64,000 nt of DNA from Opitutales bacterium (GTDB lineage: Bacteria; Verrucomicrobiota; Verrucomicrobiia; Opitutales; UBA2987). The DNA is taken from the NCBI GenBank assembly GCA_965226885.1, contig CBDDEL010000016.1, positions 736,001 to 800,000 on the forward strand, written 5' to 3'. The notes under the pieces are model-generated. The model had not been told where the DNA came from. It ran no database searches and was given only the letters and a program-made list of their open reading frames with translations. Positions 1 through 64,000 of the stretch are shown here, piece by piece; within the stretch, counting starts at the first letter, position 1; each line of letters starts with the position of its first letter. Position numbers and translations under genes: made by a program.

Positions 1-1212
1 CGGGAAAGCCTGCAAAAGATAATTTCAATCTGTTGCGACGGGCAAATCCCCGTCACCATAAGGGGCGGCGGGACCGGCAATTACGGCCAATGTATTCCGC
101 TATACGGGGGTGTCGTTCTCGATCTGGGGGGCATGGACCGTATTGTATCGATAAAGGATGGAGTGGCCAGGGTAGAACCGGGGGTGCGGCTGGTAACGAT
201 CGAAACCGAGGGGCGTAAACTTGGCTGGGAGCTGCGCTGCATGCCTTCTACCTTTGTCAAAAGCAGTGTTGCCGGTTTTCTCTGCGGCGGCTCCGCCGGA
301 ATCGGTTCGGTCACCTGGGGAGGGATCAACAACGACGACAATATAAAATCGATCACCTTAATGACGATCGAGGAAAAGCCGCGCCTCCTGAAGTTCAGGG
401 AGCGCGAATGCATGACATCCCTGCACACTTACGGAACGACCGGGATTCTGGTAGAGGCCGAGATCCGGCTGGCTCCCAAAGTGCCTTACGACCAGCACAT
501 CTTTATCGATTCCGATTGGGACAAATTACTCGACTGGGCCGATTCCATAGCTCAAAACCCGGCCATCCGCAAAAGGCTGGTGACGCAGTTTGAATGGCCC
601 ATCCCTTCCTATTTTCTGCCCCTGCGGCGATTCCTGCAAGAAGGCTTTCATTGCGTTTTTCTGTTGGTCGACAGGGAGCAAAGCGATGAAGTCAAGAAAA
701 GCGCCGAAAACATGGGCATTCGCCACACCCATACCATCGAATACAGGGAGCCATTGCGCCCCCCCTATCTGACGGACTACACCTGGAACCACACCACCCT
801 CTGGGCCATTAAAAAAGACAGCAAACTGACCTACAGCCAATTGAATCTGGGGGAAAATTTTCGAGGAAAAATCCGTTGCCTGTGGAATCGATTTCCGGGA
901 GAGATCATGATGCACCTGGAATGGATTAAGGGAATCCCCAAGTCTCAAAACACATATAGCGGCATCTTTTGCGGGTGCATGCCCCTGATCCGATTCCGAT
1001 CCGATGAGCGCCTGCGGGAAATTTCCCGTTACTGCCGTGAAATCGGGATTTTCGAGGCCAATCCGCATACTTTTTATCTGGAAGACGGCGCCGCCCATCC
1101 AGATATTGAAACCAAGCGGCAGCTCAAAACGGAAACGGATCCACTCGGCATTCTTAACCCCGGCAAAATGAGGACCTATCAAACCAATCCCTTCGAACCA
1201 ACTCCTGTCTGA
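1..1212 (+). CDS. FAD-binding oxidoreductase (FAD_binding_4/VAO-type), paralog 1, 5'-truncated by window edge
   Basis: Frame is open from base 1 (RESLQKIISICCDGQIPVTIRGGGTGNYGQCIP). It has the RGGGTG FAD loop, GFLCGGSAGIGS, WNHTTLWA and C-terminal DPLGILNPGK motifs. Confidence 0.9.
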   Translation, partial: RESLQKIISICCDGQIPVTIRGGGTGNYGQCIPLYGGVVLDLGGMDRIVSIKDGVARVEPGVRLVTIETEGRKLGWELRCMPSTFVKSSVAGFLCGGSAGIGSVTWGGINNDDNIKSITLMTIEEKPRLLKFRERECMTSLHTYGTTGILVEAEIRLAPKVPYDQHIFIDSDWDKLLDWADSIAQNPAIRKRLVTQFEWPIPSYFLPLRRFLQEGFHCVFLLVDREQSDEVKKSAENMGIRHTHTIEYREPLRPPYLTDYTWNHTTLWAIKKDSKLTYSQLNLGENFRGKIRCLWNRFPGEIMMHLEWIKGIPKSQNTYSGIFCGCMPLIRFRSDERLREISRYCREIGIFEANPHTFYLEDGAAHPDIETKRQLKTETDPLGILNPGKMRTYQTNPFEPTPV

Positions 1213-1229
1213 AACCAATTTTTCTGAGA

Positions 1230-2639
1230 ATGTTTAAAAATATGCCTGTTTCCATCAACGAAAACGTATTGACTGCATTTCGTGATGCGGCGGGGGAAAA
1301 TAATCTCCTCTCCCGGGTGGAAGATATAGAAAAGATTTCCAAGGATTTTTACTGGTATTCTCCCATTCTGCACCGGCAACTGAAGGACAAGAGAGCCAAC
1401 CTCGGCATCCGCATAAGCGACCTGGGTACGTTGAAAAAAGTAATCTCCCTATGCTGCCAAAATAAAATACCCCTGCAAGTGAGGGGAGCCGGCACGGGAA
1501 ACTATGGGCAATTGATTCCTCTACACGGCGGGGTCGTTCTCGATCTTGCGGGCTTAAACCGCTTGATCTCCCTCGACGTCGAAAATGGGGTGGTCCGGGC
1601 CGAGCCAGGTGCGCGGCTGGGCACGATTGAAACAGAAGCCCTCAAAACCGGCTGGGAATTGCGTTGCATGCCTTCGACCTGGGTCAAAAGCTCGCTCGGC
1701 GGATTCCTTTGCGGCGGGTCGGCCGGGATCGGGTCCATTACTTACGGCGGGCTAGATAACAAGGACAACATCAAGTCGGTCTCCCTCCTGACCATTGAAG
1801 AGGAGCCCCGGCTGCTCTGTTTCGAGGAACGGGAATGCATCAAAGCGCTGCACACTTACGGAAGCACCGGCATATTGGTGGAGGCGCAGATGCGTTTGGG
1901 CAAGAAAGTGCCCTACGAGCAGCATATCTTCATTTCCAAGGATTGGAACCAACTGACGGAGTGGGCCTTCAAGGTGGCCTGCGACAATACTTTGCGCAAA
2001 CGCGAGATCGCCCAATTCGAGTGGCCCATGCCTTCTTTTTTCCTGCCCTTGCGTAAATATGTTCCCGTTGGTTGCCACTGCATGTTCCTGCTGGTGGACG
2101 AGGCGCAGTCGCAACAAGTGATTAACGACGCCGCTCAATCGGGCATTGATCACACCCACAAACTGTTGTTTCGAGAACCCCCGCGACCTCCCTATCTGAC
2201 GGATTATACCTGGAATCACACTACTCTGTGGGCCATTAAAAAGGACTCGTCGTTCACCTATCTGCAATTGGGTATGGCGGAAAATTTCGCCGAACAATTG
2301 GAAATCCTGACTAGAAAATATCCCGGCGAAATCTTGCACCATCTGGAATTCACCAAAGGTTACACCAAAATGCGGGCGGTCGATTATGAAATCCTCTGTT
2401 TCGACCTCCCCCTGGTAAAATACAAGAATGAAACCCGCCTGCATGAAATGATGGATTTTTGCCAAGAAATTGGCATATCCTGCGCCAATCCGCATTCCTA
2501 TTTCCTGGAAGAAGGCGGCGGGCACGAAGATATGGATGAGAAACGCCAACTGAAAAAAATCACCGACCCCTTGGGCATCCTCAATCCCGGCAAAATGAAA
2601 TCCTACCCAACCAATCCCTTTTTAACAACCGGCTCATAG
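1230..2639 (+). CDS. FAD-binding oxidoreductase, paralog 2
   Basis: SKDFYWYSP, RGAGTGNYGQ, WNHTTLWA and DPLGILNPGK motifs; clearly similar to both neighbours. Confidence 0.9.
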   Translation: MFKNMPVSINENVLTAFRDAAGENNLLSRVEDIEKISKDFYWYSPILHRQLKDKRANLGIRISDLGTLKKVISLCCQNKIPLQVRGAGTGNYGQLIPLHGGVVLDLAGLNRLISLDVENGVVRAEPGARLGTIETEALKTGWELRCMPSTWVKSSLGGFLCGGSAGIGSITYGGLDNKDNIKSVSLLTIEEEPRLLCFEERECIKALHTYGSTGILVEAQMRLGKKVPYEQHIFISKDWNQLTEWAFKVACDNTLRKREIAQFEWPMPSFFLPLRKYVPVGCHCMFLLVDEAQSQQVINDAAQSGIDHTHKLLFREPPRPPYLTDYTWNHTTLWAIKKDSSFTYLQLGMAENFAEQLEILTRKYPGEILHHLEFTKGYTKMRAVDYEILCFDLPLVKYKNETRLHEMMDFCQEIGISCANPHSYFLEEGGGHEDMDEKRQLKKITDPLGILNPGKMKSYPTNPFLTTGS

Positions 2640-2668
2640 CCAAATTGTTCATTATTCGGACTATCTTT

Positions 2669-4057
2669 ATGGCAAATGCAAAATGTTTACTTCCAGAAAT
2701 CGACGATCGGATGATTTCCAGTTTTCAATCAGTGGTGGGGGAGGAAAATGTTCTCACCGATCATGATAGCGTGGAGAAATTATCCAAAGATTTTTATTGG
2801 TATTCCCCTATTCTGAAAAAACAACTGAAAGACAAACAGGCCGATATCGCCGTAAAAATCAGCGCTCTGGAGGAGTTGCAGGCGGCTGTTTCCATCTGCG
2901 CCAAAAATCGCCTCCCCATCACCCTGCGAGGCGGCGGCACCGGCAATTACGGCCAGTGTATCCCGCTCTACCGGGGGGTGGTGATCGATATCACAAACAT
3001 GAACCGGATTCTTTCCCTGGACAGAGGCGTGGCCAGGGTGGAGCCCGGCGCCCGGCTCTTTACCATTGAAACCGAGGCCCGCAAACTGGGTTGGGAAATG
3101 CGCTGCATGCCAACCACATTTGTCAAAAGCACCATGGGCGGATTTCTCTGCGGCGGTTCCGGGGGCATCGGTTCCATCACCCACGGCATGATCCGCACCG
3201 GGGACAACATGAAATCCGTCACCTTCATGTCGGCGGAGGAGAAACCGCGAATTCGCAAATTCGAGGAAGAGGAAGTTTTGACCACTTTGCACACCTACGG
3301 CACCAACGGCATTCTGGTAGAAGCGGAAATGCGCTTGGCCCCTCAAGTAATTTACGACCAGATGATTTTCGTCTCTCGCGATTGGGAGCGCCTTCTCAAT
3401 TGGACCGATGGAATCGCCCGCGACGAGGCCATCCACAAGCGGCTGGTGTCGATGTTCGAGTGGCCTGTGCCGGTAAATTTCCTGTCCCTGAAAAAATACC
3501 TGCCAGAAGGCTATCACGTCGTTTTCCTGACCGCCAAACAGGAGCAGTGCGCCGATCTCATTGTGGACGCCGAAAAGAACGGCATCGACCACACCCGCAC
3601 CATACCCCATACGGATCCCATGAGACCGCCTTACCTGAGCGATTTCACATGGAACCACACCACCCTGTGGGCCATGAAAAAGGATCCCACTATGACTAAT
3701 TACCAAGTGAGGTTCGGGCCGAATTTTCAGGAACAGATCCGGCTGCTGTGGAAAAAGTTTCCCGGCGAAATTCAAATGCACCTGGAATGGATCAAGGCGG
3801 ACGACGAACCGTTCCTCATCAGCCTTCCCCTCATTAAGTTTTCAACCGAGGAACGTCTGCAAGAAATGGCCAACTACTTCACGGAAATCGGGATAACTAC
3901 GGCGAACCCACACACTTATATTCTGGAGGAAGGCGGCATGCATCCTGACATCGAGAAAAAACGGGCTCTGAAAAAGGAAATGGACCCGCATGGCATTCTT
4001 AATCCGGGTAAAATGGCCACCTACCCCCACAACCCTTTTGCCAAAGCCATGGCCTGA
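2669..4057 (+). CDS. FAD-binding oxidoreductase, paralog 3
   Basis: Same motifs (SKDFYWYSP, RGGGTGNYGQ, DPHGILNPGK). ATG at 2669 preferred over TTG at 2645. Confidence 0.9.
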   Translation: MANAKCLLPEIDDRMISSFQSVVGEENVLTDHDSVEKLSKDFYWYSPILKKQLKDKQADIAVKISALEELQAAVSICAKNRLPITLRGGGTGNYGQCIPLYRGVVIDITNMNRILSLDRGVARVEPGARLFTIETEARKLGWEMRCMPTTFVKSTMGGFLCGGSGGIGSITHGMIRTGDNMKSVTFMSAEEKPRIRKFEEEEVLTTLHTYGTNGILVEAEMRLAPQVIYDQMIFVSRDWERLLNWTDGIARDEAIHKRLVSMFEWPVPVNFLSLKKYLPEGYHVVFLTAKQEQCADLIVDAEKNGIDHTRTIPHTDPMRPPYLSDFTWNHTTLWAMKKDPTMTNYQVRFGPNFQEQIRLLWKKFPGEIQMHLEWIKADDEPFLISLPLIKFSTEERLQEMANYFTEIGITTANPHTYILEEGGMHPDIEKKRALKKEMDPHGILNPGKMATYPHNPFAKAMA

Positions 4058-4098
4058 AAGTGGATTGATGCCCGCGCAAACCGTAAAACTTTAGCATT

Positions 4099-5814
4099 GT
4101 GATCGGCAAAGGACTGGAAAATGCATTTACCGGCGTCGACTTAATAGCGGGGGTCAAGGCCGAGATGCGGGACGGCACCCGGTTGGCAGCGGATATTTAC
4201 CAGCCAACGGCCGATGGAACCTATCCGGTTTTGCTGATGCGCATCCCCTACGGACGGGAGGTCGCTTCCACCCCCACTCTTGCCCACCCCGTTTATTTCG
4301 CCCGCCAGGGGTATATCGTGGTCATTCAGGATGTGCGTGGTCGAGGCGATTCGGAAGGGACGTTCGATCCCTTTCGTCAGGAAGTGAATGATGGCTACGA
4401 CTCCGTCATGTGGGCTTCGGAACTGGAAAAAGCGAGCGGCCAGGTGGGCATGTATGGATTTTCCTACATGGGTTTCACGCAATTGCTGGCGGCGTCGGCC
4501 CGGCCTCCCACGTTGCAGGCCATCGCTCCCATGATGACTGCCTTTGACTGGTATTCGGGGTGGTTCTACCGGGACGGTATATTGCAAGCGTCCAGCGCCC
4601 TTTACTGGATCAGCCAGATGCTCCGGGATGACGCCAAGCGCGCAAAATTGCCCGATTTTATGGATTACGATGATTGCTGGATGCATTTCGGGCGGCTTTG
4701 CTATGAAATGCCGTTGGTGCGGGCCGACCCGATTACCCGGCCCGAAGCGCCCACCTATGGCCGGGAATGGCTGGAACACAGCCGTTACGACGCCTATTGG
4801 AAGGAATTCGACCTCCTTGGCCGGATCGACGAATTGGATGTGCCCATATTTCATGGGTCGGGCTGGTACGATTTTTTCCTGCGGGGCAGCTATGATGGAT
4901 ACAAGGCCATGACGGCCGGGAAATCCGCCCACCGCGAAAACCAATTCATGCTGACCGGCCCCTGGACGCACATGCCGTGGGGTGACACCTTGGGAGACGA
5001 GAACTTTGGACCCGAGGGGAAAATCGATGTATCCGCCCTCCTCGTCCAATGGTTCGATTACTGGCTGAAAGGAATTGAGCCGAAAGACAAACTGCAAGGA
5101 ACGCGGTATTTTATCATGGGGGCAAACCAATGGCGCTCCTCACCCACCTGGCCCCCGCCCGAATCGCAACCGGTGGATTATTTTTTGCATTCACAAGGCT
5201 GCGCCAATTCCCGGTTCGGCGATGGAACCCTGGAGATAGAGCCGGGCACGGGAGTGGAAAATCTTTTCGTCTATGAGCCCGATTATCCAGTGCTGGCTCC
5301 CGGAGGCAATCAAAGCGGGGCGACTTTAGCGGGTCCATTCGACCAATCAGAGGCCCAGCAATACAACAACCTGCTGGTTTATACAACGAAGACCCTACAG
5401 GAAAACATTGTCGTGGTAGGACGTCCTGCCTGCCGTCTTTATGTCCGCAGTTCGGCTCCGGAAACCGATTTCGTGGTCAAGCTGACCCGCGTAACCCAAG
5501 ACGGAAAAGCCCTTTTCCTGACCCTGGGAGCCATTCGCCTCAGCCGGGGAATATGTGACGATAGTGGAGTAACCCAATTGAATATCGAGATGGACGACAC
5601 GGCCTGCCAATTTCAAAAGGGCGAGCGCATCCGCATCGATGTGGCTAGTTCAGCTTTTCCATTGATGATCCGCAACCCGAATACGGGGCTTTCACCGGAA
5701 AGGGTCTCCTCGCCGGCCGAATTTCAACGGGCCATGCAGGTGGTTTACAACGATGCCGAATACCCTTCCAAAGTGATCCTTCCGGTTATGGTTGAGGAAA
5801 ATGGAAACACTTAG
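4099..5814 (+). CDS. CocE/NonD family serine hydrolase
   Basis: MRDGTRLAADIY, QDVRGRGDSEG, nucleophile motif GFSYMG, GWYD, GPWTH and a C-terminal jelly-roll segment (RIRIDVASSAFP). Confidence 0.9.
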   Translation: MIGKGLENAFTGVDLIAGVKAEMRDGTRLAADIYQPTADGTYPVLLMRIPYGREVASTPTLAHPVYFARQGYIVVIQDVRGRGDSEGTFDPFRQEVNDGYDSVMWASELEKASGQVGMYGFSYMGFTQLLAASARPPTLQAIAPMMTAFDWYSGWFYRDGILQASSALYWISQMLRDDAKRAKLPDFMDYDDCWMHFGRLCYEMPLVRADPITRPEAPTYGREWLEHSRYDAYWKEFDLLGRIDELDVPIFHGSGWYDFFLRGSYDGYKAMTAGKSAHRENQFMLTGPWTHMPWGDTLGDENFGPEGKIDVSALLVQWFDYWLKGIEPKDKLQGTRYFIMGANQWRSSPTWPPPESQPVDYFLHSQGCANSRFGDGTLEIEPGTGVENLFVYEPDYPVLAPGGNQSGATLAGPFDQSEAQQYNNLLVYTTKTLQENIVVVGRPACRLYVRSSAPETDFVVKLTRVTQDGKALFLTLGAIRLSRGICDDSGVTQLNIEMDDTACQFQKGERIRIDVASSAFPLMIRNPNTGLSPERVSSPAEFQRAMQVVYNDAEYPSKVILPVMVEENGNT

Positions 5815-5862
5815 CGGTTGCCCTCGCGCGACAAAAAACCAAACTTTTTTTCGTTCACCGAA

Positions 5863-6633
5863 ATGGAGAATGCAAACGATACCCCACTGGTTCGCCTAAA
5901 GAACCTCCATAAGCGCTTCGGCGAGGGCGACACCGTTCTTGAGAACATCGATTTGGAGGCATCGGGGACGGATTTTATCGGTCTGATCGGTCCCAGCGGC
6001 TGCGGAAAATCAACCCTTCTCAAATTGATTTCGGGATTGACTCCGGTGACGGGTGGAAAGCTGGAAGTTAATGGCGGGAGCCCTGCCGCCGCCCGCGACC
6101 GGATGTCATACATCTTCCAGGATGCCACCCTCCTGCCCTGGCTAACCGTTCATAAAAACATTCAAACGACCATGCGCCTGCACGGGATCAACAAGAATGA
6201 ATGCATCCGCGTGGCCGATAAGATGGCGGCCATGGTGGGATTGGAAAAGGTCGTCAATTATTATCCCCGGCAGCTATCGGGGGGGATGCAAATGCGGGTC
6301 TCCATAGCCCGGGCCTTGAGTGTGTCGCCGCAAATCCTCCTTCTAGACGAGCCCTTTGGAGCCCTTGATGAAATGACGCGGGACCACCTCAACGAGGAGC
6401 TTTTAAGAATACGCTCGATGGAGTCATGGACGGCCTTTTTTGTCACCCATTCGGTGGCCGAAGCGGTCTTCCTGTCCACCGAAATAATCGTTTTAACCGC
6501 CAATCCGGGAACCATTTATAAAAAAATTGCCGTCGATTTCCCCTACCCTCGCACCGCTGAAACAAGAGAATCGCCCGAGTTTCAACGCCTGGTGGGGGAA
6601 GTTTCTCATCACTTGCGCTCGGTTGAACGGTAA
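5863..6633 (+). CDS. ABC transporter ATP-binding protein, NitT/TauT family
   Basis: Walker A GPSGCGKST, signature LSGGMQMR, Walker B LLLDEPFGALD, H-loop VTH. Start could be 5818. Confidence 0.92.
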   Translation: MENANDTPLVRLKNLHKRFGEGDTVLENIDLEASGTDFIGLIGPSGCGKSTLLKLISGLTPVTGGKLEVNGGSPAAARDRMSYIFQDATLLPWLTVHKNIQTTMRLHGINKNECIRVADKMAAMVGLEKVVNYYPRQLSGGMQMRVSIARALSVSPQILLLDEPFGALDEMTRDHLNEELLRIRSMESWTAFFVTHSVAEAVFLSTEIIVLTANPGTIYKKIAVDFPYPRTAETRESPEFQRLVGEVSHHLRSVER

Positions 6634-6654
6634 AGAGCCTCGATTTATTTCTTC

Positions 6655-7437
6655 ATGAAAAAGCATTTAGTGTGGATTTTGCCGACCATTACGGGATCCG
6701 TCATCATCGGGATTTGGTATTTTATCATTGTCGTTGGCGGCCAGCCGGACTACGTGCTGCCGTCTCCCTGGCAAATCCTGGAGGCCTGCGTCAATGAGCG
6801 GCATTTGCTGGTTCCGGCGGCTCTGAGGACAGGATTCGCGGCCATCGTCGGGTTTGTCACTGCAGTAGCCGGCGGCAGCCTTATCGGCCTCATCCTGGCC
6901 TCCTCGCGTTGGGTAAAAATGTCGTTTTACCCCTGGGTGCTGGTCATGCAAATGACGCCGCTGATCGTCATCGTGCCTATCTTTGTCCTCTGGTTTGGGG
7001 AAGGGCTGCCCAGCATAACGGCCATTACGTTCGGCATCTGTTTTTTCCCGGTGGTGGCCAATACGACGATGGGCCTCGTCTCCACCGATAAGAATTTGCT
7101 CGATTTATTCAAGATGAGCAACGCCTCCTTTACCCAGGAATTTTTTCTCCTGCGGGCTCCATATGCCCTCCCCTATTTTTTAACCGGAGTAAAGATCGCC
7201 GGTACCTTGGCACCCATTGGCGCCATAACGGGTGACTTTCTGGCGGGAACGGCCTCCACCTATGCCGGTTTGGGTTATCTGGTGCAAAACTACCGCAGCC
7301 AGATTATGACGGCGGAGCTTTTCGCGGTAGCCTTCGTCGGCTGCCTGATCGGGTTCATCTTCGTGTCGGCCGTAAATTTCGTCCATTGGTACTTGCTCCA
7401 CAACTGGCATGAATCCTCCCTTAAAGCCGAACATTAG
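6655..7437 (+). CDS. ABC transporter permease, NitT/TauT family
   Basis: About six hydrophobic segments, LPSP and FFPVVANT motifs, GLGYL. Confidence 0.9.
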   Translation: MKKHLVWILPTITGSVIIGIWYFIIVVGGQPDYVLPSPWQILEACVNERHLLVPAALRTGFAAIVGFVTAVAGGSLIGLILASSRWVKMSFYPWVLVMQMTPLIVIVPIFVLWFGEGLPSITAITFGICFFPVVANTTMGLVSTDKNLLDLFKMSNASFTQEFFLLRAPYALPYFLTGVKIAGTLAPIGAITGDFLAGTASTYAGLGYLVQNYRSQIMTAELFAVAFVGCLIGFIFVSAVNFVHWYLLHNWHESSLKAEH

Positions 7438-8467
7438 AAGATTCCCACTTTGGGTCTTTTGCATTCTGTTTAGCTGTCTGAGTCTCCATTTTTCAGGCTG
7501 CCGGCAAAATCCACGGGCTACCTCTACCCAGGAGGGCCGAATCCTGCATAAGGTTATCATGCAAACCGATTGGTATGCTCAGCCAGAGCACGGCGGTTTC
7601 TACAATGCGCTTATTAAGGGATATTATGAAGAAAATGGTTTGGATGTGGAAATTCGGCAAGGGGGCCCGTCCTCGGTGGGGACGGAGAGGGTGGCCACGG
7701 GCAAAGTCCACTTCAGCCTCAGCTCGACCGATCAAATTAGAATTTTCGTGGAACATGGGCTGCCTCTAATAGTGGTTTACGCTTATATGCAGCGGAGCCC
7801 ACAGGCAATCCTTCTGCATGAGGACAATCCGGTCAACACCTGGAAGGACCTGGATGGTAAGGAAATCATGGCGGCGCCGGGCGCTTCATGGACCTATTTG
7901 CTGCAAAATAAATACGATATTCAGTTTGGCATAATCCCCCTCGATATGGGGATGGGCAGATTCTTGATGGACAAAAATTTCATCCAACAGTGTTTTGTCA
8001 CCAACGAGCCTTATTTTATTCAACAAAAAGGAGTGAAATCGAAAACCATGCTCTTCGCCGATTCTGGTTTCAATCCCTACCGGGTGGTTTTTACGGACCA
8101 AAAGTTTGCCCGCGAATTCCCTGAATTAGTGAGCGCTTTCGTGGCCGCCTCCATGCAGGGCTGGCTCGACTATGTGGAGAACGCTCCGGCCGAAACCAAT
8201 GCTGAGCTTTTACGCCTCAACCCTGCCAATACTCCAGAATTTGTTGAATTTGCCATCAATGCCATGCGGGACTACCAACTAGTCTCCGGCAATCCCGAAG
8301 TGGGAGAATTTCATGCCAGGGTATCTCCTAGGCGGATACAAAGAAATATGCGCGACATGGTGGAAATTGGAGTCATCAAAAAAACGCTCCCGATGGCAGC
8401 CTATCTTTCTAACGAATTTCTTCCAGCGGAGACGCAAAAAGCCATCGCCCGGGCCGAGACCGAATAA
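7409..8467 (+). CDS. ABC substrate-binding lipoprotein, NMT1/THI5-like (1)
   Basis: Lipobox-like FSGC; QTDWYAQPEHGGFY, GLDVEIRQGGP and QCFVTNEPY motifs. Confidence 0.88.
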   Translation: MNPPLKPNIRRFPLWVFCILFSCLSLHFSGCRQNPRATSTQEGRILHKVIMQTDWYAQPEHGGFYNALIKGYYEENGLDVEIRQGGPSSVGTERVATGKVHFSLSSTDQIRIFVEHGLPLIVVYAYMQRSPQAILLHEDNPVNTWKDLDGKEIMAAPGASWTYLLQNKYDIQFGIIPLDMGMGRFLMDKNFIQQCFVTNEPYFIQQKGVKSKTMLFADSGFNPYRVVFTDQKFAREFPELVSAFVAASMQGWLDYVENAPAETNAELLRLNPANTPEFVEFAINAMRDYQLVSGNPEVGEFHARVSPRRIQRNMRDMVEIGVIKKTLPMAAYLSNEFLPAETQKAIARAETE

Positions 8468-8484
8468 ATTTTATCCCATTTTCA

Positions 8485-9525
8485 ATGAACGTAATTAGAA
8501 GAAAAAAGAAATTCCTTTTGGGACTGGTTTTATTACTGGCCGTTATGATTGTAGCGGGCTGCAAGAAAAAACATCACGCCACCGTCCTGAAAGATGGCAA
8601 GGAGCTAACCAAAATCATTCTGCAAACCGATTGGTACGCGCAGGCCGAGCACGGCGGTTTCTACAATGCCCTCTACAAGGGTTTTTATGAAAAGGCCGGT
8701 CTGGAGGTGGAAATTCACCAGGGCGGACCTAATTCCCTGGGGCCGGAACGCGTGGCCACGGGCAAGGCGCATTTTTCAATCACCCGGAGCGTCGAGATAA
8801 TGCTCTACGCTTCCCAAGGCATCCCGCTTATCATTGTTACGGCCTACATGCAGCGCGATCCGCAGGCACTTTTGCTCCATGCAGAAAACCCAGTCAAGAC
8901 CTGGAAAGACCTCGATGGCAAAATCATCATGAGCACTCCCGGAGTCTCCTGGACGATCTATCTGCAAAAGCAATTCGACATTGAGTTCCAAACCATAGCC
9001 GTGGATTACGGACTGGGGCGCTTTTTGACGGACAAGGATTTCATCCAGCAATGCTTCATCACCAACGAGCCTTATTATATGTCGGAAAAGGGCGTTGCGG
9101 TGAAAACCATGCTCATCGCGGATTCGGGTTTCAGCCCTTACAGGGTGGTTTACACCAATCGGAACTTTGCCCGTGAAAACCCAGATGCTGTGCGAGCTTT
9201 CGTAGCCGCCACCATCGACGGCTGGCGCGATTTCATTGAAAACGCACCGGACGAAACCCTACGCAAAATTTCCGAAATCAACCCCCAGATGAAGAGGGAT
9301 TTTATGGCCTATGGCATCAAGGCAATGAGGGAAAACGAACTTGTTGCGGGAAAAGCGGAAAAGGGGGAGCAATCGGGCTTGATCCTTCCCCTTCGCCTGC
9401 AAAAGCAGTTCGAGGAGCTGTTGAACCTGGGTGTAATTAAAAATCGCATTCCGGCTTCCGACTATATGTCGATCGACTACCTGCCCGAGGAACTGAAAAC
9501 GATCGCCCGGCAAAATCAGGATTGA
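8485..9525 (+). CDS. ABC substrate-binding lipoprotein, NMT1/THI5-like (2)
   Basis: Lipobox VAGC; QTDWYAQAEHGGFY and QCFITNEPY motifs. Confidence 0.88.
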   Translation: MNVIRRKKKFLLGLVLLLAVMIVAGCKKKHHATVLKDGKELTKIILQTDWYAQAEHGGFYNALYKGFYEKAGLEVEIHQGGPNSLGPERVATGKAHFSITRSVEIMLYASQGIPLIIVTAYMQRDPQALLLHAENPVKTWKDLDGKIIMSTPGVSWTIYLQKQFDIEFQTIAVDYGLGRFLTDKDFIQQCFITNEPYYMSEKGVAVKTMLIADSGFSPYRVVYTNRNFARENPDAVRAFVAATIDGWRDFIENAPDETLRKISEINPQMKRDFMAYGIKAMRENELVAGKAEKGEQSGLILPLRLQKQFEELLNLGVIKNRIPASDYMSIDYLPEELKTIARQNQD

Positions 9526-11348
9526 TGCGATTATCGACTTTACTGAAATTCCGGTACCAGAAGGCCGCGGGTAGTATTTTTTCTGTTTTACTCTTACTTT
9601 GGGCCGTATGGGGGACCGGTTGCGGTAAAATTGAGAACTCTTCCGGCCAATCGCAGGAACAGCCGCTGGAGAAGATCATCCTTCAAACCGAATGGTATGC
9701 GGAACCCGAGCATGGCGGATTTTACTACGCTTTAGTCGAAGGCTACTACCAAGAAGCCGGCCTGGATGTGGAAATCCGCCAGGGTGGCCCCAATGCCCTT
9801 GCCCCCGAAAAAGTGGCCACCGGCAAAGCCGATTTCGCTCTCTCTCGCAGCGATGAAGCCATTATCTACGCGGCCCGGAATTTGCCCGTCCGGGTCGTCA
9901 TGGCCTCAATGCAGAGAGACGCCCAGGCTCTTCTTTTGCACGAAGAAAACCCTGTTGAAACCTTCTCCGATTTAAACGGCAAAACCATCATGGCCACACC
10001 TGGCGCATCCTGGATCAAGATTTTGAAAAATCGCTACGGAATCGAATTCGATACCATTCCGAACGATTACGGCATGGGCCGGTTCCTGACCGACAAATCC
10101 TTTATCCAGATGTGTTTTGTGACCAACGAGCCTTATTATGCGCGGCTCCGCGGAGCCCACCCAAAGACCCTGCTCCTAGCGGATTCCGGCTATAACCCTT
10201 ATCGGTCGGTATTAACCAATCACAAATTCGCCCAGGAGCATCCCGATCTGGTTCGCGCCTTCGTGTCGGCCTCCATTCGTGGTTGGCGAAACTACATGGC
10301 GGGGAACCGATCGCGCACCAACACTCACATCGCCTCATTGAATCCACAGATGACCGAGGAGTTCATGGAATTCATCCTCGACACAATTGAAGATTACAAG
10401 CTGGTCCAAGGCTATAAGGAACAGGGAGAAAGGCTGGGATTGGTCACCGCAAAACGGATGCAAGAGCAAATGGACGCGCTGCTTGAGAACGGCATCCTGA
10501 AAAAAGCATTACCTTTGGATTCTTTTTTTACCAACGAATTCCTGCCCGATGAACTGCGCGATTGGCAGAAAGTGGGTTCGCCCCCGGCAATTGCCCTGGC
10601 CGACGAGCGGCATTCGCCGGACGATTTGAGGATCAGAGGGCCAATCCGGGGCTTCGAGCCGTATCAACCCCTTTATATCAGCTACGAGGATCTTTTAAAA
10701 ATGCCGACCGAAACAATTGTCACCGACATTGTCTGGCTTGGCCAGGACCGCCAGACAACCGTCCTCGATCTCGAAACGCTGCGGGAATCCCTCGGCATTG
10801 AGGAGTTAACGGATTTCGTTCTGGCCGATTGCCGGGATGGCTATGAGGCCAATTTCGATGCCAAAGTATTAATAGAAAACAAGCCTTTCCTAGTCCTGCA
10901 AATCGATGGTTTTCCGCCTAAAAGAGGAGGCCGGGGTATGGGCGGTAATTTGTATTACCTGAATCTGAAAAATGAAAACGGAATACTTAACCCGGAACAT
11001 AAAAAACCCTTCGGAGTAACCGGCCTTGAATTCACCCGCCGCCAATTCAAATTGGAAGAACTCTACCGGGGCACTCTTACCGACCTGTCCCCACAGGCCG
11101 CCCGGGGGCGGGAAATTTATGTGGGAAGCTGCCTTAGCTGCCACCGGCCCCTCTCCGGCCAGTTCGGCGGAACACTCTCCAATCGCAACCTTGAGGCGAT
11201 CGCCGCACAGGCAAAATACAACCGGCAATATTTTCTCAACTGGGTGCGGGACCCGCAGGATTTAATTGAAGGCGTGGCCATGAGCCCCCATCCTTATCCC
11301 GAGGAAATGATGAACCAACTAATCGCTTTTCTGGAAAATATCCCCTGA
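9525..11348 (+). CDS. NMT1/THI5-like substrate-binding lipoprotein fused to a molybdopterin-oxidoreductase-like domain and C-terminal class I cytochrome c
   Basis: The first ~350 aa are paralogous to the two upstream SBPs (lipobox GTGC, QTEWYAEPEHGGFY). These are followed by LRIRG..ISYEDLLKMP..ADCRDGY..LQIDG..KPFGVTGLEF, then RGREIYVGSCLSCH (CxxCH) with distal Met in WVRDPQ..GVAM. Confidence 0.8.
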   Translation: MRLSTLLKFRYQKAAGSIFSVLLLLWAVWGTGCGKIENSSGQSQEQPLEKIILQTEWYAEPEHGGFYYALVEGYYQEAGLDVEIRQGGPNALAPEKVATGKADFALSRSDEAIIYAARNLPVRVVMASMQRDAQALLLHEENPVETFSDLNGKTIMATPGASWIKILKNRYGIEFDTIPNDYGMGRFLTDKSFIQMCFVTNEPYYARLRGAHPKTLLLADSGYNPYRSVLTNHKFAQEHPDLVRAFVSASIRGWRNYMAGNRSRTNTHIASLNPQMTEEFMEFILDTIEDYKLVQGYKEQGERLGLVTAKRMQEQMDALLENGILKKALPLDSFFTNEFLPDELRDWQKVGSPPAIALADERHSPDDLRIRGPIRGFEPYQPLYISYEDLLKMPTETIVTDIVWLGQDRQTTVLDLETLRESLGIEELTDFVLADCRDGYEANFDAKVLIENKPFLVLQIDGFPPKRGGRGMGGNLYYLNLKNENGILNPEHKKPFGVTGLEFTRRQFKLEELYRGTLTDLSPQAARGREIYVGSCLSCHRPLSGQFGGTLSNRNLEAIAAQAKYNRQYFLNWVRDPQDLIEGVAMSPHPYPEEMMNQLIAFLENIP

Positions 11349-11371
11349 ACCAAACGATAATCGGATGCGGT

Positions 11372-12586
11372 CTAGCGGCCCCGGCGGATGACGGAACCTT
11401 CAAAACTGATGCGGAAGCGGTAACATTGCTTGGTCCTGGTGATAATCTGGAAAGTTTCCCGGTCGATTTTGTCTGGAATCTCATACCGGCGTATGTCCAC
11501 CACAGCGTGATACCCGCGTTCGGAAAAAATGTCGATGAGCATGGCCAGGGCCAGAGAGTGGTCAAAGGTTTTTGATTCCGAATTAATATAGGCCATTCCC
11601 GATATGGCATGTGTTACCACGATGGGCAAAAATTTACTTTGTATCAACCTTACCACCTTCTTGAATAATTCGGTGTGGTTTCGCTCGTATTCGTCCAACC
11701 GCTGGATGAGCTCCTGGCGGGCGTGGATGACGATATTGCTGGCAACTGGAATAGTCTGCAGGCGTTCGTAGGTAGCGCCCTCCAGTTCGAGGGAACTTTG
11801 GTAGCGCAGCTCTTTAACGATGCGGCCCTGAACTTCCCGAATGCTTTCATGGGCATCGATAAAATGGTAGTAAAAAACTTCGCGGAGGGACTTGAGGGCC
11901 TCGTAGGTTATCTCTTTAAACGTGCGGTAACGGTTGCGGGCAGCTTCCTCGTTGAGGTCCGTTTTGCGCAGTTCTATGATATCTCCCATTCCCGAGGTGC
12001 GCACTTGCTCGTTGTGCTCCATGCACATTCGTCCCCGCAGAAGCTGCCGGTCAATGCTCTCCCCCTCATCGATGAAGAGTACCACGATATGGAAGGTGAA
12101 CTTTTTCAGGTTTGTCTTGATACCCTTATCAAGACGGTTGCGCCTAAGTTGTATTACTTTATTGTACAATAGCTTAAGGCACTCCACCTGCACTTTGGTG
12201 CGGGGATAGCCATCGATAACGGCGCCGCTTTTGTATTCGGAGTCGAGCAATTTTTTAAAAACCAGGCGCGTCACCTCGCGGTCTCCCACCATGAGGCCGG
12301 CATCTTTCATCCGCACCGCCTCGGGACTTTTCAGCAATTCGCTGACGATCACCGGATGTGCCGTCATATCCCGAAAATTCATGATAAATTTAGTTTGTGT
12401 GCCCTTCCCTGCTCCGGGGGCTCCATTGAGCCAGAATAATTCGTTGGGAAAACGGATGTTATCTTCCCCGATTTCTTCCAGCAGACTCGCCCACACGGAT
12501 TCAAAAATCAGATGGGCGTCCTTGATCTCGAGATCGCGGGTATTCTTTACGGTAATCTGTTCGCCGATGACAGTTTTATTCGACAT
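11372..12586 (-). CDS. adk: Adenylate/nucleoside monophosphate kinase with long C-terminal extension
   Basis: P-loop [16 protein letters not shown] and IDGYPRT motifs; 404 aa, about twice the length of a normal Adk. Confidence 0.75.
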
Positions 12587-12673
12587 TTTCGGAAAATAAA
12601 TGGTTCTTCAATACTTGAATATATAAATACTTAAAAGTGAATAACTTGAAGTCGGCAACGATAATCCTCATGC

Positions 12674-13951
12674 TCAAATTTGCTTACCCCTACTTGGAAA
12701 TGGCGGCCGCGTGGAGCGCATCTTTTTCTTGGGAAAACAAATGCGGGAGACGGCTTCTTCGAAATCGGCGACCCCGCTGAGGATGTCAACTTCCAGCCTC
12801 AAATAATAAAAAGGCAGCCCGGGAGTGAACTGCGGGCTTATGCGGACGGCGTCTTTTTCCGTCGTCACGACCATATCGAGTCCAGCCACTTTTACCTTCC
12901 CGAAGAGCTGCTTCAGCTCCCCGTTCGTAAACCGATGATGATCTAGAAAACGCTGGTTATAATACACCTCGGCTCCAAAATCCCGCAGGAATTGCTCGAA
13001 ACTCTCAGGTGCCGCAATGCCGCTGAAAGCGCCGATTTTCTTCCCATGCAAGGCGGACAGCTCCAGACGACTGGTCCCGTTAACCTCTTGCAGGTATTGC
13101 GGCCGATGGGCGCAATCGATGATTTCTGAGCCGGGCTTGTAACGTTGGATGAGCGACTCCAGTTCGTAATCTCTCTGCCCATTCGACTTGGTAATGAATA
13201 CGTAGGAGGCGCGCCGGATGTGCTTGATCGGCTCCCTCAATATGCCTCTGGGCAGGAGATTACCATTGCCGAAAGGGTTCGTTTTATCGATCAGCAGAAG
13301 ATTCAGTTGGCCCTTGAGTCTCAGGTATTGAAAACCGTCATCGAGGATCAAGGTGTCCACTCCAAATTCTTTAATGGCAAAAAAACCAGCTTTGACGCGG
13401 TTTTTATCTACCACCACAACCACTCCGGGCAGATTTTTGGCTAACATATACGGCTCGTCCCCGGCATGGTCGGAATCGAGAAGAATGTTTTTCCCGTCGC
13501 TGACCACTTTAGGCGGAACCGGATCCCCATGGGAGATCATCCGCCACCAAACTTTCCATAGCGGTTCCTTCTTGCTTTTGTAGCCTCGACTGAGAATGGC
13601 CACATTGCGACCGCGATCGGCCAGGGACCGGGCGAATTTTTCGACCACAGGGGTTTTGCCGGTGCCGCCAACGGTCAGGTTGCCTACCACCACCACGAGA
13701 CAGCCAAGGTAATGATTATGCAAAATTCGGTTTTTATAGAGAATGAGCCGGATTTGAACGATAGCGGTGAAGACCTTGGATAAAACATAGAGCAAACACT
13801 GGTAAATGGTCACCAGGCGACCCGTCCGTCTTCCGTAAACGACGTCGATGGAATATTGTTCGAAATCTTCGAACTTGCCAGCAACAGCGGTTATCAGGTT
13901 CCTGATCATACGATATGGCACATTTTGATGCTTCTCATGCGTTTCAATCAA
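12674..13951 (-). CDS. lpxK: Tetraacyldisaccharide 4'-kinase
   Basis: [38 protein letters not shown] and TTEKDAV motifs. True start may be the ATG at 13909. Confidence 0.95.
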
Positions 13952-14070
13952 CTTGCATCGATGGTGAGGGGAGAAAAAGGTCCATTGATCGCTATGAGGA
14001 AGTCGCCTGTCTCAACCGGACTTGAAATTTTCCCCATTTTGCCGCTCATGGAAAAAATATCCACTAAATA

Positions 14071-15888
14071 GAGGCTGTCCCAAAAATATAAAGATTTTAT
14101 AGTCAACTGGATGACGTTGATAAAAAGAGCCGGAAAGAGCAAGTTTTTGCTCGATCCGGCCAAAAAAGGGTTCTATAATTGAGTTAGCGAAAATCAATAT
14201 AGCCCTTTCTATGAAAAATATAGCCATCCAATGCCTCCTGCGTCCAGCTTTAACTGTGGTCGACCGGTGCCTCGATTACGATAACTTCCGCGCCACCATT
14301 GATCGAATCGATCGGCTGCTGATCGACTCGGAGGTTGAATCGCAGGCCATTGAGCTGGCCTTGGAGGGGTGGCCGCCAATGGGTCTAAAGGCCCGGCGGC
14401 AGCGGGCCAGTTTTGCCATCAAGGCACTGCGCATGGATACGCTGGGCCGTCTGCTCGGAGGGATTTCGTTTCGGCATTTGTCGCGGGCTCTGGGCAGCAG
14501 CGATCTGTTGGCCGACTTTTGCCGTGTCCGGCAGATCGATGGCATCAGGGGCATCTCCAAAAGCACCCTGGAGCGGGCCTCGAAGTTTTTCAGCGAAGAG
14601 CAGTTGAGGGCCTTGCACCGGACCTTGACTGAGGTGGTGGCCGATGCCCTTCTGGCCCGGCAGGTGGGATTGGACAAGCCGATTGACCCCACCATTTGCC
14701 TGATCGACGGCACCTGTTTGGAGGCTAACATTCATTGGCCGACGGACTGGGTATTACTCAAGGATGTAGCCGGCACGTTGCTCAAAGCGATCCGGCTGAT
14801 CCGCGAGAAGGCCGGTTTGCGCCATCGCATGCCGATCGAACCGGAGCCCTTGGCTCGGCAGATGAATCGGCTGTGCATACAGATGACCCACAGCCGGCGG
14901 CGAAAGGACAGCGCGCGGCAGCGCAAGGGTATCTTGAGGCAGATGAAAAAGCTGCTCAAACGGATCGGGGAGCATGCCCGCAGTCACCGGGAATTATTGC
15001 AAGCCTGCTGGGAGCAAAGCGATTACAGCGAAAAACAGGTCCAACAGATCCTCGCCCGGATGGAGCGCATGAGCGAGCAAATCCCGGTGGTCATCAAACA
15101 GGCGCACGAGCGGATCATTGGCGGCCGCCAGGTGAAAAACGCAGAGAAAGTCTTGAGTGTTTACGAACTCGATGGGCAGGTGATTGTGCGAGGTAAAGCG
15201 GGCCAAGAGGTCGAGTTCGGCAACACCCTGTTTTTGGGAGAAAGCGTTGAAGGGTACCTGCTGGACTGGAAACTCTACGGCAGCCGAACTCCAAGCGAAA
15301 ATGAACAAATGCAAGAGAGTTTGCAAAGACAGAACCGCTTCAACCTGGAAGAACCCATAGCGGCCATGTGCGCGGACCGGGGATTTGCCTCCCAGCGGGC
15401 CCGCCGGCAGTTAGCCCAGGAGGGAATCTACGACGCGCTCTGTCCACGCGATCCGAAGCAGTTGAAAAAACGGATGGAGGAACCACTGTTCAGACAATTG
15501 CAAAAGCGCCGGGCCAGCACCGAAGGGCGGATCGGGGTATTGAAGAATCGCTGGCAGGCCGGGCGGTTGCGCAGCAAAGGCTTTGCCAACCGCTCGATCA
15601 GCGTAGCCTGGTCGGTACTCTCGCACAACCTATGGAAAGTAGCCAAGATGCTGGCCCAGCAAGACGAACTAAAAACCAAAGCGGCGGCCTAGAGAGAGCG
15701 GAAAAGCAAGGACAATACTTTTTCACAGCCTTACTGTCGGCTCATACAAAGAAAACCAGGCAACCGGACCCCAAAACCAGTATCCTAACGTCATAGGAGA
15801 GCAAAGTTGATACTCTCCCAAATGCAAATACCTCTAAAATGAGCGCCTATCAAAAGCCCTCGCAAAATCACCCTTTTGGGACAGCCTC
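14071..15888 (+). mobile_element. IS element type A (IS5/IS1182-like DDE), copy 1
   Basis: 15-bp terminal IRs GAGGCTGTCCCAAAA / TTTTGGGACAGCCTC; flanked by direct repeat TAAATA (14065-14070, 15889-15894); three near-identical copies in the window. Confidence 0.93.
14211..15692 (+). CDS. DDE transposase, intact
   Basis: IDGTCLEANIHWPTD, GKAGQEVEFG, ADRGF and RRASTEGRIGVLK motifs. Confidence 0.92.
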   Translation: MKNIAIQCLLRPALTVVDRCLDYDNFRATIDRIDRLLIDSEVESQAIELALEGWPPMGLKARRQRASFAIKALRMDTLGRLLGGISFRHLSRALGSSDLLADFCRVRQIDGIRGISKSTLERASKFFSEEQLRALHRTLTEVVADALLARQVGLDKPIDPTICLIDGTCLEANIHWPTDWVLLKDVAGTLLKAIRLIREKAGLRHRMPIEPEPLARQMNRLCIQMTHSRRRKDSARQRKGILRQMKKLLKRIGEHARSHRELLQACWEQSDYSEKQVQQILARMERMSEQIPVVIKQAHERIIGGRQVKNAEKVLSVYELDGQVIVRGKAGQEVEFGNTLFLGESVEGYLLDWKLYGSRTPSENEQMQESLQRQNRFNLEEPIAAMCADRGFASQRARRQLAQEGIYDALCPRDPKQLKKRMEEPLFRQLQKRRASTEGRIGVLKNRWQAGRLRSKGFANRSISVAWSVLSHNLWKVAKMLAQQDELKTKAAA

Positions 15889-15955
15889 TAAATAATGATA
15901 AAGGGTTGACGGCCTTGCGGCAGGGTCTTTTTTAGGTCAATTTCAAACAGAGTCG

Positions 15956-17029
15956 ATGAGCTATAAACTATACATACCAGGTCCGGTGGAAGTTTCGGCG
16001 AAAACCTACGAGGCCATGGCCACGCCGATTTTCGGCCACCGCGCACCCGAATTTGCTTCGCTTTACAACCGTATCCAGCCGGGCCTGCAAACATTGTTCG
16101 GAACTTGCGACCCGGTTTACCTATTCACCAGCAGTTCCTGGGGGGCTATGGAGGCGGCCGTACGCAATGTCGTCGGCAAAAAGGTTTTAAACTGCATGTG
16201 TGGGGCATTCTCCGACAAATGGCATGATGTCAGCCGGGCCTGCGGAAAGGAGGCCGGCGCCCTGCGTTTTCCATGGGGCCGTTCCGTCGATCCGTCAGCC
16301 GTGGCCGCAGAACTGGCCACCGGTCAATACGATGCCATAACCATCGTTCATAATGAAACCTCGACCGGCCTGATGAACCCGCTGGCGGAATTGATGGAGG
16401 CTGTGCGGGATTTTCCCGAGGTAATCTCGATTGTCGATGCCGTCAGCTCTCTTGCCGCGGTTCCCATCCCAAAGGACGAATGGGGCATCGACATTTTGCT
16501 GACCGGAACACAGAAGGCTCTTGCCATCCCCCCCGGCCTGGCTCTTTGCTCGGTTTCAAAAAAGGCATTGGATCGAGCCGCCCAAATTCCCGGCCGAGGA
16601 TCTTATTTCGATTTTTTGAATTTTCACCAAAATCACCTCAAGAGCATGACGCCGACCACTCCTAGTATCACTCTTATTCACGCCCTTGAATCGAAATTGA
16701 AGGAAATTTTTGAAGAGGGACTGGAAAACCGCTACGCTCGCCACGCCAAACTCAACGCCTTGGTGCACGATTGGGTAGCGCGCAATGGTTTCGCCCTCTT
16801 CCCGAAAAAGGAATTCGCTTCCAAATCGCTCACTTGCGTCGAAAATACCCGTCAAATCGACGTTCCAAAATTCATCGATCTTCTCAAGGAACGGCATAAT
16901 TACGTCATTGATGGCGGGTATGGAAAAATCAAGGGCCGGACCTTCCGCATTTCCAATATGGGAAATGAAACCGAAAAAACAATCGGACAATTGCTGGACA
17001 ATCTCGACAACATTCTTACCGCATTGTAA
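15956..17029 (+). CDS. Class V PLP aminotransferase (alanine-glyoxylate/serine-pyruvate family)
   Basis: IPGP, HNETSTG, VDAVSS, GTQKALAIPPG (PLP Lys) and FRISNMG motifs. Confidence 0.9.
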   Translation: MSYKLYIPGPVEVSAKTYEAMATPIFGHRAPEFASLYNRIQPGLQTLFGTCDPVYLFTSSSWGAMEAAVRNVVGKKVLNCMCGAFSDKWHDVSRACGKEAGALRFPWGRSVDPSAVAAELATGQYDAITIVHNETSTGLMNPLAELMEAVRDFPEVISIVDAVSSLAAVPIPKDEWGIDILLTGTQKALAIPPGLALCSVSKKALDRAAQIPGRGSYFDFLNFHQNHLKSMTPTTPSITLIHALESKLKEIFEEGLENRYARHAKLNALVHDWVARNGFALFPKKEFASKSLTCVENTRQIDVPKFIDLLKERHNYVIDGGYGKIKGRTFRISNMGNETEKTIGQLLDNLDNILTAL

Positions 17030-17074
17030 TTCTTAAATTTTGAATGTCCTGAATCCTTTTTATCTTTCATAAAA

Positions 17075-19567
17075 ATGAGTAAAACTCTAATTATAGCGGA
17101 GAAACCTAGTGTGACTCGTGATTTAACCCGCGCCCTCGGAAATTTTCGCAAGGTGGATGGTTGGTACGAAAACGATTCCTATATCATCAACTCGGCCATT
17201 GGGCACCTGGTCGAGCTGCCCATGCCCGAGGATATCGACAAAACCTTCAAATTCTGGCGCCTGGAATCGCTCCCCATTATTCCAGATACTTTTAAACTTA
17301 AGCCCATCGAGAAAACAAAATCGAAATTCAGCGAATTGAAAAAACTCATGCGCCGCGAGGATGTCAATGAGGTCATCAACGCCTGCGACGCTGGGCGCGA
17401 GGGCGAGCTCATCTTTACCTACCTCTATGAACTTGGCAAATGCAAAAAGCCGGTCAAGCGACTTTGGCTTAGTTCGATGACGCGCACGGCCATTCGGGAA
17501 GCTTTCGATAATCTGCGCAATGGCGAGGATATGCAAAACCTGCAAGATGCCGCCCGCTGCCGCTCGGAGGCGGACTGGCTGATCGGCATCAACGGCACCA
17601 GGGCGATTACCACCCGCATGTATGGCAGTAAATCCCGCGGCAATGTGGCTTCCGTCGGCCGGGTGCAAACTCCCACCCTCGCTATTGTTTTGGAGAGAGA
17701 AAGGGCAATCAACGCCTTCCAAAGAAGACCCTACTGGAAAATTGTCGGAAATTTCGAGGTCAAGGAAGGAAATTACGAAGGCTTGTATCAAAAAGATGAT
17801 TTTAAAAGATCAGACGACGCCGCGGACAAACCGGATCGTATTTGGGACCGGGATAGAGCCGCCCACATTATTGAAAGTCTCGAAAACGGCGGCCCCGCCT
17901 ATGTCAGCGATACTAAAAAGAGGACGCGCCAGATTGCCCCGCGTCTATATGATCTTACAACCCTGCAACGGGAAGCCAATAACCGCTTCGGGTATTCCGC
18001 CCGGCGCACCCTGAACCTGGCCCAGGCTTTGTATGAAAGACACAAGCGTATAACCTATCCGAGGACGGATTCAAGGGCGCTGCCGGAAGATTATCCAACT
18101 TTGTGTAAAAGATCCCTGGAAGCCTTCGATGGCGAAATGGGAGAACACGCGCAGAAAGTTCTCTCCCAAAACTGGGTCAAACCCAACCGGCGCATCTTTA
18201 ATAATTCCCAGGTCAGCGACCACTTCGCCATCATCCCGACCGGTGACAATGAAAGCCAACTGAATGCGGATGAAGGCAAAATTTACGACATGATTGCCCG
18301 GCGTTTTATCGCCGTCTTTTATCCTCCCGCCGAATATGACGTCACAACCAGAAGAAGTGAAATAAAGGACTATAATTTTAAGACCGAGGGCAAGGTACTG
18401 ATCAAAAAGGGCTGGCTCGAAGTCTATGGAAAAAATAAAAATAGCGGGATCGACCTGCCTTCCCTCTCCGCCGGGGACGGTTCTCCTGCGCAGGCCCATC
18501 TCCGCACGGTAGAGCTAAATGAGGAAGAAACCAAACCGCCGCCCCGCTACACCGAGGCAACACTATTATCAGCCATGGAGGGCGCGGGCAAGTTTGTCGA
18601 TGACGAGCTATTGGCCGATGCCTTGAAGGAAAAAGGCCTGGGCACACCTGCCACACGCGCCTCCATCATTGAACAGTTGGTCAATCAGAAATATATTGAG
18701 CGGGATAAGCGCGACCTCATCCCCACTGCCAAAGCGGAGAACCTGATCGATTTTCTCAGCGCCCTCAAAGCAGGTTCCCTGACCAGCCCGTCCATGACCG
18801 GCGATTGGGAATTTAAATTGAGGCAAATCGAAAATGGGAAATTAACCCGTAAGGAATTCATGAATGGAATCGCCGAAATGACGGGAAATATTGTGGGCCG
18901 GGCAAAATCCTTTCAGGAATCCGATGCTGGGGCGCGAGAAACCGCTATTATCTCCCCCACCGACAACAAACCCATCCTGGAAACGCTTCGCACTTTCAAA
19001 TCGCAGGACGAGGCCCTCGTTATCTACAAAACGATTGGTGGACGCAAGTTTAATGAAGCAGAGATCAAAACCCTAATCGAAGAAAAACAAATTGGTCCAG
19101 TGGATGGGTTTCGATCCAAGGCCGGAAAACCCTTTACCGCCCGGCTCATTCTGAGCCCCGAAAACAAAGTCAAATTTGTATTCGATAATAACGACAACGG
19201 CGAACCCGAAGAACCCATCGACCTGGCAAGCCTAACCCACATCGGCACCTGTCCCAAGGATGGGGGCAAAGTGCTGGCCGCTCCCAGAGCCTTTGCCTGC
19301 GAGCATACCTTCGGCGACAAACGATCCTGCGATTTCAGGATTTTCCGCACTATGCTGGGGAAGGAATTGCCCGAGCAAGAAATCAAGAATCTACTCCAAA
19401 ACGGAAAAACCGGCCTCATCGAAAGATTCCTTTCCAAACGAACCAAAAAGCATTTTTCCGCTTTTCTAACGGTCAACAAGAGTGGTCGTATCGGTTTTGA
19501 ATTTCTCCCGCGCGACAATTCGAAAAAGAAAAAAAGCAAAGCCAAAAGCAAGAAGGCGAAAACCTGA
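17075..19567 (+). CDS. topB: DNA topoisomerase III
   Basis: IAEKPSV, ACDAGREGELIF, GRVQTPTL, ITYPRTDS and GLGTPATRA motifs; C-terminal repeats. Confidence 0.92.
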   Translation: MSKTLIIAEKPSVTRDLTRALGNFRKVDGWYENDSYIINSAIGHLVELPMPEDIDKTFKFWRLESLPIIPDTFKLKPIEKTKSKFSELKKLMRREDVNEVINACDAGREGELIFTYLYELGKCKKPVKRLWLSSMTRTAIREAFDNLRNGEDMQNLQDAARCRSEADWLIGINGTRAITTRMYGSKSRGNVASVGRVQTPTLAIVLERERAINAFQRRPYWKIVGNFEVKEGNYEGLYQKDDFKRSDDAADKPDRIWDRDRAAHIIESLENGGPAYVSDTKKRTRQIAPRLYDLTTLQREANNRFGYSARRTLNLAQALYERHKRITYPRTDSRALPEDYPTLCKRSLEAFDGEMGEHAQKVLSQNWVKPNRRIFNNSQVSDHFAIIPTGDNESQLNADEGKIYDMIARRFIAVFYPPAEYDVTTRRSEIKDYNFKTEGKVLIKKGWLEVYGKNKNSGIDLPSLSAGDGSPAQAHLRTVELNEEETKPPPRYTEATLLSAMEGAGKFVDDELLADALKEKGLGTPATRASIIEQLVNQKYIERDKRDLIPTAKAENLIDFLSALKAGSLTSPSMTGDWEFKLRQIENGKLTRKEFMNGIAEMTGNIVGRAKSFQESDAGARETAIISPTDNKPILETLRTFKSQDEALVIYKTIGGRKFNEAEIKTLIEEKQIGPVDGFRSKAGKPFTARLILSPENKVKFVFDNNDNGEPEEPIDLASLTHIGTCPKDGGKVLAAPRAFACEHTFGDKRSCDFRIFRTMLGKELPEQEIKNLLQNGKTGLIERFLSKRTKKHFSAFLTVNKSGRIGFEFLPRDNSKKKKSKAKSKKAKT

Positions 19568-19618
19568 CATTTTTCGGGATCGATTTTAACTTAAATTTTC
19601 CAAGGAAAAAAAACTGCC

Positions 19619-20653
19619 ATGCCCATCGCCACACCAAAACAATTTGCCCAAATGCTGGATGCCGCCCAACAGGCCGATTACGCCTACCCGGCCGTCAATT
19701 GCAGCTCGATTATTACCATCAACGCCGCCCTCAAAGGTTTTGCCGATTGCAAATCCGACGGGCTCATCCAATTTTCCACCGGGGCGGGGCAATTTGCCTC
19801 CGGCCTAAACAACAATAATCCCACTTACGGCTGCATTCTTTTGGCCGAAGCAGCCCATCGTCTGGCCGAACAATACGACGTTGTCATCGCATTAAACACG
19901 GACCATTGCCAACCCGAAAAAGCGGAAAGCTTTTTGCAACCCCTGATCGAGGAAACGGCCAAACGCCGGGCTCGAGGCGAAAGCAATCTGTTTCAAAACC
20001 ACATGCTCGACGCCTCCGCCCTTCCTCTCGAGGAGAACATGGCCTTGAGCAAGGAGTATCTCAAGCTTTGCGCCGAACAGGAGATCATTCTCGAAGTCGA
20101 GGCCGGAGTTGTCGGGGGCGAGGAGGACGGCGCAGCGGGCAGCGAGGACACCCCTTCGGAAAAAATGTACACCACACCGGAGGATATGGTCGCCGTTCAT
20201 GAAGCGCTCCACGGGCTGGGCCGTTTTACCTTTGCAGCCACTTTCGGCAATGTGCATGGTCATTACAAACCGGGCGCTGTCCAACTGCGGCCCGAAATTC
20301 TCCAACAAGGCCAGGAAGCCGTCATCTCACGTTATGGGCCCGAGGCTGAATTCGATTTGGTTTTCCACGGCGGTTCAGGCAGCGAGTTATCGCAAATCCG
20401 GGAAACGCTTGCCTACGGTGTCATCAAAATGAACATCGATACCGACACTCAGTATGCTTTCACTCGGCCCATCGCTGATCACATGTTGAAAAACTACGAC
20501 GGCGTCATGATGATTGACGGAGATATCGGCACCAAAAAATCCTACGATACCCGCTCCTACCTGAAAAAAGCGGAGGCCGCCATGGCCGCCAGGGTCAGTC
20601 GTGGCTGTGACGACCTGCGATCGACCGGCCATACTTTGTTCGGCCAAATTTAA
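19619..20653 (+). CDS. fbaA: Class II fructose-bisphosphate aldolase
   Basis: TDHC, GVVGGEEDG, FGNVHG, VFHGGSGS and KMNIDTDTQ motifs. Confidence 0.95.
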   Translation: MPIATPKQFAQMLDAAQQADYAYPAVNCSSIITINAALKGFADCKSDGLIQFSTGAGQFASGLNNNNPTYGCILLAEAAHRLAEQYDVVIALNTDHCQPEKAESFLQPLIEETAKRRARGESNLFQNHMLDASALPLEENMALSKEYLKLCAEQEIILEVEAGVVGGEEDGAAGSEDTPSEKMYTTPEDMVAVHEALHGLGRFTFAATFGNVHGHYKPGAVQLRPEILQQGQEAVISRYGPEAEFDLVFHGGSGSELSQIRETLAYGVIKMNIDTDTQYAFTRPIADHMLKNYDGVMMIDGDIGTKKSYDTRSYLKKAEAAMAARVSRGCDDLRSTGHTLFGQI

Positions 20654-20676
20654 TCGCTTCGTTTATTTTCAGGACT

Positions 20677-21504
20677 TCAGGGCAGCCAGGGGTATTTCCT
20701 GAAATCAGGTTCGCGCTTTTCCAGAAAGGCGCGGTGGCCCTCGCTCCCCTCCTCCGACATATAATAGAGAAGAGTGGCGTTTCCGGCCAGCTCCTGCAAC
20801 CCGGCTTGACCGTCCACATCGGCATTAAAAGCCGACTTCATACAGCGTATGGCTAAGGGGCTTTTTTCCAAAATCTCTTTGGCCCATTGGACTCCTTCGC
20901 TCTCCAGATCCTCGACCGGCACAACTTTGTTGACCAATCCCATTTCGAGCGCTTCCCGTGCGTTGTAGCGGCGGCACAGGTACCAGATTTCCCGCGCTTT
21001 TTTTTGCCCTACGATTCGCGCCAGGTAACTCGCGCCAAACCCGGCGTCAAAACTGCCCACCCGCGGTCCCGTTTGTCCAAAGACGGCGTTGTCTGCCGCG
21101 ATGGTCAGATCGCAAACCACATGCAACACATGCCCCCCACCAATGGCAAAACCGGCCACCAAGGCAATAACCACCTTGGGCATAGAACGGATAAGCTTTT
21201 GTAAATCGAGCACATTGAGCCGCGGAGTCCCCTCCTCGTCCTTATAGCCGGCCTTGCCGCGAACGCTTTGGTCGCCCCCAGAGCAAAAAGCGTATTTGCC
21301 ATCGATGTGCGGCCCGGCGCCGGTCAGCAAAACAACCCCGATGCGCGGGTCCTCACGGGCGTTGGAAAAAGCGTCGATCATATCCATTACCGTTCGAGGG
21401 CGAAAGGCATTGCGCTTCTCCGGACGGTTAATGGTCACCTTGGCGATACCATCCATCTTTTCATAGAGAATATCCTCGTAAGTTTTAGCCGTTTCCCAGT
21501 GCAT
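20677..21504 (-). CDS. menB: 1,4-dihydroxy-2-naphthoyl-CoA synthase
   Basis: [27 protein letters not shown] and GQKKAREIW motifs. Confidence 0.97.
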
Positions 21505-21532
21505 TTCTATCTTTCTGTATATTTGATAAACT

Positions 21533-23323
21533 TCAAACTAGCCGGGCCGCCATTTCAGAAAAGTTTTTTCGGCGCCACCAGGTGTCCTTTTTCCTGTCAG
21601 TAATAATTTCAATAATGCGGATGCCCGTTTTGGGCAATTGTTTTACCAAACTGGCAGGAGGGTCCAAATTTTTCAATTTCAAATATTCAACCCCATAAGC
21701 GCCCGCTAATTTGCTAAAATCGACCGATTGGGGAGTGGCAAAAAATTTCTCGAAAGGCGGATCGAACTTGGCTACCGGCAATGTTTCAAAGATGCCCCCT
21801 CCATTGTTATTGATGAGAATGATGGTCAAATGGCCCTTAAAATCCTTCGAAATGAGAAAACCATTGATGTCGTGTAGAAGGGCCAAATCTCCGGTCAGCA
21901 AAACGCCACCTTTTCTATTGTCATGGGCCATCCCCAAAGCGGATGACAATGTGCCGTCGATACCGTTCGCCCCCCGGTTGCAATAAACTTGCACGGCCCG
22001 GTTTGCCGGTTCCCAAAAATATTCCATGTCGCGCACCGGCATGGAGTTGGCCACGAATAAGGGAGTCCCTCGCGGCAGGGAGCGGGACAAAATCGAGGAA
22101 ACCTTACCCTCGAATGAAAACCGGCAATCGCGCAACCGGCTCCTCATCCCGCGCAAGGATTTGCCTTCAAGTTTTTTCCACCGCTCGGTCCAGGAATTAC
22201 TTTTAGCGCCCGTCAACTCAAGGGAAGCAACCAGCGCTTCCACCGGCAGTCGAAAATGAAGGGTCTCCCTGTGTAAGGGGTCGAGATTGTCCTGCCCCGG
22301 ATCAATGATAAAGGTTGGGCCAGGATTCGATTCCAACCACGCCCGCAATACCTTGCTCGTGGGCGGAATCCCCAGGCTAAGGACAACCTTGGGCCGGAGT
22401 TCCCCTGCCAGGGCGTCATTCCGCAAAATCAAATCATATTGCGTTATGAGCAGCGGAAATTCTTTTTTATAATTGCGCAAAGGGCTGAGGGCATCGGTCA
22501 ACACGGGCCAGCCGGTGGCTTTCGATAATTGGGAAACCGCCTCAACATACTCGCCGGTATTTTCCGGCTGCACGGCTCCTACCGAAATAAGGCCCTTTCC
22601 CTCTTCTGCTATCGCCTTGATCAATGCTTGCCAAGCGGGATCCTCTTTATGGTTCACTCCCTTCAATTGCACGGGAGGAGGCGGCTTTACGGAATCGACC
22701 AAATTCTTCAAAAAAGATTCGTCAATAATAGCCGCATCATCGGCCTTTTCCTCCGGCCCCAGCGGGTCCCGAAAGGGAATATTCAAATGCACCGGGCCGG
22801 CAGCAGGAAACAGGCTGCGCTCGAAACCGTGAACCAAAGTCTGTCGCAAATACCGAAGCCGCAACGGTTCCACCGATGGCATGGACAGCTCTTTATACCA
22901 GTTGCCATAATCCCCATAAATCTTCACCTGGTCGATCGTCTGGCCGGAAGAACACTCCCGCATTTCCGGCGGTCGATCAGCGGTCAGAACCAGTAACGGA
23001 ACCCGGCTCATACTGGCCTCGATAACAGCCGGATAATAATTGGCCGCTGCCGTGCCTGAGGTGCAAACCAAAGCCACCGGTTCTCTCTTTCTACGAGCCA
23101 ACCCCAAAGCAAAAAAAGAAGCCGAACGTTCATCCAGAACAGATATCGCCTTCAATCCCACATGGCGGCTGAAGGCGAAAGCCAAAGGCGTCGAACGCGA
23201 CCCCGGAGACACCACCACATACCGCAACCCCAATCGCCAAAGCGTCTCAGCCGCCACCGCACCCCAAACCGAATTCACATTGCTGCGGCTTAAAGTATCG
23301 AAAACTGGTTCATTCATTCCCAT
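21533..23323 (-). CDS. menD: SEPHCHC synthase
   Basis: [37 protein letters not shown] and GDLALLHD motifs. Confidence 0.96.
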
Positions 23324-23343
23324 ACCTCATTCATTCCCATACC
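23310..23343. repeat. Perfect 17-bp tandem duplication over the menD start
   Basis: TCATTCATTCCCATACC at 23310-23326 and 23327-23343. Confidence 0.92.
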
Positions 23344-23345
23344 TT

Positions 23346-24773
23346 TCAGCGAAGATTAGCCAGCAGGGCCTTCAGTTTCAAGTTGGTTTCCTGGCGCTCT
23401 TTGGGGGGGTCGGAACCTTGCACGATGCCGTTTCCGGCGTAGAGGCGGGCGCGATGGCCGTCGATTAGGGCGGAGCGGATGGCCACAACCATTTCACCTT
23501 CGGCCCGATGGTTGAACCAGCCCAAAGCTCCGGCGTAGAGTCCACGGTCGAATTTTTCGATTTCAGGAATTTCCGGGAGGGCTTTTTCACGCGGCGAACC
23601 GCCCACCGCCGGTGTCGGGAACAACTCGGCCAGAATGTCGAGAAGATGGATGCCGGGGGGAATTTCAGCTTCAATGGGCGAACGCAAATGTTGCACATTG
23701 GACAATGGCAAGAGCCTGGGTTGATCCGGAGCGTTCGCTTCCAGACCAAGGTTTTTCAAGCGGCGAACAATGGAATCGAGGACCACCCGATGCTCATGCA
23801 AGTCTTTGGGGCTCTCAAGCAGGCTTCGGGCCAGACGGGCGTCCTCCCGGGCGGTTTTGCCCCGGCCGGCTGTGCCCGCGAGGGCTTCGGTTTGCAGCCT
23901 GTTGTTTTCCACCAGCAGGAGGCGTTCGGGGGAGGCCCCAATAAAACTTTGACCCCGGCCATTCCCCACCGAAAACGAATAACAACCCGGATAAACCTCG
24001 CGCAGCCGGTTGAGGGATTGGAGCGGACGCAGGGCCGTTCCGGTTGAAATATCGACCGCCCGAGCCAGCACGATTTTTTCATAGCGCCCCTCTGCAATGC
24101 GGGCCAAGCCTGTTCGCACCGCTTCCTCGAAACCGCCCTCGCCTTGCGCCTCGGTTATTTCCAATGGTTCGCGTTCCGGCCCGTCCATCGAGTTTTCCAC
24201 CGATTTATAATCGAAGGAGGAAAACTTGGCGTGGGCGGCCCAGATTTTTTGAGCCAGGGCCGCCAAATCGCCGTCCGGTTCAACCATGGCATTGGCCACC
24301 GCCGAATAGGAGCCGCCCCGGCGAGCCACCTGCCAGCGGGGTACGAATACGGTGGCCGGAGGGAAATAAGACTCCTCGCCCGATTCATCAAAAAAAGCAA
24401 AGGCGCAATAGAAATGAGGGCCGCTCAAGGGCAAATGTAAATCGCCCACGGCAATGGCATGGGAAAGGGTTTCCCGGGCAAACCGCCGGACGGCCTCAAA
24501 CCGCCCCGGCCCGAAACAGGTTTTTGCAACGATGGCTTCAGCACCGGCCACGGCAATTTCACGGGATGGCTGCTCCAGGTAAAAATGCAGTTCCCCCGGC
24601 TCGAAGATGGATTCCAGAACGGCCAGCGGGTCGATGTGTTTTACCCCCAGGGAAATGCTCGCCAGTTTGGGATGTTGATCCCTGCGAGCCCCATCACGGC
24701 AGCCTTTCAAAAATAACCGGAGGGCCTCAAAATCCCTCGAAGAATGCCCATCTGGAGGAATTATTTTCACCAA
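23346..24773 (-). CDS. menF: Isochorismate synthase
   Basis: KIVLAR, GASPERL, ALAGT, EH, PTPAVGG, YAG and ETNLK motifs; lies upstream of menD. Confidence 0.92.
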   Translation of the reverse strand: MVKIIPPDGHSSRDFEALRLFLKGCRDGARRDQHPKLASISLGVKHIDPLAVLESIFEPGELHFYLEQPSREIAVAGAEAIVAKTCFGPGRFEAVRRFARETLSHAIAVGDLHLPLSGPHFYCAFAFFDESGEESYFPPATVFVPRWQVARRGGSYSAVANAMVEPDGDLAALAQKIWAAHAKFSSFDYKSVENSMDGPEREPLEITEAQGEGGFEEAVRTGLARIAEGRYEKIVLARAVDISTGTALRPLQSLNRLREVYPGCYSFSVGNGRGQSFIGASPERLLLVENNRLQTEALAGTAGRGKTAREDARLARSLLESPKDLHEHRVVLDSIVRRLKNLGLEANAPDQPRLLPLSNVQHLRSPIEAEIPPGIHLLDILAELFPTPAVGGSPREKALPEIPEIEKFDRGLYAGALGWFNHRAEGEMVVAIRSALIDGHRARLYAGNGIVQGSDPPKERQETNLKLKALLANLR

Positions 24774-24824
24774 TAAACGCTTCCTCGGGGTAAAATTAGT
24801 TCACTCGGATATTTCTCAATCCGT

Positions 24825-26354
24825 TTATTTGCGGGTTTTTGGAAAGAGGATGGCAGCTTTACCCAAAGTATTGCCCTGCAACCTTTCGCTCCAGTCCAAA
24901 TGGCCCTTCCAGGTAGAAATGGCCGGACTTCCCAGAAGATCGTAGATTTTCCCGCTGGTTTCCGGAATCACCGGCATGAGTATCGTTGCCGCTAGGCGCA
25001 GACTCTCGGCCATTGAAGCGAGAGCCGTCTCCAGACGTTGACGATCCTCGGGAGATTCCGATTTAGCCAGTTTCCAGGGAGCCCGCGTCTCGGCATAGCG
25101 ATTCACGGAACCGATGAACTGTAAGGTCCGCTCCAATGCCGTATGCAATCGAAATCCCTCATACAGCCCGGCGATTTCCTTCTGCACCGTACCCCAGGCT
25201 GCCCGCAGGTCATTTTCCGGCTCTTCAGATACCTGAGTCGCCGGCACGACTCCTTCGCAATAACGATGCGTCATGTTGAGCAGGCGGCTGACTAAGTTGC
25301 CCAGGTCGTTGGCCAGATCGCTGTTGTAGCGCGACATGAATTTTTCGAGCGTAAAATCGCTGTCCTGACCGACATTCATTTCCCGCGTCACATAGTAACG
25401 AAAGGCATCGGCACCGAATTCCTCGATCAAATCCAGCGGATCGATGGTTTCTCCCTCGCTTTTGGACATTTTTTTACCTGAAGTTGTCCAAAATCCGTGC
25501 ACCAGAAAGCCACCCGGAGGCTCGATTCCCCCCGCTTTCAACATAATCGGCCAATAAACCGAATGGGGCGGCACCAGGATATCCTTGCCGATCACGTGGC
25601 GGTTGGCGGGCCAATAGGTCTCGAAATCGGGTGTGCCCGGTGGCATTGCGGATAGGTAATTAAGAACGGCGTCGAACCACACATAGGTCACGTAATCCTC
25701 ATCGAAGGGCAATGGTATCCCCCAGGAAAGCCTCTCCTTCGGGCGTGACAAACAGAGGTCGTTAACCGGCTCCTTGAGAAATTCGAGAACCTGATTGGCC
25801 CGGAATTGCGGGAAAATAAATCCCTCGTGCGACTTGATATGCTCGATCAGCCAATCCTGATATTTGCCGAGGCGGAAGAAATAGTTGGGCTCGGTAATTT
25901 CAACCACTTCGCCGTAGATTTCCGGCCATTGCCCGTCGACCTTCTCCTTTTCGAGGATGAATTGCTCGGCCCTGATGCTGTAAAAACCCCGGTAAAAATC
26001 CTTGTAAATATCCCCCTGCTCGTAGAGTTTTTGCAATAAATTCTGCACCACCTTTTTGTGACGCTGTTCCGTGGTGCGGATATAGTCGTCATTGGATATA
26101 TTGAGCCGTTTAAGCAAATCCAGGAACTCCGCCGCGATTTCGTCCACAAACTCCTGAGGCTCGACACCCTTTTTCTGAGCGCTTTGCTGCACCTTCAACC
26201 CATGCTCGTCGAGGCCCGTCAGAAAACGCACATCCAGTCCCTGCAAGCGCTGGAATCGCGCCACTACATCGGCCAGCACCTTTTCATAGGCATGGCCCAG
26301 GTGCGGCGAGCCGTTGGCGTAGTCGATAGCCGTGGTTATGTAAAAAGTTTTCAT
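24825..26354 (-). CDS. metG: Methionine--tRNA ligase
   Basis: HLGH, YVWFDA, IGKDI and KMSKS motifs. Confidence 0.96.
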   Translation of the reverse strand: MKTFYITTAIDYANGSPHLGHAYEKVLADVVARFQRLQGLDVRFLTGLDEHGLKVQQSAQKKGVEPQEFVDEIAAEFLDLLKRLNISNDDYIRTTEQRHKKVVQNLLQKLYEQGDIYKDFYRGFYSIRAEQFILEKEKVDGQWPEIYGEVVEITEPNYFFRLGKYQDWLIEHIKSHEGFIFPQFRANQVLEFLKEPVNDLCLSRPKERLSWGIPLPFDEDYVTYVWFDAVLNYLSAMPPGTPDFETYWPANRHVIGKDILVPPHSVYWPIMLKAGGIEPPGGFLVHGFWTTSGKKMSKSEGETIDPLDLIEEFGADAFRYYVTREMNVGQDSDFTLEKFMSRYNSDLANDLGNLVSRLLNMTHRYCEGVVPATQVSEEPENDLRAAWGTVQKEIAGLYEGFRLHTALERTLQFIGSVNRYAETRAPWKLAKSESPEDRQRLETALASMAESLRLAATILMPVIPETSGKIYDLLGSPAISTWKGHLDWSERLQGNTLGKAAILFPKTRK

Positions 26355-26436
26355 CGGTAATGAATGGAACGGGGGTAAATATTCTTCAGCGGGCAGTTGT
26401 GGAGAAAAAGAAGCTAAACGGCAAGTCCGCGAATGC

Positions 26437-28014
26437 CTAATTTTTCAGCCAGCTTTCTTCCCGGATGAGAAAATTGAGCGTTTCCCGGTATTCCCCTAAT
26501 TCGCCCCAAAAATGAACTTCGGCCCCATTGCCCATGTTATGCAGGGCATCGCGAATTTCTTTCATGAATGAGCCGACCGTAAAATAGCGATCCCCAATCC
26601 TCACCCCGGTCTCTCTCTCGCCCACAATCAAGACCCCTTTAACCTCGTAAACCTTACCAAACCGCTCTCCCAACCCGGCGTCCGGTATTTCCGCCAGTTC
26701 TTCCATCGGCCCTACCGCTGTTGCGTCCAGGCCCTTATAGTCAACCAGCAATGGCTCGCTTTTATTACCGTTGCCATCAGGCACGCCAGGGTCTTCCAGG
26801 GAGACAGATCGATCCGCATCATTATCCTCAACCGTGCGAAATCGGGCCCCAACCGGAAAATGGTCCGAATAACCGCCGCCGTCCGGTCCAAAAAAGCTCC
26901 ACCTTCTGGGCTCGCCAAACGCCTCTCCCGCATTCAACCCCGCTACCGACAAAACGAAATAGGAATTATCCACGTATTGGACGCCCTTGAAGTCATACAA
27001 TCCACGAGTTAGCATCAGCGTCCCCCATCGGCCCCTATAAACTTCACTGCCCCTCTTCCCCGCCGGGACTTCCAGCCAGAGATTGTAAAGGTCAACTTCA
27101 TCATCCTCAAGTAGGGCTTTTTCATCCTCACGCGAACGTAAAACGTCATTCAATGCGGTTTGCTTCATCGCCGGGTTGCGGTCTTTCTGGTCGTAATAAG
27201 AATTGAAATCGCCCCCCAAAATAATGTCGGCTGACGGATTTTCTGCCAACAACTCGTCCAGCCTCTTACGCAAAACACCCGCGTTCTGAATACGCAAAGC
27301 TTCGGTGCCGGGGTTGGAAGCGCCTGATTTCCAATGATTGTCGAAAATCACCAGCAAATGCCCATCCACCGATAGCCCAACTTCGAGAATATCCCTGGCC
27401 CTCTCCAATGGATGAAACTTCGCGTATTGGATGGGAAACCTGGAAAAAACGACATTATTCTGCACCGTTCGCTCCTCCAGAGGAACCGACGCCACCGGTT
27501 TTATCACATGATACCCGGCCAGTCCATTATCCTCCATATATTTAAGCAAAAGCGCTTCCACCGGCAGCCCCCCGATGGCATCGTCAAAACCGGTCGTCAA
27601 TAGGACATCGACCGTGGTGTCGGCATATTCACCTAAAAATACCTCATAATCGGCAACCCCGGATTCGGGAGTACGATCCAGTTCAATCTCCTGAAACAGG
27701 ATAATCTCCGGCCCCTTTCCCTCATCAACCAAAGAAAGTATGCGCCCGATATTGCGAATTTTTGTCAGCACCTTGCGCGGAGTATAGGCAAAGTCTGACG
27801 GCTCATCATCATCTTCATCAACGGCGTATTGACTATACCTGGCAATCCCATCGGCATCGAAAAGATTCTCCACATTATAAACCAGCAACGTAAACTCCCG
27901 CCCCAAACCAACATTCGAGCCCAAAAGCAAACCCAACGCAACCAACACCAAGCAGTTAACCCCCCCCCAATTCAAAAAATTCATTTTTAAAAGAAAATAT
28001 TCAGCATTCATCAA
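26437..28014 (-). CDS. Secreted endonuclease/exonuclease/phosphatase family protein
   Basis: YNVENLFD, QEIE, NHWKS, GDFN and SDHFPV motifs; hydrophobic N-terminus. Confidence 0.85.
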   Translation of the reverse strand: MMNAEYFLLKMNFLNWGGVNCLVLVALGLLLGSNVGLGREFTLLVYNVENLFDADGIARYSQYAVDEDDDEPSDFAYTPRKVLTKIRNIGRILSLVDEGKGPEIILFQEIELDRTPESGVADYEVFLGEYADTTVDVLLTTGFDDAIGGLPVEALLLKYMEDNGLAGYHVIKPVASVPLEERTVQNNVVFSRFPIQYAKFHPLERARDILEVGLSVDGHLLVIFDNHWKSGASNPGTEALRIQNAGVLRKRLDELLAENPSADIILGGDFNSYYDQKDRNPAMKQTALNDVLRSREDEKALLEDDEVDLYNLWLEVPAGKRGSEVYRGRWGTLMLTRGLYDFKGVQYVDNSYFVLSVAGLNAGEAFGEPRRWSFFGPDGGGYSDHFPVGARFRTVEDNDADRSVSLEDPGVPDGNGNKSEPLLVDYKGLDATAVGPMEELAEIPDAGLGERFGKVYEVKGVLIVGERETGVRIGDRYFTVGSFMKEIRDALHNMGNGAEVHFWGELGEYRETLNFLIREESWLKN

Positions 28015-28105
28015 TCTAAGGTATCCATTCAGTAGTTAATAAAAAAAGCAATCCCGCCCAATAAAAAATCATCCAGAATCCAATATCCATATTCATCCGT
28101 AGTTA

Positions 28106-29936
28106 GAGGCTGTCCCAAAAATATAAAGATTTTATAGTCAACTGGATGACGTTGATAAAAAGAGCCGGAAAGAGCAAGTTTTTGCTCGATCCGGCCAAAA
28201 AAGGGTTCTATAATTGAGTTAGCGAAAATCAATATAGCCCTTTCTATGAAAAATATAGCCATCCAATGCCTCCTGCGTCCAGCTTTAACTGTGGTCGACC
28301 GGTGCCTCGATTACGATAACTTCCGCGCCACCATTGATCGAATCGATCGGCTGCTGATCGACTCGGAGGTGGAATCGCAGGCCATTGAGCTGGCCTTGGA
28401 GGGGTGGCCGCCAATGGGTCTAAAGGCCCGGCGGCAGCGGGCCAGTTTTGCCATCAAGGCACTGCGCATGGATACGCTGGGCCGTCTGCTCGGAGGGATT
28501 TCGTTTCGGCATTTGTCGCGGGCTCTGGGCAGCAGCGATCTGTTGGCCGACTTTTGCCGTGTCCGGCAGATCGATGGCATCAGGGGCATCTCCAAAAGCA
28601 CCCTGGAGCGGGCCTCGAAGTTTTTCAGCGAAGAGCAGTTGAGGGCCTTGCACCGGACCTTGACTGAGGTGGTGGGCGATGCCCTTCTGGCCCGGCAGGT
28701 GGGATTGGACAAGCCGATTGACACCACCATTTGCCTGATCGACGGCACCTGTTTGGAGGCTAACATTCATTGGCCGACGGACTGGGTATTACTCAAGGAT
28801 GTAGCCGGCACGTTGCTCAAAGCGATCCGGCTGATCCGCGAGAAGGCCGGTTTGCGCCATCGCATGCCGATCGAACCGGAGCCCTTGGCTCGGCAGATGA
28901 ATCGGCTGTGCATACAGATGACCCACAGCCGGCGGCGAAAGGACAGCGCGCGGCAGCGCAAGGGTATCTTGAGGCAGATGAAAAAGCTGCTCAAACGGAT
29001 CGGGGAGCATGCCCGCAGTCACCGGGAATCAGTCACCGGGAATTATTGCAAGCCTGCTGGGAGCAAAGCGATTACAGCGAAAAACAGGTCCAACAGATCC
29101 TCGCCCGGATGGAGCGCATGAGCGAGCAAATCCCGGTGGTCATCAAACAGGCGCACGAGCGGATCATTGGCGGCCGCCAGGTGAAAAACGCAGAGAAAGT
29201 CTTGAGTGTTTACGAACTCGATGGGCAGGTGATTGTGCGAGGTAAAGCGGGCCAAGAGGTCGAGTTCGGCAACACCCTGTTTTTGGGAGAAAGCGTTGAA
29301 GGGTACCTGCTGGACTGGAAACTCTACGGCAGCCGAACTCCAAGCGAAAATGAACAAATGCAAGAGAGTTTGCAAAGACAGAACCGCTTCAACCTGGAAG
29401 AACCCATAGCGGCCATGTGCGCGGACCGGGGATTTGCCTCCCAGCGGGCCCGCCGGCAGTTAGCCCAGGAGGGAATCTACGACGCGCTCTGTCCACGCGA
29501 TCCGAAGCAGTTGAAAAAACGGATGGAGGAACCACTGTTCAGACAATTGCAAAAGCGCCGGGCCAGCACCGAAGGGCGGATCGGGGTATTGAAGAATCGC
29601 TGGCAGGCCGGGCGGTTGCGCAGCAAAGGCTTTGCCAACCGCTCGATCAGCGTAGCCTGGTCGGTACTCTCGCACAACCTATGGAAAGTAGCCAAGATGC
29701 TGGCCCAGCAAGACGAACTAAAAACCAAAGCGGCGGCCTAGAGAGCGGAAAAGCAAGGACAATACTTTTTCACAGCCGTACTGTCGGCTCATACAAAGAA
29801 AACCAGGCAACCGGACCCCAAAACCAGTATACTAACGTCATAGGAGAGCAAAGTTGATACTCTCCCAAATGCAAATACCTCTAAAATGAGCGCCTATCAA
29901 AAGCCCTCGCAAAAATCACCCTTTTGGGACAGCCTC
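28106..29936 (+). mobile_element. IS element type A, copy 2
   Basis: Same IRs as copy 1; flanks are TAGTTA and TAGGCTA, which do not match each other. Confidence 0.93.
28246..29741 (+). pseudogene. Frameshifted transposase
   Basis: 14-bp tandem duplication CAGTCACCGGGAAT (29016-29029, 29030-29043) shifts the frame; span is 1496 nt versus 1482 nt in intact copies. Confidence 0.93.
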
Positions 29937-30040
29937 TAGGCTACAAACCGTTGCGCTATGACGGCCTGAGAAAAGCCCTCCTCGGTCTGACCACCATTGA
30001 AGAAGTCGAAAGGCTCGCCGGGTTCGAATGGGCCACCTGA
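29937..30040 (+). pseudogene. Displaced 3' end of pilB/gspE
   Basis: From 29939 it reads GYKPLRYDGLRKALLGLTTIEEVERLAGFEWAT*, the typical GspE/PilB C-terminus. It joins in frame to ...EAARKVG at 53766. Confidence 0.9.
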
Positions 30041-30052
30041 GAGGCCCGCAGC

Positions 30053-31567
30053 TTATTCCAAAGTCAAACCGCTGGGTTCGTAGGGCACATCCTCGTTGAG
30101 GCTGAAGTAGTGAAGCCAGCGGAAGGTTTCAAAGGAACCCGTGCCCACGTAATACCAGAGCCAGGCCGCTCCTTCGGCTTTGTAGAGAAATCGGTAAAGG
30201 CCGTTATTACTGGTCCAGAACCAGCCCAGTTTGTCGTCCCAAAACCAGATCGAGGATTGCGACTGGCCCGAATTCCATATCCAGCCATGCTCGGCATGGA
30301 AAATCCAGGGGTAGCTTTGCGTGTTGACGGCGAAGTCTCCGAACCAGTCCGAGCGGACCCAGTCATCGAAAAGAAATTTCACATCGGCCCAAAGTGGAGG
30401 CAGGGTTTTATCGGCCAGTTGCCGACCCGTATGCTCGCTATCATGGGAAAATTGCGGCCAGGTTTCCAGGGCTGGGGCCAGGCCGGTTTCGACCGCGTAT
30501 AAATTTCCATCGAAGACTCCGATGTAAACTTTGCCGTTTGCGCTCAGGGTGGGGGAGGAATCTATTACGTCGGGAAGCGTCAACTGCCACCGGAATTGTC
30601 CGTCAAAGGAGTAGGAAAATAAACGGCTGTCGCCGTCGCCAACAAAAGAGGCAAAGTAAACATTCCCTTCGGCATCGACCGCGGGGGAGCTATAGACAAT
30701 CTCGCCCACCGCAGCCGACCAGGATTCCACCCCGTCGGTGTCGAGGGCGTAAAAATAACCGTCGCGGGAAGCAAAATACAGGTTCCCGAACACATCGATG
30801 GCCGGAGAGCTATCCACTTCCCCTTCCGCTTCAAATTTCCAGCGCAAGTTTCCATCCGCATCGACCGAGTAAAAAAAGTAATTGTCGGAGCCGAAATATA
30901 TATTCCCATCCGCGTCGATGGCTGGCGATGAAAGGATATGATTGTCCCGGTTGGCCACCGTATCGGTCGTAAAGGTCCATTTTTGCGTACCATCGGGATT
31001 CAGGGCGTAAAGGTTGCCGTCGTAACAGCCGAAATAGATGGTGCCGTCCTCTGCCAGGGCAGGGGAGGAATCCAGTTCATCGGGGGCTAAAAACTCCCAT
31101 TTGAGGGAACCGTCCGCATTGAGGGCGTAAAAACTGGCATCGGAAGAACCGAAATAGATGGTGCCGTCGGTGCCAATGGCAGGGGAGGCAATGATCAGGC
31201 TATCGGTTTCAAACCTCCAGAGTTCATTTCCGGTTTCCGCGTCGAGGGCGTAGAGGTTGTTATCCCAGGAACCGACATAGAGGACACCACCCGAACCCAG
31301 GGCCGGAGACGAGTCGAACCAGTCTGCGCCGGTAAAGGCCCATTTTTGCGACCCATCGGCATTGACCGCGTATAGTTTGTTGTCTTCTGAACCGATGAAA
31401 ATGGTCTCCGAATTGGAAACGGCGGCTGATGAAAAGAGGATTCCTGCGGTGGAAAATCTCCACAATTCCTCCCCTTGTTCCTGAGCTTCAGCCAAGTTAA
31501 TGGCAAACCGGAAAATAATGAGAAAAAAGGCGATCAACAATTTGAGGAAAGGTCTCTGATTTTTCAT
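30053..31567 (-). CDS. Secreted PQQ-like/BamB-type beta-propeller repeat protein with Trp-rich C-terminal domain
   Basis: Signal peptide; about eight SSPA.x.DG.IYFGS.D..xYA.x.DG..KW repeats; aromatic C-terminal ~100 aa. Confidence 0.88.
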   Translation of the reverse strand: MKNQRPFLKLLIAFFLIIFRFAINLAEAQEQGEELWRFSTAGILFSSAAVSNSETIFIGSEDNKLYAVNADGSQKWAFTGADWFDSSPALGSGGVLYVGSWDNNLYALDAETGNELWRFETDSLIIASPAIGTDGTIYFGSSDASFYALNADGSLKWEFLAPDELDSSPALAEDGTIYFGCYDGNLYALNPDGTQKWTFTTDTVANRDNHILSSPAIDADGNIYFGSDNYFFYSVDADGNLRWKFEAEGEVDSSPAIDVFGNLYFASRDGYFYALDTDGVESWSAAVGEIVYSSPAVDAEGNVYFASFVGDGDSRLFSYSFDGQFRWQLTLPDVIDSSPTLSANGKVYIGVFDGNLYAVETGLAPALETWPQFSHDSEHTGRQLADKTLPPLWADVKFLFDDWVRSDWFGDFAVNTQSYPWIFHAEHGWIWNSGQSQSSIWFWDDKLGWFWTSNNGLYRFLYKAEGAAWLWYYVGTGSFETFRWLHYFSLNEDVPYEPSGLTLE

Positions 31568-31588
31568 GGAAATGGTAAAGCTTCGGGA

Positions 31589-33028
31589 TCAGGCGTCTTT
31601 GACCGCCGATTTATCAAGGGTGAGTAAAAAACAGGCGCCGCCGGTTCCATTTTTCTCCAGGGAAAGCTCCCCGCCGATGTGCCCGGCCAACTGCCGGCTG
31701 ATGGCCAGGCCAAGCCCGGAACCTCCGGGTTTGCTTGATTTGCAGGGTGTGAACAGGTTTTCCAGCATGTTCCGCGGAATCCCCGGTCCGGCGTCGGTTA
31801 CCCGGAGGTATAGTTTTTCCTCATTGCCTTCCATCGTAAAGCGGATCTCTTTGCCCGCCGGAGTCGCTTCTACGGCATTTTGCACCAGGTTCATGAGGAT
31901 GAGCATGAGCAGGTTGCCCCGCCGGTTGGCCAGGCGAGCCTCCGGCGTTTTCTCGTTTGCCGAAAACAAGACACCTGATTTTTTGGCCGCCGGTTCCGCT
32001 TTCGAGACGATCAATTCCCTGATCTCGGCAAGCGTGTAATCATAGTCCGAGGCGCTTTCCTCTTCCTGTAAAATATCCACGATTTCCCTTATCATGTCCT
32101 GCATCCGGCGGGTGGAGTCGATGGCCAACTGCCACTCCTCGCGGTTGCTATCGACTGGTTCCGCGTTGCTGCCGCTGATAAAATCCTGCAAGCCGGACAA
32201 GGGGTTTTTCAAACCGTGCACGAGGTGCGATGCCACCGCCCCGATGGCCGAGGTTTTGGCCATCATGGACAGCTCCGCATTGGCCGCCAGGAGGCGCTGA
32301 CCGCGTTCCTCGACCTCTTCATAAGCTTTTCGAAGCCGGCCAAATGCCCATAAAAATACCGCCATGATCAAAAAGCTTCCCGTCGCCAAGGCAATCCCGG
32401 CCTGCCACCCCAGGTTGGCGTCCAAAGCGGTGAATTGTGTGGCGATTTCCTGGCCGTCCAACAGGTACTGGGCAATACCGAGCAATTGGGAGGAATCTGC
32501 GCGATGCAGGGGGGCAATCACCTCCAGCAAAGGATAACCCGCATGATCGGAACTTTTTTCCGAAGCGATGAAGTAATCCTCGATGCGGCCTGATGGATAA
32601 TAACGGCTGATGGGTTTCATCCGCCCAATTTTCTGGAGGTCTTCCTTTGACAACTCACCGAGCAGGAAATCACCGGGCACTGCTTGCGAAAACTTTCCAT
32701 CCGGTTCGAAGATTCTGACCGCGAGGACACCCTTAAGCTCAGAGGTGTTCAACACAACCTTGAGCAGATCGGTTTCCATTTCCAGGAGCGGATCGTTTAA
32801 AAAATCATCCTCGGCCCGTGAAATTTCCATCAGCGCGACGGGGTAGAGCACTTCCGCATCCCTGGCCACGATCTGGTTGCGAACCTGTGAGCGCAGCTTC
32901 AGGCTGACCGCCGCCACAATGAGGGCGAAAACGAGCAAAGTGGCCAGCGTCGCCGCAATCGGCACCGGGCCGACAGCCAAACGCCACCGGCGGGTATTAA
33001 TTTTCCCCCTGTTTCCTTTTTGCGCCAA
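31589..33028 (-). CDS. Membrane sensor histidine kinase
   Basis: Two TM helices, H-box HGLKNPL, NLVQNA, DAGPGI and GSGLGL motifs. Confidence 0.9.
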   Translation of the reverse strand: MAQKGNRGKINTRRWRLAVGPVPIAATLATLLVFALIVAAVSLKLRSQVRNQIVARDAEVLYPVALMEISRAEDDFLNDPLLEMETDLLKVVLNTSELKGVLAVRIFEPDGKFSQAVPGDFLLGELSKEDLQKIGRMKPISRYYPSGRIEDYFIASEKSSDHAGYPLLEVIAPLHRADSSQLLGIAQYLLDGQEIATQFTALDANLGWQAGIALATGSFLIMAVFLWAFGRLRKAYEEVEERGQRLLAANAELSMMAKTSAIGAVASHLVHGLKNPLSGLQDFISGSNAEPVDSNREEWQLAIDSTRRMQDMIREIVDILQEEESASDYDYTLAEIRELIVSKAEPAAKKSGVLFSANEKTPEARLANRRGNLLMLILMNLVQNAVEATPAGKEIRFTMEGNEEKLYLRVTDAGPGIPRNMLENLFTPCKSSKPGGSGLGLAISRQLAGHIGGELSLEKNGTGGACFLLTLDKSAVKDA

Positions 33029-33031
33029 TGT

Positions 33032-34267
33032 TTAAAAAGTCCTTTCGAAGCCTAAATTTATCACATTTTGCCTGAATTCGTCTTCAATCCGGTTGGACAG
33101 GCTTTCCTCATGCGACCATTGGATAAAGATATTCCATTTTTCCGAGATATTTTTATTAACCCTGACCAGAGCGGAAAGGTCGTTCCTTTGGTAGAGGCGG
33201 TTATCGGAAAAATCCACCGTTTTCACACCATAGTGGTTGAATGAGTAATTGAATTCTCCCACCAGGCTCCAGGATTTTTTTTCCAGGCGCACTTTCTGGC
33301 TGATCTTGTAGCGATCGTAATCGCTGTATCCCACTCCGTTGTCCCGATTTAGTTTGAGGGTAAATTTTGTCGTTGTCTGTAACCATTTTTCCCCCATCCA
33401 GTCCTGCTTCCAGATGACCGATGCTTCGTGCCACTGCCATTGCAGGTTGGTGTGCTCAATGGAAAATCCATTCTCGTCCCGCTGTGTGCGCTCATCGTAA
33501 ATTTTGCGTCCCGTCTTGAAACCAAGTTCCAGTTTTCCTCCAAAAGAAAACCCTTTTTGGTAGGACAGCCGGGCAAACGGATCGGTGTAATCGTCACCGG
33601 AATCCTGAAAATAATTACGCTGGGCACCTCCTTCCAGTTGCAGGTAGGAGTTGTCGGAAAGATTCCAGCGGGCAAAAGGGGCCATATCGAACTGCTTGAA
33701 TTTCAACGTCGTGGACTCGATTTCGAGGTCTGAGCGGGAAATGTCGAACACCTCGTCGGCATAGGTGAAGGTAAACTTGTAGCCGCCGGAAAGCGTATGC
33801 CCCGGATTCCAGGCCACTCGATTTTGCAGGATGACCAGGTTTTCCCTATCGACCCCTTCCGCATCCGGGTAATAATACTGCTCACCCAGGAAATACCAGT
33901 AACTGTCTTTGCGCCCCTCATTCGATATTTTCCATATAAACCCCTCCAGCGAAACGCTTATAAAGGGGCTGCTTTCCTCGGCAAAAGCGCCCTGTAAAAC
34001 ATTATCGTTATAGCCGCCTTGCACCAGTAGGGTGAATTCCTTACTCCAGGAAGAGGTATTTGTTTCTTCACCCGGTTCCGCTCCGGCGATCATGGCATCA
34101 AGCTGGGCATCGCTGAAATCGACCGGAGTAACCGCTGCCGCTGCCGCTGTAACATTGAGCGAGTTTTGAGCGTTTCCGCCGGAATCATTATTGATAAAAT
34201 TGGCCTGCCCCAAAGTTAAATCAGTCACCAAACTGAAAGCTAAAACGATGGGGCCGATTTTAAACAT
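33032..34267 (-). CDS. Putative outer-membrane beta-barrel protein
   Basis: Signal peptide, GGYNDNV, alternating beta-strand pattern and terminal Phe (LGFERTF). Confidence 0.7.
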   Translation of the reverse strand: MFKIGPIVLAFSLVTDLTLGQANFINNDSGGNAQNSLNVTAAAAAVTPVDFSDAQLDAMIAGAEPGEETNTSSWSKEFTLLVQGGYNDNVLQGAFAEESSPFISVSLEGFIWKISNEGRKDSYWYFLGEQYYYPDAEGVDRENLVILQNRVAWNPGHTLSGGYKFTFTYADEVFDISRSDLEIESTTLKFKQFDMAPFARWNLSDNSYLQLEGGAQRNYFQDSGDDYTDPFARLSYQKGFSFGGKLELGFKTGRKIYDERTQRDENGFSIEHTNLQWQWHEASVIWKQDWMGEKWLQTTTKFTLKLNRDNGVGYSDYDRYKISQKVRLEKKSWSLVGEFNYSFNHYGVKTVDFSDNRLYQRNDLSALVRVNKNISEKWNIFIQWSHEESLSNRIEDEFRQNVINLGFERTF

Positions 34268-34384
34268 GCAACGGCAACTGATTATTAAGCTGAAATAATT
34301 TCGGTCGTTTAATGACTATTTTAATACAGCTTCTTAGCCAATAAACAAAGGGGCGGCAGAGAAGGTTTCAAATGTAAAAAGAAA

Positions 34385-34411
34385 GCAGGCGGCTTCTTTG
34401 AAACCGCCTGC
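34385..34411 (-). terminator. Probable intrinsic terminator
   Basis: Stem GCAGGCGG/CCGCCTGC followed on the minus strand by TTTCTTTTT, downstream of the gene ending at 34462. Confidence 0.6.
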
Positions 34412-35043
34412 CATTACCGGCAAACCCCTTAGCCGGATTTATTTTTGGAATGAATTGTTACTCAACCGCCGTCTCCGTCTCCAGTGTCGGTCACGCGATC
34501 CCTGATTTGGTCGCGCAATTCCCGGCGAAGCTCTTTCTGTTCATGTAAACGCTGCCTTTGTTCTTCGCGGAAAGCCTGGATGGCTGCCTCACGTTCTTCG
34601 CCCGTTAAATCCTTGATTGATTCAAGAAATTCATGCCTATCCTGCCGCAAGGCCTGTCTTTCGGCCTGAAAATCATCCCGTCTGGACTGGAATTCCGGAG
34701 GCAATGGCCGGTGACGTGGCGGCAGCGGCCGATCCCCGCGAACATCCTTCAGTTCTTCCCTGATTTCAGTGGCCAAGTCACGTTGGCTGGCGATGCGGTC
34801 GGCATTCTCTTCGCGGAAAGCCTGCACTGTTTCGCGAATTTCCTCGCGGTCAGGATCCTCCAGGGCGGCAATCGACTCTCTCAGTTCTTCCCTTAAGGCA
34901 CCCTTTTCATCCCGGTAGGAATCGATTTTTTCCCTCAATTCATCGGTCAGTTCGGGTAAATCCGGCCGTTGCACCTGATGTGACCGCCGAAAACACTACC
35001 ATTGCCAGTGAGAGTCTTTCTGGAGAAATTACCGGAAAGACCT

Positions 35044-35310
35044 ATGAAGCAAAAAAGATACACCCCTGAACAAATCATAACGATACTGCGCGAAGTAGAC
35101 GCAGGCAAAGGCATTCAGGATGTCTGTCGGTCCCACAATATCAGTCCTCAAAGCTACCATCGTTGGCGTAAAAAGTATGGCCGCATGGAGCTGCGTGACG
35201 CCAAGCGGCTGAAGGAGCTGGAGCGCGAGAACACACAGCTTAAGAAGATTGTAGCCGAGCAGATGCTGGAGAACCGTGTGCTCAAGGAGGTGAACGCAAA
35301 AAAATGGTAG
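35044..35310 (+). CDS. IS3 transposase OrfA
   Basis: HTH motif (KRYTPEQII..YHRWRKKY); A7 slippery run at its end. Confidence 0.9.
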   Translation: MKQKRYTPEQIITILREVDAGKGIQDVCRSHNISPQSYHRWRKKYGRMELRDAKRLKELERENTQLKKIVAEQMLENRVLKEVNAKKW

Positions 35311-36233
35311 GCCCGAAGCAGAAAAAGGAAGCGGTGAAGCATGTATTGGCCCAAGGGTCGTGCTCGCTGCGTCGGGCCTGTCAGTATTTTGGGTTGCACC
35401 GCTCAACCTACCTGTATGAACCCAAGAAAGCTACTGAGTATAGGCATAAACTGGTGGCACGCATCATTGCCTTTTCGAAGAAGCATCCGCGCTATGGCTA
35501 TCGTCGGATCCGCGCTTTGTTGACCCATGAAGGTTGGCCCGTGAGTCGCAAATTCGTCCAAAAAGTGCGTCGTTTCGAAGGACTGGGTGTGCGGCCGTCT
35601 GGCAAGCGCCGTCGCCGGCAGGGCCAATCCACGGCTACCCCGACCCGAGCAGTGCAGCCCAACCATGTGTGGAGTTGGGACTTCGTGGCGGATCGCACCG
35701 ACCGGGGCGGTCCGCTCAGGCTCTTGACACTGATCGATGAACATACCCGTCAATGCCTGGCCATTAAGGTTGCGCGCTCACTGAAAAGTGCCGATGTGGT
35801 AGAGGTATTGAACGATGCCATAAGAGAGAACGGCAAACCTCAGTGCATCCGCTCGGACAACGGATCGGAGTTTATAGCCCACCAAGTCAAAGAAGAACTG
35901 CAGCGACAGGAAATTGCCATCGCATACATTGATCCAGGAAGCCCTTGGCAGAATGGACATATAGAATCCTTTCATAATCGTTTGCGCGATGAATGCCTTA
36001 ATCAGGAACTGTTCCTGAGCGTGACCGAAGCGCGTGTGGTGGTCGAACAATGGCGACACAAATACAACGCGAAACACCCCCACAGCCGATTAGGCTTTCT
36101 CTCCCCAAATACATTTGCCAGACTCTGGCGAACAATCAACAAAGCAGCGGCTGGCTCCATTCGGCCTACGGCCTCATTGCGCCACCCGCTGCAAAACCTA
36201 CAATACCAAACCTACGGAAATACTCTCACTTAA
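35304..36233 (+). CDS. IS3 transposase OrfB (integrase core; -1 frameshift from OrfA)
   Basis: YGYRRI, WSWDF, SDNGSEF and PWQNGHIESF motifs. Confidence 0.92.
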   Translation: MVGPKQKKEAVKHVLAQGSCSLRRACQYFGLHRSTYLYEPKKATEYRHKLVARIIAFSKKHPRYGYRRIRALLTHEGWPVSRKFVQKVRRFEGLGVRPSGKRRRRQGQSTATPTRAVQPNHVWSWDFVADRTDRGGPLRLLTLIDEHTRQCLAIKVARSLKSADVVEVLNDAIRENGKPQCIRSDNGSEFIAHQVKEELQRQEIAIAYIDPGSPWQNGHIESFHNRLRDECLNQELFLSVTEARVVVEQWRHKYNAKHPHSRLGFLSPNTFARLWRTINKAAAGSIRPTASLRHPLQNLQYQTYGNTLT

Positions 36234-36416
36234 AGTGGTAGCAAAGATGGGGTCCGATCACACCTCTGGCGGCGCTCCATCTTGACTGTATGCCTTGTCG
36301 ATGTAGAAAAACAGGGCAGACAGTAATATAAAACTTAGATTTATGGTTTTTTTCATGGTATTTCCTTTTTTTAATGGTTTTCCGAAAATTTATTCATCGA
36401 ATATGCCCAACCTAAA

Positions 36417-36433
36417 TGCATCTCTTGTGCCAA
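36417..36433 (-). promoter_or_regulatory. sigma54 (-24/-12) promoter
   Basis: Minus strand TTGGCACAAGAGATGCA, with GG-N10-GC spacing, ~60 bp upstream of the ATG at 36356. Confidence 0.7.
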
Positions 36434-36514
36434 TGTATATAGAAATTATAACATACTGGTATAAAGTATCATACAAAATATTGACTCATTCTGTAAAATC
36501 ACATTTTACCTCAA

Positions 36515-36576
36515 TTGGGAAATAATGCCCAATGATTTCAGAATATCCGTGATTCAGATTGGGAAATATTTCCCAA
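36515..36576. promoter_or_regulatory. Paired palindromic enhancer-like sites
   Basis: TTGGGAAATAATGCCCAA (36515-36532) and perfect palindrome TTGGGAAATATTTCCCAA (36559-36576), 44 bp apart. Confidence 0.65.
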
Positions 36577-36600
36577 CGAAGTTTCTAGCATGGGGCCGGG

Positions 36601-38958
36601 TCAGAAGGAGTATTTCATCCCGAAGGTGGCCAGGCGTGGTGGGCCGGGGCGGGGGCCGTGGGGATGCCGTGAGGCGATGTAATGCTGGTCGAAAAGATTG
36701 CTCACTACTCCGAAGATTTCCAGACCGGAGCGGATTTCGTAATTAAAGCTTAGATCAACCGTCAGGTGGCTATCGGTCTTGCCGAATCGGATGTCCGGGC
36801 CGCCAGCGTTGGGGTTGATTTCATCGGTTGAATTGGCGGCTGTTGAAAATGTGCTGCCCACATAGGTAGCGTTCAGGTAGGCGCTGAATTTCTCGTATTC
36901 CAGCCCGGTTGAGAAATTAACCTGAAACTCCGGGATATAGGGCACCCGGTTACCGTCCTGGCCCCCTGCGAAAATGGATTCGACATCCTGGGAATTGGAG
37001 TCTCCATCAAGGGTGGCTCTGGTGTAGGTAAAGGCGATGGAATTGGGATTGCGGAAACCCCAGTCATTGGCCCCGGCGAGATCGAAGCCGACCAATAACT
37101 CAAGCCCCCGGGTTTTTGCCTGGCCGACGTTTTCCGTTTCACCCGCGCCCGCGCCGCCGATATTGTCGGCTACGATCAAGTCGTCAAGCGAGGTGTGAAA
37201 AAAGACTACTTCGCCATAGTGGCCGCGGTGCGTGTCGTAACGAAAGCCCACTTCCACGGCATCGCTTTTTTCCTCGGTCACTCCGTTCCTGATGTTGGCC
37301 CTGGGGCCGGGTGAACCTACTCCCCGGTGGTATCCGGTGAAAAAGAAGACATTGTCGCTGTATCGATAAGTGGTTGAGATGCCCGGGGCGACCAATTGCA
37401 AAACCCCGGTCCCGCTGTTGGTCGGGAGATTAGTCCCGTCGGTGGTAAAATCGGTGTAGGAGAAATCGAGGTTTTCGAACCTTATACCCGGTTGAAAGGA
37501 CCAGCGGCCGATATTGATTTTGTCTTCCAGATAAAAAGCGGTAGCCCTGGTGACCTGCCGCCGGTTGCCGTCCGAGCCGTTGGCGCTGCGGATAGGCGCG
37601 GCGAAATTGCCCTGCCCATCCTGCATATAAAGATCGTGCCATTGGAACCTGCGGATGCTGTCCTTGTGGTAGCGGAATCCGGCTTCCAGATCGTGCCTGG
37701 CATCACCGGTGGAGAAAAAGTAATTGAGGGCGGTTTGCACCCCCGCCATGTAGTAATCGCGGTTGTTGGCGCGCACGCGCAGGTCGCCCGCCCGTTCGCC
37801 CTTGAGCAGTTCCAGGGCCATGCCGTCGTTGCTGCCGGCTAGAGCGGCGGATACTGACGCTCTGATGGGACCGGCACCGGGAACTTCTTCCCGGTCCTCG
37901 GGAATGCCGTTTCCGTCCAGGTCGATATCCCGAATGTCGTGAAGTTTATACCAGTTGCGGTGAAATTTGCTGTAATAAACCGTCGTGGTGAGCTTTAATT
38001 CGGGGTTTAAATCGATAATATGGCGCAGGTGGATATTGGTATGGTTGGTGTCGATGCGGTCGTTGCGGGTGGCGGCATAACGGCGGTTAGGATTTTCTCC
38101 CAGGTCCTCGGTGGTCAGCCCCAGGTATGCTTCGTCGGCGTGCAGGTCCATGTAGCTTAGTCTAAATTCAAAGTAATTGTAGCGTTCCGTGTTGGGCTCC
38201 CAGCTGGCTTTGAAGGTGTAGTCGGTGCGCGTAAAACCGGTTTTATCCGAACCGGAATAATCGCCGGCCCCGTCGATGGTTTTAAATCCGTCGGTCTGCC
38301 GATGGTAAACTTCGCCCAGGAGGCCGATCTGGCCCACGCTGGAATCGTATTTTTGGCCGGCATGGCCGTGCAGGCGAAAGTCGTTGCCGGAGCCGTAGTT
38401 CAGCTTGAGCATTCCTCTCGCCCGATCTGGAATCGGGGTGGAAAGGTAATTAATGGCCCCTCCGGTGGTGTGCGGACCGTATTTTATTTGGCTGGATCCT
38501 TTCAATACTTCCACCCCGGACATGCGCCCGGCAGTAGGGGAGTAGTAGGCGGCCGGGGCCGAGTAGGTGGCCGGGGCCGTTAAAACCCCATCCTCCATTA
38601 CCGTCAACTTGTCGTTGCGCACGGTGTTGACGCCTCGCAGACTGATGTTGGGAAACAAGCCATAACCATCTTCTTCCCGCACGTAAACACCGGGAATTTT
38701 TCGCAAAATCTTGTTGATGTCGTCGAGTTGGAGATTTCCGATATCTTCTCTGTTGATGTAGGCGCCTGAGCCAGGCAGGGTGAATATCGCTTCTTTGGAG
38801 CCGATAATCTCAAATTCTGCCAATGAACGCACCTGGCCGATAGGCGCGCCACTATTTTCACCCAGCTCTTGTTCCTGTCCCCATAGGCTTGAGGCCGAAA
38901 ATCCGAAGATGCAGGTTAAACTTATTATTGAAATAAAAGAGCGCTGATAGCTTTTCAT
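36601..38958 (-). CDS. TonB-dependent receptor, FecA-like
   Basis: Signal peptide; plug motifs LRKIPGV..SLRG..EDGV..VEVLKG..YGP..GGAINY; C-terminal NLFD..Y..R..GMKYSF. Confidence 0.92.
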   Translation of the reverse strand: MKSYQRSFISIISLTCIFGFSASSLWGQEQELGENSGAPIGQVRSLAEFEIIGSKEAIFTLPGSGAYINREDIGNLQLDDINKILRKIPGVYVREEDGYGLFPNISLRGVNTVRNDKLTVMEDGVLTAPATYSAPAAYYSPTAGRMSGVEVLKGSSQIKYGPHTTGGAINYLSTPIPDRARGMLKLNYGSGNDFRLHGHAGQKYDSSVGQIGLLGEVYHRQTDGFKTIDGAGDYSGSDKTGFTRTDYTFKASWEPNTERYNYFEFRLSYMDLHADEAYLGLTTEDLGENPNRRYAATRNDRIDTNHTNIHLRHIIDLNPELKLTTTVYYSKFHRNWYKLHDIRDIDLDGNGIPEDREEVPGAGPIRASVSAALAGSNDGMALELLKGERAGDLRVRANNRDYYMAGVQTALNYFFSTGDARHDLEAGFRYHKDSIRRFQWHDLYMQDGQGNFAAPIRSANGSDGNRRQVTRATAFYLEDKINIGRWSFQPGIRFENLDFSYTDFTTDGTNLPTNSGTGVLQLVAPGISTTYRYSDNVFFFTGYHRGVGSPGPRANIRNGVTEEKSDAVEVGFRYDTHRGHYGEVVFFHTSLDDLIVADNIGGAGAGETENVGQAKTRGLELLVGFDLAGANDWGFRNPNSIAFTYTRATLDGDSNSQDVESIFAGGQDGNRVPYIPEFQVNFSTGLEYEKFSAYLNATYVGSTFSTAANSTDEINPNAGGPDIRFGKTDSHLTVDLSFNYEIRSGLEIFGVVSNLFDQHYIASRHPHGPRPGPPRLATFGMKYSF

Positions 38959-39001
38959 TTTATCTATAAAATTTTAAGATGTGGACCCAAAAAAGTCCTT
39001 A

Positions 39002-39056
39002 TTGATATTAAGTCTCAAATACAATTTAATTGAGACCCGTTCTCATGAGTTGTCAA
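39002..39056 (-). promoter_or_regulatory. Two Fur-box-like inverted repeats and a -35 TTGACA
   Basis: TTGATATTAAGTCTCAA (39002-39018) and TTGAGACCCGTTCTCAT (39030-39046); TTGACA on the minus strand at 39056-39051. Confidence 0.55.
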
Positions 39057-39202
39057 ATCATTATCGCAAATTTTTCTTGAAGTTTATCATTTTTCGGCTG
39101 CGAGGTGTAAAAACTTATTGTCCCGGAGGGAGGCAAGCAGAGTTTCAAGGCAAGATTTCCGGTTGACTAGCGAAACGATAGATGCCTCCAATAGCCGTAT
39201 TG

Positions 39203-39277
39203 GCTCCCGTAGTTCAATGGATAGAATATGCGCCTCCGGAGCGTGGGATCTGGGTTCGAATCCCGGCGGGAGCACCA
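39203..39277 (+). tRNA. tRNA-Arg (CCG)
   Basis: Acceptor stem GCTCCCG/CGGGAGC, anticodon loop CTCCGGA, T-loop GTTCGAATC and encoded CCA. Confidence 0.95.
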
Positions 39278-39298
39278 TTTCCGGTAATGGTACTGCGT

Positions 39299-39916
39299 TT
39301 ATGTCGTTAAACGGCCTTCCACATGGATGGTGATTTCGAGGGCGGGAAAGACTTTTAAAAAACCCATCACTTTGATTATCTTGAGGTTCCAGTTCTGGTA
39401 ATCGATCACCGTTTTGGCATCGATGAGGTATTTCCCGTTTTCTTTTTTCAAATCGAAGGGGAACCGGATGACTTTTTCGACGCCATGAAAGGAAAGGATG
39501 CCTTCGACCACCCATTGGCCATTTACACGGGTGATTTTGCTGCTGGAAAATGACCCCGTGGGAAAATCGTTATGGGACAGCAACTTCAGCATGGTTTTAT
39601 CTCGTTTTTTCTCGCCTGAATCCAGGTCGGCAAAGTTGAAAGTAAACCTCGCTCCCACGATCTCGCCAGATTCTTCCTCAATCTCTATGTTCAGGTCGTA
39701 GTGGGTAACCACGCTGGTGAAATCGTGCAGGGTACTTTCCCCGAACACGGTCACCTTTGTCTTTGCCGTATCAATGACCAGCGGCTGCGTTTCGGCCAAG
39801 GCAACCTGCGAAAGACAGGCGACTGTCCAAAAGATGAGCAATGCCATTAAAAATGGAATACGTTTAGACAGTTGTCTTGGCTGGCGCATCTCAAATATGA
39901 GCGATCTGACCCCCAA
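39299..39916 (-). CDS. YceI family periplasmic protein
   Basis: Signal peptide; STLHDF, LDSGEKKRD, FP and GILSFHGV motifs. True start is probably later (39889). Confidence 0.85.
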   Translation of the reverse strand: MGVRSLIFEMRQPRQLSKRIPFLMALLIFWTVACLSQVALAETQPLVIDTAKTKVTVFGESTLHDFTSVVTHYDLNIEIEEESGEIVGARFTFNFADLDSGEKKRDKTMLKLLSHNDFPTGSFSSSKITRVNGQWVVEGILSFHGVEKVIRFPFDLKKENGKYLIDAKTVIDYQNWNLKIIKVMGFLKVFPALEITIHVEGRLTT

Positions 39917-39942
39917 ATTATTTCTCTAAATCCACCGTAAGT

Positions 39943-40600
39943 TCAGCCTCCGATTATCTCCTCGACCGTTTTGAATTTTTGGTCGGCGAATGAGTAGTAT
40001 TTTTCGGTGAATTCCGATGTCCAGAGCCAGCCATACTCTGCTGAATACAGGTAAAAACTTAACGCTTTGGGAGAATTAACGCTTTGGGAGAAGAAAAATG
40101 GAAGGGTTCTTCCATAGCAATCTCTCCCTCGGTGACTTTCAACCATCCCAGGGCGGGATGGTAAACCCAGGGATATCGCCTGATGTTCACATACCCCGCT
40201 GCCCGTGTACCTACCCAGCCATCGCCCCAATTGGGATTGTAGGAATTCTCCATGACGCCGTTTCTGTAGAGAACCTGCGATTTTTCAAATCCAGTAACAC
40301 CATCAGAAAAATCCACTTCCCTTAGTACGATTGAAGGAAAATTCATTTCAAATGTGGCCTCAAGCCTAGTAACGTGGCCTCAAGCCTAGTAACCACGTTC
40401 GCACAAACAACATGGCGTTCCTCCACATACTTCGTTACAATCACATCGCTTCCTTGTTGATAAACCGTCAGGATATGCAATGCATCACATGGGATGCCGT
40501 TAATTTGGGTAACGAGCACGGTTTCGCCTTTTAGACTTGAGCCGGCCAAAAGGGCGAGAATGGCTAAAATTAATCTTATTGTGACTTTTTTCAATTTCAT
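39943..40600 (-). pseudogene. Secreted protein with Trp-rich C-terminal module, broken by two tandem duplications
   Basis: A 20-bp duplication (40354-40393) and a 17-bp duplication (40059-40092) split it into three ORFs. Removing both gives 621 nt, i.e. one 206-aa ORF. Confidence 0.88.
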
Positions 40601-40671
40601 GATTATCGATGTTGGGTGTTTCTGATTGCTGCGGTTATTAAAAGCATGACAAAGAAATATTATTATGTAAA

Positions 40672-40701
40672 CAATAGAAGGTTAGCCAATAGAAGGTTAG
40701 C
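40672..40701. repeat. Perfect 15-bp tandem duplication, intergenic
   Basis: CAATAGAAGGTTAGC x2. Confidence 0.9.
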
Positions 40702-40725
40702 CCTCAGTCATTTTGAACTAAAAAT

Positions 40726-41700
40726 ATGGGAGTCTCCCACAAAAATTTATCTCGCTGGTATATGCAGACAGGCCAAAACCTGGACGCCGGCATTTCCTTC
40801 GGCCAGGCCATGCAGAGCGCGGGCGGCGCTCCGGCCAAAGATGTAGCCGCAATGGCCCAGCAATTGCAAGCGGGCCTATCCATCGACGAAGTTTTTAAAA
40901 ACGCCCCTGGTTGGCTGCCGCAGGCCGACCGTTTGCTGATTTCTGCAGCAGGAACCAGCGGGCGCATACCCGATTCCCTGAAAAAATTGAGCGAGCGGCA
41001 CAAGTTGGCCGCTGAAAATATTTCGCGGGCTGTTTTTGCCACCCTTTATCCGCTTGGAGTGCTCCACCTTGGGGTCCTTATTTTTCCACTGCTGGACCTT
41101 GTGGAATTTACCGATAGCGGCAGCATGCAGTTTCATCCGGAAGCTTATTTGGGCAATGTCCTGGTATTTTTGCTGCCTCTTTGGGCTGTTATTGGAGCCA
41201 TTATTTTCCTGGCAAAGAAGCGCAGCCCGATCGTATTTTTCCTCATGCGTTCCCTGCCCGGTTTGCGTGGCTACAGCAAGGCCAAAGGCATTGCCGATTT
41301 TTCCTTTGCCCTGGAATCCTTTCTCAACGCCGGGGCGCCCATGGCCGAATCCTGGTTCGCCTCCGGGATGGTTTCGGGGGATCCTAATTTGCAAAATGCC
41401 TCCCTGCAAATCACCAATCAAATCAAGGCCGGGCAGCCTCCGGGAAATTTCATCACTCAATACAAAGTTTTTCCCGATGAATTTGTGACGCTTTACAAAA
41501 CCGGTGAAAAAACCGGCCAGCTCGACACCAACCTCCTCATGCTGACAAAGCAATTCCAGGAGAAAGCCGACCAAAGCCTCAGCGTGGCCAGCACTTGGTA
41601 CCCGAAATTGATATTTCTCATCATCGCCATCTACGCGGGCGTCAAAATGGTGGGCTTCTACAGCCAATACCTAGGCGGCATCCTCAAAATGATCGAATAA
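40726..41700 (+). CDS. Type II secretion F / PilC family protein
   Basis: Two T2SSF domains (LDAGI..AAGTSGRIPDSL..LYP and LNAGAP..GEKTGQLD), each followed by a TM segment. Confidence 0.85.
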   Translation: MGVSHKNLSRWYMQTGQNLDAGISFGQAMQSAGGAPAKDVAAMAQQLQAGLSIDEVFKNAPGWLPQADRLLISAAGTSGRIPDSLKKLSERHKLAAENISRAVFATLYPLGVLHLGVLIFPLLDLVEFTDSGSMQFHPEAYLGNVLVFLLPLWAVIGAIIFLAKKRSPIVFFLMRSLPGLRGYSKAKGIADFSFALESFLNAGAPMAESWFASGMVSGDPNLQNASLQITNQIKAGQPPGNFITQYKVFPDEFVTLYKTGEKTGQLDTNLLMLTKQFQEKADQSLSVASTWYPKLIFLIIAIYAGVKMVGFYSQYLGGILKMIE

Positions 41701-41707
41701 GGTAATT

Positions 41708-42840
41708 ATACCAAATCTCATTAGGTATGATAATAAGTTATTTGGCAGAAGCGTTTGCTTGAATGTGCTGCCAGCCTCCGCCAACTAAAGAGAGGACTTT
41801 TTCAGTGTCCTCCCACCAGTCTTTGAGATGGGTTGCGACGACTTCTTCGAGTCGCTCAATGCTCGGCCACAGTTTGTTGGCCGTTTGATCCTGTATCATA
41901 TCCCAAAGTCTTTCAATCGGGTTGAGTTCAGGACTATACGGCGGCAAATTCACGATATGTATGCCCGGGGGGACGTTGGGGTGCTCCGAGTCGTGCGGAT
42001 GGAAGCCTGCCCCGTCCCATACAACCACATGTTCCTCCTCAGGATATTGCTTTTTGATCTGTTGGAGGAAAGCCTCCGTCCACTGTAGATTCGTGCTAGG
42101 GGTTTGGATGCATACCATCTCGCCGTTGACCACGTCGAGGGCTCCGTAACAGTAGCTCCACTGGTATCTTGTCTGATATTTTTTGTGCGGCCGAAGCCCT
42201 CTTTGCGTCCAGCACCGGCGGTACACCGGAAGCAAACCAAAACGGCTTTCATCGGCAAACCACACCCGAACCCGATTGCCTCGGGTGAGGGAAAGCTCCT
42301 GGAGGATCTTAAAAAAGTCTCGCTTGAACGCTTCCGCTTTTGCCGAGTCCCGTTTCTCATGCACGGGGCGAGGGACTCGAAGCACCCCGGCGCATTTTTT
42401 TAGCCATCGCCACACCGTCTTGTAGGCGAAGGAGCGCCCGAAATGTCGCTCCAGCTCTTGCCCCGCCTGAACGGCTGTGTTCCAGCGCGCGACCTTCAAA
42501 CCATTGAGCAAGAAGGCCTCCACCTCTTTGTCGCAACGGCTTTTGATCCCGCCTTTGTAGGCGCGTGTAAGCACCGCCCCGAGCCCTGCAGCACGATATT
42601 TGTCAAACCAACGCTGGATCGTCGCTTTGCCTCGGCCCACGATGGCTCCAATTTCATCAATGCTGTGGTGCGGCTGGAAGCCCATTTTTAATGCCACCAA
42701 ACGCTCTTTACGCCAGCCGACAGCCTCTTTGTTGAGCAATTTCTTGATACGTTCACGGTCTTCATCGGTTCCCATATATCTTCTCATTCCGCCTTTATAG
42801 CTGTTTTTTAATCTTTATCAATCCTTTTGCGATTTGGTAT
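41708..42840 (-). mobile_element. IS630-family element
   Basis: IRs ATACCAAATC / GATTTGGTAT in TA-rich flanks; exact ends uncertain by 1-2 bp. Confidence 0.85.
41738..42787 (-). CDS. IS630 transposase
   Basis: FADESRFG, WDGAGFH and LPPYSPELNPIERLW motifs. Confidence 0.93.
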   Translation of the reverse strand: MRRYMGTDEDRERIKKLLNKEAVGWRKERLVALKMGFQPHHSIDEIGAIVGRGKATIQRWFDKYRAAGLGAVLTRAYKGGIKSRCDKEVEAFLLNGLKVARWNTAVQAGQELERHFGRSFAYKTVWRWLKKCAGVLRVPRPVHEKRDSAKAEAFKRDFFKILQELSLTRGNRVRVWFADESRFGLLPVYRRCWTQRGLRPHKKYQTRYQWSYCYGALDVVNGEMVCIQTPSTNLQWTEAFLQQIKKQYPEEEHVVVWDGAGFHPHDSEHPNVPPGIHIVNLPPYSPELNPIERLWDMIQDQTANKLWPSIERLEEVVATHLKDWWEDTEKVLSLVGGGWQHIQANASAK

Positions 42841-42979
42841 TATATCCAATTCCGGATATACTCCTTACCGGGAATTTATCTATATAGCGTTTTTCTCTCA
42901 CAGATCAAGGAGAACACAGAATGAGCCTCGAACTACAACATTGGCCGACCCTAGATCTAGAAGATGTTGCCTTATCCGG

Positions 42980-43057
42980 CCTCCCCTGCAAAACCTTAAA
43001 TACCAAACCTATGGAAATGCTCTCACTTAAAATGGTAGTGAAGATGGGGTCCGACCA
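42980..43057 (+). mobile_element. Diverged remnant (right end) of a type B IS3 element
   Basis: CTGCAAAACCTTAAATACCAAACCTATGGAAATGCTCTCACTTAAAATGGTAGTGAAGATGGGGTCCGACCA aligns with 36189-36260, with several mismatches. Confidence 0.85.
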
Positions 43058-43285
43058 AATGTGCTGAGGGCGTTTTTTAGCTTTTAAAACGTATGTCCAA
43101 TAAGGGAAACCCCCTTGCAGGCTTTCATTTTTAATGTGTCCACAGTAGAGAAAGGCCAGAGCTTATCCGACTCCTCTTTTCCATGATTTCGTGTTTTGTC
43201 TGTAATTTTACCTTTTTCAGATTGACGTGTACTGGATTTGTTGGACACGGGATTCTCTTATATTCATTGTTTATTGATTAGTGTG

Positions 43286-44203
43286 TCAGGCGGCTTGTTT
43301 TGGTAAAGGGTTTTGTTTTCTCGTTGCCCCCCATGGGGGGCAAATATTTTCCTCGAATTGGACTGGGCTTTGGTAACTCAGAGAGGAATGTTTGCGATAT
43401 CGGTTGTAGAAGATTTCCACGTATTCGAAGACAGTTGATCGCAGTTCGCGCTCGTCGGCAAAGTGGCGGCCTCGAATCGTGCTGGTCTTAAAGCGGCCGT
43501 AGAACGATTCCATGGCCGCGTTGTCGTAGCAGTTGCCTTGGGCGCTCATGCTCGGCTTCATGCCTAGTTCAGAGACCAGCCTCTGATAGTCGTCGCTGGC
43601 GTAGGGGCTGCCCCGATCGCTGTGATGAATAATCCCGGTGCGCAGTGTGCCGCGGGTCATGGCCGCGGCTTTGAGGGCCTTGCCAACCAGCTTCGCGTCG
43701 TTGTGGTTGGAAACGCTCCAGCCCAGCAGGCGTCGGCTGAACAGGTCCATCACCGTGGCCAAGTACATCCAACCGGCCAGGGTCCGTAGGTAGGTCGTGT
43801 CCGCCACCCAGACCTCGTCGATATGGGTCGGCTGGCCATGCTTTTTAAGCACATTGGGGCTGTAACCATAGGGATGGTTACTGTTGGTTTTTAATGGCTT
43901 AAAGCGTTTACTCTGGGTGCTTTTGATTCCCATTTCACGCATCAGACGCAGAGCCCGGTCACGGCCGCAATCGATGCCCTCATCATCCTTCAGATGGCGG
44001 TGCATTGGCCGATGCCCATAGCGGCCCTTGGCCTCTTTGTGTACCTTCAGGATCGCCCCCTTGATTCCCTCGTCCTCGATCCGCCGGGCCGAGGGCGCTC
44101 GGTGCCTCCAGCAGTAATAGCCACTGCGACAAATCCCCATCGCCGAGCATATTTCCTCGATCTTGAAGCGCCCCTCGTTGTCTTTGACAAACTGGTACTT
44201 CAT
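43286..44203 (-). CDS. IS3 transposase OrfB
   Basis: WVADTTY, HSDRGS and NCYDNAAMESF motifs; ATG overlaps the OrfA stop. Confidence 0.9.
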   Translation of the reverse strand: MKYQFVKDNEGRFKIEEICSAMGICRSGYYCWRHRAPSARRIEDEGIKGAILKVHKEAKGRYGHRPMHRHLKDDEGIDCGRDRALRLMREMGIKSTQSKRFKPLKTNSNHPYGYSPNVLKKHGQPTHIDEVWVADTTYLRTLAGWMYLATVMDLFSRRLLGWSVSNHNDAKLVGKALKAAAMTRGTLRTGIIHHSDRGSPYASDDYQRLVSELGMKPSMSAQGNCYDNAAMESFYGRFKTSTIRGRHFADERELRSTVFEYVEIFYNRYRKHSSLSYQSPVQFEENICPPWGATRKQNPLPKQAA

Positions 44204-44511
44204 TGTTCGTCCTTGGCAAAGTAGCCCACCGTTTTTTTTAGTATCTGGTTGATCCGCTCCGAGCGGCGCAGCTCTTTGCGAAGACGATCTATCTCGGCCG
44301 CCATCTCCTTCGGACTGCTCTGTCGCTTTGAGGTGGCTTCGCCCTGCTGATCGTCCAGATAGAGCCTCTTCCACCTATACAATTGGTTGGTGTTGACCCC
44401 AAGTTTGGTCGATACCTCGGTGGCGCTCAGACCATCGAGTATCATCAGTTGAACTGCCTCATTTTTGAACTCTATACTAAAGCGTCTTCTTCCCATGCTT
44501 CGATTCTCCAT
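44200..44511 (-). CDS. IS3 transposase OrfA
   Basis: RRRFSIEFKNEAV HTH, coiled coil and A8 slippery run. Confidence 0.9.
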   Translation of the reverse strand: MENRSMGRRRFSIEFKNEAVQLMILDGLSATEVSTKLGVNTNQLYRWKRLYLDDQQGEATSKRQSSPKEMAAEIDRLRKELRRSERINQILKKTVGYFAKDEQ

Positions 44512-44550
44512 TTAGGAGAATCTCGTGTCCACTTTTTCCAGTGCACATCA

Positions 44551-45794
44551 CCGAGCGTAAAGGTCCCGAAGTGGGACGGCATACGGTGTCTGCGCAGAGC
44601 GTAGGACGCCACAGTCAGCAGATAGACGAGAGCCGGAAGGACGGCCGCGGCGAGGAGCAATTGTTCCAGTGACTCCGAGAACATTTCCACCGCAATACCG
44701 AGAGCGAGGATCAGGAGGATTGCCGGAATCGGAACGGAGGTGTTCGCGGACACCTTACAGAACAACCGGCTTCCCGGGAAGACACGGTCCCGGGACATCG
44801 CGTAGATCAACCGTGAGCCGGAGGCCATGATGATCAATCCACAGGCGTAGACGGAGACGATTATCAGTAGAAAGAAGAGGGACGCAGACAACGAACCAAG
44901 GTTCCTCTCGATGATCAGCGGAAGCGGGTATTCCGCTTGTGTAACGCTCGCCAGATCATTGATGCCCAATACCGTGAATATCAGGAAGAGGGTGCCGACG
45001 ACGACGCTCAAAGCGACGGAAAGGATCATTGCCCGGGGAACGGTCTTGCTCGCGTCGACGGTCTCTTCGGACAGGTTGGCGGCGGATTCGAAACCGACCA
45101 GGGTATAGGCGCCCATGAGCGATGCCATCATAAATGCCTGCCAGTAGCCTCCAGAGGTGGTCGCGTTTCCGGTGTTAAAGAGAATGTCCAGGGCCGGTCG
45201 CTCCCGGGCCGCCAGAATGGCGAAGATGATGACCAGGCCGACCATCCCGACGACTTCGGTGAATACGGCGCCCGAGTTTATGCGGCTTGCCAGCTTCACG
45301 CCGAAGATATGAATGACCGCTTGGGAAACCATCACGCCGCAAACGATAAGCTTGAGCGTGCCTGGACTGTTTTCGATGCCTGTCATGTATCCGATCACCG
45401 ACGCGATGCCGTGATCGACAGACGGGACAACAATGATCAGGAAGCAGACCGCAATCCATCCGGTGAACCATCCCCATGCCGGGCCGGCCAGCCTGCTCAC
45501 CCATTGGTAGGAATAACCCGTCAGCGGCATGCGCGCCGAGAGCTCGGCGAATACGAGCGCCACAAGCATCTGCCCCACGGTTACCAAGGGCCATGTCCAG
45601 AACCCCGCTGGCCCCGAGCGAGTAAGAACCAGGTGGTAGTTGACGGAAATCCCCGTCGTTATCGATATAAAGGAAAAAGCCACCGCGAACGATCCGAGAA
45701 AACGGATCGTCCTCTGTAGTTCCTGGCGGTATCGAAACGTCGACATCACCTGCCGATCATCCGAGGAACCTCTCTCGTCTCCTGTTATTCCCAT
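44551..45794 (-). pseudogene. APC-family amino acid permease, 3'-truncated by IS3
   Basis: GSFAVAFSFISI, FAELSARMP and GFESAANLSEE motifs. The ORF runs into the IS at 44550 and the last TM helices are missing. Confidence 0.85.
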
Positions 45795-46192
45795 ATTCTC
45801 AACCTAGATTTCCCATATGATCACTCATAGTCGTTGAAAATAGCCACTTTCTGAATTTTCGATCCAATTTTCTACTTTCATGGTGATTTGCAAATCTTAT
45901 CCTTCGTTATTCGATGATCAAATCGGCAGCATCTAGCAGCTATTGATGATTTTATCTTTGCCCGGTAGTATCAGGGAAAGACATTTCCCATTGTTAGAGG
46001 TTTCCGCAGCACTGGTAGCCTTCGCACGGTGGAACTTCAACTTGATTCGGCGGTTAAATTGAACCTGAAAATAGTTTTTTTGCGTCACTGATTGAATTTT
46101 TAGAATTTGCTTGCCATAAATCTACTTAAGTAACTTATTATTAATCACATAGCGATTATTTCAAGATAATTTTCTTATGCATTTGAGATTCA

Positions 46193-46726
46193 ATGATGCC
46201 TGATTCTAACGAACAACTAGAATCGGCCACTTTCGGGGCTGGATGTTTTTGGTGTGTGGAAGCGGTTGTTAAGCGTTTGCTTGGGGTTGTGTCTTTTTCT
46301 TCCGGTTATATGGGCGGCCATACGAAGAATCCCACTTATGAGGATATTTGCACCGGGCAAACGGGCCATGCGGAGGTTGTTCAGGTGGTTTTCGATCCTG
46401 AAAAAATCTCGTTCCGGGAATTGCTGGATGTTTTTTGGCAATTGCATGATCCCACGACCTTGAACCGGCAAGGGGGCGACACCGGTACGCAATACCGTTC
46501 AGCTATATTTTATAATTCGGAGGAACAAAGAAAAATGGCCGAAGAATCGAAGGCCAGTGAAGAGGCTAGCGGCCAGCACAATTCGCCCATTGTGACTGAG
46601 ATCGCTCCTGCGGAGCATTATTATGAGGCCGAAGTTTACCATCAGGATTATTATGACAACAACAGGGCCGCTCCCTATTGCCGGATGGTCATTTCGCCGA
46701 AATTGACGAAGCTGGGAATGAAATAA
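46193..46726 (+). CDS. msrA: Peptide-methionine (S)-S-oxide reductase
   Basis: GCFWC, HAEVV, QYRS and AEVYHQDYY motifs. Confidence 0.96.
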   Translation: MMPDSNEQLESATFGAGCFWCVEAVVKRLLGVVSFSSGYMGGHTKNPTYEDICTGQTGHAEVVQVVFDPEKISFRELLDVFWQLHDPTTLNRQGGDTGTQYRSAIFYNSEEQRKMAEESKASEEASGQHNSPIVTEIAPAEHYYEAEVYHQDYYDNNRAAPYCRMVISPKLTKLGMK

Positions 46727-46750
46727 TTTTTTTCCGGCAGGCTTTCTTTT

Positions 46751-47404
46751 TCAGGCTTTGCGGTTCACAAACGGTTTTTTGCGGTTGGGGTAGCAGGCGC
46801 GGCAAATTTCGCAGACTGTTCCATTGCAGCCCCTGGCACTGCAATGCTCCCTGCCGTAATAGATGATTTGCAGGTGCAGCCGGTTCCATGTTTGCTTGGG
46901 AAAGAGCCGTTTGAGGTCTTTTTCCGTTTGCAGGACATTTTTCCCGTTGGTCAGACCCCAGCGTTGGGCCAGCCGGTGGATGTGGGTATCGACCGGGAAG
47001 GCGGGAAATCCGAAAGCCTGGGCCATGACCACGGAGGCGGTTTTATGTCCCACACCGGGGAGAGCCTCCAAATCCTCAAAGGTGGTGGGAACTTCTCCGT
47101 CGTGAGTATTGATCAGAATTTTTGACAAACCGGCGATGGCCCTGGCTTTGGATGGGGCCAACCCGCAGGGGCGGATGATGTCTTCGATCTTTTCGACGGA
47201 AAGGCGCGACATATCATGCGGATTATCGGCCAGGGCAAAGAGGGAAGGGGTTGTTTTGTTGACCCTCACATCGGTGCATTGGGCCGAGAGAAGAACCGAA
47301 ACCAGCAAAGTGAAGGAATCCTTGTGAGAAAGCGGAATAGCCGGTTTGGGATAAAGCTCATCCAACCGATTGAGAATATAAGCGGCGCGCCCTTTTTTAT
47401 TCAT
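46751..47404 (-). CDS. nth: Endonuclease III
   Basis: LSAQCTD, HhH LPGVGHKTA, VDTH and a C-terminal Cys cluster. Confidence 0.95.
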   Translation of the reverse strand: MNKKGRAAYILNRLDELYPKPAIPLSHKDSFTLLVSVLLSAQCTDVRVNKTTPSLFALADNPHDMSRLSVEKIEDIIRPCGLAPSKARAIAGLSKILINTHDGEVPTTFEDLEALPGVGHKTASVVMAQAFGFPAFPVDTHIHRLAQRWGLTNGKNVLQTEKDLKRLFPKQTWNRLHLQIIYYGREHCSARGCNGTVCEICRACYPNRKKPFVNRKA

Positions 47405-47529
47405 TATAGAAAATAATCGAAAATTTTTTTAGGTTGAAAAAGATTGGTTGTAGATCGCAATTAAGCTTTTAACTTTCAGAGTGCGATTTCCAGAATTTTT
47501 TCATAGCCGATAGCATTTTCAATCGAACC

Positions 47530-50523
47530 ATGCCAGAGATATTAAAGGGTAAAATCCTGCCTTATGATCCGACTGTCCTGCCGAGGGAACTAAAACGCCA
47601 TTATATCTCCGCCAGTCAAACGGATGTGGATGCTATGCTGGCGGAAAGCGGGCTGCAAAAGCTGAGCGACTTGTTCAAGCATATTCCGGAACCGGCATTG
47701 TTTGAAGAATTCTCGAATTTACCGGAGGAACTCTCTTATGAGGGCGTCATGGAGCGGTTGGAGGAGATCGCCTCGCGCAACAACCTTTTAGATAATTATA
47801 TGGGGGATGGATTGGGTGATTTCGAGGAGCACGAAATTGTGGATTATGTCTCGGGCATTCGGCGATTGACCACTGCCTATACGCCTTATCAGCCGGAACG
47901 CAGCCAGGGGACATTGCATACCCAGTGGATCTACCAATGCCTGATGGCCCAATTAACCGGGTTTGAGGCCATTAATTCCTCCCTTTATGACCGCTCGACG
48001 GCTTTGTTTGAGGCGCTCTTTGTGGCCCTTCGGCTGAAGCGCAGGGCTGACACCGCCATTATACCGGAAGCCCTTTATCCGGGAGATTTTGAGGTCCTCG
48101 AAACGCTGGCCCGGGATACCGAATTGCGGATAGTGAAAATACCCCTGAACCCGGAAACCGGCCGTATTTCCCACCAGGCGGTGGCAAAAGAAGCGCGCCG
48201 TTTGGGTGAACGGCTGGCGGCCATTGTTTTTCCGCAGGTCAATAATCTCGGAATCCTTGAGGAAGTGGATGGTCTGGCCGATTTATGCCTTGAAATGGGG
48301 GCTAAAAGCATAGCCGTTATCGATCCCATGCTGCTCGGCACGGGCGGGCTAAAACCGCCTTCCGAGTTTGGCCGGGAAGGTGTGGATATGATCGTGGGCG
48401 AAGGGCAGCATCTGGCTATAAGCCCGAATTTCGGGGGGCCGGGGTTGGGCGTTTTCGGAATTCGTTGCAATCAAAAGAGGAAAAACGATGTTCGACACAC
48501 ACCTGGCCGATTCGTGGGCAAGGCGGTGGATGCCGAGGGGCGGGATTGCCGTGTGATGGTGCTCTCCACTCGCGAGCAGCACATTCGGAAAGAGAAGGCT
48601 ACCTCGAATATCTGCTCCAACCAGGCATTTCTGGCCACCCTGGCCGGGGCCGCCCTTTTGGCCAGGGGAGAAAGCGGCATGGCCCGGATTTGCCGCATGG
48701 CCGGTGAACAGACCTCAACCACCGCCAACCAGCTCGCCTGCGTGCCGGGGGTGCGTATGGCATTCCCGCGCGAACCTTTTTTCAACGAATTCACCCTGGC
48801 CCTGCCGGTGAAGGCTTCGACCCTGATCGATAAGGGGCGGGAGCAGGGTTTGCTGATTGGCGTAGACGTTTCGTCCAGAGTCGGCGATGGGAGCCGCAGC
48901 CTGTTGAAAATCTCATTTTCGGATAAGAAAAAAGATTTAGAAAAGCTCGTCCGGTTTTTCGAGGAGCAGTTCGGCCAGAGGGAAATGGATTCCCCGCCAG
49001 TGCCGTCCATAGCTAGCCATCTGTTGAGGGGAAAACCGGCGGGATTACCGGAATTTTCCCTCAATGAGGTAAAGCAATACTACCGAGACCTGGGCAAGCT
49101 GAACGTCAGCCCGGACGATGCTTGTTATCCGCTCGGTTCCTGCACCATGAAATACAATCCCTATTTAAACGATTGGGCGGCCGGCTTGAAGGGTTTTACG
49201 GGAGTCCATCCCCAAGCGCCGTTGGAGGATGCGCAGGGTTGTCTGGAGATTTTGTTCGAGATACAGGAATGGTTCAAAGCGATCACCGGTTTGCCCGCGG
49301 TAACAACCCAACCGGTAGCCGGCGCGCAGGGGGAACTTACCGGCATCAAGCTTTTTCGGGCTTACCACCGGGACCGGGGCGAACCCCATCGCGATGTCGT
49401 CCTGATTCCGAAATCGGCACACGGGACTAATTTTGCCACCGCTGTGATGGCGGGCTTCGGTTCCGCCAAAGCGAGCGAGACCAAAGGCGGCATCGCCCTG
49501 CTGGAAGCCGACCAAAGTGGCATCATCGACCGTCAGGACCTGGAGGAAAAAATCAAACAATGCGGGCGACGCATTTGCGGGATCATGGTTACCAATCCCA
49601 ACACCAGCGGGATATTTGAAACCCATTTCAAGGAGATTGCGGATGCCATCCATGCAGTGGGCGGTCTCGTTTATATGGACGGGGCCAACATGAATGCCAT
49701 TGCCGGTTGGGTCGATCTGGGTGCGCTCGGTGTCGATGCGGTGCATAACAATTTGCACAAAACCTGGACCATTCCCCACGGCGGGGGCGGCCCCGGGGAC
49801 GCCATTGTAGCGGTCAGCGACAAGCTGGCGGATTATCTGCCGGGCTATTTGATCGATAAAAGGGATGGCCGGTTCGTTGCCGTAAAACCTGCCAAAAGCA
49901 TCGGCTCTTTCCATCGGCACTGGGGAAATTTTGCCCATAAAGTGCGCTGCTATGCCTATTTGCTGCGTCTGGGAAATGAAGGGATCCGCCGGATGTCTGC
50001 TGTGGCGGTCCTTTCATCGAGGTATCTCTACGAAAAGTTGCGGCGGGATTATCCCACGCTGCCGGCCCATGCCGAAGATGCGCCCCGTATGCACGAATTT
50101 ATCCTTACCCTGGCGGAAAAGGATTTTGAGACTCTGGAGGCGGTCAGCATACCCAAAGCATTGGCCCTTACACGATTGGGCAAACTGTTTCTGGATTTTG
50201 GGTTTCACGCCCCCACGGTGGCCTGGCCGGAGGCTTTCGGCGTTATGATCGAGCCGACGGAAAGCTACACCAAGGCTGAGCTGGACCGTTTCGAGGAGGC
50301 CGTCAGGCATATCCTGAAAATCGTGCGGGAAAAACCCGAGGCGCTCAAGCAGACGCCCTTTTTCACCCCCATCGACCGCGTCGATGAAGTGTCCGCCAAC
50401 CGGAATCTCATTTTGAGCGAACCCTTGCAGCAGCTGCCGGAACTTTCCCCGAACCGGCTCGATCCCGAATCGCTGGCCGCAATGAGCGTTCCTGATATTT
50501 TCAAAAAAATTATAAACAGTTAG
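47530..50523 (+). CDS. gcvP: Glycine dehydrogenase P-protein (GcvPA-GcvPB type fusion)
   Basis: TAYTPYQPERSQG, REQHIRKEKATSNICSNQ, PLGSCTMKYNP and NLHKTWTIPHGGGGPG motifs. Confidence 0.92.
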   Translation: MPEILKGKILPYDPTVLPRELKRHYISASQTDVDAMLAESGLQKLSDLFKHIPEPALFEEFSNLPEELSYEGVMERLEEIASRNNLLDNYMGDGLGDFEEHEIVDYVSGIRRLTTAYTPYQPERSQGTLHTQWIYQCLMAQLTGFEAINSSLYDRSTALFEALFVALRLKRRADTAIIPEALYPGDFEVLETLARDTELRIVKIPLNPETGRISHQAVAKEARRLGERLAAIVFPQVNNLGILEEVDGLADLCLEMGAKSIAVIDPMLLGTGGLKPPSEFGREGVDMIVGEGQHLAISPNFGGPGLGVFGIRCNQKRKNDVRHTPGRFVGKAVDAEGRDCRVMVLSTREQHIRKEKATSNICSNQAFLATLAGAALLARGESGMARICRMAGEQTSTTANQLACVPGVRMAFPREPFFNEFTLALPVKASTLIDKGREQGLLIGVDVSSRVGDGSRSLLKISFSDKKKDLEKLVRFFEEQFGQREMDSPPVPSIASHLLRGKPAGLPEFSLNEVKQYYRDLGKLNVSPDDACYPLGSCTMKYNPYLNDWAAGLKGFTGVHPQAPLEDAQGCLEILFEIQEWFKAITGLPAVTTQPVAGAQGELTGIKLFRAYHRDRGEPHRDVVLIPKSAHGTNFATAVMAGFGSAKASETKGGIALLEADQSGIIDRQDLEEKIKQCGRRICGIMVTNPNTSGIFETHFKEIADAIHAVGGLVYMDGANMNAIAGWVDLGALGVDAVHNNLHKTWTIPHGGGGPGDAIVAVSDKLADYLPGYLIDKRDGRFVAVKPAKSIGSFHRHWGNFAHKVRCYAYLLRLGNEGIRRMSAVAVLSSRYLYEKLRRDYPTLPAHAEDAPRMHEFILTLAEKDFETLEAVSIPKALALTRLGKLFLDFGFHAPTVAWPEAFGVMIEPTESYTKAELDRFEEAVRHILKIVREKPEALKQTPFFTPIDRVDEVSANRNLILSEPLQQLPELSPNRLDPESLAAMSVPDIFKKIINS

Positions 50524-50550
50524 TTGTTGATTGTTTTTTTATAAATAATA

Positions 50551-51219
50551 ATGACCTTTCCGCCCCGGATTAAAATATGCTGTATCAACAGCGTGCAGGA
50601 AGCCCGTTTGGCAATCCGCTACGGGGCCGATGCCTTGGGCCTGGTCTCACACATGCCGAGCGGTCCAGGGGTAATTTCCGAGGAGTTGATTGCGGAAATC
50701 GCAGGCATCGTGCCACCGGGAGTGGCCTCTTTTCTGCTGACCAGTTTGCAGGATGCGTCTTCAATTATCAGCCAGCATAGGCGCTGCCGCACCAATACGC
50801 TGCAATTGGTTGACCGGCTGGAAGAGGGTAGTTATGAGGATTTGCGTGAGGCTTTGCCGGGAATATCCATCGTGCAGGTGATCCATGTGCGGGGAGAGGA
50901 ATCGGTGGCCGAAGCGCTGGAATCGGCGGCTCACGTCGATGCCCTGCTGCTGGATTCCGGCAACCAATCTTTGAAGATCAAGGAGCTGGGGGGGACCGGG
51001 CGCACCCATAACTGGGATTTGAGCCGTGAAATCTGTCAAAAAACGGAAATCCCGATCTATCTGGCGGGAGGCTTGAATCCGGAAAACGTGGCCGCCGCCA
51101 TCAAACAGGTTCGACCCTTCGGGCTGGACCTCTGCTCGGGAGTGCGCACCAACGGCCATTTGGACGAGGAAAAGCTGGCCGCTTACGTTAGAAATATTCG
51201 CATTTGCGCAAGCAATTAA
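50551..51219 (+). CDS. trpF: Phosphoribosylanthranilate isomerase
   Basis: RIKICCI, GADALG, LLDS..GGTG, LAGGLNPENV and DLCSGV motifs. Confidence 0.85.
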   Translation: MTFPPRIKICCINSVQEARLAIRYGADALGLVSHMPSGPGVISEELIAEIAGIVPPGVASFLLTSLQDASSIISQHRRCRTNTLQLVDRLEEGSYEDLREALPGISIVQVIHVRGEESVAEALESAAHVDALLLDSGNQSLKIKELGGTGRTHNWDLSREICQKTEIPIYLAGGLNPENVAAAIKQVRPFGLDLCSGVRTNGHLDEEKLAAYVRNIRICASN

Positions 51220-51297
51220 AGAAACTGCATTCATCCCAAAGTTTACTTGGTAAAAATATGGGAGTGATATTTGAGATCGGGTTTTTCTTTTTGACTA

Positions 51298-51320
51298 CTT
51301 ATGAGACCTTATGAGACCTT
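51298..51320. repeat. 10-bp tandem duplication
   Basis: CTTATGAGAC x2 followed by CTT. Confidence 0.8.
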
Positions 51321-51378
51321 TAGTAAATAGCATATTTTTAAGCAATATGGCATTATCACTGCTGGTGGATAATGCGAA

Positions 51379-51948
51379 GAGGTCAAGCTGCTGTAAGAAT
51401 CCGGGGCTGACGTAAATATAGCCGATAAAGATGGCGAAATACCGCTGTTTATAGCATCGCAATTTGGCCATGCCGAAGTGGTCAAGCTACTGCTGGAAGC
51501 CAGCGCCGATGTGGATAAAGCGCGTTCAAATGGCGTTACTCCGCTAATTATAGCTTCGTCTCAAGGCCATGGCGAAGTAGTCAAGCTGCTGCTGGAGGCC
51601 AGTGCCGATGTGAATAGAGCCCTTACTAATGGCGAAACTCCGCTATATAAAGCGACGTATCAAGGCCATGGCGAAGTAGTCAAGCTGCTGCTGGAGGCCA
51701 GTGCCGATGTAAATAGAGCCCTTACTAATGGCGAAACTCCGCTATATAGAGCGACGTATCAAGCCCATGCCGAAGTGGTCAAGATGCTGGTGGATGCCGG
51801 GGCCGATGTAAATAAAGCCGATATAAATGGCGCTACTCCACTATTTATAGCGTCGGAGCATGACTGTGGCGAAGCGGTCAAGCTGTTGCTGGATTCCGGG
51901 GCTGACGTGAATAAAGCCCGTTCAAATGGCGTTACTCCGCTATATTTA
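51379..51948 (+). pseudogene. Ankyrin-repeat protein remnant
   Basis: 33-aa repeats (G.TPL..A...GH.EVVKLLL..ADVN); in-frame TAA at 51394; 3' end cut by the IS at 51949. Confidence 0.9.
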
Positions 51949-53765
51949 GAGGCTGTCCCAAAAGGGTGATTTTTGCGAGGGCTTTTGATAGGCGCTCATT
52001 TTAGAGGTATTTGCATTTGGGAGAGTATCAACTTTGCTCTCCTATGACGTTAGGATACTGGTTTTGGGGTCCGGTTGCCTGGTTTTCTTTGTATGAGCCG
52101 ACAGTAAGGCTGTGAAAAAGTATTGTCCTTGCTTTTCCGCTCTCTAGGCCGCCGCTTTGGTTTTTAGTTCGTCTTGCTGGGCCAGCATCTTGGCTACTTT
52201 CCATAGGTTGTGCGAGAGTACCGACCAGGCTACGCTGATCGAGCGGTTGGCAAAGCCTTTGCTGCGCAACCGCCCGGCCTGCCAGCGATTCTTCAATACC
52301 CCGATCCGCCCTTCGGTGCTGGCCCGGCGCTTTTGCAATTGCCTGAACAGTGGTTCCTCCATCCGTTTTTTCAACTGCTTCGGATCGCGTGGACAGAGCG
52401 CGTCGTAGATTCCCTCCTGGGCTAACTGCCGGCGGGCCCGCTGGGAGGCAAATCCCCGGTCCGCGCACATGGCCGCTATGGGTTCTTCCAGGTTGAAGCG
52501 GTTCTGTCTTTGCAAACTCTCTTGCATTTGTTCATTTTCGCTTGGAGTTCGGCTGCCGTAGAGTTTCCAGTCCAGCAGGTACCCTTCAACGCTTTCTCCC
52601 AAAAACAGGGTGTTGCCGAACTCGACCTCTTGGCCCGCTTTACCTCGCACAATCACCTGCCCATCGAGTTCGTAAACACTCAAGACTTTCTCTGCGTTTT
52701 TCACCTGGCGGCCGCCAATGATCCGCTCGTGCGCCTGTTTGATGACCACCGGGATTTGCTCGCTCATGCGCTCCATCCGGGCGAGGATCTGTTGGACCTG
52801 TTTCTCGCTGTAATCGCCTTGCTCCCAGCAGGCTTGCAATAATTCCCGTTGACTGCGGGCATGCTCCCCGATCCGTTTGAGCAGCTTTTTCATCTGCCTC
52901 AAGATACCCTTGCGCTGCCGCGCGCTGTCCTTTCGCCGCCGGCTGTGGGTCATCTGTATGCACAGCCGATTCATCTGCCGAGCCAAGGGCTCCGGTTCGA
53001 TCGGCATGCGATGGCGCAAACCGGCCTTCTCGCGGATCAGCCGGATCGCTTTGAGCAACGTGCCGGCTACATCCTTGAGTAATACCCAGTCCGTCGGCCA
53101 ATGAATGTTAGCCTCCAAACAGGTGCCGTCGATCAGGCAAATGGTGGTGTCAATCGGCTTGTCCAATCCCACCTGCCGGGCCAGAAGGGCATCGCCCACC
53201 ACCTCGGTCAAGGTCCGGTGCAAGGCCCTCAACTGCTCTTCGCTGAAAAACTTCGAGGCCCGCTCCAGGGTGCTTTTGGAGATGCCCCTGATGCCATCGA
53301 TCTGCCGGACACGGCAAAAGTCGGCCAACAGATCGCTGCTGCCCAGAGCCCGCGACAAATGCCGAAACGAAATCCCTCCGAGCAGACGGCCCAGCGTATC
53401 CATGCGCAGTGCCTTGATGGCAAAACTGGCCCGCTGCCGCCGGGCCTTTAGACCCATTGGCGGCCACCCCTCCAAGGCCAGCTCAATGGCCTGCGATTCC
53501 ACCTCCGAGTCGATCAGCAGCCGATCGATTCGATCAATGGTGGCGCGGAAGTTATCGTAATCGAGGCACCGGTCGACCACAGTTAAAGCTGGACGCAGGA
53601 GGCATTGGATGGCTATATTTTTCATAGAAAGGGCTATATTGATTTTCGCTAACTCAATTATAGAACCCTTTTTTGGCCGGATCGAGCAAAAACTTGCTCT
53701 TTCCGGCTCTTTTTATCAACGTCATCCAGTTGACTATAAAATCTTTATATTTTTGGGACAGCCTC
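51949..53765 (-). mobile_element. IS element type A, copy 3 (inverted)
   Basis: Same IRs; flanks are TATATTTA and TAGCCTA. Confidence 0.93.
52144..53625 (-). CDS. DDE transposase, intact
   Basis: 493 aa, near-identical to 14211-15692. Confidence 0.92.
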   Translation of the reverse strand: MKNIAIQCLLRPALTVVDRCLDYDNFRATIDRIDRLLIDSEVESQAIELALEGWPPMGLKARRQRASFAIKALRMDTLGRLLGGISFRHLSRALGSSDLLADFCRVRQIDGIRGISKSTLERASKFFSEEQLRALHRTLTEVVGDALLARQVGLDKPIDTTICLIDGTCLEANIHWPTDWVLLKDVAGTLLKAIRLIREKAGLRHRMPIEPEPLARQMNRLCIQMTHSRRRKDSARQRKGILRQMKKLLKRIGEHARSQRELLQACWEQGDYSEKQVQQILARMERMSEQIPVVIKQAHERIIGGRQVKNAEKVLSVYELDGQVIVRGKAGQEVEFGNTLFLGESVEGYLLDWKLYGSRTPSENEQMQESLQRQNRFNLEEPIAAMCADRGFASQRARRQLAQEGIYDALCPRDPKQLKKRMEEPLFRQLQKRRASTEGRIGVLKNRWQAGRLRSKGFANRSISVAWSVLSHNLWKVAKMLAQQDELKTKAAA

Positions 53766-55378
53766 TAGCCTACTTTGCGGGCTGCTTCGGTCAGAGCTTT
53801 GAGCCCGGCATTGTCCGAGATGAGAGATCGTATTTCCTCGGTCACAAGGACCAATTCGTGAAAGGCGACACGCCCGCGGTAACCGGTGTCCCGGCAGTCC
53901 TTGCAGCCGCGGCCCTGATAAAGAGGCACTTCGCAACCCTCGATATCGTAAAAAAACCGCCCCAACAACTCCGCCGAGGGCATAAAGGACTCCTTGCATT
54001 TATCGCAAATGCGGGCCGCCAGGCGCGGGCCCAGCACGCCCAGAATGCAAGGCGCCACCATGTAGGCGGGTATCCCGATTTCCACCAGCCGGATAATAGC
54101 CTGAATGGCGTTGTTGGTATGCAGGGTGGACATTACGAGATGGCCGGTGAGGGCCGCCTCGGTGGCGATTTTGGCCGTTTCGAGGTCACGGATTTCCCCC
54201 ATCAGGATAACGTCCGGGTCCTGCCTCAGAAGGGAGCGCAGCAAAATGGCGAAATTCAGGTCGATATGGCTGTTGACTTGTGACTGGACAAGCCCTTCCA
54301 GACGCATTTCGACCGGGTCCTCGATGGTGCAAATATTGACATTGGGACCATTGATATGCTGCAAAGCGGCATACAAGGTAGTGGTTTTACCCGATCCCGT
54401 AGGTCCGGTAACGAAGATGATACCGTTGGGGCTTCTGGTCAGTTTTTTAAAGGGAATGAGGACACTTTGCGAAATGAGCATTTGGTCCAGGGTGAGAAAA
54501 TCTTTCTTGCCGGAAGGAGTGAGGATGCGAATGACAATTTTTTCGCCGTCGATTGTGGGAATGAAGGACACCCGAAAGCTCACCTTGTTGGTTCCCAGGG
54601 AGATGGTAAAACGGCCGTCCTGAGGAAACCTGGTTTCGGAGATATTCACCCCGCAGAGGATTTTCGCCCGCACCGTAAGGGCTTTTAAAATACTTTTGGA
54701 AAAATGAAGAACTTCCCGCAGACGGCCGTCGATGCGCAGCCGGATGCGGGTAGTTTCCTCTTGCGGCTCCATATGAATATCCGAAGTCCGCTCCTTGATG
54801 GCCAGGTAGAGCAGAGAGTTGAAGATTTTTATGATCGACCTGGACTCGCCCATGTTGGCCAAATCGTCGGGGCTCAGTTCCGATACAAGCAAACCCTCCG
54901 TTTTTTCCAAAGCGACAATCGAATCCTGAATGCTGACCTCGCTCGAATAATGCACCTCGATGGCATCCCGGATTTGGCAAGGCAGGGCAAAAACCGGGCT
55001 GATCTGTAAACCGCTGATGCCCTCCAAACGGCGCATGGTCGATTCATTGAAAGGGTCCGACATGGCCACCGTGAGATGCGCATCGATTCGGTAAAGAGGA
55101 AGGACTCCGGTTTTTAAAGCTATATTGTGCGGAATTTTTTCCAGGGCCTCAGGCATGACCAGGCTGGAAATGGGATCCACGTAGGCCAGGGACAGAGAAT
55201 CGGCCCATAGTTTACAGCCCGCGGAGTGGGAAATCAGATCCTCCCGGATAAGAGCTTCCACAAAATCAGCCGACGCGCTATCGTAGCGAATGGCCAGGCG
55301 CTCGTAATCTTCGGGTTGAATCTGGATTTTGTTCGCCTGCAGAATCGACAGAAATTTATCCTCGACTATTGTTTCCAC
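53766..55378 (-). pseudogene. GspE/PilB-family secretion ATPase, 3'-truncated
   Basis: SDIH, PQDGR, GPTGSGKTTTLY, LRQDPD, ALTGHLV and CxxC pairs. It stops at a TAG created by the IS junction; the missing 32 aa lie at 29942-30037. Confidence 0.9.
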
Positions 55379-55577
55379 GGGACCTCCTGCGATTTTTCTT
55401 CAAGATTCCAATCATTTCAGCCTGAATTTCAGCCTGATCGACCAGTTCGCGGGCCAGGATGGAGTTCTGCCTCTCTTCTTCCACCTCGGCGAGAAGTTCC
55501 GGGAGGGAATACTTGACCTCGTTAATGACCGGTGAAGATTTCGGCTTTTTCTCCGTGCCTGGCATATTTTCGGGCAT
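55356..55577 (-). CDS. Small hypothetical protein upstream of pilB/gspE
   Basis: 73-aa ORF between the receiver gene and the ATPase, on the same strand; contains an in-frame 12-bp duplication (55414-55437). Confidence 0.55.
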   Translation of the reverse strand: MPENMPGTEKKPKSSPVINEVKYSLPELLAEVEEERQNSILARELVDQAEIQAEMIGILKKNRRRSRGNNSRG

Positions 55578-55611
55578 GATAGATAATGTTCAAATACCGC
55601 CGCCCTACCCC

Positions 55612-57321
55612 TTAAACCAGATTGAGTTCCTCAAAAGTCTCGATAATGAGGCGGGATATATCCTCTTTGGGGGTATCTTTGCGGAAATATTGCACCGCCC
55701 CATTGTCAGCGCTCTGCTCAACCGATTGCCGGGAAGCGATCGAAGTCATCATAATGACAACCGCATCGGGATCAAAATCGGTAATTTTTCCCAGTGCTTC
55801 AAGCCCGTCCATACCGGGCATGTTGATATCCATCAACACCAGTTCGGGCCTCTCTTGCTTATAGCACTCGATACCTTCAATTCCATTGGCTGCCTCCAAA
55901 ACCGTCTCCACCCCAAGTTCGGTCAAAATTGACGTGTACTGGATTTGTTGGACACGGGATTCTCTTATATTCATTGTTTATTGATTAGTGTGTCAGGCGG
56001 CTTGTTTTGGTAAAGGGTTTTGTTTTCTCGTTGCCCCCCATGGGGGGCAAATATTTTCCTCGAATTGGACTGGGCTTTGGTAACTCAGAGAGGAATGTTT
56101 GCGATATCGGTTGTAGAAGATTTCCACGTATTCGAAGACAGTTGATCGCAGTTCGCGCTCGTCGGCAAAGTGGCGGCCTCGAATCGTGCTGGTCTTGAAG
56201 CGGCCGTAGAACGATTCCATGGCCGCGTTGTCGTAGCAGTTGCCTTGGGCGCTCATGCTCGGCTTCATGCCTAGTTCAGAGACCAGCCTCTGATAGTCGT
56301 CGCTGGCGTAGGGGCTGCCCCGATCGCTGTGATGAATAATCCTGGTGCGCAGTGTGCCGCGGGTCATGGCCGCGGCTTTGAGGGCCTTGCCAACCAGCTT
56401 CGCGTCGTTGTGGTTGGAAACGCTCCAGCCCAGCAGGCGTCGGCTGAACAGGTCCATCACCGTGGCCAAGTACATCCAACCGGCCAGGGTCCGTAGGTAG
56501 GTCGTGTCCGCCACCCAGACCTCGTCGATATGGGTCGGCTGGCCATGCTTTTTAAGCACATTGGGGCTGTAACCATAGGGATGGTTACTGTTGGTTTTTA
56601 ATGGCTTAAAGCGTTTACTCTGGGTGCTTTTGATTCCCATTTCACGCATCAGACGCAGAGCCCGGTCACGGCCGCAATCGATGCCCTCATCATCCTTCAG
56701 ATGGCGGTGCATTGGCCGATGCCCATAGCGGCCCTTGGCCTCTTTGTGTACCTTCAGGATCGCCCCCTTGATTCCCTCGTCCTCGATCCGCCGGGCCGAG
56801 GGCGCTCGGTGCCTCCAGCAGTAATAGCCACTGCGACAAATCCCCATCGCCGAGCATATTTCCTCGATCTTGAAGCGCCCCTCGTTGTCTTTGACAAACT
56901 GGTACTTCATTGTTCGTCCTTGGCAAAGTAGCCCACCGTTTTTTTTAGTATCTGGTTGATCCGCTCCGAGCGGCGCAGCTCTTTGCGAAGACGATCTATC
57001 TCGGCCGCCATCTCCTTCGGACTGCTCTGTCGCTTTGAGGTGGCTTCGCCCTGCTGATCGTCCAGATAGAGCCTCTTCCACCTATACAATTGGTTGGTGT
57101 TGACCCCAAGTTTGGTCGATACCTCGGTGGCGCTCAGACCATCGAGTATCATCAGTTGAACTGCCTCATTTCTGAACTCTATACTAAAGCGTCTTCTTCC
57201 CATGCTTCGATTCTCCATTTAGGAGAATCTCGTGTCCACTTTTTCCAGTGCACATCAACTTCAGGTAGAGGCGCATGTGAGCCTCATCATCCACGATCAA
57301 TGCATTTTTAAGCGCTATCAT
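55612..57321 (-). pseudogene. Single-domain response regulator interrupted by IS3
   Basis: 57321-57258 encodes MIALKNALIVDDEAHMRLYLK; 55929-55612 encodes ILTELG..LVLMDINMPGMDG.. Confidence 0.88.
55930..57257 (-). mobile_element. IS3-family element type C, copy 2 (OrfA 56907-57218, OrfB 55993-56910)
   Basis: 1328 bp, near-identical to 43223-44550. Confidence 0.93.
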
Positions 57322-57531
57322 AATCTTTCTGTTTTTTAACGGTGCTAGCCAAACAACTCCTCGCCACCTTTTTATCGGACACCATTATGGCAAATTAAAT
57401 GGCATTTGTCCTTCCCGTGGGCCTGGGCAGAAACTCAGTCCGGCTAACCAATGATGGTTGCAGTTTGTTCAGAGAACCGTTTTGATGAAAACCCGGCCTA
57501 GAGAATTACTAAAATTGGGAGAAAGATACAG

Positions 57532-58440
57532 ATGGACATAGCACGGGAGCAAATAGATGAGGAATTTGAGCGCCAGGAGGATGAATTTCGGGACTGGGTT
57601 TCGTCCGACGGGAAGTCCGGCTGCCTCCCAGAAGCGGACCGCTACCATTTGTATGTTTCCTTGGCTTGCCCCTGGGCCCACCGGACAATCATCGTGCGAA
57701 AGCTCAAGAGGCTGGAAAATATTATCGGAATGACGGTGGTTGATCCGGTCCGGGATGAAAGTGGCTGGCGATTCGGAACAGGTCCGGGATTTTCAGAGGA
57801 TACTGTCAATGGTTTCCGATTCCTCATGGAGGCTTACCGGGCGACGAATCCGAACTTCAACGGACGGGCAACTGTCCCGGTGCTCTGGGATAAAAAAGAA
57901 AAACGGATCGTCAACAACTCGGAGGACGATATCTCAAAGATGTTCAATGATTCATTCAACGCTTTCACGGATAGAAATCTGGACCTGTTTCCAGCCGAAT
58001 TTGAGCATGAAATGAAGTCTTTGGCCGATTTAATTTATGAAAACGTGAACAATGGAGTCTATCGGGCGGGATTTGCGGGCAGTCAAAAGGTTTACCAGGA
58101 GTGGGCGCAAAAACTGTTTGCAACGCTCGATTTATTGGAAAAACACCTGGAAAATAAAAGGTACCTCCTGGGAGATCGTATAACAGAAACGGACTGGCGT
58201 CTTTTTTGCACCTTAATCCGATTCGACGCTGTTTACTATGTGCATTTCAAGTGCAATGTGCGCCGAATTGTGGATTACCCAAACCTTTGGAACTACCTGC
58301 GAAACCTTTACCACCACGACGGGATTGCCCAAACTGTTAATTTAGATCACATCAAACGTCACTACTACATCACCCACCAGGATATAAACCCAACCCAGTT
58401 TGTGCCCATCGGCTCAGACATTGATTTCGAAAAATCCTGA
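57532..58440 (+). CDS. Glutathionyl-hydroquinone reductase (YqjG/ECM4-type GST)
   Basis: RYHLYVSLACPWAHRT, TVPVLWD, NNGVY, RFDAVY..HFKCN and HIKRHYY motifs. Confidence 0.9.
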   Translation: MDIAREQIDEEFERQEDEFRDWVSSDGKSGCLPEADRYHLYVSLACPWAHRTIIVRKLKRLENIIGMTVVDPVRDESGWRFGTGPGFSEDTVNGFRFLMEAYRATNPNFNGRATVPVLWDKKEKRIVNNSEDDISKMFNDSFNAFTDRNLDLFPAEFEHEMKSLADLIYENVNNGVYRAGFAGSQKVYQEWAQKLFATLDLLEKHLENKRYLLGDRITETDWRLFCTLIRFDAVYYVHFKCNVRRIVDYPNLWNYLRNLYHHDGIAQTVNLDHIKRHYYITHQDINPTQFVPIGSDIDFEKS

Positions 58441-58533
58441 AGCGGTCATGACAATCTTTATGATATTAGGTGGGCTTCCGAAGGGTTTGTTCGTTTAATT
58501 CGGTTTTCTGTTTATTATCAAGCGATTGATTAC

Positions 58534-59922
58534 TTAATTCGGAGATAAGAGTTTTTTTAAAAAAGTCATCCCTTGCTCGGTTGTTTCGATAACGCCGTCC
58601 AGTTGCGCTTCATAACAGGCTTCCAGGAGGGATTTGAATTGAGGACCGGGGGTCATACCCATTTCAATCAAATGCCTTCCCATGAGAATAGGTTTGGGCG
58701 CGGCGTCTTTGACCGTCAGCGCTTCAGCCCGGTCCAGCAACCAGTCCAGAGAAGCTGTATCGGGTTCCGGCAGTGGAGGCCGTCCCCGCATGTCCGCCCG
58801 AACCACCCGCGCCAGGCGATCGATTCGTTTTACAGAGCGAGCCAGCCTGCGCACGGCGGAATCACCAGCCCCGGCTTTGAAAAGTTCCATCGGCCGCATG
58901 TGCGCCCTCACCAGCGGAGCTACTTCCTCAAGCAGGTCTTTATGCCGGGTCAATCGGGAAAGAAAGCCCCTGGTAATGCCCTCGCCTTCCACATCGTGGC
59001 CCGGAGAGCGGATGCGGCCGTCATCTCCGGCAACCGATGTCGCCGGTTTGCCCAGATCGTGGCAGAGGATGGCCAGCCCAATCACCAGGTCTTCCCATTC
59101 CACTCCGGTTCTATCTGCGGCAAAAGCATCCAGGCAATACAGGGTATGTATCCAGACATCGCCTTCGGGATGCCAAAGCGGGTCCTGCGGGCAGCCGTCG
59201 AGAGCATTCAGTTCGGGAAAATAGGCGAGCCATCCGCATTCCTTTAAAAAATTCAGACCAACAGACGGCTTTTTCCCTTTCAAAATTAATTTTTTCCATT
59301 CCTCGAAAATCCGTTCCGGGGAGAGGTCTTCCATGCCGATACCGCGGCAAAGTTCAATCGTCTCCGCTGCCACCCGCAATTCATAGCGGGCGGCCAGTTG
59401 CATGGCCCGTAAAACGCGCAAGGGATCCTCGGAAAATTTTATTCCGACATGCTTCAATTTTCCTTTTTCAAGATCGGCCCGTCCGCCAAAAGGATCGATG
59501 ATTTCATTGCTTAGAAGGTCCCAGGAAATGGCATTGATGGTAAAATCCCGGCGGGAAGCGGCCTCGCGCATGGATAAATCGGGGGCTTCCTCAATAGCGA
59601 ACCCCCGATGCCCTTCGGCTATTTTCGTTTCCCGGCGAGGTAGCGATACATCCACCGGAAAGCCCTGTATTTTGAAAACGCCGAAGGCCCTTCCCACCCA
59701 GTCCAGGGAAAATTCCCTTGAAAGCGCTTTTTTGAGGCGTTGAGCGGACAAACCGAAAACTTCGATATCCGCATCGACCACCGGAACATCCAGGAAGGCA
59801 TCGCGCACACAGCCACCCACCAATAGGGCGCGCCCACCCGCCCCTGCAACCAAATGAAAGATTTTTCGGCAAACAAAATCCAGCTCTTCGGGCAGAGGAT
59901 GCGGTTTTTCAGGCATTGGCAT
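58534..59922 (-). CDS. cca: CCA tRNA nucleotidyltransferase with HD domain
   Basis: VGGCVRD, DADIE, RRDFTINA, EDPLRVLR, HPEGDV and CHDLGK motifs. Confidence 0.9.
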   Translation of the reverse strand: MPMPEKPHPLPEELDFVCRKIFHLVAGAGGRALLVGGCVRDAFLDVPVVDADIEVFGLSAQRLKKALSREFSLDWVGRAFGVFKIQGFPVDVSLPRRETKIAEGHRGFAIEEAPDLSMREAASRRDFTINAISWDLLSNEIIDPFGGRADLEKGKLKHVGIKFSEDPLRVLRAMQLAARYELRVAAETIELCRGIGMEDLSPERIFEEWKKLILKGKKPSVGLNFLKECGWLAYFPELNALDGCPQDPLWHPEGDVWIHTLYCLDAFAADRTGVEWEDLVIGLAILCHDLGKPATSVAGDDGRIRSPGHDVEGEGITRGFLSRLTRHKDLLEEVAPLVRAHMRPMELFKAGAGDSAVRRLARSVKRIDRLARVVRADMRGRPPLPEPDTASLDWLLDRAEALTVKDAAPKPILMGRHLIEMGMTPGPQFKSLLEACYEAQLDGVIETTEQGMTFLKKLLSPN

Positions 59923-59944
59923 GACGAAACCGGTTCAAACGCGC

Positions 59945-60556
59945 TCAGGCGAAAAAAGTTTCCTCAAGCATCAAAGCGAGGCAATGATAAACGGGCAGGT
60001 GACATTCCTGCACCCGGTAAACCTCGGTTTCGGGAACGCGGATGCAAATATCCGCATTTTGCATAAGGGAACCTCCGCTCTGGCCGGTCAATCCGATTAC
60101 AGTCAAGCCTTTGGCCCGAGCGACTTCCGCCGCTTTGAGAATATTCATTGAATTTCCGGATGTGCTGATGCAAAGAAGCGCATCGCATTCGTCCCCTAGC
60201 CCCCAGACCAGTTGGGCGAATCCCAGAAGCGCGTCGCAGTCGTTGGCAAAAGCAGTCAGTAAACTATCGAATGCGGGCAGGGGAATGACTGGCAAGGCGC
60301 CCTCTAATCTGGAGGCCAATTGCGGACCAAGACGGCGGCGCCATTCCTCGTCCAGAGGCCGGTTATGGGCAAAGCCTTTGAGCAATTCGGCAGAAATGTG
60401 GGCGCAATCGGCGGCGCTCCCGCCATTGCCGCAAAGAAGCAGCTTGCCACCGCCGGCAAAAACGGTGCTGAGGGCTTCATGAGCCGCCGACAGGTCCTCC
60501 CGGCAGACCATCAAGGCTGGATAACGTTTCAATAAAGATTCCAGAAACACACTCAT
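59945..60556 (-). CDS. gmhA: SIS-domain phosphoheptose isomerase
   Basis: CGNGGSAAD..H, ISTSGNS and QECH motifs. Confidence 0.85.
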   Translation of the reverse strand: MSVFLESLLKRYPALMVCREDLSAAHEALSTVFAGGGKLLLCGNGGSAADCAHISAELLKGFAHNRPLDEEWRRRLGPQLASRLEGALPVIPLPAFDSLLTAFANDCDALLGFAQLVWGLGDECDALLCISTSGNSMNILKAAEVARAKGLTVIGLTGQSGGSLMQNADICIRVPETEVYRVQECHLPVYHCLALMLEETFFA

Positions 60557-60788
60557 TCTCTTAATACAATGGGCACAATAAAGAGAAAAGGACGGGCGGG
60601 AACAATAAAATTAAATGCTCGCGGGGTTGCCGAATACCAAGAGTAAAGATACCTTCCAAAATCGTAAAGTCTTGACCTTGTGGCGGAAATGAATATATAT
60701 GAACCACCATCCGTCGATGGGAAAATAATTGAAAGAGATTCACCAATGAGATTTATGATTACCTCAAATTCGGACAATATTTTCTGAA

Positions 60789-61160
60789 ATGGGCAAAATT
60801 CTCATAATCGACGATGATTTGGCTATGTGCGACATGCTCAAAATGGCCCTCGGAAATGAAGGCCATAAAGTGGTTGCAAAGCAAAACGGGGAAGAGGCGG
60901 TGGCCCACTATTGCGAAGAGCCAGCCGACCTCATCATCACAGACATTTTCATGCCCTTAAAAGATGGCATCGAAATCATCCTGGAATTGCAGGGCCGGTT
61001 CTCGAATTTGAAAATAATCGTTATTTCCGGCGGGGGCGCCACAGGTGTGGGAACATCGGACGTATTTGTCGCGGCCAAGGAATTTGGGGCCAATTATACC
61101 TTTAAAAAACCCTTTAAAATCGAGGATATGATGAAAGCGGTGCGAAATTTGCTAAATTGA
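60789..61160 (+). CDS. Single-domain response regulator
   Basis: IIDDD, ITDIFMP..DG, ISGG and KPF motifs. Confidence 0.9.
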   Translation: MGKILIIDDDLAMCDMLKMALGNEGHKVVAKQNGEEAVAHYCEEPADLIITDIFMPLKDGIEIILELQGRFSNLKIIVISGGGATGVGTSDVFVAAKEFGANYTFKKPFKIEDMMKAVRNLLN

Positions 61161-61337
61161 GCCCATTCTCCAGTTTTCGATTTTTGTTGCCATTTTTGAA
61201 TAAATATTCTAGATTTCGCGACATTTAATAGATGAAATGCCGTTCAGGCTGCCCCCAAACCGCGATTTAGCAAAAATCCGGCTTTTTTAGTTCGGAAATA
61301 TTTGGGATGAGCCGACTTGATAATGGGAAGCAATCAG

Positions 61338-61829
61338 ATGAAAAAAACCGAAATAAAAGGCTTTTCTCTTATTGAAATTTTTATCGCCATTACTATCATT
61401 GGTTTCCTCATTACTATGGCTGTCCCGGCGGTCCGAAAAGTGATTCGCGCAAGCCAAAACAATGTCATTACCAACGACTTAAGAGTTTTTTCATCAGCTT
61501 TTCAGCAATACGCCGGAGAATTTGGCAATTATCCCGACGACCAAGCCTCGGGAAATTCCTACCCGACGGGGATGGAGGGATACCTGAGGGAAACGACCTG
61601 GATACGGGTAACGCCCATCGGCGGAAATTACGATTGGGACAAAAACGCAATGCATCAGGGGACCAAGTACGAAGCCGTCATTACCATCAATGAGGCCCAA
61701 GACAATGATATCATTGTGAGCTTGGAGCAATTGGAGGAAATTGACGATCTGATTGATGACGGCGATCTCAATGCGGGTTATTTCCGCTTGGGTAAAAGAA
61801 ACGCGCCTATTTTCATTGTTGCGGAGTGA
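61338..61829 (+). CDS. Type IV pilin-like / pseudopilin protein
   Basis: Class III signal KG|FSLIE followed by a hydrophobic helix. Start may be 61317. Confidence 0.85.
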   Translation: MKKTEIKGFSLIEIFIAITIIGFLITMAVPAVRKVIRASQNNVITNDLRVFSSAFQQYAGEFGNYPDDQASGNSYPTGMEGYLRETTWIRVTPIGGNYDWDKNAMHQGTKYEAVITINEAQDNDIIVSLEQLEEIDDLIDDGDLNAGYFRLGKRNAPIFIVAE

Positions 61830-61883
61830 GCCGATCTCCAGATGGCCACGACGGCTAATGTTGGGGCGGTAACCGGATCTTAT

Positions 61884-62771
61884 TTATTGCAAAAGTTCCG
61901 TCAGGCTACCCGGAAAGCGATAATAAATATCCTTGTAAAACTCGATCTCGTCGTTGCTTACCAGGTTGATAATTTCCCGCTCGTCCAGAATGGCCTGGAG
62001 AGTGCCTTCGCTTCTTGCGTAAGCGTAGGTTCCTTCATCCTCCACATTCAGAACGACCTGATCCAATTCCCTCGAATAGTTGTACTCATAGAGCTTGGCA
62101 ACGGCGTTTCCGGACAGGTGAATGACCAAATCTCCCTCCTCGCTCCCCGTCATATAAGTTCCCGCATAAATGGCTTCGAGGGAGGCAATTTCCGCCTGGG
62201 CGCTGACAAGATCGTTTTCAATGGGCGGAAAACGATTGTCGATTTCTCCGAAATAGATCCAGGCACCGGTGGTTCCTCCCACCACTAAAATGACATAAAC
62301 GGCCGTCTGGATGAACCGGGCCAGGTTGTAAGCCCTTTTTTGCGCCTTGTCGTAATCATCGGCGGTCATCTCCGCCGGAGGCGTATAATCGAATTCCTCT
62401 CCCGACACGAAAACAATCGCCTCCTGCACTGTGACCTCCACATCGCGCTCGTGGGCGACATCAAGATTCGAGGCATAAAGCTGGCCCTCTCTGCTTTCCA
62501 GGGTAAAGTTCACCCATCGGGATTTAGCCACCACCAAGGGTGGGAATTGCATGTCTTCAGAACACTTCAGCTTCACCATCCTCTCAATATACTGACACAG
62601 CTCCTCCCGGCTGAGGTTTCCGATTTCGTTCAACCCGAACTCATCCCCGGCAGCAAGGAAATCTTTATCCACGCTCCTGGAGGTAACTTTAATAACCGTA
62701 ATCAAAATATGGAGTCTGCTAGCTTCCTCAAATTGCGATATTCCTGAAAGGAACCCCTCGGACGGAAACAA
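61884..62771 (-). CDS. Hypothetical protein with one central TM helix
   Basis: 295-aa ORF; TM segment FIQTAVYVILVVGGTTGAWIYF. Confidence 0.6.
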   Translation of the reverse strand: MFPSEGFLSGISQFEEASRLHILITVIKVTSRSVDKDFLAAGDEFGLNEIGNLSREELCQYIERMVKLKCSEDMQFPPLVVAKSRWVNFTLESREGQLYASNLDVAHERDVEVTVQEAIVFVSGEEFDYTPPAEMTADDYDKAQKRAYNLARFIQTAVYVILVVGGTTGAWIYFGEIDNRFPPIENDLVSAQAEIASLEAIYAGTYMTGSEEGDLVIHLSGNAVAKLYEYNYSRELDQVVLNVEDEGTYAYARSEGTLQAILDEREIINLVSNDEIEFYKDIYYRFPGSLTELLQ

Positions 62772-62821
62772 TTACATGAAATTGGCTTAGAAATGACCCT
62801 TTCATCGGTCAGTTAATAGAA

Positions 62822-64000
62822 TGATGTGCACTGGAAAAAGTGGACACGAGATTCTCCTAAATGGAGAATCGAAGCATGGGAAGAAGACGCTTTAGTATAG
62901 AGTTCAAAAATGAGGCAGTTCAACTGATGATACTCGATGGTCTGAGCGCCACCGAGGTATCGACCAAACTTGGGGTCAACACCAACCAATTATATAGGTG
63001 GAAGAGGCTCTATCTGGACGATCAGCAGGGCGAAGCCACCTCAAAGCGACAGAGCAGTCCGAAGGAGATGGCGGCCGAGATAGATCGTCTTCGCAAAGAG
63101 CTGCGCCGCTCGGAGCGGATCAACCAGATACTAAAAAAACGGTGGGCTACTTTGCCAAGGACGAACAATGAAGTACCAGTTTGTCAAAGACAACGAGGGG
63201 CGCTTCAAGATCGAGGAAATATGCTCGGCGATGGGGATTTGTCGCAGTGGCTATTACTGCTGGAGGCACCGAGCGCCCTCGGCCCGGCGGATCGAGGACG
63301 AGGGAATCAAGGGGGCGATCCTGAAGGTACACAAAGAGGCCAAGGGCCGCTATGGGCATCGGCCAATGCACCGCCATCTGAAGGATGATGAGGGCATCGA
63401 TTGCGGCCGTGACCGGGCTCTGCGTCTGATGCGTGAAATGGGAATCAAAAGCACCCAGAGTAAACGCTTTAAGCCATTAAAAACCAACAGTAACCATCCC
63501 TATGGTTACAGCCCCAATGTGCTTAAAAAGCATGGCCAGCCGACCCATATCGACGAGGTCTGGGTGGCGGACACGACCTACCTACGGACCCTGGCCGGTT
63601 GGATGTACTTGGCCACGGTGATGGACCTGTTCAGCCGACGCCTGCTGGGCTGGAGCGTTTCCAACCACAACGACGCGAAGCTGGTTGGCAAGGCCCTCAA
63701 AGCCGCGGCCATGACCCGCGGCACACTGCGCACCGGGATTATTCATCACAGCGATCGGGGCAGCCCCTACGCCAGCGACGACTATCAGAGGCTGGTCTCT
63801 GAACTAGGCATGAAGCCGAGCATGAGCGCCCAAGGCAACTGCTACGACAACGCGGCCATGGAATCGTTCTACGGCCGCTTCAAGACCAGCACGATTCGAG
63901 GCCGCCACTTTGCCGACGAGCGCGAACTGCGATCAACTGTCTTCGAATACGTGGAAATCTTCTACAACCGATATCGCAAACATTCCTCTCTGAGTTACCA
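62822..64000 (+). mobile_element. IS3-family element type C, copy 3 (runs off window; OrfA from 62861, OrfB from 63168)
   Basis: IRL at 62822; slippery run is A7 instead of A8. Confidence 0.92.

Follow-up and report, generated by a model that had tools for sequence, protein, structure and literature searches.

A candidate operon for uptake and oxidative degradation of pterin-type heterocycles, with triplicated flavoenzymes and substrate-binding proteins, in an Opitutales bacterium

The window (the whole stretch of 64,000 nucleotides from an Opitutales bacterium that was analysed) opens with nine co-directional, tightly packed genes, which raises the question of what compounds their products take up and convert. 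An earlier note, made from the sequence alone, had proposed an operon for the uptake and catabolism of N-heterocycles. The gene content that it described was confirmed by the open reading frame listing and by Pfam and NCBIfam scans: the + strand encodes three paralogous FAD_binding_4 flavoproteins, a CocE/NonD hydrolase, the ATPase and permease of a NitT/TauT-type translocator, and three NMT1/THI5 lipoprotein substrate-binding proteins (SBPs), with intergenic spacings of -29 to +41 nt. The start of the FAD1 gene lies 173-230 nt upstream of the window (full open reading frame, -230 to 1212). The features are:

1..1212, + strand: FAD1, VAO/PCMH-fold flavoprotein (PF01565, 1.8e-20), 3' 403 codons of the gene
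1230..2639, + strand: FAD2, VAO/PCMH-fold flavoprotein of the 6v42 clade (PDB 6v42, E 1.6e-73)
2645..4057, + strand: FAD3, third flavoprotein paralogue (PF01565, 7.8e-26)
4099..5814, + strand: CocE/NonD-family serine hydrolase, S15 fold, cytoplasmic (TIGR00976; PF02129, PF08530)
5818..6633, + strand: ABC ATPase, NitT/TauT (taurine/nitrate/sulfonate) type (PF00005)
6655..7437, + strand: ABC permease (PF00528)
7409..8467, + strand: SBP1, NMT1/THI5-type lipoprotein (PF09084, 3.1e-32; signal peptide and lipobox Cys in the translation)
8485..9525, + strand: SBP2, NMT1/THI5-type lipoprotein (PF09084, 1e-33)
9522..11348, + strand: SBP3, whole fusion of 608 residues (NMT1 domain and C-terminal extension)
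9522..10556, + strand: NMT1/THI5 domain of SBP3 (PF09084, 1.2e-35; lipobox in the translation)
10611..11042, + strand: small SUOX-fold, PruR-like domain of SBP3, residues about 364-507 (fold match of the AF2 model)
11064..11348, + strand: mono-haem class I c-type cytochrome domain of SBP3 (CLSCH and conserved Met)

The three flavoproteins share 53-60% pairwise identity (FAD1 57% to FAD2 and 60% to FAD3). As the note had reported, their translations all contain TWNHTTLWA, HLE and NPH and differ in one variable stretch (YSQLNLG, YLQLGMA and NYQVRFG, respectively); FAD3 retains every column that is invariant in the family alignment. Among solved structures, only PDB 6v42, entitled "flavin oxygenase ... 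involved in folate catabolism", is closely related to them. FAD2 could be aligned with it over residues 29-459, and the AF2 model of FAD2 (pLDDT 79) matched it with Z 39.5 (rmsd 2.4 over 429 aligned residues); no other match exceeded Z 28.2. The identity of FAD1-3 to 6v42 is only 32-40%. Our literature searches found no paper describing 6v42 and no published reaction for 6v42/6v43; the link of the family to folate or pterins is the title of the PDB entry.

The same proteins could in principle form an ordinary sulfonate, nitrate or taurine importer standing beside 2-hydroxyacid dehydrogenases of the glycolate/D-lactate type, and some profile matches point that way. The ATPase and permease match taurine, nitrate and sulfonate models best (TauB, NtrCD and SaoA for the ATPase, each below its cut-off), the SBPs match SsuA_fam weakly, and the FAD domains match GlcD models. 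However, the scores are far under the cut-offs (SsuA_fam 34-37 versus 163.5 bits, GlcD 55-62 versus 568 bits), the matches to GlcD and to PDB D-lactate dehydrogenases span the FAD-binding domain only, PF01565 is the only Pfam match of FAD1-3, and the Pfam scan found no FAD-oxidase_C domain in them. Moreover, the conserved neighbours of the flavoenzyme genes are deaminase-like and creatininase genes (see below). We therefore rejected GlcD or D-lactate dehydrogenase as the identity of the flavoproteins and regard the whole reading as very improbable.

Upstream of the operon we found genes for a cytosine-deaminase-like amidohydrolase, two creatininase-family proteins, a DUF2165 protein and a nucleobase permease of the xanthine/uracil family. 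The association with creatininase and cytosine/pterin deaminase genes, which the earlier note had mentioned for this oxidoreductase subfamily, thus holds here, and it holds beside the homologues on Rhizobium, Agrobacterium and Pantoea plasmids. A core set of flavoenzyme, deaminase-like amidohydrolase, creatininase and ABC transporter recurs on these plasmids and in Opitutales metagenome-assembled genomes. Among 36 related genome loci, the deaminase-like gene is present in 24, DUF2165 in 23, the two creatininase paralogues in 16 and 17, and CocE/NonD at the same position in 6; since most of the related genome and metagenome loci come from Opitutales or look-alikes, these contexts are not independent. 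The note's reading of the operon as one for uptake and catabolism of N-heterocycles is supported.

The 'FAD-binding oxidoreductase' homologues of Rhizobium, Agrobacterium and Pantoea, like 6v42/6v43, resemble FAD2 in full-length homology, fold, WNHTT, HLE and NPH, and their clusters share the cytosine-deaminase-like, creatininase and NMT1-type ABC neighbours. On Rhizobium johnstonii pRL12, where the flavoenzyme is far closer to 6v42 (E 1.6e-215) than FAD2 is, the run comprises a creatininase, LysR, an NMT1-type SBP, an ATPase, a permease, a 'cytosine deaminase', the FAD enzyme, an NAD(P)H oxidoreductase and RidA, and adjoins a three-subunit PaoABC-like molybdoenzyme. Its components have counterparts here at 30-40% identity, except that RidA, LysR and the NAD(P)H oxidoreductase are not among the neighbours of our operon. 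In contrast to these clusters with a single flavoenzyme, the operon studied here has three tandem paralogues and an added CocE hydrolase (TIGR00976 423.5 bits, cut-off 66.3; cocaine esterase, E 2.8e-75). The parallel triplication of enzyme and SBP suggested by the note was borne out and is restricted to one lineage, i.e., it is genus-specific. We read the operon as an expanded, genus-specific version of a widely conserved, biochemically unpublished gene cluster.

Which N-heterocycles are the substrates? SBP1-3 are 50-55% identical to each other and share the PF09084 fold and a NitT/TauT-type translocator with ThiY/ThiXYZ and RibY-type importers, whose ligands are pyrimidine-containing vitamin fragments. 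In contrast to those importers, three SBPs are encoded per translocator here, one of them fused to two extra domains, and solved members of the family are matched only weakly (E 7e-9 to 3e-13). For SBP2, the solved relatives are PDB 4nmy (2.9e-13) and the formylaminopyrimidine-binding protein 3ix1 (7e-9). Of the solved SBPs whose ligand is named, 3ix1 is the nearest; it binds N-formyl-4-amino-5-aminomethyl-2-methylpyrimidine, a thiamine-pyrimidine derivative rather than a pterin.

The C-terminal extension of SBP3 points to pterins. Its first domain has no match in the Pfam scan, and a profile search of PDB sequences with the extension family found the cytochrome domain and nothing else. The AF2 model of the domain (pLDDT 82) matched PruR 7kp2 with Z 13.8 (132 of 138 residues), PruR 7rkb with neopterin with Z 13.3, SoxC with 12.6 and SorT with 11.4; the PruR match is one of fold only (17% identity) and, lying within about 1 Z unit of SoxC, is effectively tied with it. 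PruR of Agrobacterium tumefaciens, Vibrio and Klebsiella (PMC11194511) is a small periplasmic SUOX-fold protein of about 140 residues, and the match covers nearly its whole chain. Like PruR, the SBP3 domain belongs to a lipoprotein/secreted protein, and its family alignment lacks, as we read it, a conserved cysteine at the hairpin to which molybdenum binds in SUOX enzymes. Judged from motif order alone, D-G-Y and the aromatic residue of H-K-K-P-W/F/Y sit where PruR has N-x-Y and the stacking Trp. It differs from PruR in being only 13-17% identical, always followed by a c-type cytochrome and located in a catabolic cluster, where it adjoins NMT1 SBPs or is fused to them; an invariant Cys precedes D-G-Y by two residues, and no DcpA-type GGDEF-EAL protein adjoins. 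The periplasmic sulfite dehydrogenases SorAB/SorT and SoxCD likewise combine a SUOX fold with a class I cytochrome c, but their full Moco and dimerisation domains have 370-390 residues, compared with about 140 in SBP3, which has no Pfam Oxidored_molyb match and no recognised Mo-ligand cysteine.

In the cytochrome domain, PF13442 and PF00034 matched below their gathering scores, the family profile matched the cytochrome c domain of caa3 oxidase subunit II (4.3e-8), and fold matches reached Z about 7. C192, C195, H196 and M242 are invariant in the alignment of the two-domain module. The module lies 3.3-8.3 kb from a flavoenzyme gene in all 15 related loci containing it and near an NMT1 SBP in 36 of 39 metagenome loci of at least 9 kb. 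Among the 14 library relatives scanned, 9 carry it as a fusion with an NMT1 domain; one library relative has it fused to Pterin_4a (PF01329, 8.8e-22; pterin-4a-carbinolamine dehydratase), and as a standalone protein it adjoins the same cluster in other Opitutales. Taken together, SBP3 combines a cytochrome c with what is, as judged from its structural model, a pterin-binding-like domain that had not been described before. The note had suggested the cytochrome as a redox partner of the flavoenzymes. This is unlikely: being part of a lipoprotein with a signal peptide and lipobox, the cytochrome is periplasmic, whereas no signal peptide is seen at the N-termini of the flavoenzymes and CocE.

On balance, we lean towards an intact operon that imports and oxidatively degrades pterin-type (pteridine) heterocycles, its predicted substrates. 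The PruR-like domain and cytochrome of SBP3 would bind pterins in the periplasm and possibly convert them by redox chemistry ahead of uptake; the three SBPs may capture related heterocycles and share the single translocator. In the cytoplasm, the amidohydrolase would convert pterin-type to lumazine-type compounds by removing the exocyclic amino group, the three VAO-fold flavoenzymes would oxidise or oxygenate differently substituted rings, the creatininase-family proteins might open cyclic amides, and the CocE-type hydrolase could cleave off an acyl or ester side chain.

Several observations speak against pterins: the cytosine deaminase call for the amidohydrolase, which passes the NCBIfam equivalog NF005759 (460 versus 403 bits), the thiamine-pyrimidine ligand of the nearest SBP, and the absence of lumazine-pathway genes from the locus. 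The same architecture could serve other N-heterocycles instead, such as cytosine and its modified forms, cyclic amidines resembling creatinine or hydantoin, or breakdown products of thiamine-pyrimidine, with pterins not being substrates. The closest solved relatives of the amidohydrolase, E. coli CodA (7.8e-30) and AtzC, the conserved creatininase partners, the aminopyrimidine ligand of 3ix1 and the nearby nucleobase permease would all fit. We nevertheless consider this alternative rather doubtful, given the folate catabolism title of 6v42, the PruR-like fold in SBP3, the Pterin_4a fusion, and cytosine-deaminase-like proteins in lumazine clusters. According to Doi et al. 2025 (PMC12391406), the Rhizobiales versions of the pterin/lumazine degradation cluster I of Cupriavidus sp. 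LA-1 include such a protein, which these authors liken to the pterin deaminase Arad_3529. Cluster I acts on the class of substrates that we propose here, and the R. johnstonii 6v42-like locus adjoins the PaoABC-like molybdoenzyme mentioned above. Unlike cluster I as described there, our locus has no molybdenum lumazine dehydrogenase, isomerase or UbiD-type decarboxylase, and a term search of the text of that report retrieved no VAO-fold flavoenzyme. Five xanthine-oxidase-family genes are located elsewhere in the genome.

Pterins might also be acquired as cofactors or signals and not degraded: a host lacking the HPPK route would import external pterins and condition their redox state. HPPK (PF01288) was found neither in the 96%-complete genome nor in any of 8 genomes of the same family searched, whereas it was found in 13 of the 22 remaining families of this order, and GTP cyclohydrolase I (PF01227) was not found, the type IB enzyme being present; each absence was called with one Pfam model on draft assemblies. 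Pterin_bind matched only one frame, which at 1252 codons is as large as methionine synthase. The genome has two Pterin_4a genes, and proteins of the PruR type are periplasmic binders of reduced pterins (PMC11194511). Yet with its conserved deaminase-like enzyme, its hydrolases of ring amides and its three oxidative flavoenzymes, the system resembles one for destruction rather than salvage, and an imported pterin cannot become folate again without HPPK and DHPS. Acquisition is therefore an unlikely purpose, and degradation of pterins is the reading that we prefer.

The note had also called the operon IS-free and intact and taken this as a sign of selection. The description is correct for the nine genes but fails directly upstream, where a pseudogene remains of a fourth NMT1 SBP, a divergent one: a frameshift of 7 nt follows its signal peptide, and an IS3 element has inserted near codon 283. 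As evidence of selection, the absence of IS elements is poor, because a further IS-free gap, of 12.2 kb (15904-28087), occurs in the window and the operon copy of the closest relative, a sister genome, holds two IS insertions. The operon is under purifying selection, which is better shown by dN/dS: values were 0.06-0.17 for all ten genes compared with their L003 orthologues, the permease being 94% identical with a dN/dS of 0.058.

The window corresponds to G000:C16:736001-800000. Its first 11.3 kb (1-11348) contain nine + strand ORFs with an intergenic spacing of -29 to +41 nt. According to the Pfam and NCBIfam scans, they encode three proteins with FAD_binding_4 as their only domain (FAD1-3), a CocE/NonD hydrolase, a taurine/nitrate/sulfonate-type ABC ATPase and permease, and three NMT1/THI5 substrate-binding proteins (SBP1-3). 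The ORF listing and these scans bore out the nine-gene co-directional operon described in an earlier note from the sequence alone, and the motifs quoted there were found in the translations. FAD1 starts 173-230 nt outside the window, upstream. Mutual identity is 53-60% among the flavoproteins and 50-55% among the SBPs. The hydrolase scored 423.5 bits with TIGR00976 (cut-off 66.3) and has the domains PF02129 (Peptidase_S15, 2.2e-64) and PF08530 (PepX_C, 7.3e-30); its sequence includes G-F-S-Y-M-G, G-W-Y-D and G-P-W-T-H, which we take to be the CocE catalytic triad positions. When the first two genes and the promoter region were searched against Rfam, nothing matched with E up to 1, and the counts of promoters and terminators were not above those of shuffled sequence.

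FAD1-3 matched PF01565 with 73.5, 77.7 and 90.9 bits (cut-off 26.4). GlcD was rejected as their identity, as TIGR00387 reached 55-62 bits versus the required 567.9 and covered about 110 residues of the FAD domain only. The lack of a C-terminal PF02913 (FAD-oxidase_C) match in all three argues against both GlcD and D-lactate dehydrogenase, and PDB matches to the latter were limited to residues 67-224 (6e-12). One solved structure, 6v42/6v43, was matched over the full length (E 1.6e-73, residues 29-459), and the next PDB family followed at 6e-12 with the FAD domain only. An AlphaFold model of FAD2, built from a 25-sequence alignment (pLDDT 79), aligned with 6v42 over 429 residues (Z 39.5, rmsd 2.4 Å; next family Z 28.2). 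Judged by full-length sequence and the modelled fold of FAD2, the flavoproteins belong to a 6v42-like clade. The PDB entry is titled 'flavin oxygenase with cofactor bound involved in folate catabolism'; this title, the sole public trace that we found, suggests a putative folate- or pterin-derived substrate for the clade. A full-text literature search returned no relevant paper on 6v42 or on a folate-catabolic flavin oxygenase, and nothing on the gene combination of this cluster. The family is large, with 7142 proteins at E <= 0.001 among 8000 candidates, and its named members carry only the name 'FAD/FMN-containing dehydrogenase'. The earlier note had placed the differences between the paralogues around a predicted substrate pocket. 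Three different fixed residues distinguish FAD1, FAD2 and FAD3 in 12 of 245 comparable columns, but these are scattered over positions 59-457 (FAD2 numbering), one lying in the variable motif singled out earlier (349) and one just past NPH (425), so that no clear clustering at the pocket emerged.

SBP1-3 matched PF09084 with 112.7, 117.5 and 123.8 bits (gathering threshold 20.5). As SsuA-type aliphatic sulfonate binders they were rejected, with only 33.6-37.2 bits for TIGR01728 versus 163.5. The assigned type of the ATPase and permease fits a sulfonate importer; set beside the SBP scores and those of the flavoproteins for GlcD, a system that combines such an importer with a hydroxyacid dehydrogenase is scarcely credible. 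No intact NMT1 SBP of this genome lies outside the operon; a further match at G000:C14:283396-284004 (- strand) has an internal TAA stop.

The DNA directly upstream (L001, C16:716001-736000) carries the following genes, listed in order towards the operon.

Genes upstream of the operon
L001:4159-4953, - strand, creatininase-family gene 1 (PF02633, 213.6 bits)
L001:4956-5717, - strand, creatininase-family gene 2, divergent (PF02633, 35.8 bits versus 31.3)
L001:5757-6359, - strand, DUF2165
L001:6411-7763, + strand, xanthine/uracil-family permease
L001, between the nucleobase permease and the oxidase operon, DDE transposase
L001:10604-15696 (C16:726604-731696), + strand, dihaem cytochrome c and aa3-type oxidase operon
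L001:15973-17280, - strand, cytosine-deaminase-like amidohydrolase (NF005759, 460.3 bits versus 403)
L001, between the amidohydrolase and the remains of the fourth SBP, IS3 element
L001:17315-19746 (C16:733315-735746), just upstream of the window, fourth NMT1 SBP, divergent, pseudogene

Since its score exceeds the cut-off, the amidohydrolase is assigned to the NF005759 family; its pterin or cytosine specificity is putative. In the fourth SBP, 7 nt inserted behind the signal peptide shift the frame, and the IS3 interrupts the gene around codon 283, leaving the final 80 codons beyond it; the orthologue in the related locus L003 is intact (362 residues). Two ORFs without Pfam matches (L001:2014-2658 and 2662-4053) were left out of the system because they are not conserved in related loci. 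Both here and in L003 the oxidase operon splits the creatininase, DUF2165 and permease genes from the amidohydrolase, whereas these are contiguous in other Opitutales.

The upstream check proposed in the earlier note thus yielded an amidohydrolase and two creatininase-family genes, and the association of this oxidoreductase subfamily with creatininase and cytosine/pterin deaminase genes, which that note had mentioned, held here, in related loci and on Rhizobium, Agrobacterium and Pantoea plasmids. All relatives found in the protein search came from Opitutales or other Verrucomicrobiota MAGs. A BLAST map of 36 related genome loci showed a recurring core, in which a deaminase-like gene is divergent from genes for the flavoenzyme, ATPase, permease and NMT1 SBP. 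The deaminase-like gene was present in 24 of them, several others being cut by contig ends; the two creatininase paralogues occurred in 16 and 17, DUF2165 in 23 and CocE in 6. Among proteobacterial plasmids, 140 records matched the flavoenzyme, three of which were examined. Rhizobium johnstonii pRL12 has a run of genes for creatininase, LysR, SBP, ATPase, permease, 'cytosine deaminase', FAD enzyme, NAD(P)H oxidoreductase and RidA, adjoining a PaoABC-like molybdoenzyme; variants with creatininase and RidA occur on one Agrobacterium and one Pantoea plasmid. The R. johnstonii FAD enzyme matched 6v42 with E 1.6e-215, and its neighbours are 30-40% identical to the genes studied here. The 6v42-like clade thus shares its genomic neighbourhoods with an NMT1-type ABC importer, creatininase and a cytosine-deaminase-like amidohydrolase. 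From the genomic context of Arad3529, Fan et al. in 2013 reportedly proposed an undescribed pterin degradation pathway. Doi et al. 2025 (PMC12391406) describe a molybdenum-dependent lumazine pathway, with Rhizobiales versions that include a cytosine-deaminase-like protein, compared there to the pterin deaminase Arad_3529. Because of the Rhizobium context and this comparison, the association with creatininase and deaminase genes points to pteridines. How bacteria degrade pterins and folate fragments is only beginning to be understood, and one Mo-dependent route was published in 2025; the present locus would be part of a second, widespread gene set, consisting of a VAO-fold flavoenzyme, cytosine-deaminase-like and creatininase-like proteins and an NMT1 ABC importer.

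SBP3 has 608 residues and showed a weak cytochrome c match at its end, with no Pfam domain ahead of it in residues 346-608. This extension could be aligned to proteins of about 295 residues that stand alone in 13 other related loci, as well as to the fused forms of L003 and L017. A model of this module from the 16-sequence alignment (A2; pLDDT 82) was compared with 48,161 PDB representatives. It matched PruR, a 'putative pterin binding protein' (7kp2), with Z 13.8 over 132 of 138 residues, and PruR with neopterin (7rkb) with Z 13.3. By Z, SoxC (12.6) and SorT (11.4) came out practically level with PruR; they are, however, enzymes of 370-390 residues, whereas the SUOX-like domain here, which is located on a lipoprotein and is periplasmic, matches the small PruR fold of about 140 residues. 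PruR was not reached by sequence, as the module profile searched against PDB sequences gave cytochrome domains only; in the ESM Atlas, the SUOX-like part had low scores (0.79) to small clusters annotated as Oxidored_molyb, a lead rather than evidence. PruR is described in PMC11194511 as a truncated protein of the sulfite oxidase fold without the Mo-ligand cysteine, whose pterin site has a stacking Tyr and Trp, an H-bonding Asn and a Trp that replaces the Mo-ligand Cys. In A2, D-G-Y is invariant and H-K-K-P-(W/F/Y) ends in an aromatic residue; motif order suggests how they may map onto the PruR residues. While PruR has a DcpA-type GGDEF-EAL operon partner, the module here occurs with NMT1 SBPs, ABC genes and TonB-dependent receptors. 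Because of these different neighbours, we regard the SBP3 domain as a PruR-like fold and not as a member of a PruR-DcpA system.

The last 90 residues of the module matched cytochrome c folds at Z ~7 (up to 7.5), and the profile matched the cytochrome c domain of 2yev_B with 4.3e-8. C192, C195, H196 and M242 (CxxCH and the distal Met) are invariant in all 16 A2 sequences; the Pfam scores of the window's own protein are below gathering (21-22.6 versus 27). On profile, residues and model, the C-terminal end of SBP3 is classified as a class I c-type cytochrome. An exhaustive search with the module profile gave 1017 cluster representatives at E <= 0.001 (99 at E <= 1e-30), mostly of about 280-300 residues. 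Pfam scans of 14 of these relatives revealed an N-terminal NMT1 domain in nine, a C-terminal Pterin_4a domain (pterin-4a-carbinolamine dehydratase, 8.8e-22) in one protein with a signal peptide (P0175), and a fusion to a SnoaL-like domain in one (P0123). The module lies 3.3-8.3 kb from the flavoenzyme gene in 15 of 15 related genome loci, and is fused to an NMT1 SBP or less than 300 nt from one in nine. Among 39 metagenome loci of at least 9 kb, 36 had an NMT1 SBP, 21 the flavoenzyme and 15 the deaminase-like gene; many of those without the latter two were simply cut by the 8-kb flank.

A signal peptide with a lipobox Cys is visible in the translations of SBP1-3, while the flavoenzymes and CocE are without one. 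The cytochrome must therefore be periplasmic and cannot receive electrons directly from the cytoplasmic flavoenzymes, so its proposed role as their redox partner is unlikely. The module may be a new kind of periplasmic pterin:cytochrome c oxidoreductase coupled to the SBP, a bold proposal that we regard as unlikely. The former molybdopterin pocket would bind free reduced pterin as a substrate and oxidize it to the aromatic form, the electrons would pass via haem to the respiratory chain, and the NMT1 SBP, whether fused or adjacent, would take over the oxidized pterin so that it can be imported and catabolized. Next to the locus, both here and in L003, lies the aa3-type oxidase operon, which has a dihaem cytochrome c of its own. 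The combination of a pterin-binding-like SUOX fold and a cytochrome c, which had no annotation and is often fused to an SBP, points to periplasmic pterin chemistry tied to transport.

We lean towards pteridine uptake and catabolism as the function of the operon, because of the 6v42 title with the Rhizobium context, the PruR-like fold and the Pterin_4a fusion; of these three lines, only the first two are independent in kind. That the system handles another class of N-heterocycles is compatible with the creatininase and deaminase neighbours, but the pterin-related matches speak for pteridines, and we consider it rather unlikely.

Although 13 of 22 other families of the order have HPPK (PF01288), it was found neither in this genome nor in the eight same-family genomes. 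A search of this genome for GTP cyclohydrolase I gave no match, but type IB is present, and the sole Pterin_bind match lies in a 1252-codon frame. Folate auxotrophy of the family is possible on these gene contents, and a role of external pterins in the genus is worth testing since HPPK and GTP cyclohydrolase I were not found; with a host genus that appears to be without HPPK, their ecological role becomes testable. A system for pterin acquisition and not degradation would suit such a host, but the deaminase-like enzyme, ring-amide hydrolases and three oxidative flavoenzymes look more like breakdown; we regard this alternative as quite improbable.

A quick maximum-likelihood tree placed FAD1-3 and their orthologues from L002-L004 in one clade inside Opitutales (SH-aLRT 98), with long stem branches. 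SBP1-3 likewise formed one clade (FastTree, support 98), and the dead fourth SBP fell into a separate, older one. These trees upheld the parallel triplication of enzyme and SBP, and the three diverged enzyme/SBP pairs of the Opitutales version offer a natural system for mapping specificity. At the level of whole genomes, the flavoenzyme was present in all four other members of the genus, three of which gave three or four matches each, in none of four genomes from other genera of the family, and in two of 22 other families of the order.

The earlier note had taken the IS-free state of the operon as a sign of selection. The window has eight IS copies, all outside the operon.

IS copies in the window
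14054-15903
28088-29948
34970-36264
41701-42848
43218-44557
51932-53774
55922-57266
62811-63999

Their families each number 34 to 154 further near-identical copies across the genome. Upstream of the window, the IS3 is present in 49 more copies, and the counts of other families go up to 212. By these counts, the genome has undergone a massive recent IS expansion. The operon is intact, but its freedom from IS is not special, as another 12.2-kb stretch of the window is equally IS-free. Selection is better seen in dN/dS, which was 0.058-0.169 against L003 for all ten genes compared. Decay nevertheless reaches the copy in the closest relative (L002, ~89% identity), where a DDE transposase separates FAD3 from CocE, the ATPase gene is broken by an IS3 (L002:13006-15108 and 17402-18974), and the FAD1 and amidohydrolase frames are split. 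The operon here is intact and constrained, yet not immune to decay.

In module-bearing loci, a TonB-dependent receptor gene usually comes next after the SBP. This is the case after SBP3 in L003, while the orthologue in our genome (88% identity) is on another contig (G000:C10:89839-91898). As this gene and part of the intergenic DNA are found there, the 3' neighbourhood of the operon has been rearranged. Downstream of the operon in the window, 11372-12586 (- strand) encodes a 404-residue protein, of which only residues 50-260 form an adenylate-kinase-like P-loop domain; it is far below all adk model cut-offs, unusually long, and adjoins lpxK.
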